Part shown: in pieces, positions 1-64,000 of the stretch
How positions within the stretch are numbered: the stretch's first letter is position 1
Layout: every line of letters starts with the position of its first letter
Position numbers and translations under genes: made by a program
Source of the DNA: Lingula anatina
Taxonomy: Eukaryota > Animalia > Brachiopoda
Assembly: GCA_051362555.1 (NCBI GenBank)
Contig: CM120645.1
Coordinates: 16,864,001 to 16,928,000, forward strand
Length of the DNA stretch: 64,000 nucleotides
Direction: 5' to 3'
The notes under the pieces: generated by a model
Database searches by the model: none
The model's input: the letters and a program-made list of their open reading frames with translations, nothing else
What the model was told of the DNA's origin: nothing

Positions 1-923
1 GTTTAATATATGTTGCTCTATAATATATACAGAACAGATTTAACATAGGTGTTCTTAAAAAAAGGTAAAGTGAAGCTTACTCTCACCCCAACCTGCCCCA
101 CCCCCGTGCTGCTACGCCAGTGATTGTGTTAAACTAATTCTAAATGGTCACCTGATCTAGACTATACCGAGCACTGTAAGCTTTGCTTTCCAGTTTTCGG
201 AGGTGGGGCATGGGTTCGTTATTCTAATACTATTACACATGTAGGTTGGGGCGTGGTTAAATCGGTGTTGCAAGCTGTTCAGGTGAGGATGACCCAAAGT
301 ATTTTTAATTCGAGAGCATAATATCACAACATAACAATGTTTATTTCTGCATTGTCTAAGCGGGTAGTGATGAATCCTAATGTATCGATCTCCACCAAGC
401 ATCTGGTTCGAAAAGTGCTTACGAAATTTCTCAATCCTTCGTCATCCTTCCATTCAATCACATTATTTACATGTAGTATATGTAGTTAAAAACATATCTA
501 CGCCTTTGAATGTATAACGTTTCATTACAGAAAAGAGCAAAAGCATTACAAATATAGTACTCTCCTACAACCCCCCCCCCCCATTAAGAAACCACTTAAA
601 TGTTCCTTTTTTAATATTTTATACTGTCATTAAATATACAAGCAGATACCCTTGTTCCGTCTTGAAACTGCATATTTTTAATAACCATATTTCATTACAT
701 GTATAATTTGTTGAACCACATAAATATAAATAATTGCTAACAGTATTTTAATCGTCTGCGTTCTTTTGGTTACGCCAATTTTTCTAATCATCCAAACTAA
801 GCCAGTTTTCACATAAGCAATACGTCAACTTATGCATCTTATGCATTCTCATTCTGCTGCAAAGAGAGGTACCTCAGGCATAGAAATAAAAGTGACTTTT
901 CACCACAAATTTAATTAAGTCGT

Positions 924-3900
924 TTAAACTGGATTCACTATTCTGTCGTAAGTGATGATATATTCAGGATAGCACATTGTTGTCTCGTAAATAATAAACT
1001 CTCTGTACAACATATTGGAAACGTCTGCTATCACGGAGTCAAAATGACTGGTGTGGGTACATACGACTTGCATGCAGCCTTTAACAGTACAAGGAGGCCG
1101 TGGAAATTGTTTCTTTTCACGTGTGAGATATGGTCGACCCATGCAGGCACGAACAAGGAACATTTTTAACTCTTTCATCCCACGGTTCGTTTTTTCTGAA
1201 AAAGACAGAGATGGTGTCGCAAATAGTGAGGCCTTTACATATTTATTCACAACACAACTCTCTATTTAGCATTCCCTCTCCATATAATTTATGTAACATT
1301 TTTCTTCAGTGCCAGCATCAATGTCAATCATTTGTGAAAACGTATATACATCAAGATAAATTTCCCATCAGCAAGATCGTTAGTAAATAAAGGCAAGTCC
1401 TTTTCAAATGATTCAGTCATTGCATACATAAGTCATATACATGATGCTACTTTAGTATCTGAAGAAGGCGTTCTTTTTAACGATATGATATCGCCTATTT
1501 TGTCTTTATATTTTAATCTTTTAAAGATGTAGAAAATGACGGTCTTACTTCGTTCTGCTTCTTCTATCATGTCTAGCTCTGCCTTCGAGAAATTTTCTGC
1601 AAGGTAAATACCCCGTCCTTCGTTTGTGATCCTAAAATCAAATCCAGTGGCACATATTGTTTCAGCAACATTTGTGTTTGTCCCGTGAAAAAAATAGTAT
1701 TCATTCAGCTCATTTCTTAGGCCCTCATTTAAGATTCTGGAAAGCTTGTACGTATAGGCGTTCATCCATGGCGCTTTCTCAAAAGGATGCTGTGAACATT
1801 TCCTGGATATGTCTTGTAATTTGCAAAAATATTGGCTCCATAGTCGGGGATTTTCGACCCGCTCCACCTTCGTTATCTTAAAATCAGTGTTGTCTCTTGC
1901 ATGGATAAGCATTTTTACTTTAGACCACGACTTTGTCATCATACGATTGATCTCGTCCTGTATTTCACCGCTGCTAACATCGACTATCACGACCTTACCT
2001 TCTTGGCCTAAAAGATGAAACAGAAATTTTGTTTTATTCAAATCGGGACTACGTGATTCAATTTTTTTCGTTTCTAAAGAAGGTAAATTTCATTTATTTC
2101 AATTAATTCAAACCCAGTGAAATATTAACGGCAAAGCAATTTTGTTGATATAAAAAAGGACATGGGATATCAAAGCTTTATCAGTGCGAAACTGAGATTT
2201 ACATAATGAGGGAATGTCTAGAACTGGAAAGAATACAGTAGCTTTTGATGGTATTGCGGTCGTTTCTTTACCTGCCCATGTCTTAAAATCATTCTGAAAA
2301 TTAACCCAATAACTTGGTGCCAGTATTTCCATCTCCACCACTTCATTTGCTTCGTCTTGCTGTTTCTTTCTTTGAGCCAACATCTTTTGTCGTTTTCTGG
2401 CCATACGGAAGATTCTATAGACATCATAGATTAGACCTATAAGGCACGAGAACAGCAAGGGTAACATGGCATACACCTTGATATACAACGAACTGACGTC
2501 ACCCGGGTTGTCAAGGAAGTAAACCAGTATCACTGACGACCAACCAAAACACCAGGCATCTGAGAATTCGGGAATAACTTTCAACAGCCTTCCTGGAATA
2601 TAGAATCCATGGATGAATGGAACATGCAATGTTAAAGTCCAATCTTTTTACATTCATTTAAAGTTCATTACACACTCCAGGAAATGCTCTATATAGAAAG
2701 AAAAAAAACAGGTTTTAATCTAAATTTCAAACAATAACGGTTGTCCATGATTGTAGAAACAATTCATTTCACATTTCAAAGTTATCCAAGTACATCGTGT
2801 AGTATTTCGACAACTTACCATTGCTGGCGACATACAGAAACAGCAACGTCACATAAAGAAAAAAGGCACCAAAAACAAAAGCGAAGCCAACAGCCCATGG
2901 AAGGTCCATGTTTATACCCTGCACTATGATTGTATAGATGGCAGCACTTATCTGGTGGACAATACTGTTGTCGTATGTGGAACTTGATATCATCAAAACC
3001 GCTCCAACAAGCCACAATAAACTAAAGATGACGTATAGCAAACAGCAAATCAACAAAAACTTTCTGTCTTTACACGGTTCTGACTCACTGCACTTGCAAC
3101 ATGCACAGCAACATGTGAAAATCATGACCGGTGCAACAATCAGAATAAGGATTGTATGCAGTGTGAATAGAATAGTAAAACCAAACTCTGAATAGCCCCA
3201 ACTGTCCCATATTCCGTCCAGCCAGAGTGTGCCAAGAATCTTTGCCGCTGATCCAGCGGGAAATCCAGCAAGTAGTGTATACGAAAGATGCACGCGTTTA
3301 ACATCTTGAAACACAGCATCTTTGTCCTTGCTTTCCATCTTTTTCATATACAACACACATACGTGAATTGCTTGTGATACGTCATACAGGAGTAGCGGAA
3401 TTAATGCATATCTTGCAGGAATCGCCAGCAATAGCCCGGTACATAATGCACAAACGCCTGCCCATTTGAAAACATCCACCAATAGAGGTCGCTCTATCTC
3501 CACGAGTATCTTTACAGACCACACGCACAAGTCTTCATCTTCTTCTATTTCCACTGATGTTTTGATGGCCATGGTTTTCTCCCGTGTCAAACCAGCATAT
3601 ACTTTACTGTGTAATAAAAAAATTGTCATTTACATCCATTTTCAAATATTCACAATAAAAATTAGAGTATGGCATTTGTTATAGTGCCGAATGTAATTCA
3701 CAATGTTCTATACGTAACAATATTTAAAAAAAAGAAAAAAAAACTAAATAGATTAAAGAAAAAAATGTGACTAGGATATATTTTGAATTGATTATCATAA
3801 AGGAAAAAACAATGTCAGACTTCTTTAATTTTAGAGAAAGTAGTTACGACAACTTACTTTTTTCCTTTTCTGTAGATGCAAGTTTGGAGGCAGACACAGG

Positions 3901-5096
3901 CAATTAGAACGAGCATTAGAGAAGATGCCGATACTGTAAAAGTAAAATATGGATGGGGATGAATCTGTCTTTCTATTTCACAAAGTCTTCAGATCTGCTT
4001 GCGAAGATACGTTTTTAATGTAAAATGGGAAAATGTTTGAGTAAATTTAAAGCAAGGTGGCAAATGAAAATTCACGTATAAGCTTAAACTAAAAGCAAGT
4101 ATAATTCTTTATATGATGTATTTCATGCTTATAAAATCGTTTATATGTCAACTTATGAATAACCTCTTATCCACTGCCAGACAGTTAACCGGTAGCAAGG
4201 TAACCAATGGCAATGAAAAATATTATTGACTCAACACCTATATACATTGTTACGTAGGCTAATCCCACAAATCAATATACCAGTATTTAAATCGTTGCCT
4301 ATCAAAGGTGAAAGCAGGTCAGGCTAAGTGCGATATTTCGCATTTTATACGTTTAAGAAGACATTGTTTTGAATAATGAAATGTATTGGTTTGCATTGAT
4401 AGAGTGGTGCTGGTTTTGTTTTATGAAGTGCTGCGGTTATTAAAAAGATATCAAGTCGTTTGTCTCTGTAAAACACGGTCATTTTGCAAAAAAAAAGTTC
4501 AGTAGTATTGAGCAGTGCACACACAAATACGGGTTTTAAGACAGATACTCCAATTTTTTATCGAACCTTAGAGAAAAAAGGACTGGATGAATATATTGCA
4601 TTTCTCAAGGCCCGTGGAATGAGGACATTTTTGGCCTTGTAATGGCAAAAATGCCCTCATCGTCGATCGCGGCATCACTAGAAACTAGAATGTTGAGTCC
4701 AAAAACGGCTACATGCCGCGTTTTATTAAAAAAATAAGTAGAAAACTCACCATTTCACAGCGTAACTAATAACCGATCAAAAATAATAACGTGCAGTTAA
4801 CAATTGACGAAAATCTCGTCTCTGATGTTAATAGTTAACTTGTACCGAAAAAAAAAAGGTTTCACAATTTTAGTTTAAAAAGCTAACTTACCTGACCAGT
4901 ATATAGTTGAATATGTTTCCAAAGAGTACTTGGAATAATTCATGGTTGGGACAAGTGAATGGATGTCCCCGAGACCGGTTGTTGTGAAATAAATGTCAGT
5001 GGTACCTTTACTACTCGACCATGTTGACAACGTCGTAATGTTGCCTACTAGGGTCCCGTTGTTCCCGTTTGTCTCGTTTGTTGTTGAATTCGCCAT
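924..5096 (-). CDS. Multi-pass transmembrane protein with C-terminal PARP (ADP-ribosyltransferase) catalytic domain, ~706 aa, 6 exons (4892-5096, 3858-3933, 2819-3606, 2272-2592, 1549-2007, 924-1195)
   Basis: All junctions are GT-AG and phase-compatible (2121 nt total). PARP motifs: KVERVENPRLWSQY, NEYYFFHGT, GFDFR, GRGIYLAENFSKA, MFLVRACMG, FDSV, YREFIIYE..CYPEYIITY. Upstream: Asn/Thr-rich N-terminus with N-x-S/T sites and about 8-10 hydrophobic segments. Confidence 0.8.
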
Positions 5097-6499
5097 GATG
5101 CAGTGTCGGTATATCAGAACGCAGGGACCTGGTCACATAGGGTCTTAGATATCGGAGAGGTGGCTGCGCATCCTCCGCCTTACAGGGCTTACTAGCGTCC
5201 TGTTACCAAGGTGACGCCCTTCTGCAGCTGCGTTAGGACTGGATACCATATCTCAGATATCTGTGCTGCCAAACATTCATAGCGTCACGACTGCAGCTAT
5301 CGGGAATGATCACAGCGTGATGACAATTTCACTTAGGTAAAGTCAACCTGTTTTTCCATCTAGTCCCCTTTACTGACCTGATCTACTACAATGTCTCATT
5401 GTTACTTCGTTGTTTAATCACGCTTTCGGATTGGTTAAATCCACCGTGATTTTAAACTAAAGTAAATTAACTCTGATCCCAGTGCGTTTTAAGCTTCTTA
5501 CTGGCCATATTCCATCCGGATTATTTTTCTGATATGCCTTCTTTTTTTCAGTCATTTGAAATACATCGATCTGTATAGGCATAGTTGTTGTTTATTTACC
5601 TAACTGCATAAACATGGCTACCAACGCTTTCCTGGACTTTCAAAGAATATGACATTTAATCACCGAAATTGTTAAGGTAAAAGAGGGCGCGAACGCTAAA
5701 ACTTTCGACAAAACTGGTATTGGAAGTAATTTATAACAGTTACATGTACAACAAAATGTTTGCATTGCAAAACATGTGACAAGAAAATCAAATGCTTAAA
5801 ATGATAGAGTATTTCAAAAGCAAATTACATCTGTGATTTAAAGAAGTTGCAACCAAGACAAAATTCATCATTCAACCAGCATACGCCTTATAAGTGTTTT
5901 AAACGATTTACTGCATAATTTTTAATATTTTCTCCAGTTGGGTTCTGTTCTGGTGATCAATCGTATATTTGGTATAATAATTCGCAAAAGCTTTGTCCAA
6001 ATAAACATCGATTGAACCAGAATGCCAGAGTAACCCAAAGTTCATGATATTCAATAAAGAAGTCAATATTTGATCCTTAAAGACCAAGCATAAATTACAA
6101 AATTAAAGATAATAACTATAAGAAAAAATAGATAAAAACAAATAAATAAAAGAGATTAGATTTTGAAGATAAACCGTGACATAATACAATTCAACTGATA
6201 TGCAATAAATATATAACATTACTATTATCCCATATAGCGCAGATTTCCATCACCAGTGCGGACTACAAATCTGTGAAATCTGTGTAAAGACACCATTTTA
6301 CTTATTTCCACGACAATAGAATAGACACGAATAAGCACGGGGTAGCCTCTCGAAAAAACATGATCTCGTTTTTAAGTGGGCAACACACTTGCCATCAACA
6401 GGTTTGAGGTTATGTGTGTGTATTTGTTATGTCATATGACGGTGCGAAAAAGAGACATAGTATACCCCTAACAAAACCTCTCGTAGTACTGATTTGAAG

Positions 6500-6858
6500 C
6501 GGGATAACGCGCCAGTTCACACTCTGAGCTGCGTGGAAGCTGTGCGTGAATATCGCCATGAACTCTCCCCCCCCCCTGCCTCGCCCTATTCTCCAGAACT
6601 ATCCTCAGCGACTTCCACCTACTCGTATTTCTCAGAATAAAAAAATCCTAAGGGTGGGAGATTTGAGGATAACGATGAGCTGACAACTGTTGTGGGATGA
6701 CTGGCTAGAGGACCAAGATGTTGAGGTCAATCGATCAGGTATCAGTGATTGGCAAACTAGATGAAACAATTGTGTGGAGTTGGAAGGGGACTATTTCGGA
6801 AAAATAAAGCAGTGTGAATCCAAATATTTTGTTCAAAGAGTTTTGAACCCCCCTCCTA
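6500..6858 (+). mobile_element. Decayed mariner (Tc1/mariner) transposase 3' remnant with right-end TIR
   Basis: Frameshifted peptides DNAPVH, PYSP(E)L..SDFHL, GRFEDNDEL, CVELEGDYF. The end 'ttttgaacccccctccta' resembles a mariner terminus. Confidence 0.75.
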
Positions 6859-7015
6859 CACCGTATATTTAAGGGTTGTTGAAATGTTCATTGTTATTTA
6901 TTAATTTACTTTTAATTAATTCTTTCATTCTGTTTTCTTATGAGCATAACCTTCTCTGTTTAGATATGGCATTTTATGCGTTTGTTCGGTCAAGGAATGG
7001 AAATCTGTAAATTTA

Positions 7016-7244
7016 GACCCCATTCCCATAGATTTTAGATCGATCTATCCCTGTGGGGAGTCTCACTAGATAACTGTCAGCTCTGCCGGCTTAAGCGTCT
7101 GTCCCGCCTACTAAAAGCTGTAAGGGGGTAATTAAATATGGTGCGCGCTCGGCTGACTGCAATTTAGCGTGAATCCCCAGGGAGTAAGGTACGTCGATCT
7201 AAATCTAAATCTCTGGATCGATCTAAATCTCTGAGAATGCACCC
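7016..7244. mobile_element. PIF/Harbinger (Tourist-like) MITE, copy 1
   Basis: Imperfect TIRs (cccattcccatagattttagatcgatc / gatcgatctaaatctctgagaatgcaccc), palindromic interior, TTA on both flanks, homologous to 11347-11561. Confidence 0.7.
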
Positions 7245-9139
7245 TTAGTCTGCGCATGCAAGTGATAACCTTGAATTGCATCAGGTACGTTTACATGTGC
7301 TCATCACTTATTAAACGATAACTAGCATTCAATTGTTTATAACTTATCAAGCTCAGGGTTCATGTAGAGAGAGTGTATTTGCATGAGCAACATAATTAGC
7401 GAAACAAGACGTAAATCTATATCCCTTTTCTTATGGTCCTTCTGAGCCGACAGTAAAACCGGGATCAACCATTCAATCTGTATGATTTTTGCGGGTACGG
7501 GTAGTGCTACTGTCGTAAAGAAATCACCTAAAATATTTATCTAAAACTTCATTGGTTTACTTCATTTCATTTCCTCTCTCTGACTCTTTATATATCCTGA
7601 TTTTTCTCTATTTTGCTACACAAGTAGCTGCTTGTTTAGGAATCATTTTTCTTCTTTTTGCTATTATCACACATATAATATACAGGCACATATACACCTT
7701 GCAGCAACATATTAAGTTTTTTTCCCATGTCTGAAGAAGTATAAACATTTATTTGTGCGGTGCTGATAGAACAGTACACGTCTCACTGAAATGCAAGGTT
7801 GCACAAAATATGATAAAGTAATTAACAACTGAGCTGATGCTAATTGACATGTTTTTGTTGGCACTTGTCAATCACCTAGTGAAAAATCAAGAGAGATGGT
7901 GTCAATGAGTGCAAACACCTGGGGCAGTTAACGAGACTGGCGTTAGATATCAAGCTTCATCCAAAAAATATAGGCATGTTGTTAGGAACAGACGATCATT
8001 CAAAGAAGGTAAGATATTTTATTATTTACCACCTCCCAACTCATAACCTCAACTTTGCTTGCCATGACTTTTTCTCACAGACATAGTTGGGCTTTCGTAC
8101 CTTCGGCCTATTATCCAGGCGTTTACTAACACTCCCCGCAGATCTTTTAGCATTTTCGCCCATATTATAAATCTACGGATGGTGTTAGTAAACGCCTAAT
8201 CCGTTTATTAGGCCTGTCTATACACGCAGAATTTAAACCAAAGTGAAACCGGGAGTTAAATAAAAATGAATCAAATTATTAATAACCAACTGGGGGTAAA
8301 CATAACAGACTGTGAGACACACTCGTTTTTACAAGAGCTCTGAGAAGGGTGTTTTCATATTTGCATCCTATTTTAATTTTCTACAAAAGAACTTAACACG
8401 AAAAAGATGCGAATAGTTAGCAGGGGTATACTAAAATAATAATAATAACAATAATAAAAAGTTTTGAGCTCCACATGCGTCCCAGCGGTGTTTACAATAA
8501 TAAAACAAAATACCTAGTGTACAATACATTATTGCTTAAAACAAAATAAACCAACTGAAAGAAAGTGAGTTCATAAATTTTTAACTTTGATCAATTCCGT
8601 GACAAAAATTTGCCTGGACAATATATTACCTAAATGTACAATGACATACTAGAATAATAAAGCCAGACAAAATTTACACCGGATGAATTGGTTAACAGTC
8701 GGCTACTCTCAGTTAGCAGGGTCGGTGAACAGATTATTTTTTGCTTTTTATTTACATGTGATATTTAACTAGCTAGCAGTTGAATTTCAGGGTAGATCTT
8801 TTTTTTTTCAATTAAGAGGTAGGAATTTCCATTTTCACAGAGTGGGCAATAAAAACAAAATCATTAAGAATTTCTGCGTTCAGTTGAAAATCTTTTCACT
8901 AACCAAACCAATACCAAATAAGTTTTTCCATTTGTTAAAAAAACCTGATGTCCCTAAGAAAAGGATCGGTCCCACTTGTTAACCATTTTATCAATTTTGT
9001 ATGGCCTAATTGGACTTTAATCAACTTTTATGCTTTTAAGTCAAAGACTTCTGCATCTTCAGTAGTTTCCTTTGATTCACATCGTCACTGACAACAGAGT
9101 GATTGCATAAGAAGTCAGACCGGCTCTCACTGAATAATG

Positions 9140-11056
9140 TCACAGTGAGATCTGAAATGTCTTAATAAATCCACTCTCCTCTGCAACAACTAACTGTTCT
9201 TGTGTGTCAAAGGCGACAGCTTGTGGATTCTTCAGTCCATCCTCCCGGGTGACGACATTCTTCAAGAAACGGCCATATTTGCTTATCATTACCACTCTGT
9301 GATTCCAGTAATCTGCAATGAATATACGCCCCGAGCTATCTGAACACACTCCCTTGGGCTGCCACAGCTCCCCGTCACCGCACCCGGGGCTCCCATAGTG
9401 GGCTATTACCTCTCCGCTAAGGGTCATCACGAACACACAGTCACCCCCATAGTCGGAGACGATGATGGAGCCGTTGGACAAGTTCACTGCGATACAACAT
9501 GGTATATTACACATGTCCAATGCAATGGAGGACAGATGTTTTCCACTGGTGGGTTCAAGTATAACCAAGCGTTTCTTAACCGAGTCACATATTACCAGCT
9601 GGTTTTGAGAGATCATGGTGACGCCGAAGGGTTCCTTCATTAACCCTTTACCTAAGGTCATTGACTGTCGACCTTGAGCGTCGAACACCCTAACCAGCTG
9701 ATCGTCGAAGATGCTGACACATATGTCTCCGTTTGGGAGCACCTCGACTCCTCCCGGCTCGTTTGCCGCCAAAACGGTCTGTATTTGTCCTGAATGCGTC
9801 AGGATCTTTACTCTGTTGTTGGACATATCCGCAAGGTAGATGTACGAATCATCCACAATCATGTCAGATACTGAGCACCTGTCTTTGTCATCCACGAGTT
9901 TTGCATTGAACGTTTGCTTCAGAAGAGGTCGCTCCTCCAGGCTTGATTGAGAGGTGCTACCAGTGCTTGAAGATCTGCTGAGCGGCACAGTGTAACCTGC
10001 TGCGATTTCTTCTGGGGTTATTACCCGTGAAAACAGTCGCCGTTCTCGCCCGGACTGCCGAGCTTCTCCAGAGTCTGTACTTAGTGATACTTGAATGTTC
10101 CCCAGCATGTCATCAAGAGATCTGTCAATCGGTTTATATGTTATCACGCGAGAGAAATCTAACATTGAAATGTTGAGTGGAATGTCGGTTTGAAGAGACT
10201 CGCTAAGATTGGATAGCCTCTCTAGCAGAGCCTTACTTTGGGACATAACAACAGCGTCCGTCCCGCTCTGAATCAGTTGCTCAGCAAACTCGCAAGCACT
10301 GTGAATGGTGACTTGTCTCATTTCAAGTTCGTCTTTGAAAGCTTCCAGTTGTTTGGTTTCGTCATCTTCAACCGAAGCCACTTCCGCGTTAAGTCTCCGA
10401 CTATGGTCCTCAGCAGCTTCGACTATTTTTCTCAAATCTTGTTTTATATCTGATACCACAGCCTCTCGCTGACGTTTTCTCTGCTCCGCAATCCGGGTTG
10501 CATTTTCCTCTTCTTGTTTTAAACGTTGCAGCTCTTGCAACGGTTTTTCAATCGCTGATTTTAGACGCTCCTTTTCATTCTCCGCGACGTCTTCCACTCG
10601 CACGCACTTGTGACCCTGATGATAGTCTATAATGCAGTCTCCGCAGACAGTTGTCTCATCCAAGGAGCAATAGTACAGTAGTTCGCGTCCAGAGTGGTTT
10701 TGACACTGTATAGTCAACTTAGATATGGCTTGCTTGACTTCGTCAATGGTCGCCTGTTCTTCGTCTTTATTTTTCTGTTGTTCTTCTAAGATTTCTATGG
10801 CTTTGATAAAGGCAAAGTTTTTCTTCAAAGTCCGTAGGCCACCCGACGGTACGGCGTTGGGTTCTCTGCACAGTGGACAGAGAAACTGAAAACCATCTTG
10901 TTCATTTTTATGCTGAGTTCTATTCCCGTGGTCTGTTATACACTTCAGACAGAAGGTATGATTGCACGTCAGCACTCGAGGGTCCTCATATTCTTCTAAA
11001 CAGATGCTGCAAGTTAGTAGATTATCGACAAAAGCAGTAGCTAGCGCTTTCGCCAT
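9140..11056 (-). CDS. Intronless TRIM-NHL E3 ligase (RING, B-box, coiled coil, NHL repeats; TRIM2/3/71-like, no filamin domain)
   Basis: 643-aa ORF 9140-11071; start probably MAKALA at 11056 by alignment with the paralog. RING CSIC..CNHTFCLKC..CPLC; B-box CQNH..YYC..VCGDC..HQGH; NHL repeats such as GDGELWQPKGVCSDSSGRIFIADYWNHRV. Confidence 0.92.
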   Translation of the reverse strand: MAKALATAFVDNLLTCSICLEEYEDPRVLTCNHTFCLKCITDHGNRTQHKNEQDGFQFLCPLCREPNAVPSGGLRTLKKNFAFIKAIEILEEQQKNKDEEQATIDEVKQAISKLTIQCQNHSGRELLYYCSLDETTVCGDCIIDYHQGHKCVRVEDVAENEKERLKSAIEKPLQELQRLKQEEENATRIAEQRKRQREAVVSDIKQDLRKIVEAAEDHSRRLNAEVASVEDDETKQLEAFKDELEMRQVTIHSACEFAEQLIQSGTDAVVMSQSKALLERLSNLSESLQTDIPLNISMLDFSRVITYKPIDRSLDDMLGNIQVSLSTDSGEARQSGRERRLFSRVITPEEIAAGYTVPLSRSSSTGSTSQSSLEERPLLKQTFNAKLVDDKDRCSVSDMIVDDSYIYLADMSNNRVKILTHSGQIQTVLAANEPGGVEVLPNGDICVSIFDDQLVRVFDAQGRQSMTLGKGLMKEPFGVTMISQNQLVICDSVKKRLVILEPTSGKHLSSIALDMCNIPCCIAVNLSNGSIIVSDYGGDCVFVMTLSGEVIAHYGSPGCGDGELWQPKGVCSDSSGRIFIADYWNHRVVMISKYGRFLKNVVTREDGLKNPQAVAFDTQEQLVVAEESGFIKTFQISL

Positions 11057-11346
11057 CTTTAATATTTTCATAAATAGGCAGCTCTATTGTGTTCCTGCCC
11101 AAAATAAGCTAGCTGTAGCTTAAGTAAACACCATGCGTGTGTGCTCGCTTTTGCATTTTTGTTCTTTCACTAAGGGGGTCGGTAACTTGTTTCAAAAAGC
11201 CTTCCTTAGCTGATGACTTGGGTCTTATGGGTTGGTTCACGAAAGTTCTCTTTCAAGTGTGTGACATTTTCAGTTTTTACACCTTAGAAAAGTGAGACAG
11301 GTCAACTTGACATTAGCTGGTGCCAGTTGCTCGCTTCTGCATTTAA

Positions 11347-11561
11347 GGCTCTGTTCTCACAACTTTTAGATCGATCTATCACCGCGGGGAGTCTCACTAG
11401 ATTACTGTCAGATAATCCGCCTTAAGTGTCCGTCCCCGCCTACTACAAGCTTTAAGGGGTAATTAACTTTCGTGTCCGCCCGGCTGACAGCTATTTAGCG
11501 TGAACCCCCAGGGAGTTAGGTCGATCTAAAGTAGGTCGATCTAATCTATGAGAATGGGGTG
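11347..11561. mobile_element. PIF/Harbinger (Tourist-like) MITE, copy 2
   Basis: Same internal sequence as 7016-7244 (ggggagtctcactaga...ccgcctacta..aagct..tttagcgtgaa.ccccagggagt). TAA on both flanks. Confidence 0.7.
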
Positions 11562-12681
11562 TAAGTCTGGCGCAGAAAAAGATCAACTGAATGCTTTTTT
11601 ATATGTACAGAAAGACGGTCCGTTTTAAACCTGTTGTGTGTTTCTCTATTCACAAAAAAATTGTGCAAATACAACAGGGAATCTGAACGAATAAACAGGA
11701 TTATCACCGATAACAATTATAAACGACCATAGTAAAGGAACACATTGTGAAAGAAAAGGCCCAAACATAGTTTGGAATAAAATTGTAGGCCTATGTAAAT
11801 TTACAATCCGTCCTATGAAAAGAATAACTTTTCTGCAATAAAACTGAAAACATCTTAAGAAAAGGCCTTATAAATATGATTTTATGTTATATCTATTGGA
11901 GTGATTTACGGTGAAGACGCTGGTTAGACAATTTTTATTTAAATGATGGGGATAATTAAATGTACGCAGCAATTATGCTTCAATAAAAATGCTGGTTGTT
12001 AAAATTTGGCATGGTTAAAAAAATATTTAGAGAGAATGGGTATTTCATAAGTGATTTATTTTATCAGTCTAAAAACAGAAATTAATTAAGTAATAAATTA
12101 ATTAATTGATTCACCGCAACCTATTATATTGTATGCATGTTACGTTCTTTACACATTGGAGTAACAAGATTATGCTTAATTTTTCAAACTTTCCCAAGAA
12201 CTTTAAATATCTCGACACGCGTTCAAATAGCCTATCATCCTTGCTTTGGAAGTCTCTTGGATTATTCAAATAGCCAAAACAGTAACGCTTGAAACTCAAG
12301 GTAACATCTAGTGAATGCAAATAATGAGAATGGTCATTCACTTTTTCACACTAAACATGCACACTGAAATCGATATTTAGGCCTTTTAAAAATGTCGTTA
12401 GCTCCAATAATTTGACAAAAATTCTCCGTCACTTTTTCCACAGAAATATTAAATTTCACATCAAATATATGCACACAAATAATACTTTTAAATATAATTT
12501 GTCACTTTTAGAACAACTGTTGTTGTTGTTGTTGTTTTTTCAACGGAATAATAAAACACATTAAGATGTTTATCGACACTTCCGTTACCCTCATGAGTCA
12601 TGATTCATTTTACATGAAAATGTGCTTTTCTTGATGCAACGCCATCTAGCGAACGTTATTCGGTATCCAAGAGAAACTAAC

Positions 12682-13425
12682 ATGGCGGACATCGAGCCGA
12701 CCGATAGCCAACAGGGGTTTGCGACTCCCCTTTCTAGCTATCCAGTGGCTTATGAAGACCAGTTATTGATGCAGAGTAATGCCAATATTCTAACCTTAGA
12801 CGATTCAAGAGATCCAGGACCAGAACTGCCCGACAGCGCTCTTGGAGGCCAAGACGATTTTGATCCCGACCGCGATTCTGATGACAGCGGCAACAGCACA
12901 GATGACGAGGATGTGCAGGTATCTTGAAAATCATTTTTTATTTCTTCATCCGTCGTTTCATTCAAGGGAAATATATAGAAAGCACATTATCTTAAGTCAC
13001 GTAGTCATTTGCCAGTCCAAAGTACATACAGATCATGAGATGTGTATACTACAGTACCAAAACCTCTATGTACAGTACAGTGAACATACTAACAGTTGGA
13101 TTAACGATATCAGTTACCTAGTTATATACTTTGCTTTTATATCCACCAGATTTCTTGCAAATGACCGTTTCATGTGTTTACTTGCGACCGAATTATTTTT
13201 TTCTAGTATTTTGTGCTGTGTTTACAATGCTGTATTGCACATTTAAGTATGACCGTGAACGTTGATGCCAGTGTTTTTACGAAAGTCTTTTGGTTTCAGC
13301 TGTCACCAGGTGGCATTTTAGATGAGGAGACCATTGCCAGAGGTCTCTCCAATCTGGGAAGATCAGCAGATGGCACACAGCAGGTGTATTTGCATCTTAC
13401 AATACCAGTGAGTATATCACCAGTG

Positions 13426-13464
<39 letters not shown>

Positions 13465-13508
13465 GCCTATCTTTTTTGACAATACTTTTTAATTTCCCTA
13501 CCTCCTCT

Positions 13509-13549
<41 letters not shown>

Positions 13550-16500
13550 TGTATATTATTCAATGTTAATTTTCATTATCATTCTTTCTTATAGGGTCTT
13601 GGCTTGCAAGATGTCACTATTTTGAATGAATATATTCACCTACAGAAGTTGGAAATCCCATACAATGATATTACAGGTAAAATGTCCCATCTATCATTTT
13701 TTTAAATTTATTGGTTCATTTTCATTATTTGATGTACCTGCCTACCTATTTGATATACATCCTAGTTACAAAGAGTTATATATATATGATAAATATATAT
13801 TGTGTTGGATTTCATGGGTCTTGTAAAATGTAATAATGGCCACAATCAATAACCTTTTTCTTCTTCCTGTTTCAGACCTCAGTCCACTTGGTCAGATGCC
13901 ACATCTCCTGATACTGGACGCCTCACACAACAAAATTAGTAAGCTGCTGGACTTCAGTCCTCCGCGGAACCTGAAGGAAGTTGACCTGTCCTTCAACTGC
14001 ATCACAGAGATGGCTGACCTCTCTGCTCACCACTACTTGAGGAAGTTATGTCTAGACAGTATCCTTGATGTGATAGATATATTTCATGTTATGATATGAT
14101 TATTTAAATTGATTTATTGATTAACTTGTTATATTACCACTTAAGGGATTATGGTCATTTTTTTTTTTTTTTTGCATAAATTATCTTTATGTTAAAATGA
14201 TTTTTGTAGTGTTCATTTTTGTATTTTATTTAGTGGCCATATGTCAACCACTTACAAAAATTGGTTAACAAATGGGAAAAAATATGGCTCATTTTTTTTT
14301 TATAATTAGCTTACTTTGAGAAATTTACAAGTGTCAGATCACTTGATAGTTTTCAGTTGATTTTTTTTTTTGGTTTTATGCTGATCTTGCCCCCAAGCTT
14401 TTCTTAACCCATGACCAGACAACCAAATCAGTGAAATGAGAGGACTGAGTCACTGTAAAAGACTGAGCCACCTCAGTCTGGCACACAACAAAGTGAACAA
14501 GATTCAGGACTTGGACAATTTGCCCATTAAACATCTTAATTTGGTAGGTATTCAGAATTGTTATGTTGTAGTCTGTACAGAATTGCCACTTCAGTGTTAC
14601 ATTTAATTGCAGAATGTTTTTTCTTCCCTATCTGTACTTATTGCTTCAATCAGCAATTTGTAGGAACTTGTAAAAATCTTTTTTAACTAGATTTTTAAGA
14701 AATAACAATAAAATCCTTACCTTATTTCTGAGATGTTTCTTTCTCACCATTACTTTCTGTTTTAATAGAGATCAAATGAAATCAAGAAGATAGAAAACCT
14801 AGAAACTCTCAAGTATCTTTTGGTAAGTAGATAGTTATTATTATCATTATTATTTTTGTGAGTAAAATTTCAGTTACGATGCAACATTTTATTTTACAAA
14901 AGGTTTTAATTATATTAGCTTAGAGTATAATAGACAACTTGAATGTAACAATTTAAGCACCATAAAGCAATACAAAGTAGTAATAATGATAAAAGATCAG
15001 AAAAAGGAAATTTGAGAGTAGGAATAATTTAGAATTACAAGGATATTAAAAAGTAGAATTATTGTAAGTCCACACTTTATTTTTGCATTTCCATTTCAGT
15101 ATATCAATCTGTCTGGCAACCAGATCAGAAGCTTGAAGGGACTGGAGAGACATGACCTCCTGGAAGATATTGAGATGGAGGCAAATGAGGTATATGTTAG
15201 AAGTCATGAACCTCTCTAAATGTCCAAGTAAAGTCCAAGTAAAAGAAAATGAAATGAATAATGAAATATTTAGAAATCAGTACTGACAAACAGAAGATTG
15301 CGAGCTAAAATAATAATAAAAAAAAAAAAAACAGAATAGAGAACAGTTGTATAATTCTAAGAAATATCAAGAATAAAAAGACTTTGGATGAAAAAAAAAA
15401 GTTTGAACCTTAATGTCCAGGGACTGTAACAAGAGGTTCAGTTAAAGCTTTCAGCCTCCCTTTGCTCTTTCACCTTTCTTTGATCTTGTCATACTGTTGG
15501 TTTAGGTATACAGGTGTATATCCTTGAAAATAATTGAAAAAAAAACCCGGGCACAAAATTTCCCATACATTCAGTCACACTCTCACTTTTTTTCCAGATC
15601 ATAGACATCAATGAGATTCAGTATGTGCGACAGTTGCCCATGCTGCGCCAGTTTGATCTGCGTAGGAACCCCATCCAGGAGCTCCCTAACTACAGACTGT
15701 CCATACTGTATCAGCTACAGAGGTTAACAGAACTGGACAGACACAAAGTGGAGCCTGAAGAGAAGGTATTTATCAATTTATTAATTTCAGGTGGGCTTTG
15801 ATAGTCTTGGGCTGTCTACACCATTAACACGGAACCCACCCAAAAGGCAAGCAAAATTGAAGCTAGGCAATTAAATAGGTCTTTCATTTGGGTCAAAATG
15901 TCATGCAACATAGGTAGCAGACATGTTTAGTCTTTTTAGAAGTGATTTACTCTTTTACCATGTAAAATGACAAAAATACCTTTGGATAATGGTGACTATA
16001 TCTCTTTTTGGCAGTAATGGTAGATTCTTAGATCCTGTTGGATTGAAGAGCCATCAGAGTAAAAGAGCAAAAAGGTTTTTAGGGGAAGGGGCCACTTTGG
16101 TCTTTAGTAAGTGATATAATTCACACATATTGCTCTTCGAAACAGAATGTATTTGGTTCAAATTAAGTGAGTTGCCTATGTCCACTGTCCACTTTTCAGG
16201 TGGCAGCCAAGAATCTGTTCCACCCTCCTGCTGAGGTCGTAGCTGCACGTGACCACATCATGCACACCGTCTTCTCCTTCCTGCAGTCTACGAGGATTTA
16301 TGACAGGTATGGAGTGTGACATTGTGTCTTGGATAGCCATATAACACATGTTTATTAATCTGTTTGAAAGGACCAATGCTGATATTATATGGAAAAATCC
16401 TCGGCCCACACAACTTTCAGGTATTTTGTTCTCGACATAAGCCATGATATATCTGTTCTGGACATAAGCCATGATAAAATGAATATTAGACCATTTCAAA

Positions 16501-17967
16501 ATGTGTATATCAATCACTAATATCATTGCAGCACCCTGCCCAGTATAGAGACCCCCTACCCAATGCTAGTATTAGTGGGACCCAAGGGATCTGGCAGGAG
16601 AGACCTGGGTCTCAAACTGGTGGATGAATTTCCAGATTACTTTGGATATGGGTATGTAAGAATCATTATAATTGTAAAAATTGGAGGGTTTTTGCACTTG
16701 TGCCCGTGGTAAGAAGCAAACATGCCAAAGTTTACATGTATTCACTGGTGTCCAACTTACTTGTTTGTGGGTGCATTTAGTTGTCAGGGTGTTAGTTAAT
16801 CTGCCACCTCATAGACATCATAAACAAAGACATTGAGATTTTTAATATTGTCCAAGTTTTGTTCATTTTGGCACATAAATGTTAAACATTGCAGGGTGTC
16901 CCACACTACCAGAAGAATGCGCCATGATGAAGAAGATGGAAAAGATTACCATTTTGTGTCCATTGATCAGTTTGAATCAGAAATCAAACATGTAAGTGAC
17001 TTTAGTGGATGGAATACATTAAAGCAACATGGCTGGTTCTCAATCCTGCACACAAATCTTGAATACATGTTAGATTTAGTTTAGTCAATTAGGGAATGAC
17101 CAGGACTGAAATTGTGCTATGCATCCTTTATTTATATTTTCCTCAAGTCCCAAAACATGAAATGTGCACATAAATATACTTACATTTGGCAACCCTTGAG
17201 CTAACAGGATCTAAACTGGAATCATTGAAAGAGTTGATTTCTTTGCAGCTTTACAAGTATAATCTATGTACATATTCTAATTAATCGCAAATTTTTATCT
17301 TGTTTCCAACAAGCTACTCATTCAGAATTCACCATGTTTTATTCCTTACAAAACACATCGACTTTTACCCAACCCACTATTTAGAATTTAGGAGTATTAA
17401 CAAAACATTTTAGCAAGTTCAGTTTTAACAAAATATTTTTATTTTCATTCCATTATGAAATTTTATTTTTACAATATAGATTTAATGTGCAACCAAATGT
17501 TCTTCCAGGGCAAGTTTATCCAGACATACCTGCACCAGGGGGAGTACTATGGCCTGACAATGGAGGCTATAGAGAGTGTGGCCAGGGAGGGACTGGCTTG
17601 TGTGGTACACATGGAGCTGGAGGTAAGCAGTGGCAGATTTAAAGGTTGTCAGGGGGGTCCTGACCCCCACCCCACCCTTCAGTTTCTGAAAAAAAAAAAT
17701 CACACCAATGGTCCCCTCTTGAAATTAGAATTTTGACTAGCTGAATCATAGTTCTAAACTGTACCAAATGGCACCATTTGCCCTCTAAAATACCTAAAAC
17801 CCACTCCAAGAAGGGGGAGGGACTGGGAGGATGCACAAGTTTTTATTAAATTAAGTTTTTTTAAGAGTTATTCTTTCTATGTCTACATTATAAAATGTAG
17901 GACAATTGGTGTAAATCTTAACTGTAAATCTTTGACATTTTTTCATTTAAAACAAATCATAAGATGT

Positions 17968-18031
<64 letters not shown>

Positions 18032-18387
18032 TTAGACTATTAAACATCAGTATCACAATTGAATAAAGTTGAGTTGAGATGAGTTGAGTTGAGTATCATA
18101 ATTGTCCTTTCCCATACCTTAGGGAGTGCTGACCTTGAAGAACACCTACTTGGAGCCCAGGTATGTGCTGGTGCTGCCACTGAAAAGGGAAGTACATGAG
18201 CGTCGTATGCGCGACATGGAGCTGTTCACTGAGAACCAAATTGAAGCCACGCTAGCCAGGACACAGGTGTACATAGACTATAATCAGGAACACCCGGGCT
18301 TCTTTGACATGGTCATTCCTAGTGGTGAGTTTGCATTTCTTAAACATGACTTTTCTTCTTTAGAAGGTTATTTGAATTTCCACTCAC

Positions 18388-18421
<34 letters not shown>

Positions 18422-19994
18422 GCTGAGAGCATTTGGCCAATATCCTTGGCCTTGGTAACAACAGACTTTTGTTGGTCCTCATGCCTGCCAGAAGCTGAGC
18501 ACTGGTGTTTATCCCCATGGCTCTATGGGCAGTAAATCCTTACCCTTTGGTGGCCATATTAACCAGTGGGTTAAAACAACTTTGGCCCAGACTGTTACCA
18601 TAATAATTTACATGTTTTGAGTTTTGCAGTGATCTTCATGTTATTAAGAGTAAATGTCATGGTGGATTGCTCTCAAATATTTTCAGCTGTTTTATAGGGA
18701 TATTTACACATTTTTTCTTGCTCATACCTTTCCACAGATGACATCTCGGAGGCCTACAAAAAACTGCGTCGCTTGGTCATGGACTACCTTGGCATCAACG
18801 TCCCCACGCCCACGGAGTCCGAGTACCCAGACCAGGACACCAGTAGTGTCACAGGGACTAAGCTGACAGACACAGGGATGGGGGCCAGGACCTGGTCACG
18901 CCCCAGTATTCCTGACAGTACATCACAGCTACAGGCCAGCACTGGGGGAGGAGTCGGGAGCAAGGCACACACACCAGTTGGAAGGGGGGTTGTGGTGAGT
19001 GTGCTTTAAAAGATTTTACAGATAGAATGTTACGTTTTAGTACCAATAAATGTTTGAAAAAATTTTTACAAGCTGTATTGATGTCATTATCATTGTGGTT
19101 TATAGGAAGCAGCCTCATTGAGTCGTAGGAAGAGTGCAGCCAAAGAAGCAGTAGCAGGCCTAAAACCAAGCATTTATGATGAGATCTTGAAATAGTAAGT
19201 GATGTTTGTCCCAAAAAATAAGTTCATTGGATTCTTTTATCGTTTTCCATATATATCTGTGTTAAGAGAAAAGAATACACGTACATTTACTAATGTATAT
19301 ATCAGTGTAATTTTTTATGTTTATTTCATCTTCAAATATGTAAGTAATCAAAATATTGAATCCAATTTTATGGAGAAGATGATTAGTTAAAATTGCATAT
19401 TACTTTTCAGGTGCATTATAAAATAGTAATATCTGAATATTTACCTTATTTTTCTCCAGCACTCCCACAACGGCTCCTGCAATGGAAACCAATGGCCTGG
19501 GTGAAGGCAATGAGGTCACAGGTCAAAGGTCAAGGTCAGCCCCTGGAAAGGCCTTCACCCCAGATGACCCCAATAATATGGACCAACTCCCTCCTAGCTC
19601 CCCAGACTCAAGCCACCAGACATCCAGGACCAGCACCAGTCTCTCTAATATATCCTCAGCCCAAAATGAGGCTTTTGAGGAAACAGAGTCCCAAGATGGC
19701 TCAGGGCAGAATCAGCCACCAATTGAGTTACCATCAGAATCCATGGATCCCATGGAACTGATGTCTCCAGACAGGGCAACAAAAAGTGGGTCTGGGTTTG
19801 TGTTTGCGCCCCCTCCTGGAGGTTCTGGGGGTTCGAGGCCCCACTCTGCAGGCTCTATGGAGCTGGGTTCTTATGATGTCAACTCACTCCCAGCTGTTAA
19901 CAACTCTGGCAGACCTGGCTCACACAAACATAAAGTGCTGCCACCTATTGGTGGGTCTCCTACACCACAGACAAATACAATGCCTGAATATTAG
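12682..19994 (+). CDS. LRGUK: Leucine-rich repeat and guanylate kinase domain protein; 16 exons (12682-12918, 13300-13407, 13595-13676, 13876-14058, 14419-14543, 14769-14822, 15100-15189, 15598-15765, 16200-16306, 16532-16651, 16895-16991, 17509-17622, 18123-18324, 18738-18994, 19106-19194, 19460-19994)
   Basis: Acidic N-terminus; GLSNLGRSADGTQQVYLHL; SDS22-like LRRs (LLILDASHNKI, LKEVDLSFNCI); LRR cap NPIQELPNYRL; GK domain LVLVGPKGSGRE, VSHTTR..EEDGKDYHFV, YYGLTMEAIESVAREGLACVVHMELEGV, EHPGFFD. Confidence 0.92.
14059..14418 (+). other. U12-type (minor spliceosome) GT-AG intron in LRGUK
   Basis: 5' site GTATCCTT. Branch-point-like TTCTTAAC about 10 nt before the terminal AG, no polypyrimidine tract. 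Removal keeps the frame (LD-N-NQI). Confidence 0.88.
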
Positions 19995-20869
19995 ATGCCC
20001 AATGAGAGCAGGGGCTGTGTATCCAAGGATTATTGAGAAAACTACCTTAGCATTTAACAGCCAATTAAATTTTCTTTCCTGGCCAAAAGTTAATTTTCAA
20101 GCATTATGTATGTATGTGATCAAAAGCCTGTAGATTTGGTAGCATCTCAAATTAATTTTATACTTGGTATGGAAGTAAATTTATTTGGAAATAATTTTTC
20201 TTTTCAAGAAATGTTTTTAGCCTTGATACACTATGAATGACAAAAGAAGCAACTATGCCATATGCAGTATTGCATAATTGACAAGTGTGCACTGCATATT
20301 ATTATTCACATCAAATTTTGAATACTTTCAATACTTTTCCATTTGGCATATAATATTATAATAAGAAGCAAAATGTGTTATTTAAGTGGCACTTTAATGA
20401 CAATTGGCATGATTGTTTTCAAATCAATGAATTAAAATGTTGACATCATAAAAATGTGAATTATGCATTCTAATATTCATTAAAAATTGACTTAGATTAT
20501 TGATATGTCCATCTCTACAGTTTAAAGAATAGCATTTGTAACCAAGTCCCATTTTCATGTAATTTGAGAGAAATAGACTGATATAGACTTTTGATACATA
20601 TTTGAGGTATATCCACATAATGGGTCATGTCTGTTTATGTTATATAATGTACATAATTTTGACTGTAAATATCAAGAATACATATCAGTGTTGTACAATA
20701 TTTGGTAATAAAATTCAAATATTTATGCAAAGCATTGGTGTTTATTTTGAAATCTTGAAAAGTTAATTTGAAAGAATCGAATTCTTTTCAGGTACTGTTG
20801 GGTACTGTGCATCTGAAAGAGGCTTAAAGTTCTTTTAAGATGCTTTCATAACATATTCCATTAACCAAT

Positions 20870-21047
20870 AAAACTTCAATAATTACTCTTTTACTTTTTT
20901 TTATATTTGAAAAATTATATCCTCACAGAACATGGCATACTTTGCTTTGATATGAAAAACTTCAATAATTACTCTTTTACTTAATTATTTTTATTTTTGA
21001 AAAATTATATCCTCACAGAACATGGCACACTTTGCTTTGATATGAAA
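20870..21047. repeat. Two-copy ~88-bp tandem duplication between the convergent LRGUK and APEH 3' ends
   Basis: aaaacttcaataattactcttttact...gaaaaattatatcctcacagaacatggca(t/c)actttgctttgatatgaaa occurs twice. Confidence 0.85.
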
Positions 21048-21705
21048 GGTTTTGGTTCACCTGAGGAAGGTAATGCTAGGTTTTAAACCCAAATCCTGAT
21101 AATTAATGTCAGACAAAGAATTGCCACCTAGTGAAAAATAATTTGTTACTGAGATGAAATGACATCAGCCCTAGGCAATTTTTCACAATTACTTCTCCAA
21201 CTTCTTATGTTTCCTTATACATAAGGAAAGCAACATTCAGTAACAACAGATACATAGGTTGTAAGATATGTCTGTTGGGATTGTGTTAATAAATGAGTCA
21301 CTGGAAAAACAGACAAAATACAAATTGGTAATAAACTGATGCATTGATAATAAAATTTCCACAGATTCTGGAGCAAATGGCATTTTGATGCCAATACATA
21401 ATCTTTAACACTTTACCGAGTTGATATATCTTAATTTCAACTTTCTCCCACTGGAGTTGAAATAATCAATTTACATATTTTCTTCTGGGATTGTTTCTCA
21501 TTTGGTTTCTAATGCAGATGAAATCATTTTATCTTTATATTGTCTCTTTTGGAAATGCCTCTCTTTTGGTTTCCTCTGGAGTTAAAATCATCTAATAACA
21601 TAACAAATGGTGTTTAGATATCTCACATTGTCTTTTCTAAAATCACCTCAGTCTATCCACGGTTTCCTGTGATTGATCCATCTCATAACAAATGGTGTAT
21701 TTCTC

Positions 21706-40433
<18,728 letters not shown>

Positions 40434-40662
40434 CTTCCTGGTACATAAAACGCGCGTGCACTGACGGTAGGAAGTAAAATAGATATAATCAATTTTTTTT
40501 TAACTAATGTCACTTACAGTTGAATATTCTGAATATTATGATATAATATCTATATATATCATTTAAAAATGATTTGAATTTCAATTTCACTCTACAATTC
40601 TTCAGTATGACATTGTTTTTATATAAGCGCTTACTCACGACTGTGTATCAAGATGGCGACTT
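40434..40662. promoter_or_regulatory. Bidirectional promoter between APEH and MRPL42
   Basis: Divergent ATGs 220 bp apart (40433 and 40653), local CpG enrichment, ETS-like GGAAGT near 40470, YY1-like CAAGATGGCG over the MRPL42 start. Confidence 0.65.
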
Positions 40663-41061
40663 GCACAAAATTGTCACGTTTTCTGGCTTCACCCAACTTA
40701 AGTCCGTTTTGTGGGGTGATTATGTGTAGTGCCAAAAGTAAGGAGTGTATTTAACTTGAGATTTGTCAAAATACTTCAAATCAATCTTACGACTAGTAAA
40801 TCATATTGTCAAATGTATGTACACATCTTGTTATAAATGTTGATACATTCCAATTTTAAGATTATCTATTTTAAATTGCCCAAAATCTACATTATCTTCA
40901 CTTTTCTTCCAGGTAATCAGCATCACACTGCTCGCCAAAAGTCTTCTTCAGCAGAAAATGACAATAATTCAAGGTATGACATGAGAGGCTTTTTATTATT
41001 ATTTCCCTGGTCTGATTATGCGGTTAGACTGAAATGTGCAATACAGGCTGCGCAATACACA

Positions 41062-41136
<75 letters not shown>

Positions 41137-43127
41137 TGCCAGGGGCAGGTAGAACCAGCTGGGTAGCTCAGTAGGTAAGAGCACTCGCCCTGTAAGCGCG
41201 GGTCCCGGGTTCGATTCCTGGTCTGGTTGGTGATTTTTCTGCACTCACCCCAAATCGCTACAATGGTGGCAGCAGTGTTGCGAGATAGGGCTCGCGTCTT
41301 TTGGCATTTGGGGGGGAGGAGTGTAGTGCCAGGGGCAGGTAGAACCGGCCGGGTAGCTCAGTAGGTAAGAGCACTCGCCCTGTAAGCGAGGGGTCCCGGG
41401 TTCGATTCCTGTTCTGGTCCGTGATTTTTCTGCACTCACCCCAAATCGCTACATATATATAAAATAAACACAGAAAAAGGTCATTTCCAACAAAATAGAA
41501 ATATATGAAAGTGAAATATATTACTAGGTAATTAAAATTGCTGAATCAACTTAACAAATCGGCACAACTAGTTTAATTGTCATTGGGTCGGCTGCCACAC
41601 TGGCAACTGGCTATTCTTGGCTGGCATTAATATATGTGAAATAATGCATGAAATATCAGCTGAGAGATAGAGGTGCACATAACTAAAATAATGGCCAGTT
41701 ACATTTGTAGCACATTCAGCGTAATGCAGGGGCTCTCAATTAAACTTCTGTGTACCTCTCACCTCAGCACGCTGCACTCAGCCATTTCTTTTAAGCGCTG
41801 GCACAAATAGTCTGTATAATCAGAAAATGCTATTGTGAGTGCTATTGCATGGAACTTGGTCCTAGTGTTTGATAGGTTATTGTAAATAACCAGATTGGGT
41901 CACTTGCAGTAAATCCCAGCATGTGCTGATTACATGTTTGTGTAATTGACATTCATGGCTCACACGACATGGTTAGATGGCCTTGTTTTATCTCGAAGTG
42001 TTATTTTTTCTTTGCTATAGCAACCCAGCCATAGCTTTATCCAGTGATGGCAGCACATTTTTATGCTGGCACCCACCAAAGAAATTTCCCTATGAAAGTA
42101 CAAAGGTAACTTTTATTTAATTGCTAAGATATTATAATCATCAATTATTGATATATAATTTTACGTTTATGCCAAAATTTATTTAGTATGAAGTGTTTGA
42201 TTCTTTCCTAAGATATGAGATCTGTTCAAAATTGTTATAAAAAGGTTTGAAAATAATTTAAATATTTTTGTTGTTGTCTTTTAATTTAGCCCGTACCAAG
42301 ATTTGAAGAAGCAGTTAGAGAGGTATTTCATTATTTGTTTAGTATTATTTGTTGTTGATTGGTTTTAGCCTGGGAATCAGTGTAGAAGTAAATTCTTTAA
42401 AAGCAAAAAAAATTGTATTGATATCTCGGCTTATCAATGTATTTTCATGATAAAAAAATCATAAACATAATAAATAACAATCCTCAGATTCAGAATAAGA
42501 TGAACTCTTTTTACTCAAAGTTGAAAAGTTCTATTTATTTGTCAGAGAAATACTCTAATTCTACCTAATTCTTAATTCTTCTTTCCAGGGTGACTCTGCC
42601 CTCAAAGTTCAGTATCGTTGGGATTACCACAAGAGACAGCGTCCCTCTGGTCCTACAACACGGGAACTGTCTGAGATGTTTTATACCTACAGATGGGAGT
42701 TCAGACCTAGGTAATGTAGCATTAGATCTTTTCAACCTGAACCAGGGCCTGTCCACATTTCAGTTTTTTTTTTTTTTTTTCCAAATACAATTATCCCCAA
42801 TAAATTCTGTTTATGATGTATAATAAAAATGACTTGGCAAATAAATGAAATAAAATGATTCGATGTGGCAGGAAAAAAATTGCAAGCAAGTATAAAATTG
42901 TTCTTCCTGAATAAATTCAAAAAAAGGAAATGAGTTTTTTAAATTAATTTTAATTAATTTTTTTATTTATTGGGAGATTGGGGTGTATTTTTAGTGTAAA
43001 ATCAGTTATATGCATTTCAAATGTCTGTTATCATGGCAGTGCTAATCATTTTACTTGCATGAATTTCAGGCCAGGGAAATATAAATATAGAAAACCAAAC
43101 CCTCCTCGAGACAGGGATGGTATGTAA
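40653..43127 (+). CDS. MRPL42: Mitochondrial ribosomal protein L42 (mL42); exons 40653-40737, 40913-40973, 42021-42105, 42290-42322, 42589-42710, 43070-43127
   Basis: Spliced product: presequence-like MATCTKLSRFLAS..., then IALSSDGSTFLCWHPPKKFPYESTKPVPR and GPTTRELSEMFYTYRWEFRPRPGKYKYRKPNPPRDRDGM*, matching recalled mL42 motifs. Not visible as a whole in the ORF track because the exons are short. Confidence 0.88.
41132..41453 (+). mobile_element. TRIM (terminal-repeat retrotransposon in miniature) with tRNA-like LTRs (Helenus/TRIMp3-like)
   Basis: LTRs 41132-41262 and 41322-41453 (TGTA...TACA). PBS TGGTGGCAGCAGTG at 41264-41277. PPT GGGGGGGAGGAG at 41310-41321. TATA on both flanks. Each LTR has A box TAGCTCAGTAGG and B box GGTTCGATTCC. 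Confidence 0.88.
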
Positions 43128-44440
43128 GAGAGACAGGTCCTACACCTTGGTGTTTACTGATCAAAAAAGATGGTATATTTAAAATTTCATAGACAGGGGA
43201 ACACAAAAAGGCAGTGGAAACATTCATAAAGGGATGTGATTTGTGAAGTCTGCCTCTGTAAAAAGGGCGTGTGTATGAAGATGGATTGGAACAAGGGCAG
43301 GTGGACAGAACGTGATGTCAGTGTAATATAGAATGCAATCATGGGCAGATCCTTAGGGGTTATTAGAAGCTGTGCCTTTCCTTTTCCAAAGATAGGCTTG
43401 TTTATCTACCCATCCACCCCCAGCATCAAAGAAAAGAAGAAATCGCACTCTCTGAGACCCTCTGAACAGGGTTTTCACATATGTAAAGTAAGTTCATAAT
43501 TAGTGAAAGAAAAGGGGAAACGGAGGGTGGAAATATCCTGGTTCCAGCATTAATGGCTGTGCTATTTTCTTTTGAGAAATGGCTTTTTCATTTCTCACTT
43601 ATTGGTAAGTGCACTAACTTTGAGTGAGGTTACAATTGACATACAGACAGGAGAATTTTAACACGTAACTTTGAAGTGATGATGTTCAAATTATCAACTT
43701 ATTAAGATTGAGAGAAGCACTTTGATGTCAATCTTCATTTTTTTTAAGTTCAGGAATATGGGTCTCATAGGCAACTTCCAAAATGTACTTTGCATTCAAA
43801 GTGACAGCCATTAAAATAAATTTTTTACATCACCTTTTTGGGTTCCAACTTTAACAATATGTCATAAATGGTGGCACAAACTCATTTTGGATATTGGACA
43901 ACAACAGTTACTTATGAAAATGGAATATAAGACAAATGTAATCTCTTTTTTGTATTAAAATTATTTTTATTGAACAACGAAGTTATTATTTGTTAATATA
44001 CTTTTTGTCACTCTAATGTATTATTATTGCCTAGTCATGTTAGTGGTGGTAACACACTGACATTTTAAAATCTGACATTGTTGGTGTAGACATGAGGTAA
44101 CTTTTGCAGCAAATAATGCATTCACCCAACTCTGCAGATGTTTTTCTTCTTTTCAAGGAAAAAACATACCTATGATAATTTAAATGTTAGTATAAAAATC
44201 GACAATCACAGTCACACAAATTGTCCATGACTACATAAATATTAAACAACACAGAAATTACACTGACTGATGTAAATTCATATAACCAGGTAGATTAAGA
44301 ACAATAGGATAAACTTGGTCATCTGTTATCCATAAACCTGTTGGATAAATGAAGGAGTAAACAAGACTAGTTGCCGGAGAAAGCACATATACTTCAATAT
44401 CTTTACCTAGGGTTTACAAAGTGTAACCTTGTTTTTCAAA

Positions 44441-44445
<5 letters not shown>

Positions 44446-44509
<64 letters not shown>
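44446..44509. repeat. (TA)n microsatellite (others: (CT)n ~13428-13462, (TA)n ~13513-13548, (GA)n ~17970-18028, (TAAA)n ~36822-36873)
   Basis: Direct inspection. Confidence 0.95.
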
Positions 44510-44510
<1 letters not shown>

Positions 44511-46144
44511 TAACAACAAAAACATATAAACAGCAATAATGAAGCTGCCTTAAATAGTATGTTGGAACAAGCATTGAAAGAAAATGTTTTTAAATGCTGA
44601 AGAAGCTAAAGATTAATTCAGAATTACAATTGGAGTGAAGTTAGAATTATCAGTGTTGAAGAGATTAATTTATTTTATTGAATCTTTTGATTGACGTTTG
44701 AATTGAACACTTCTAAACTAAAATATTTCAATTCATTTCATTTTAGAACTACACCATGCTCAGTGGTATACTACCCTTGGATGTAAAGCACATTGATTAT
44801 CAATATAATACAGCGTAAGATTAATTAATGATGAGATAATCTTTCAATACATGTGTACTTAGTCCTGCATAATTATTAAGCAGTTAAGTTATTGTTAGAG
44901 GCAACCTAGCAACAGTTGCTACTTACTTATAACATAATTCTTGCCTCACCGTGGCTGGAAATGTTAATACTTTTATGGCACCTCTATAAAAATGAGAGTA
45001 AATGAAAAGATTAGCTTTTCTTTACTGTAAAAAAAATATTTACTTAGCTGAAAAACACATCCTGCACTTCTATACACTGTTCGTAACTTTCATACTACTT
45101 AAGTATGTCAAAGGATCGAGTGAAACAACAGCAATTTCATGCATTATATTCTGAGTGAAGTTCTTAAATAGAGGATAATAATACACTGGTAATTGCTAAA
45201 AACAGGGCAGTCTTCCAATTTTCTATGGCATGATCATTTAATGCCTTGATTATACAATACTGAATGCTGAGCATAAATAAGCAGTCCATAACTGAGACTT
45301 AATTCTGTTTTCTCCTGCAAAATCAATTCCTCCATTTCCTGTTAGAGTTCAGCTTTTCTCGGTTGCATTGAATTAACCTAGACTCTGTGCTTTGAAAATT
45401 ACATTTTTCCAGAATTGACCTATTAATGTTAGATTACTTCAAAAAGTTGTATAATTACATGGTTTTAATGTAAAGAGACTGACATGAAACTGGACTTTCC
45501 AAAAACTTACATGAGCACCTACAGTAAACATGGAATGTTTTAGAATTTTGTTCTTGATAATGACTTGGATTTCAAGAATCCTTGAATTATGAGCCCTTGT
45601 GATTTGAATGTCAGTGAACTTTTTTTACCTGACACGTGGAATACCCAGTACAGATATATTAAAATTGTAAACCTAAGTAATCTATATGGTGAATAATTCT
45701 CCTTATTTTGAATTGGTCTTTATCTGTTAATCTAGACGCAGTGTCCCCTGAGAATCATGTCCCTTTCAAAATTACAGAGAAATAACCATTCAATAAATTT
45801 CTGTTTGATCTCTTTGTGCATTAACAATCTTTTTTCACAGACTGGCTGGAATAATACCCTTTCTTCTGCCGTATTGCAGTATCCGGTTATTTCATTGAAT
45901 AATTGAACCTAAGCAGTGAACCTGTGATACAGAAGACCCTGCATAACTCAAGACATTGAGGACTGGAAAATTTGTTTAAATTACACCAAAGTTATCCCAA
46001 TTTCATAATTTCAAGCCAAAGAGAAAAAAATGCTTTCTACAAAATTTCTTACAATAAAACCACAATTTGATTTATAAGGAGAAGAGTTATATGTGAAGTG
46101 TACTGAACCCCATTTAAAAAAAAAATGACTAAAGCAGGGTGTTT

Positions 46145-49091
46145 TCACTGCACCACCATTGTTGCACCTGGAAGAGACACCTGTGTGGAAGCTGGAGTGC
46201 AGGTAGCTGGAGGATATGTCGCTGTGGCTTGAGGAATCCGCCTGGTTGTAGTGGGGGCTACATTCCAGCTCATACATGAGGCCACAGTCTCCCTAGCTTT
46301 TGCAGTGTGTGGTCTTAACTGTCTCTGTCCTGTTGTAAGTAAAATTTGGTTATTCATTGCACACAATGTATCTCTGTTAGGGTTGTCCTTGCCATGGGCA
46401 TAACGATATGTTGTAGTGGCTTTAAAGTCAGGATCAAAAGAGGATTTGGGTCTTTTTATGAAAAGCTGCTCCCTTGCATTGGCATGGACATTGTAATTGA
46501 GTTTATAAGTGGACACGTGTGGCTCTGAGCGATCTAGCTCTTTCTTGTGTGGCATCCATGTGATCAGATCTGGTTTGAATGTGCTCACGTATGGGGTTTT
46601 AACACGGCGTCTGCCAAGACCCTGAAATAAGAAAAATATATTAAATCTCATTGGTGATGCAACTTTAAAAATATAAAAGTTATGTCTGAGAGGATTCCGC
46701 CAACACATTTGCCCATCATAAAACGGGTAACAGTAGACTTTATGTGGCTCTGATGCCTGCCAGAGGCTGAATATTGGTATTTATACCCATATGTATGTAA
46801 TTCATTTATCGTGCTATACTTTCAAATAATGGCTGTATAATTGATTATATTGTCATTTTTATTGTTTTAATTTTGTACTTTGAAAAGGTCATCTTGGCAG
46901 CAGGAATTCTAAAATTTCTGTGTGTAAGCCTGCATTGCATCATAAATAAGCAATGTTTTGGTGAAGTTAAAAGAAAATGTTGAACAAAGATATGCCTTTA
47001 ATGGATATAGGTCTATTTTATAATTTCCTTTCTCTGATAAAATAAAATGTGCCTGACTAATCCACTACCACTAATTAAATTTCTTGTATTTGTGCACTGT
47101 GTGTGTGTTGCCAAGTATATCATTTCAGTTGAAAAAAATTGTTTTTTTCACAAACCAGTACAAATAATGGAGTCGATAAGAGCTCAGCTGTAATCGAAAA
47201 GGAATTTGCTTTGTCTGTATATGTGCTGCTTCTGTGTACCTACATACATTTTAAGCACAATGTTGGTGCAATCCTTTGTGCCTACAAAATTGTAAATACT
47301 CAGAGGTGAAGGGGTAACCTTACTCTTCACAAAAACATCAAACACAGGGGATATCATTTGTTAATCCTGAACTGATTTGTTTGCTATGAATACTTTTATT
47401 AAAAGAGAAAATACAAAAGGCTTAATAATGGCCTGCTTTTTTGTGCCTTGAACAATAATACAGTATCTGCATTGCACTGAGTCAGACCAGACTTGTTAGG
47501 AAAAATCTGTACTGCATGAAGTCAACCACTTTCATAACCAAAGAAATTATTATGCTTTACTTGAAAAGCTGTTCTGGTGTATTTTAAGCACAATGATATC
47601 TTTTCCTAATCTAATACTAAATGCTACGAAACCCTAGTAGTATATGAAGAAATACTATTTTTTATCTCCAAAATAAAATAATGTGGATCTTATTCTAGTA
47701 TTTTTGTACTCAGAAGTTGATGAGGCTCATATAGTAACTGTTAAAAATTGATAGCTAACCAATGATTATCTGTGTATTAAAATCATTATAAAAGGAGGGA
47801 GAAAGAATAATGATCTATGTTACTTCAGAAGAAATGTACTTCTTTGTTAATTATGACAAGTATTCGACATCTTTGCACTTTTAAGCGTTTGTTTTTATTA
47901 AAATAAACTCAAAGGTTTTAACTTGAAGGCCTTAATAAGAAGTGAAATGGAGAACCCAAGCTACAGCTCAGGAGGTCCGCTACTTTTGAGGTCAAAATAT
48001 TATAAAATAAGAGTGTTGGAGCACTGACTATGTTCTCAGGCTATACAGCAACTTACCTGTTCAAAATATAAAGCATCATTTAGGAAAGCTTCTCTGTTGT
48101 CGTGATGAGAAAACACATGCCTTGCCACATTTTCCTGGAACAAAAAAATTGATAGAAAATAATGATGAATTTAATTGAAATTTATCCCTTACTGTGCTGA
48201 AAGTGACTTTGGATAATTCTGCTTAATTGTTGAAAATGCAACCAGCTTTCAGTGTGTTGACCAGTACCAAATATGAAGTGATATAATTCTTGATTCTTAT
48301 AATAAATAAATAAATAAAACAAACTTTTACACGATTTTAAATATTTTTTAGTCAGTTATGTTTTCATATAATATACTTTGTGGTAAAATGGTAATGAAAA
48401 TAATACAAGGATTAATGATTGACTGCAACCTTAACTAATGACATTGTATTGGTCCATACAAGTCCATTACAGGAACACATACTGTACGTAGGAATTTCAT
48501 CAGGGTGAGGGTTGTTTGGAATGTGATACTGGGTACTTTATTATAAGAAATAAAAACATTTGTGCAAATCATAATTTAGATTTTGTATGAGGTCCTGTAA
48601 GATGCCAAATGGGCATTTTGGGCCTCAATATAAAATAATAACAAGTAATCTGTTAAGACTTACCCCTGAGCGCTTTATGAACTTCTTCGGTGGTGACGGT
48701 TTTGCCAAATAACGGAATTCATTTATATAATCGTTCCTAGATTTACTGCGAAAATGCCCATAGTAGCCAGTAGGAAACTGCAAAAGATCAGTAAAGATAC
48801 TGATTTACTACTGCCAGTGATAGTTTTTAATTCAAAACTTACATCAAACAATATATAATAAAGCAAGGATATTACTTTCATTGACACTGTAGTGAGGGGA
48901 TAAACTTTAACATTATTTCATAATACAAAATGAATGTGGTAAGTGGATATTAAGCAGCATAGTTCAATCTTATCGTAGGAATCAATTCTCTTAGATAAAA
49001 CAAAGATCTGCCAGCAAACGTATCACAAATTTCACTGTATCGCAAACTTGGTACTTACCCATGTTCCCTCAATTAGTTTCAAATTTGCCAT
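46145..49091 (-). CDS. CIMIP7: C3orf84/CIMIP7-like ciliary microtubule inner protein; exons 49059-49091, 48664-48777, 48057-48134, 46145-46621
   Basis: MANLKLIEGTW|FPTGYYGHFRSKSRNDYINEFRYLAKPSPPKKFIKRSG|ENVARHVFSHHDNREAF..EQ|GLGRRR..VASCMSW. Matches recalled human C3orf84 motifs (GFYGHYRS, AKPQPP, RHFFSKHDNR, QGIGRR, VSECLNW). Confidence 0.8.
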
Positions 49092-49779
49092 AATTCTCTA
49101 AATATCCTATCGAAGATACATGTTCTATAAAAACGAAATACAAACTAGTCAACACATGGACCTGGCATAACAATTGAAAGTCATGGATCTCTAGGTGAAA
49201 TATAGCTTCAATTCATCGGCTATACAGGTGGATTGTTTACCGTATCCAACCACTTCAATCACCTGTTTACACGGAAGTGAAAATACACGCTTACAGGGGT
49301 CATAGGTCAGAGGTCAGGCACATAGTGACAAGGAAATACACGAGCGTGCGGAACGCAATCTTTCATCATATTTTTAGACTACGTTGAATATTAATCAAAT
49401 TCATAATTTATGAAATGAATATATTTATTTATACGAATTCGATAAATACCGTACGCTATATAATTCATATGCTTGTTATTTTTTTTTTTTTATTCTTGAT
49501 ATATGACATTCTTTATTTTTTTAGCACATCGTTCGTCTGCTTGACACAGTGGTGACTGACACCTAAGTCTTGTGTCAAACAGCACATATTTTAAATTTCT
49601 GCTTCATTTGGTGACTATCTTTTCACCATATCTGGTATTTGTATGGATTAATTCGTGCGACTTTTTACATTGTATAGGCCGAAAAGTTGCTATTATTTAA
49701 ACGGATTTACGAATATTTTTAATTCCAAGTCATGTGAACGACAATCGGGATTTTTACAAATTTTAAAAGTTAAAAGGTC
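49092..49779. promoter_or_regulatory. Divergent promoter region between CIMIP7-like and IHO1-like
   Basis: Head-to-head ATGs about 690 bp apart, CpG-richer than the flanking gene bodies, ETS motif ACGGAAGTG near 49271. Confidence 0.55.
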
Positions 49780-52700
49780 ATGTTTAGTTCTGCAAATCAA
49801 GCCAGCACGAAGGATCTGTACGTGACAAATCCAGGGTAAGTTAGTATTTAAGAATTTGCTCTGCATAACAAAGTTTTGAAAATTAGATAAACATAAGTGA
49901 AAGCGCTTAATTTTTACTTTAATTGAAAATATATGATCATTTTAACTTTGCGTCCACTTCCCGTGTTTCCCTCTCTTTTAATTTCTTCTAAACTTTTCAT
50001 ATCTTTATTAAGCAAGAAATTATTATAAAGTAAGAAATTATTATTATAAAGCAAGAAAAATGGTAAATGATGGCCTGTTGTCTCTTTACTTGATCAATCA
50101 TTATGCTCTGCAACCAGTGTTTGCCACTAAGGAAAATTAGTCGCTGGACTGAAGGTCCAGCCATCATGAAAAATAGCTGGACTGAATGTCTGCCGGGTGG
50201 GAAAACTTCTTGGCCCGTTCTGAAAGTTGTCTGCCCCTGGCAGACGGTCCAGCCTTAATTTCTAACACTGTCTGCAACTGTGTTATTTGATAATGATAGA
50301 AACAGTAGTGAAACACTGGTTAAACATGATTTAGAATGGAAAAATGCAGTAGAATTGCCAGTATATACTACTTTACTTAATATTTAAGCATAACAAATCT
50401 TCAATGTATTTGTAGACTGAAACATACATGACTTAATATTTCTGATATTATTGTAAGTTTTTACATATACCTTCATATTAATCATATTTATTTTTTTAAA
50501 TTTCATTTATTTCATTGTGTATTATTATTATTTTTTATTTTTAAATGTGTCAAGTGCCTCTTAGTCAACAGATTGATACCATTGCATCTATTTTCAGTCA
50601 ACTTCTTGGCAACAGATATGACTGCAATAATGATTCGGCTTTTAGTTCAAGTAGTAATTCTCAATACCTGTACTCTCAGAGAAGTGGATCACAGGAATAT
50701 TCCCAGCAATTTGTCCCACAAGGAAGTGAGGTACTAGCTTGTGGTACATCAGTTCAATATGAAAAATATTTCAACAGTCACTATAGCCTAACATACTCCT
50801 GTGATGTTAACATGTTTTTAAAAGTTATGATTTTATAATGTAGGCCCTATAGGTTTTATGACAAAAGTAATTATTGTTCATCAGTTTTATCTTTATTTTC
50901 TTTTCAGTCTCCTGGGTCAAATTTTTATCAGAAGTATAAAGCTATGAGCCCTCTGTTCAGTAATGAAAACAATCCATACAGAAGCAGTGCACAAGCTCCA
51001 GGGAAGATAAACTACCAGCAGCAGTTGCAAATTAACAAGGCAAAGGCCAGAGACAGAGATGAAAGGTTGGTCAAAATAAAACATATGGAATAAATGTCAA
51101 AAATTATATAATCAGCGTAACAAAAATATCTTGTAACAAAATTTAAGAGAAACTGTTTAGATAGTTTTTTATTTTTACAGAGACCTGTTGGATTCTATCG
51201 TAACAACAGTCAGAGAATGCACTCAAGAAGTAAGTTAAAATCGATCTATGAAAATGTAAGAAAGTTTGCCAGCACGTTCATAATAATAATGTCTGATATT
51301 ACACAAATTTAATATTCATGTAAAAAAATTAAGAATTTTAAATTGTGTCACAAAAGAAGAAGTAATTAACAACCATTTTTCTTCAGGTTACTGGAACAGT
51401 AGCTTCCATGAAAAAGGACATCCACAAAGGCATCAGAACAAATGATGAAAAGGTGACAGATATGTTAGAAAAAAGTGAGCATAATGAGAATAAAATGATA
51501 ATATTTTTAATGTGTCAATCTGATGTATAAAACCATGAGGGGAGTTGATTTATAGAAATAACATAGTATAATCCAAAATATGTAAATATTTAGAAATTTG
51601 AAAGAAAGGTATATAATCTTCCTATTTATTTAACACAAATGAAACTTTATTAGCCATGAAGTAATATTACACTACAAATTTTTGTGACTGAATCCCTGAT
51701 AGCACACATTTGAAATATCTTTAACAAAAAATATTATTTTTTATTAGTCAAAACAGATATGAACAAGAACTACGAAAAACTACTGAAAGTGCTGGAAGAA
51801 AGAGAACAAGACAAGGAAAAACTGAAGGACATGGAAAAGAGTCTCACTGCTGTACATATTTTAAAGCATTAGCAGTCTGTTATAGTTCTGAAAAATTAAA
51901 GTTTGTGGTATATAGAATGGCATTTCAGTAATTATATTTTCTTTGTGTTTTTTCTTTACCTCAGTAGTTACTCACAGCTGCTTTCAGTGGTAACTATAAT
52001 TATCAGCCACAATAATAAATTTATTGTAAATATGACACAGTCAAAAAGGTCTATTTGCCACATTTCATGATAATATTTTGTATTATAGAAAGATGCAATG
52101 ATCTCACAATTGCAAAATGACCTAGAAAAACTGAGACTACAGAAGGAGGAAAAAATTGTTGCCTCTTTAAAACAGACATATGCTGAGCAGCAAGAATTAA
52201 ACAGACAGCAGATACATCAGCTACATCAGGCACAAGTACAGCATATTGAGGAACAGACTAAAAGACGGAAGTAATGAAAAAAAAAAATATATATATATAT
52301 ATTGTGGTACTCGTTGCTTATAGTGCCAACGTTATTAAATTTATGAGCTGAAGCAGTAGGCAATTAGTGAGTAATAAAATCAGTTTTTAATGTACTGATA
52401 TTGGATTGGTGTAGATTAAACTTGGAATGAAGACTCATGATATAAAAAAGGACATGAATTGTTATGGTAATCAGTATCACATTTTTTTAAATAGCAGAAA
52501 TGTAACTTTTCTTGTTGACAGGGATCAAACTGAAGGACAAGAAAAGCAGCACCAGCAGCTTAGGAGTGAGAGCAGAAAACAAATCAAAGAATTGGAACAC
52601 AAGTAAAAAATAACTTCATCTGTATCAAGTGATAAATATTCAATATTCAAAAAATAAATATTCAATTTTTTGGATATGTGAAATAAAAAATTTACTTTGT

Positions 52701-55700
52701 AACATATTTGAAATTATAACAGTTTACACTGTAAAAACAAATTTGGTGAAATTTTAAGGTCATTATTTATTATTATTATTATTATTATTATTTTGTCTTT
52801 CCTCCCTCTTTAAATAAGGTCTGATTGAACTTGGCTGTCACTAAATGTTAAATCTTCCATTATCTCTGATTACCTGTAATGGCATTTAATAATTAGTGCC
52901 CATATATAAGTAGTCAAAAATGTCATGATTATTCCAGCTGCATGCCATCCACACAAAACACCCATTGGAAGCAGATAAAATACCAAACAGATTGCTATAG
53001 TATATAATATGTATATTAAAATCAGTTTTCAGCTTTGTGTATAAAAGTAAATACAGAAATGTAAATAAAATAGTTTCGGCTTACCCTTACAGAGTCACTC
53101 AAGAGCTAGATTCACAGCAAAAGCAGCTGGAGCATCACATGAGAGAGATCACAGAATCCTACTGCCAATTACTGGAGCACAAACATGAACAGCAGAAACA
53201 AGATTTGGAAAAGTGGTTGGTGCAACAGATGCAAGGAAAAACACAAAAAGGTTTTGTATTACAGGAAGATTCATTCATATTTTTTTCTAAAAATACACAA
53301 ACACACTCAAAGACAACTTACAGTCATTCTTATTAACTCAATTCTTCCAAATAAATATATTATGTTTATAGTTATCAGCTAGTTTAATAGAATTGCTTTC
53401 CTTTTGGATTTTGGAAAATATACATGATTTTTCTTGAACTTAAACTACTTAATTGTTTTGATATCAAAAGTATTGGAAATGCGAATTAACATTTTGCTCC
53501 AATAAAATTGTTTATGGTTTGTGATATTCATAAGGAAAAAAACTTTAGGAATGGATTGGTTTTTGATACGGGCTTAATAGCTTACATTTCATGTGAGTTA
53601 TTCAGCACTTAATTTACACTCAAGTAGACACGGCTTTCCAAAGACAGCAAGAGCAGAAACTGATTGAACTCCAAAACCAGCAGAGATTGGAAGTCCAGTC
53701 ATACATTCAGGAGCAAATAAGGCAGATGAACTTGGACAAGGAGAGACAATATACAGAACAAATGAATCAAGTCCATCATCTCCAAGAAAGAGATAAAAAC
53801 AGCTTGCAAGAAAAGGTACCTTTGTTTAACCATCTCATAAAATGCAGTAGTTGTTATTATGGTAGTTGTTTAATGTTAGTTTAAGTTTGACTCATCTTTT
53901 ATTTAGCATGATTATATTCTTTAGTACATTCATTTTTTTGTACCAAAGACCAATTTAATTGTGCAGAGCAGAGCATTGTTCTGAAAATATGTATTTGTTA
54001 AAAAACAAAACAAACCCTATTCTCTCTAGCTAAATCAACATCTCTTACAACATAAGCAAGAACAACAACTACAATATCAGTGGTATGAGAAAAAGCTCCA
54101 AGACATGCAGATGAAACATAAGGAAGAAATAAGAAGACTTGAACAAAATATGCATGATCAAGTCAGTAAATCAGGTAGGGGTGAAGGTGTAGACTAGCAA
54201 TTATATTTTAACAGTTAAGATATCTACATAGGAAGTTCTAAACAAGTTTCAAGTGTAATAAATATAAAATTACAAAGTCAACTTATCCAAGAGCACTATC
54301 CTATTGACCAGATAAAAATGTGCATTAACCTTGTTAAATGTATTTTTTTTATAAACAGTAAACATGTTTTCTTCATTGTGTTACAGTTGTGGACGATAGA
54401 AAATTAGACCATGGACAAACAAGTAGCTTGTCCACTCTGCTTCAGAAACCTGTCCACACATCTACAGGGCAGCTTGTAACACGTCGGAAAGATGTTATAG
54501 CGTCAAGTCTTGAAGATACATGTCATCCAACAGATAACTACAACATTGGCTCATATAACATTAGACAACATGACAGTGTCTTATTCTCAAAAGAACAAGT
54601 GATGTATAACAGCAGACCTCCAACAATGCAGTCTACAAGAACAACAATTGCTTCCCAGGATATTCCCACCATATTTCAGTCTCATGTCACAGTCCCTGTA
54701 ACAGCCAATGCAACAGTTTCCAGCATGAACCAGCAACAGAATCCACAGCCAGCACATGCAGTAGATGCCATGTCCAACAGCCATCAACAGTGTGCCATGC
54801 TACCAATGCAGGGAGCTGGAGCAGTATTTAGTGTACAAGGGCAGGCTGCACTAGTACCTCCCATGCAGGCACCAGGGATAGATACATTGTCCTCATCATC
54901 AAGTACAACCACACTCTGGCCTCAACAACATCAGTCCACATTTGTATCTCCAATGCCACAAGGTAGAGGCACCACAATGATAGGCCCCTTTAGAAGGAAT
55001 AGCACATTTTCTCCAGTGGCCACAGTGCTTCCTCAGAGGCAGTCAGGTTTCACAGGAAAACATGGTGAAGAATACAACATCACAAGCAAAACCAGTTCAG
55101 CAGTTCAGAGCTTTAATAACAGTGCTATGGGCCAACACAGCACTGTGAATGTGTCAGAGGAACAGGACAAATTAGAAAACCCCCAAAATAGGAAATCATT
55201 GGCACCTAGGAGTCCCAAACACAGAAAAGCTAAAGGCAAGGGTAAAAAGCCTGTAAAGCAGCCTAGCAATCAACAGAAGAAGAGGTCGGAACTTGACATC
55301 ATAAAGGAAAATTCCCATTTGATTGTAGGCTCAAGACTCAGACAGAGAGGCATTACATCAAACTCCTTCCACAGTGAGGTAGTTCCTGACAAGGTGGTCA
55401 ATTCCACAGATAAGCAACAAGAGGTTTCCATGGACCAAACAAGTGACAGAAAACAAAAGAAATCTAAGTATCAACAAAATTACAACACAGCTTTATCTGA
55501 AAGAAACTTGAGAGACAACAAGTCTATCAATGTAAACCAAGAGTTGCATAATGTAAATGACAAAGATGCAGTGAACACCCTTGCAAAGAAAAATGGTATG
55601 CAATATGAGAAAACTGGTGCTCCAGACAAATCCTCACACAGAGAAGAAACCCAGTCTACAAAGAAGTTGTTTGTCAATACTAATGGAAACGTCGACAAAA

Positions 55701-57334
55701 GATCCTTGTAAGTTAAATAAAAATAATTTTTTGCAGACGTATAATAACATTGTTTTCAATTTTCATACTGCCTGTCACACTGAATACCACATATTAACCA
55801 AATAAAAAAAATTATATTTTTCAGACTGGCTGCAAATGTGAAAAAAACAGTTCAAAATGTTAAAGATGTCTATGACTTTGCTGATGAGCAGGTTAGATGT
55901 ATATTGCTATTAGCACATAATCCTGCCAATTAAACTGTCGAGTCTACACAATGTTTGAAACAAGTTTTAAAAACTTCTCATTTTAAACATTTTCAAAGTT
56001 TTCTTTTTATATTCCCAAAATGCTGGTTTCATAGTAAAGCAATACTGTCAAAAATGCATGTACTAGATTTTACTATTTATTCTGTATCTTTAGTGGTGGC
56101 ATTATGAATTTAAATGCCATCTAAATACTTATATTTTTTAATACAATACTGAGGGCATTTCTCTTATTCAACAGGGCTGTAACAGCACTGAGTCCTCTCC
56201 AGGCATCTTGTGTGTCATACCAGCCCTTCAGGGGGGGTTACCTAGGGTGAAGACTGAGAAGATGACACCTCACAAGAAGATAGAATGTGAAAACATTGAA
56301 AAAGGTGTGTTCTAAGATCTCACACCATTTGTGCAGATTGAGTGTAATTTGTTCATATTATTATTATTGGTACAAACTCTGTTAACTTAATTATTAATCT
56401 CCCCCATTTTTGGACATAGGAAATTAAATATGGATGAATTTGACTTATAAAATGTCCATGGTGTCTAAATGACTATTTACAGAATAACTGTATTGATGAT
56501 GAATAAGATGTTCTCGCTTACAGGATATCAAATTTTGGATTGTTTTGAAACTGACAGATTTGAAGAGGACAACTTTTTCAAAGTAAGATTTCAACAAATC
56601 ATAAATGCAAAGAAGTTAAAACTTGATACATTAGGCTCTGCCAAAATATTGCAGACCAAAACATTTTTCTGGGATATTATTGGTACATGATATTGGGGAC
56701 ATGCAGTCATCTTAGCTGCTTTCCTTTACACAGTGTGAACAACTACGGTACAAAAAATTAGATAACATTATTTTGAGAGAAAGTACCCATATATAGAAAA
56801 ATAATGCACACTTCAAAGGGGTGAGTGAAATTACTTCTGGTCTGTTTGGGTCGATTAATGCCCATATTTAATCAAAATTGTTAGGATCATCTGCAAAATT
56901 GTTGGTATTGACCCTGGAGCCATAACTGTATGAGTAGCAATTTTTTATACAGTTTACAAGATTATGCAAACCATATTTCTGTCAACTTGGCACATAATGT
57001 TTCAAAATCCTCTACATGGCACAATGTGGGGTATTTAGTACTGCTGAATTTACATATGAAGAAGTCCTCTTTTTGTTAATTCACTGTGCACATTCATTAC
57101 AAATAACTGGGCCCAGACTTGCATCATTAAGAAGATTTGAAATGAAATTGTTTCATTACAATGAAAACTGATTAATATTTTCAGATGGAAGCCAGTGTCC
57201 CACGTAAAAATATGTCAAAGAAGAGAAAGTTATGTGATGACTGGATGGATTCCAAGGTCATGGCCGTCAGACAACAGATCACCATGCACAGACAAGGGAC
57301 TCCTGCAGCAACACTGGGGTGGCAGGGAGAATGA
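49780..57334 (+). CDS. IHO1: IHO1/CCDC36-like meiotic coiled-coil protein; 16 exons (49780-49835, 50598-50730, 50908-51065, 51181-51229, 51387-51474, 51748-51851, 52089-52270, 52522-52602, 53093-53250, 53628-53815, 54030-54174, 54387-55707, 55825-55891, 56175-56304, 56524-56582, 57185-57334)
   Basis: Phase-consistent model. N-terminal SQ-rich segment; NFYQKYKAMSPLF and QQLQINKAKARDRDERDLLDSIVTTVREC resemble recalled IHO1 motifs (SIFTKYQTKPQLF; KKRAKDKCDSETLYNFVSNVRES). Long Q/E/K coiled coil, disordered C-terminal half. Adjacent to C3orf84 as in human. Confidence 0.68.
50115..50270. mobile_element. hAT-type MITE (156 bp) in IHO1-like intron 1
   Basis: TIR CAGTGTT...AACACTG and a perfect 8-bp TSD TCTGCAAC (50107-50114, 50271-50278). 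Confidence 0.85.
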
Positions 57335-58525
57335 CAGGGGGGATAGGACAGTGGGTAGTGCAGCGACATATTGTAGGGTGGAAGTAAAAATATTTAGCAC
57401 ACTTATCAGAGTAAAATTGACTAACAGGATTGGCAACTGTATAGTGTGTGGTCTAATTGATGCATAAAAGGCCCTTTTAATTGAACATTCACGAAGCTGT
57501 GCAAAAAAGTGCACTTATGAACAAGATCCATTATTGGATCGTGGAGAATATTTATAGGAGTTTTAAGTGTTAAATGTTTTATTAGTTCCCTTTTGTAGAA
57601 TATTGAATGTTGAACATGTGCTAGTTAAACATTGGTATAATTTTGTTAAAGTGGCATTTCTTTGAAATTTAGAATTTTGCCTGCGTCATTTGTTTCTCTT
57701 CCCATTTTGAGCATAGATGGACAATATTAAAAGTAACTGTTTTAAAATTGTTCAACCAAACTTATGGTTGCATTATTGCAGTAGCAACTGTTGATATAAA
57801 AATTTGCAAACTCTTATGCGATCACAAATTCTGTTGTTTATTTTCAGCTTTACACATTTTTTTAACAGTACAGAATCTATAAAGTAAATGCTGTAATCAT
57901 AATAACAGAATATCGTACATGATTATGGAGATTTTATCCAGTGTTTTCAGTAGAGTTTATACATATTGACTTAGTAAGCTCATTTTTAATTTTCCAGGGG
58001 ATCATCAAACAAAACAAATGCAATAACCATTATACAGTAATGCTTAAAAACAACTATTCAAATATTATACATGTTATTGTGTAATTAAAGAATCACAAAT
58101 GTCCTTCATGAACTTAAAGTAAATCCCATAAAAATGCATGTTGGCATTTTAACAGGATTAATCCTCAATGCTCTTATATCTTAAGTTGCCCACTTAATAT
58201 TTTCAAATTATTAAATGATTATACACAATACAGTGATATTTCAATTTACACAGTTCTCCAGTTTCATACATTCACCAGCTGACACTTTAGATATCCTATT
58301 ATTCTTCTTGATGCTGAAGAGTTAAGCATATGTCATGTTCTTTGTTACTGTGGACTTACTATTCTGTTTACAGTTAAGTAACTTCTCTTGGCAACCATCC
58401 CCAAGTTTGGGAATCTTGCCTGGTATTCATACAGATCGAAAATTATATGTTTATTATCTTTTTGGCTCAGGACATATTAAGGTATTTTAATAATTAAAAT
58501 TTTGATATTCTTTTGTCTATTAAGT

Positions 58526-61500
58526 TTACTTGGTCCTCTTTGTACATTGAATAGCCTCATCTTCCAAACTCAGAGCTTTCCTTTTCCTTATGGGAGACCA
58601 CCTAGATGGGGGTTTTACATTGCTTTTAGCACCATGTAGTGGGGTATGCTGAACCAAAGATTTTCTTGGCTGAAAATAGTAAATTTTACTGTTCAATTAT
58701 ATATTAAATTTGACAAAGAAAATTAACAAACAAACCAAAAATACACGAAAAAAGATACAATAACTGTTTTCTAAAGGAAAAGTTTATTTTTAAAAACCAA
58801 CAAAGTTGCCCAATCTCAGATTACGTCAAATATTATTGTGCTATATCTGAATTTCTTAACTTTTACGAATGAAATATTATATGCCCCCCCCAAAGAAAAG
58901 AAGTAATGATGATAATAATTTTAAAAAAACTTATCTGACACGTTTAATGAAAATATATCCAAATAAATGAAGAATACCGCATACATTAAATTGAAGGAAA
59001 TATTAATCTGTGATCAACTTTTATAAACCATGGTTTATTCTCGTGGTAAATATTACAACAGAAGCATACAACTACAAAAATGTGTTACGATAGAATAGCT
59101 GTACCTCAATGCAATAGAACTATAGTACCTACAACCAACCAATAAAACCGCACTTCTTGCACTCACCCATGCTTACTGACCAGTCACACAAAGATTCAGT
59201 TTGAACTAATTTTTTTCACAAGTAAACATGCAAACTGACTATATAAGAATACAACTCCAACACAGCATTAAGATGTGCAACTGGAAAATGCTACTATATG
59301 TTAAAAAAAGTAGTTACTGCTACATCTACATCAGAGCTCTTCAGTTGGGTGAAATTTTACCTGAAAACCTTGTGGTGAATCAAAAACTGACTGAAATAAA
59401 ATGCTTAACAAGATCAGCAAAAAGATTTCAGAAAAGACAACTTTGAAAACAATTTGACTTCATTATGAGACTTTCAAATTAAGAATCATAGCTTGAAAGG
59501 TACAACTACTGAACGGCAAAAAGTAAATAAGCAAAACGTTAGTTCCAAATTCATCTGAAAAGAATGGAAATGTCATAGCTGGAATCTCACACATGCTCAC
59601 ACCCACAAGTCAACTTTTCCATAACATGAAATAACTTTACAATGTCATTCCTAACACATGCACGTAAACCAATGGTTTTCTCACCTGCCCAAAACTGGGT
59701 GTCTGCAGCAGAGACCTTCTCTTTGCTGGGGGCTGGTTTTCATCAGCTCTAGGTGAAGTGCAGCTGGAACTGACAGATCTGGAGGAAAACACTGAGGAAC
59801 TGCTGCCACTCCTGCCAGATTGTGGGCTGAAAATTTTATAGGTAGCTACAGTAAAGGCTGCTATTTATAGTGGCACATAAAACTAACCTTTAAATATAAA
59901 AAAAACTTATACCATGGGCTTCACAGGCTTGGCAATTTAATATTGACATCCTGTTGTAAGGCACTAAGGCAGCTAAACAACAGTGTAACAAACAACATTA
60001 TAACAAACCTCTGTAACATGGAGGAGCCTGCTGAACTCATTCTGGAGCTTGCCAACCTTTTAGATGGAGTAGGCAGCATTGACCTTCTGTTGTTGCGGAC
60101 AGAAGATGGAGTACTGGACAGGATGGAGCTGTTGGACGAACTGCAGAAACACACAAAATAAAATAATTAATAAATAAACCCATAATTTAGCACTGCACCA
60201 AGTAACAACTCAATCAAACATTATAAATTCCTTTTGTGACTCTGTTTCATAATGGGCAGTATAATTTGTTAAGTGCATTCCTTAACATGGTCTGTTTGGG
60301 ATTATTTGATCATCTCTTCTGTTACCATGTGGAATTCAGTTCTTTATCTCCCTCTGATATCCAAAAAAAGTTAAAATATAATTCATTCCTAGTTTTGCTA
60401 CAGAAAATAAAATAAGGGATGCTTAATTCTCTTTAGTATATGTCTGATTTATTAATATTATAAGAGTTGCAGATAATGCACCAAAGTTAACTGGTATAAA
60501 TAATGCATTCCTTTACGAAAGAGAAACAAATCAATCATGTGTATCATCTTCAAAGTCACCTGCAATCATATTTAAGAGTAATAAGAAAATTTGCATTCAA
60601 TCATGACATAGATTTAAGTATGCCAGTCTACATTTCACATAAAAAGCTTGTTAATTTCAAGCTCAACTTTCAAGATTAAGTGAAAAGATCATCTTGAATC
60701 AATAAAGAAAAAGTCATAAATGCTTTCAGATTTGGTAGCCAAACACTTGTACGCTTACCTTGTTCTGGGGGGCGTGGCTGGTGAATCCTTTGCTTGCTGA
60801 GCAGCAAGTCTTTTTGGTAAGAACTGCTTCTCTGGCTTGACAGGCGTGCTGTGAAAACTGCCTGCACTGCTACTTCGGGGCTGATTTAGGCCAGCTGTGA
60901 AGGGAAGGAGATTATCTTTATTACTGATGATAAATAATATGATCTTCAACATCAACAATTATACCTATGTTTGCATGTCCAACTTAAGAGTGACACACTA
61001 GTTACAGGATCAGCCATTTAAATAATACAATGCAAGGCACTTACATTGTCTTCCCAAAATGGATTTAGCAGAGTTTGCTGCTGATGCACTGCCTGGTGTG
61101 GAGACAACCGATCTGTTCAGCCTGCTACTGTTAGATACTGGAAATAGAAAACGAAGATTTATCCCATGTCAGAAAAATATACTATAGCTGTTAATCTTCT
61201 CTGCAATTTCTTTGACCAAGAAGGATCAGATTTCAAAGGACACCGCTTTGAATAGAATGCCTAAATCTAATTGGACGAGAGAGATAATTGATACCCCGTC
61301 TCTACTCCTCTACAGCTTCTTGCTTTGACTAAATCAACCATATTCAATGCATACCTGATATGCAGACAACAAGATTATAAAAGTGAATCCACAGGTTCTG
61401 ACTGACAAGTCTATGATTACTATTTTGCAAAAAAAAAAAAAAAATCAATGTTGCTGAATATGACTGACAGAGAAAAATTAGCTATTCAGAAAAATAGCCA

Positions 61501-62228
61501 CTGGGGAGTACTGACAATTAAATTCCTCAAATATTTCATGCTTGTTAAGTGGACCTCATTATCACATACCAACCTGCAATGATTATTTAATACCAAGTTA
61601 AAGTTTATATCAGCTGTGTAACAATAACAGTAACTACAATGCTCTGGTGTCTATCAAGTCATCCCTGTCAGGGAATGAGAATTAGGGTGATATTGCAATG
61701 AGTGATAATGACAATGAGAGTGAAAGCTACATGAGCATATTAGGCCAATTACAGGGATGGGACTACCATTTAGTGAAAAGTCAGAAAACATGGTATGGGG
61801 TCCAGGGGGCTGCCTATGTCAATGATATTTTTGGCTCCCAAAATGTCAGAAATCCACCGATAGTCAGAAAAATCTCATCCCTGTAATTATGAATATTCAT
61901 GAAAGTGAAAAGTACATGTACCCAGACTGCTCCTAGTGTTGTCTGCAGGACTGTTCTTCTTAATCCCACTGACTGCCTTGGTGGCCTTCATCGGACCTGA
62001 CTGGGACATCCCAGGCTTGGAACAACTCTTGTTCATACTAAGACTCTTTTTCTGGATCTCTCCAGGTTTTAATAGGGCCAACTTGGTCTTGATGGTTGGA
62101 GCTTTCAGGCCAGAGCGTTGGGATGAGTTGGAACAGTTGGAAATGTTGGAGCAAACGCTGGAGGCAGAGGAATCGCTGTCATGTCTCTCACGCTGGGAGT
62201 ACGTTGGGGTAGGTTTTTGTAATTTGGA
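58526..62228 (-). CDS. 3' part of a Ser/Pro/basic-rich disordered protein (possibly GTSE1/PSRC1-like microtubule-associated); exons 61922-62228, 61045-61137, 60759-60894, 60009-60140, 59685-59826, 58526-58669; 5' end outside the window
   Basis: GT-AG bounded open exons. SxIP-like motif (RSMLPTP) and similar SGLKAP/SKLQKP, many SP/TP sites, terminal basic RWSPIRKRK...KRTK*. Family identity is not secure. Confidence 0.6.
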
Positions 62229-62262
62229 CTGAAAATATAACAACCTAATAAGTAATATACTG

Positions 62263-64000
62263 AACAAGGCAGCAAAGCTGTCAAATGTACAGACAAAAAA
62301 ACAGAAAATAAAGATGCAAAAAAAGGTCATTTTGTCAATTTTGATGCAATAATAAATAATGCTTATAATAGCACTGTCAGTCAACACTGAATTTTAATCA
62401 TGCACAACAGGTAACATGGTCAATAACAGGAGTGGACCCGGAGATATTTTCTGACAGTATTCCAAAGTATCTATGTTGATCCATCCTCCATTTTGATGGT
62501 CTTCCAACAGAAAAAAATAGATACCAGTCAATATAAACTTAATAACCTGTCTTCAAGAAGACCCAGAAGATGGTCTCAATCCACCCCTTCAATAAGATTA
62601 CAGTTTCAGGACCATGAGAGACTATAGTCACATGATGAAAGTCTCAATATTTGAAAAATGATGACAGTGCATAAAATAATTTTATATAATGTTTAAAGAC
62701 ATAAAAAACAATACAATTGCTTATGTGGAAATACAGAAAATGTGCAGAGCCTCGAACGGATGAGAGTTAAAAGTCACAAATGCATGTGTTTGAGAAAAGA
62801 TTGTAAAGGAAAACATAACAAAACGAGAAAACCACCGAGTGTGCAGACCTCTGCCAAGGCAGCAATTGTTGATTATTGTTGATTATTGATTGATTATTGA
62901 GCCAGACCACCACTAAAAACTAATCATTGTCCTCTTTGGCCCAATTCTGACAGTTCCTGAAAATTTCAGCAAAATCGGTCCATAACTTTTTGAGTTATGT
63001 TGATGACAGACAAACAAGGGTGAAAATATAACCTCCTAGGCAGAGCCTGAGGTAAATATAATTTCAATAAAGCTGCTATTCAAACTTTTAATCTTTGATT
63101 ATATATATATATAATAACCTGCATAATTATCACTGCTTCCTTATTATTAATCTAGCAGAGAGCTTAACTTTTGGGAGTTTACAAGGAAATATCAACAAGT
63201 GTGCTTTATGTAATCTTCAATGGCCTATCAATTAGGCAAATGACTTTATAACTCAGAAATTAGCTAAGTGATACCCAAGGGATATTAACAGACTGACCCT
63301 CTCAAAGGTCTTTCAGGCCCATAAGTCACATCTTCAGAAAAGCACAAAACAATAATGCACAAAATAGGAGACTACCAATTCTGATGCAATAATACATTAT
63401 GTTTTACTGCACAGTCAACATCAAATTTTAATTATGCACAACAGGTAACAACGACGAAAGTAAAATCATAAGGCTTCAGGCCCATCAGAGTTCAAGTTTA
63501 TACTTAGAAAGTGCCAGAATGAGAAAAATGAAAATTTCACACAAAATTGCATAAATTCAATAATAAATGATAACCCAATTGACCTGGCTTTCTAATTTGA
63601 ACTGCATGCCAATCCTAAAAATCATACTTGTAAGTTAAAAATAATAATAAGTAACACAGTTTTCTTTTCATAATGTTTGCAGTAGCAATGCAAAAATATT
63701 GTTGTCAATTTTGATGTAACATTACATAATAAATTATAGAATAATTATCACCAATCTTTGATTATTGACAATAAATAGCATGGACATGTAGAAAACTTGA
63801 TTACCATTCGGCTTCATGTCCATGGGAGCTCTGAGTCCCACAATGAATATGCCAAAAAGATAATGAATATTTCACTCAAATGTATAACTTCCAGAAAAAG
63901 AAGCCAATTAGACTGCTTTTCCAACTCATTCTGTGTTTCTTTTTTAAAGGTTTGACAGTCATAACACTGTTTTCCCATAATGCTCATCATAGCAGCAGCA
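62263..64000 (+). mobile_element. Second, more diverged copy of the 27388-29730 element family (runs off the window)
   Basis: Near-identical 5' end aacaaggcagcaaagctgtcaaatgtacagacaaa...aacagaaaataaagatgcaaa, followed by degenerate versions of the ~340-bp unit (aattttgatgcaat.. / ttttgatgtaacattacataat). Confidence 0.65.
62826..63055 (+). mobile_element. Short HINE/MITE-like element nested in the larger repeat
   Basis: Contains acctctgccaagg near the 5' end, (gattatt)n, tgaaaatttcagcaaaatcggtccataactttttgagttat, gacagacaaacaa, and the 3' hairpin-like aacctcctaggcagagcctgaggt. Confidence 0.5.

Follow-up and report, generated by a model that had tools for sequence, protein, structure and literature searches.

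Does the gene at positions 924..5096 of the window analysed here, a 64,000-nucleotide stretch of the Lingula anatina genome, encode a receptor with its own ADP-ribosyltransferase? Known animal PARPs are, to our knowledge, soluble or tail-anchored, and a cytosolic PARP domain attached to a polytopic membrane protein would provide a direct path from a membrane event to ADP-ribosylation. A sequence-only reading had proposed such a fusion at this locus. In the literature searched, with subscription papers and supplements outside the scope, there was no description of this gene or of its L. anatina relatives, and wording of the type "transmembrane PARP" or "membrane-bound PARP" returned no papers.

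A six-exon gene joining a membrane region to a PARP domain

Six exons on the minus strand, all with GT donors and AG acceptors, join into 2121 nt that encode 706 amino acids and a stop codon. The joined frame contains no internal stop, whereas 1000 shuffles of the coding sequence gave a mean of 45 stops and a minimum of 25. The intron phases are 1, 2, 1, 1 and 1 (lengths 958, 251, 226, 264 and 353 nt), and splice sites, phases and open codons thus agree with the six in-phase exons proposed earlier. Exon 1 (4892..5096) begins with the start ATG in an open reading frame that starts at 5132 after an in-frame stop, and encodes a Ser/Thr-rich N-terminus of 65 residues, predicted to be luminal or extracellular, with five N-glycosylation sequons (NST3, NET7, NGT13, NIT19 and NYS53). 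Exon 2 (3858..3933) encodes membrane helix 1 (about residues 66-90), which is predicted to be an N-out signal anchor and has basic residues after it. The bulk of the membrane core, with six predicted passes and one likely luminal helix, is encoded by exon 3 (2819..3606, residues 95-356), which includes the Cys cluster TCCCACCKC (3090..3116, residues 258-266). Exon 4 (2272..2592) carries the last two membrane helices, a basic linker (2419-2360, residues 415-434) and the P-x-YW motif PSYW (2317-2306, residues 449-452). Of two other acceptors considered for this exon, the one at 2688 runs into a stop, and the one at 2559 is in frame yet not used by the relatives; RefSeq P0001 and the reads use 2592/2593. 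Exon 5 (1549..2007) opens the ADP-ribosyltransferase domain and includes His571-Gly572 (1687-1682), Tyr598 (1606-1604) and Ala600, and exon 6 (924..1195) completes it, with R-P-P-C, the catalytic Glu682 (1001-999) and the stop codon (926-924). All motifs listed by the sequence-only reading, from the sequons to the PARP domain, were found in place. Since exon 4 contains both the last helices and P-x-YW, the membrane region and the PARP domain are fused in one gene, of which tblastn found a single copy in the window.

The same architecture, also of 706 amino acids, is found in the L. anatina genes LOC106162518/LOC106152260 (XP_013395278.1, XP_013381232.1), LOC106162513 and LOC106152261, including at least two tandem paralogues, and the RefSeq models P0001, P0017, P0002 and P0003 are all fused. 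A single gene with a polytopic membrane region and a PARP-type domain is thus supported as a shared feature of the relatives. The fusion had been called easy to miss, but RefSeq and UniRef already model it, labelled uncharacterised or Poly[ADP-ribose] polymerase. Identity to the L. anatina relatives is 81-90% per exon and 74% in exon 5; for P0001 the values are 81% in exon 1, about 89-90% in exon 3, 74% in exon 5, the most divergent, and 90% in exon 6. A more distant member, P0009, is a single uninterrupted frame of 647 amino acids on a 2603-nt contig of the same build. It is 26% identical over the membrane part, its membrane core matched with E 1e-5 among 1.84 billion sequences, and its PARP domain scored 56 bits with PF00644. 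The membrane module also occurs alone, in P0008/P0011, and exon 3 is 44% identical to the membrane-only P0008 and 23% to P0009. The distribution of the membrane core looks narrow, with four matches among 1.84 billion representatives.

P0005 and P0006 combine a different, claudin/TMEM37-like 4-pass module (weak Pfam matches, E 0.001-0.01) with the same type of PARP domain, and P-x-YW precedes the PARP domain in P0005, P0006 and P0007 too. By BLAST, the Lingula PARP domain is 39-40% identical to those of P0005/P0006 versus 26% to that of P0009. In a PARP-domain tree of 10 rows, five of the seven inner branches were open and P0009 lay on a long branch, and therefore this tree cannot tell whether the two membrane fusions had a single origin.

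A PARP domain with a damaged active site

The exon 5 frame matched PF00644 with 30.2 bits (cut-off 26.7) and the exon 6 frame weakly, with 16.1 bits, versus 63 bits for P0001. The domain had been called tankyrase-like, which is not specific: the best PDB sequence matches of P0001 were nearly equal, PARP12 with 45.3 and tankyrase-2 with 43.0 bits, and exon 5 of the window copy matched PARP14 best, with further matches to PARP12, PARP10 and tankyrase-2. PARP12/PARP7/PARP11 (clade 3) and the tankyrases (clade 4) are the closest catalytic-domain matches, here without their accessory domains, as neither ankyrin repeats nor a SAM domain (Pfam, E up to 1), nor WWE, CCCH zinc finger or macro domains, were found in P0001-P0003. 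According to the available portion of PMC2964712, the catalytic Glu is replaced by an aliphatic residue in the clade 3 PARPs (PARP7/10-15) and is lost in nearly all of this clade, whereas it is kept here and in all aligned PARP rows.

The H-Y-E triad is retained in the window copy (His571, Tyr598 and Glu682), as are Gly572, Ala600 and Lys605. Glu682 depends on the splice from 1549 to 1195, which in this copy is predicted; if it failed, translation would stop at 1433 and leave out Glu682. Two lesions, not remarked on in the sequence-only reading, affect the active site. A three-residue deletion at 1612..1621 shortens the D-loop, which reads G-L-F-G-K or T-A-A-F-G-K in the aligned relatives, and the end of exon 5 (1549..1582) is replaced, giving Ala606 and Asp609 at the positions of the Ser and Tyr of the relatives' S-D-Q-Y, followed by an in-frame GT donor at 1548. 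In PARP1 numbering, the nicotinamide pocket Gly863/Ala898/Ser904/Tyr907 corresponds to Gly572/Ala600/Ala606/Asp609, and two of the four residues are thus lost. All four are kept in P0001, P0017, P0002 and P0003, and neither substitution nor the D-loop gap occurs in any of the four Lingula PARP-bearing proteins or in P0005/P0006. A six-frame search of the window revealed no S-D-Q-Y-like coding stretch or hidden micro-exon elsewhere.

These changes make it likely that the window copy is a pseudo-enzyme within a family of membrane-tethered ADP-ribosyltransferases, and they speak against its proposed coupling to ADP-ribosylation or NAD+ consumption. Nicotinamide would neither stack nor hydrogen-bond properly in this pocket, and the protein would retain the fold and its binding surfaces but, like PARP13, have hardly any activity or none, and could act as a scaffold, a decoy or a brake on active paralogues. 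PARP13/ZAP and PARP9, which are pseudo- or weak enzymes, likewise retain the fold without the nicotinamide-stacking aromatic; in them Gly863 and some of the triad are missing too, whereas H, G, Y and E all remain in the window copy, and the lesions are independent. Even when catalytically dead, the PARP13 domain contributes to restriction, as stated in the accessible part of PMC4038475. P0009 has Cys at 863, Thr at 898, Ala at 904 and Tyr at 907, and because the first three differ from the Gly, Ala and Ser of the pocket, this distant member may be inactive as well.

A predicted nine-pass membrane module

Residues 1-65 contain no hydrophobic stretch, and by hydropathy there is no sign of a signal peptide, in line with the earlier reading. 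Alignment-averaged hydropathy gave nine hydrophobic segments and a tenth, weaker one at 309-326 that is likely luminal, which fits the 8-10 helices counted earlier. All segments precede residue 415. The number of K+R residues alternates between successive loops (1, 7, 1, 6, 0, 4, (0, 0), 2, 0, 9), and hydropathy and charge together predict an N-out topology with nine passes and a cytosolic PARP domain. By the positive-inside rule, helix 1 would act as the signal anchor, with four helical hairpins following, and such hairpins are compatible with the predicted topology. The N-terminus would lie outside and is likely glycosylated; its sequons recur in P0008 and P0009. The Cys cluster falls at a predicted cytosolic helix end, two of its cysteines are invariant in alignment A1, and it is a possible palmitoylation site.

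No Pfam family matched the membrane module above the cut-off; matches to Fig1, Spore_YabQ, FtsX and Prominin were below it and were treated as generic helix matches. Internal hairpin repeats were not detected either, as none of six pairs scored above column-shuffled controls (hhalign, 4-5 rows each). AlphaFold2 models from 9- and 14-row alignments had mean pLDDT values of 39.1 and 39.6 and were not used. A Foldseek search of PDB with a membrane-only model (pLDDT 39) gave no match at E 0.001, Atlas structure matches had TM scores of 0.3 or less, and a metagenome scan with alignment A1 gave 93 pattern matches, none of which was confirmed. In ESM language-model features, the nearest clusters to the membrane core were TMEM185A/TMEM60/TMEM203 (PF10269; score 0.87, 188 of 256 features), and the whole membrane-only paralogue was closest to TMEM117 instead, at 0.80. 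PF10269 itself matched neither five window fragments, P0008, P0009, P0010, P0011 and P0017 (E up to 10) nor P0001-3 (E up to 1), in searches where the HMMER filters let few matches above 0.1 through. The TMEM185A likeness was not confirmed by Pfam, and kinship is a lead only. Repeated helical hairpins are a feature of Tmemb_185A proteins. In plant Tmemb_185A-RING ligases this module is fused to a C-terminal enzyme (RING), as described in the accessible text of PMC8169666.

We hold with moderate confidence that the intact relatives are membrane-tethered ADP-ribosyltransferases, and that the window copy, which lacks two NAD-pocket and three D-loop residues, is a non-catalytic version. The basic linker would keep the transferase domain on the cytosolic side of the endoplasmic reticulum or plasma membrane. 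There the intact relatives, with H-Y-E and the Gly/Ala/Ser/Tyr pocket, would bind NAD+ and modify themselves or nearby membrane proteins with ADP-ribose. In PARP16 the tail anchor supplies location and substrate choice, and the membrane module would do the same here. The likeness to PARP16 (clade 6) is that of a PARP catalytic domain held at the membrane; PARP16 has a single C-terminal anchor (PMC4245714) versus nine predicted N-terminal passes here, and it belongs to a different clade. A PARP16-type tail anchor is absent, as no hydrophobic segment follows residue 415, and none of the 46 matched PDB sequences was a PARP16 chain. In the same paper (Perina et al. 2014, PMC4245714), a PARP12-like protein of the sponge Amphimedon queenslandica and Rhizaria clade-3 PARPs are noted as carrying a transmembrane domain, likewise N-terminal to the PARP domain; pass number and membrane family are not given there, and the likeness is one of description only.

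Alternatively, the intact proteins could be receptor enzymes, in which the nine-pass module senses a ligand, an ion or the membrane state and switches the transferase on, the window copy being a sensing-competent dead partner or decoy. We consider this unlikely, although several features argue for it. Nine passes exceed the needs of an anchor, and polar residues within the predicted helices (G-F-P-x-G-x-x-A-K, W-x-D-G, P-H and D-x-x-Q of helix 3) are common down to P0009 at 26% identity. The module also stands alone in P0008/P0011, the claudin/TMEM37-like module is joined to the same PARP type, and divergence between the intact paralogues P0001-P0003 is faster in the PARP part (72% identity) than in the membrane core (88%). 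However, Pfam searches revealed no ligand-binding domain or receptor family in the protein or its relatives, the short N-terminus is poorly conserved (29-38% identity to P0008/P0009), and a GPCR type is disfavoured by the lack of a 7tm Pfam match and by nine predicted passes instead of seven. An immune role had been suggested by the neighbouring TRIM-NHL gene (9140..11083, minus strand), a separate single-frame gene with RING, B-box, coiled-coil and NHL domains (Pfam). This argument is weak, as a second, unlinked TRIM-NHL gene lies 24 kb further on in the same 64 kb.

The most far-reaching possibility, to which we give a similarly low probability, is an undescribed animal family of receptor ADP-ribosyltransferases, in which a new or TMEM185-like nine-pass sensor would gate a cytosolic H-Y-E transferase, possibly forming poly(ADP-ribose) at the membrane; a claudin-like module would have acquired the same PARP type independently, and dead copies such as this one would be the decoys or brakes of a pathway in stress or host-pathogen contests. 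The nine-pass module, an orphan whose polar membrane residues are conserved, is of interest in itself, and the intact fusions P0001-P0003, the likely dead window copy, the membrane-only P0008, the distant fused P0009 and the claudin-like P0005/P0006 form an experimental series. The interest is limited by the presence of the fusion in RefSeq, by the sponge protein with an N-terminal transmembrane region noted in 2014, by the narrow range and by the window copy probably not being the active one.

Constraint, decay and transcript reads

The lesions could also mark early decay, whereby unrelated DNA replaced the end of exon 5, a chance GT restored the frame, and the duplicate is now functionless. 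For this speak the grouping of several lesions in the active site, the loss of the native S-D-Q-Y from the window, the very small number of own-type reads, and the tandem paralogues, which make redundancy plausible. Exon 5 also carries more private changes than that of P0001 (15 versus 5, p 0.04; 19 versus 6, p 0.015), and Leu243, which replaces an otherwise invariant membrane Pro, fits decay as well. Against this, the 706 codons contain neither stop nor frameshift, and each private indel relative to the paralogues (+1, -3 and a loop shortened near residue 506) preserves the frame, being a multiple of three. There was no excess of private changes in exon 6 (3 versus 2) or the membrane part (13 versus 13), and exon 5 of P0003 has even more (21), thus fast change of exon 5 is family-wide. 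Where codons differ from the relatives' reads, the tendency is towards synonymous change (18 of 29 codons for the membrane exons and 7 of 14 for the PARP exons), in a biased sample of displayed rows. We therefore regard early decay as somewhat less probable than a receptor enzyme.

Six of nine runs of raw reads of the same species were mapped (X1, X2, X4, X7, X8 and X9), of which X4 gave 0 reads. Own-type reads were few, 2 in X1 and 12 at 95-99% in X2. In X1 a read pair more than 99% alike, with its first mate on the plus strand, extends about 70 bases below 1602 and so crosses both lesions; the lesions are therefore transcribed and an assembly error is unlikely. Reads of close relatives leave the window at 1583 and rejoin it at 1168/1169, and the loose read ends that X7 and X9 show at 1613 give GLFG and DTAAFG on translation: the expressed relatives keep the D-loop.

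It is improbable that the window copy has kept its transferase activity, whether by remodelling the NAD pocket or by acting on a different substrate. Some residual activity is possible, because His571, Gly572, Tyr598, Ala600 and Glu682 are kept and the active PARP16 also has Ala at 904 (accessible part of PMC8002165); exon 6 is highly similar to that of P0001, and Met and Ile in the replaced stretch might, speculatively, partly cover nicotinamide. On the other hand, Asp takes the place of the stacking aromatic, the Ser hydrogen bond is lost and the D-loop is shortened, and according to the same part of PMC8002165, PARP9 and PARP13, which are inactive or weak, are the only human PARPs without the aromatic at 907.

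The junction check suggested earlier was borne out in part. Reads of close relatives in the six runs showed three of the five junctions, among them exon 2-3 (in X8, a three-read loose end at 3606 translating to the end of exon 2, and two reads from 3606 to 3861) and exon 3-4 (5 reads in X7 and 2 in X9), but neither the membrane-to-PARP junction (exon 4-5) nor exon 1-2 was among the junctions listed for these runs. Exon 1 was covered by relatives' reads and exon 6 by reads of X7-X9. That the membrane and PARP exons form two genes, or that their join is a gene-model artefact, would fit the lack of exon 4-5 reads, the membrane-only P0008 and four X9 reads that leave exon 4 at 2376 into sequence absent from the window, yet it is very improbable given P-x-YW beside the helices in exon 4, the consensus donor at 2271 in phase with the acceptor at 2007, and the fusion in four RefSeq models and in the uninterrupted frame of P0009. 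Exon 5 has its first Met at residue 485, inside the domain, and the intron upstream of it is only 264 nt long.

Structure and history of the membrane-PARP fusion

The membrane-PARP fusion is a real feature, encoded on the minus strand by six exons (5096-4892, 3933-3858, 3606-2819, 2592-2272, 2007-1549 and 1195-924) with GT donors and AG acceptors. When spliced they give 706 codons and a stop, open throughout, while shuffled coding sequence contained on average 45 stops and at least 25 (1000 trials). The sequence-only reading had proposed six in-phase exons, with which these sites agree, and its description of the protein was accurate: the five sequons (exon 1), the Cys cluster TCCCACCKC (residues 258-266), the basic linker (residues 415-434), the P-x-YW motif that starts the PARP module (PSYW, residues 449-452) and the PARP domain were all found in place. 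In Pfam, the exon-5 frame scored above the cut-off for the PARP catalytic domain PF00644, and the exon-6 frame matched weakly.

With exon 3 as query, 3 of 2219 candidates matched, all Lingula anatina RefSeq proteins with a PARP domain (identity 87-91%); a fourth Lingula relative, P0017, shares 97% identity with P0001 (XP_013395278). These identities make a Lingula the likely source of the window. Against 1.84 billion representatives, exon 3 found four proteins: two of these Lingula fusions, plus P0008 and P0009. P0008 (L. anatina, 425 aa, 46% identity) is the membrane part alone, thus this module can exist by itself. P0009 (647 aa, 26% identity, E 1e-5) begins with sequons, shares the motifs of the membrane part and carries its PARP domain at the C-terminus, and this shared build indicates that the fusion predates the Lingula lineage. 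The PARP region as query matched 7 of 285 candidates. In P0005 and P0006, a different N-terminus of about four passes, weakly TMEM37/claudin-like in P0005, precedes P-x-YW and the same PARP type, so there are two or more kinds of membrane fusion with this type. A tree of the PARP domains gave no order for these events. This independent fusion of about four helices, weakly TMEM37/claudin-like and with an intact PARP pocket, also comprises P0012-P0016. The same PARP type occurs in P0004 of the annelid Dimorphilus (macro and two PARP domains) and in the metagenome protein P0007 (protein kinase and PARP).

The Lingula-type domain is a PF00644 member, but the label 'tankyrase-like' proved too specific, since tankyrases have ankyrin and SAM domains, whereas the window protein has neither, and PDB sequence matches place PARP12 and tankyrase-2 level. 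A typical clade-3 PARP was ruled out because the catalytic Glu is kept (excerpt of PMC2964712), and the build of PARP16 is unlike that of the window protein. Excerpts of Perina et al. 2014 (PMC4245714) report an N-terminal transmembrane domain in a sponge PARP12-like protein and in Rhizaria clade-3 proteins, a precedent for the general idea. In the literature searched, mostly titles and starts of abstracts, neither a polytopic PARP nor these Lingula genes are described, so within those texts this unusual architecture is new; PMC9334734 and PMC8195603 proved irrelevant to the gene. It lends itself to testing, because intact, probably dead, membrane-only and independently fused forms occur as a natural series.

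Membrane topology, active site and possible function

Alignment-averaged hydropathy yielded nine hydrophobic segments, within the 8-10 helices proposed earlier; segment limits were set by hand, and two AlphaFold models were too poor for checking topology. The loop Lys+Arg counts, in order 1, 7, 1, 6, 0, 4, (0, 0), 2, 0 and 9, alternate in a way that fits the positive-inside rule, provided that the weak segment 309-326 lies outside. The predicted topology is N-out, nine passes and C-in, a signal-anchor helix followed by four hairpins, which would make the PARP domain cytosolic and the sequons luminal. Polar residues are conserved within the predicted helices, which suggests that the module does more than anchoring. 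In ESM features the membrane core was closest to clusters of Tmemb_185A (score 0.87), in which 24-55% of members carry that family. Membership of this family (PF10269: TMEM185A/TMEM60/TMEM203; excerpts of PMC4815072 and PMC8169666) is no more than a lead: Pfam never listed PF10269 for the module, the membrane-only paralogue P0008 had other, weak neighbours, and in a test for hairpin repeats 0 of 6 pairs, with 4-5 rows each, beat column-shuffled controls. TMEM203 is reported to be a STING partner (PMC6697806), which bears on the module only if this lead holds.

The Lingula relatives contain H-Y-E and all four nicotinamide-pocket residues, Gly863, Ala898, Ser904 and Tyr907 in PARP1 numbering (excerpt of PMC8002165). 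The window copy retains His571, Gly572, Tyr598, Ala600 and Glu682; three D-loop residues ahead of G-x-G-I-Y are gone, and the S-D-Q-Y stretch after S-K is replaced, leaving Ala606 at 904 and Asp609 at 907. In the same excerpt, an aromatic residue at 907 is missing only in PARP9 and PARP13. No replacement exon for this stretch was found within the window. Reads of relatives end at these lesions (the loose ends at 1613 read GLFG and DTAAFG in translation, and joints exit at 1583), and a single X1 pair, 99+% alike to the window, extends about 70 bases below 1602, so that at least one read spans 1613 and 1583 at this likeness. The X1 totals are compatible with a read end at the 1549 splice point, but also with other placements. 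The window copy is likely to have little or no catalytic activity, and the earlier proposal of ADP-ribosylation or NAD+ consumption finds no support in this copy, given the losses at 904/907 and in the D-loop; it is probably the wrong choice for an activity assay. In P0009, Cys, Thr and Ala occupy 863, 898 and 904; the family may therefore include many dead or altered proteins.

We slightly favour a family of membrane-tethered ADP-ribosyltransferases in which the membrane module would set location and substrates and the window copy would be a non-catalytic member. A ligand-gated receptor enzyme seems unlikely. Somewhat less likely still is a decaying duplicate: exon 5 of the window copy has 15 private changes versus 5 in P0001 (p 0.04; P0003 has 21), and an otherwise invariant membrane Pro is lost, but the frame is open with all private indels in frame, and neither exon 6 nor the membrane part is accelerated. 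That the altered pocket belongs to a remodelled, still active enzyme is improbable. The analogy with antiviral PARPs, which are fast-evolving, turn over and can function without catalysis (excerpt of PMC4038475), makes an immune role plausible; here too, even among intact paralogues, divergence is faster in the PARP part (72-82% identity) than in the membrane core (88-97%).

Transcript evidence on the exon junctions

Six of the nine available raw-read runs were compared with the window, at a depth of about 5 or less. Own-type reads were rare, namely the X1 pair and 12 X2 reads at 95-99%. Runs X7-X9 gave 86-135 reads each at an 80% likeness threshold, of which 16-22 per run fell on an intron-1 repeat fragment and the remainder were exonic; none was 99% alike to the window, thus their source is diverged relatives or paralogues. 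The RNA check proposed for the five junctions succeeded, with such reads, for exons 2-3 (a loose end of 3 reads and 2 bridging reads in X8), 3-4 at 2592/2593 (5 reads in X7, 2 in X9) and 5-6 (5 reads each in X7 and X9, with differing letters near the join), and not for 1-2 and 4-5, which were absent from the read joints of the six runs at this depth. Since junction 4-5 is not among them, support for the membrane-to-PARP join is indirect: exon 4 holds the final pair of helices together with P-x-YW, where the PARP module starts; donor 2271 is in phase with acceptor 2007; the fusion is present in four RefSeq models; and the P0009 frame runs unbroken on a contig of 2603 nt. These observations argue against two separate genes, which is the least probable reading.

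Several read ends point elsewhere. Four X9 reads leave exon 4 at 2376, past the basic linker, and continue for about 110 letters in sequence absent from the window even at 80%, either a shorter-linker paralogue, as P0003, or a membrane-only isoform. Another four leave exon 6 at 1122 and go on in unlike sequence, which probably reflects a retained intron or a paralogue of greater divergence. At 927-938, the C-terminus of the window copy runs four residues beyond the P0001 stop, and X7 reads diverge at 939. A 47-bp piece of intron 1 (4105-4151) draws many RNA reads less than 90% alike (56 in X2), with identical loose ends in four runs, and probably derives from a transcribed repeat or from the UTR of another gene.

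Other features of the window

The immune hint taken from the neighbouring TRIM-NHL gene adds little, as there are two such single-frame genes (RING, B-box, coiled coil and NHL), at 9140-11083 and 32953-34815, both on the minus strand. A direct repeat of about 200 bp (79% identity) flanks the first (7033-7239 and 11364-11556). Several exon-like frames at 12604-19994 form one plus-strand gene, including what we take to be a guanylate-kinase-type region (17401-18458, plus strand); this region had no Pfam match at E 0.01. On the minus strand, two weak matches fell below the cut-off: APEH_N at 36921-37253 (E 0.0008), possibly an exon of an acylamino-acid-releasing enzyme gene, and STING_TM at 61887-62393 (E 0.0013), the hydrophobic start of a probably intronic frame and likely a chance match. 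Long microsatellites at about 26770-27080 (CA), 17990-18040 (GA) and 41080-41140 (CA/TA) produce spurious open frames.

Follow-up and report, generated by a model that had tools for sequence, protein, structure and literature searches.

Cassandra and Ajax are non-coding TRIMs that carry a Pol III-type promoter, derived from 5S rRNA, in both LTRs; this has been validated for Cassandra, and Ajax has a 5-bp TSD. The Cassandra transcript extends from the 5S unit in one LTR to its counterpart in the other (PMC10886601), and multi-unit Cassandra transcripts read through the LTRs (PMC7215508). Helenus families carry a tRNA-like unit in the LTR, for which tRNA-derived SINEs (SINE2), with their similar tRNA-like head and A and B boxes, have been proposed as the source (Kojima, 2024; PMC10886601). 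The same paper states that the Pol III function of Helenus has no experimental validation. Its Table S1 lists Helenus-1_LAn from Lingula anatina with an LTR of 132, an interior of 59, a total length of 323 and a TSD of 4, and the consensus sequences are, according to the paper, also deposited in Repbase. In the full-text search, whose scope excludes most subscription journals and Repbase Reports, we found no relevant work on 'TRIMp3' beyond PMC10886601, and nothing newer on the family among the papers listed.

Anatomy and family membership of the element

The stretch of DNA analysed here (the window, 64 kb) contains a mini-retrotransposon of 322 bp at positions 41132–41453, made of an LTR of 131 nt, an interior of 59 nt and an LTR of 132 nt (Table 1). 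A preliminary description of the locus had proposed these coordinates, with direct repeats of about 131 bp, TG..CA ends and a 59-bp interior, and all of them hold. The two LTRs are identical in 124 of 132 alignment columns and find each other by blastn within the window at E 1.5e-53, so the repeat pair is not a product of chance. A PBS to tRNA-Leu with one mismatch and a PPT adjoining the 3' LTR are also present where they had been claimed. The 59-nt interior encodes nothing, and the element, with its two LTRs in less than 1000 bp, is non-coding. No further Helenus copies were found elsewhere in the 64-kb window.

Table 1. Features of the window discussed in the text, with positions counted from its first letter.
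Feature	Position	Strand	Remarks
5' LTR	41132–41262	+	131 nt, TG..CA; 126/132 positions equal to published Helenus-1_LAn-LTR (by eye)
Interior	41263–41321		59 nt, between the two LTRs
3' LTR	41322–41453	+	132 nt, TG..CA; 130/132 positions equal to published Helenus-1_LAn-LTR (by eye)
PBS	41264–41277	+	Pairs 13/14 with tRNA-Leu-AAG 3' end (Fig. S2, PMC10886601); mismatch at 41274
Small interior hairpin	41279–41296	+	Present in MFE fold
PPT	41310–41321	+	12-nt purine run directly before 3' LTR
tRNA-like unit, 5' LTR	41157–41229	+	Rfam RF00005, 44.3 bits; A-box-like 41164–41175, B-box-like 41208–41218
tRNA-like unit, 3' LTR	41347–41420	+	Rfam RF00005, 48.6 bits; A-box-like 41354–41365, B-box-like 41399–41409
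T5 run, 5' LTR	41234–41238	+	Just past tRNA-like unit, upstream of PBS; putative role, Pol III terminator-like
T5 run, 3' LTR	41425–41429	+	Putative 3' end of full-length RNA
Left TATA	41128–41131	.	Candidate 4-nt TSD, end of (TA)n run
Right TATA	41454–41457	.	Candidate TSD
Older dispersed repeat	41021–41531	+	Apparently split by microsatellite and Helenus copy; raised depth 41505–41548
Element-free collinear relative of older repeat	13114–13255	-	Matches both flanks, 41021–41046 and 41462–41531 (+)
Predicted coding exon 1, MRPL42-like gene	40653–40737	+
Predicted coding exon 2, MRPL42-like gene	40913–40973	+
Host intron 2 (from start-codon exon), MRPL42/MRP-S32-like gene	40974–42020	+	Predicted from splice sites and phases
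Predicted coding exon 3, MRPL42-like gene	42021–42105	+
Predicted coding exon 4, MRPL42-like gene	42290–42322	+
Predicted coding exon 5, MRPL42-like gene	42589–42710	+
Predicted coding exon 6, MRPL42-like gene	43070–43127	+
Tandem array	27438–28130		344 nt x 2 (85%)
Tandem array	28654–29635		161 nt x 6.1 (97%)
Tandem array	37150–37722		77 nt x 7.4 (97%)

Comparison with the published Helenus-1_LAn entry, made by eye and not by program alignment, gives 313 identical positions out of 323 (96.9%), with 57 of 59 matching in the interior (by eye). Of five short motifs taken from this copy, four occur in the Helenus-1_LAn-LTR entry, and Helenus-2_LAn-LTR shares one of these four; the PBS motif finds no match in the supplement because of the mismatch in this copy. 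Hits of more than 90% identity count as family members (PMC10886601), and 313/323, counted by eye, lies above 90% for both identity and length. The letters therefore mark the element as, almost certainly, one slightly decayed copy of Helenus-1_LAn. Its assignment to the Helenus/TRIMp3 type of tRNA-bearing TRIM, with a PBS for tRNA-Leu, had been right from the start, but the suggestion of a probably uncatalogued family does not survive comparison with the published catalogue, in which DataS1 and Table S1 (PMC10886601) hold the family with the same part lengths. Since 2024 the family has had a name, published lengths and deposited sequences; the element is an ordinary member and no new family. 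The match to a Lingula repeat family and the names of low-identity paralogs of a window protein (see below) make Lingula the likely host, so there is no need to invoke horizontal transfer.

Like the Helenus-1_LAn entry, this copy has the same PBS, PPT, tRNA-like unit and T5 run, whereas the TSD length, 4 in the published entry, is ambiguous at the TA run where this copy lies. The sister families Helenus-3_LAn and Helenus-2_LAn (322 and 314 bp) share the LTR termini, a tRNA-Leu-type PBS and the PPT but have other letters in U3 and in the anticodon arm or acceptor stem, and match clearly less well (by eye). Helenus-4_PiIm, from a bivalve, has a Thr-TGT-like unit with the same anticodon-loop letters as here (Fig. 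S1, by eye); its anticodon-stem letters differ but still pair, and its PBS corresponds to tRNA-His. Unlike Cassandra and Ajax, the promoter-like unit of this element is tRNA-derived: an Rfam scan to E 1 listed tRNA and no 5S rRNA-derived sequence. The element also differs from SINE2 in having no LINE-like tail and in the PBS, PPT and TG..CA ends that belong to the LTR route. A pair of SINE2 elements, in which a single tRNA head precedes a LINE-like or poly(A)/simple-repeat tail and PBS and PPT are lacking, was ruled out because the two TG..CA repeats come with both a PBS and a PPT.

The small interior hairpin that had been described is present in the MFE fold, but the 59-nt interior is no more stable than its shuffles (z -0.01). 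Its arms equal the anticodon-stem arms of the 3' unit (41374–41390) in swapped order, and the interior of the published Helenus-3_LAn also contains the hairpin (by eye). Speculatively, the interior and the tRNA-like unit could cross-pair in the RNA.

All ten differences from the published entry, nine substitutions and one 1-nt deletion, are private to this copy. By eye, five of the nine substitutions, including the PBS mismatch, are CpG-to-TpG or CpA transitions, whereas CpG sites make up only about 13% of the entry (by-eye count). This excess points to decay of the copy via methylation, as far as substitution types can suggest it. The published Helenus-1_LAn PBS pairs at 14/14 positions with the 3' terminus of tRNA-Leu-AAG (Fig. 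S2, PMC10886601). That the Lingula PBS would be primed by tRNA-Leu is our own reading, and the alignment in Fig. S2 omits the Lingula families. The distance between the LTRs is 0.055 (Jukes-Cantor, 7/131 sites), which indicates that the insertion is not very recent. This copy has been accumulating mutations since it inserted and is likely inert today.

Insertion site, host gene and other copies

The element lies, as had been proposed, within intron 2 of a predicted MRPL42-like gene, and it does so in sense orientation. The six-exon model is in frame, with AG/GT borders and consistent phases, and its 444 nt correspond to 147 codons plus a stop. Pfam finds an MRP-S32 match on the exon at 42022–42105 (E 8.6e-08), which supports the gene assignment, and no match on exons 1 and 5 searched alone. 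Upstream, at 39007–39854 (-), we also identified exon-like ORF pieces of a minus-strand gene that would be in head-to-head arrangement with the MRPL42-like one.

Other coding features of the window include two uninterrupted ORFs (9140–11071 and 32953–34815, both on the minus strand) for RING-B-box-NHL (TRIM-NHL) proteins identified by Pfam. The first is an annotated protein present in NCBI collections, and the best 2 of its 13 non-self relatives are Lingula anatina paralogs with 36% and 30% identity. ORF pieces at 924–2647 (-) carry motifs resembling what we take to be a PARP catalytic domain, and exon-like ORF pieces at 17401–18458 (+) presumably resemble a guanylate-kinase-like domain.

TATA stands on both sides of the element in a TA microsatellite, as claimed, although duplications of 2, 4, 6 or 8 nt fit the flanks equally well because the insertion site is itself a TA run. 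TA runs of at least 8 nt make up 0.3% of the window, and 0.8% of its positions are the start of a TATA; for target bias, this is a single site. Both flanks match a collinear, element-free sequence at 13114–13255, so the insertion appears to be nested in an older repeat, itself degraded and dispersed. Between the matching blocks this relative has 46 nt, compared with 415 nt here, where a CA/A/TA microsatellite and the Helenus copy intervene. With a likeness of about 74% over just 70 nt, the relative is too weak to fix the TSD. At 41505–41548 the summed contig depth reaches about 7–12x the flank plateau in four DNA runs.

Contigs from four DNA sequencing runs of three studies (four of the ten runs that contained part of the stretch) were compared with positions 41263–41900, with 32 of 350 contig pieces listed. 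Summed contig depth over the LTR, relative to the flank plateau, was 76–245x, 136–254x, 99–203x and 61–128x in the four runs, values that are not copy numbers. The first 44 nt of the interior reached 12–34x the flank depth in the four runs and are hence multi-copy themselves. In all four runs, contigs switched to other flanks exactly at the first base of the LTR; such contigs numbered at least four, two, three and five per run among the loose ends listed (24 of 70). The family is dispersed, with many copies in the host.

Consensus flanks at the loose ends agreed poorly (0.53–0.69) and were left out of the assessment of target bias. At the other end of the element, the contigs of runs X1 and X2 that cross from the LTR into the flank contain just 25 and 22 LTR letters, below the 31-letter rule, and X1 may come from the sample of the window itself. 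In runs X3 and X4 the depth is zero at 41461–41482, a region skipped as a repeat, so the gap is uninformative; in one X4 contig 29 deviating letters precede 41507, and the adjoining repeat was skipped. These junction data were set aside as evidence on presence/absence polymorphism of the insertion. The X3 contigs at 41338–41421 have letters like those of the sister family Helenus-3_LAn (by eye), which also speaks for Lingula as the host.

The tRNA-like units

Both tRNA-like units score above the Rfam RF00005 gathering score of 29 (Table 1), which bears out the earlier claim of a cloverleaf-like sequence with A and B boxes in each LTR; the intact anticodon arm that had been quoted for both, however, is found only in the 3' LTR, the arm of the 5' LTR forming 4/5 pairs. 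A Thr-TGT-like unit had likewise been claimed for each LTR. ARAGORN agrees for the 3' unit, which it calls Thr(tgt) and which has TGT at the anticodon position (41381–41383), but calls the 5' unit Tyr(gta). U33 is near-invariant in tRNAs, and the 3' unit has C rather than U at that loop position, together with one T-stem mismatch and three G-U pairs in the acceptor stem. Neither unit gains stability over shuffled sequences (fold z 0.00 and 0.64). As candidate functional tRNA genes the units were rejected, no intact cloverleaf with matching isotype being found (C33, one broken pair per LTR). The preliminary description had warned of mis-annotation as two tRNA pseudogenes or SINEs; ARAGORN calls two tRNA genes at the one element, and such copies, called by both ARAGORN and Rfam, swell tRNA gene counts.

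The acceptor and anticodon stems differ among Helenus-1_LAn, Helenus-2_LAn and Helenus-4_PiIm yet mostly still pair (by eye). Such changes with pairing kept could result from selection that preserves the fold, or from independent captures together with conversion, an alternative that has been discussed for Cassandra (PMC10853983). The tRNA-like stretch of the LTR likely serves as a Pol III promoter.

Proposed transcription and mobilization, and the T5 run before the PBS

We consider it very probable that the element is a Helenus-1_LAn copy that likely spread through RNA made by Pol III, which the machinery of an autonomous Gypsy element then reverse-transcribed and integrated. The Pol III-plus-Gypsy route, taken alone, is probable. 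TFIIIC would occupy both boxes (A and B) in the 5' LTR, and Pol III would initiate a short way upstream of the tRNA-like unit, some 25 nt inside the LTR. Most transcripts would end at the first T5 run, as RNAs of about 80–90 nt that lack the PBS; some would pass this run and terminate at the one in the 3' LTR, as an RNA of about 275 nt. In this longer RNA the whole tRNA-like unit would form R at both ends, with U3, R and U5 of about 25, 82 and 24 nt. A helper particle, needed in trans because the 59-nt interior encodes nothing, would package it. Host tRNA-Leu would then prime at the PBS, strand transfer would proceed via R, the PPT would prime the second strand, and the helper integrase would insert the product at TATA with a 4-nt duplication.

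These steps follow the account of LTR biology in PMC10886601, in which a tRNA primes at the PBS, strands are transferred via R, the PPT acts as a primer and the integrase generates the TSDs. That paper argues for a Gypsy helper of the animal Helenus families from PBS likeness and 4-bp TSDs, and its Fig. S2 shows two Gypsy elements with a PBS for tRNA-Leu-AAG. Gypsy-group elements of Drosophila also make 4-bp TSDs, and the gypsy clade has a TATA core in its targets (PMC3276498).

Some readings of the locus compete over what the element is. It is scarcely credible that the family is uncatalogued: ten of 323 positions do differ from the published entry, but the lengths agree part by part, half of the differences look like CpG-type decay and the >90% rule places the copy in the family. 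A tandem of two SINEs derived from tRNA, or a duplication at the site, would explain the tRNA-like heads with A and B boxes and would suit the simple-repeat surroundings. We give that reading almost no credence, given the TG..CA ends, the PBS directly after one repeat, the PPT directly before the other and the lack of a tail; moreover, contigs of four runs change to other flanks precisely where the LTR begins, and the interior is itself multi-copy (12–34x). Nor are both units at all likely to be working tRNA-Thr(UGU) genes, or a source of functional tRNA. Both exceed the Rfam gathering score and are called by ARAGORN, and seven bivalve Helenus families could encode tRNA-Thr, one of them with an identical anticodon loop (PMC10886601). 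The same source, however, judges a functional Helenus tRNA unlikely, though it leaves it possible. The units here depart further from a tRNA gene: C33 in place of the near-invariant U, three acceptor-stem G-U pairs, a T-stem pair broken in the 3' LTR and an anticodon-arm pair in the 5' LTR, conflicting ARAGORN isotypes, folds no better than shuffles, and a position inside the LTRs of a dispersed repeat. We regard this reading as very improbable.

Another possibility keeps the family and changes its transcription. The RNA template might come from host Pol II read-through, for example of introns, or from tandem arrays, and the tRNA-like unit might mostly give short terminated RNAs or act as no more than a chromatin element. 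The T5 run between promoter and PBS in both LTRs favors such a route, as do the sense orientation of this copy within its intron and the Cassandra multi-unit transcripts that read through LTRs (PMC7215508). Against it stand the A and B boxes conserved across Helenus families and the Helenus lengths, which stay in the Pol III range (311–1263 bp; PMC10886601). A U3 of about 25 nt also leaves scant room for a Pol II promoter, and Pol III read-through is common (bioRxiv 10.1101/2025.10.17.683076). On balance we find this alternative route unlikely.

The preferred reading, Pol III transcription with a Gypsy helper, has to account for the T5 run. It sits between the promoter of the tRNA-like unit and the PBS, a few bases past the unit, as in tRNA genes, so a full-length RNA would require Pol III to read through it. 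Together with an extra T4 at 41299–41302 of this copy, its position argues against efficient full-length transcription by Pol III, if the T-runs act as terminators. In human Pol III transcription, four T already give efficient termination, and read-through of terminators is nevertheless common in human cells (bioRxiv 10.1101/2025.10.17.683076). A run of T4–T6 follows the tRNA-like unit in all six printed Helenus LTR entries (by eye). The main text of PMC10886601 has 'terminat' twice, both times on Cassandra, and neither 'read-through' nor 'cloverleaf'.

These observations allow a joint reading that we put forward tentatively and hold to be possible but rather doubtful. Helenus LTRs may be whole miniature tRNA-gene units that comprise a promoter, a terminator and a cloverleaf whose pairing has been preserved between families through paired changes. 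Short RNAs resembling pre-tRNAs might then come off every Helenus LTR, solo LTRs included, and the RNA that transposes might arise only when Pol III terminates leakily at the first T-run. The question posed by the locus, how a Pol III-driven LTR element makes a full-length RNA despite a T5 run before the PBS, concerns the Helenus-1_LAn family and not this single copy. If the joint reading is true, the leakiness of the terminator would be a throttle on Helenus transposition.
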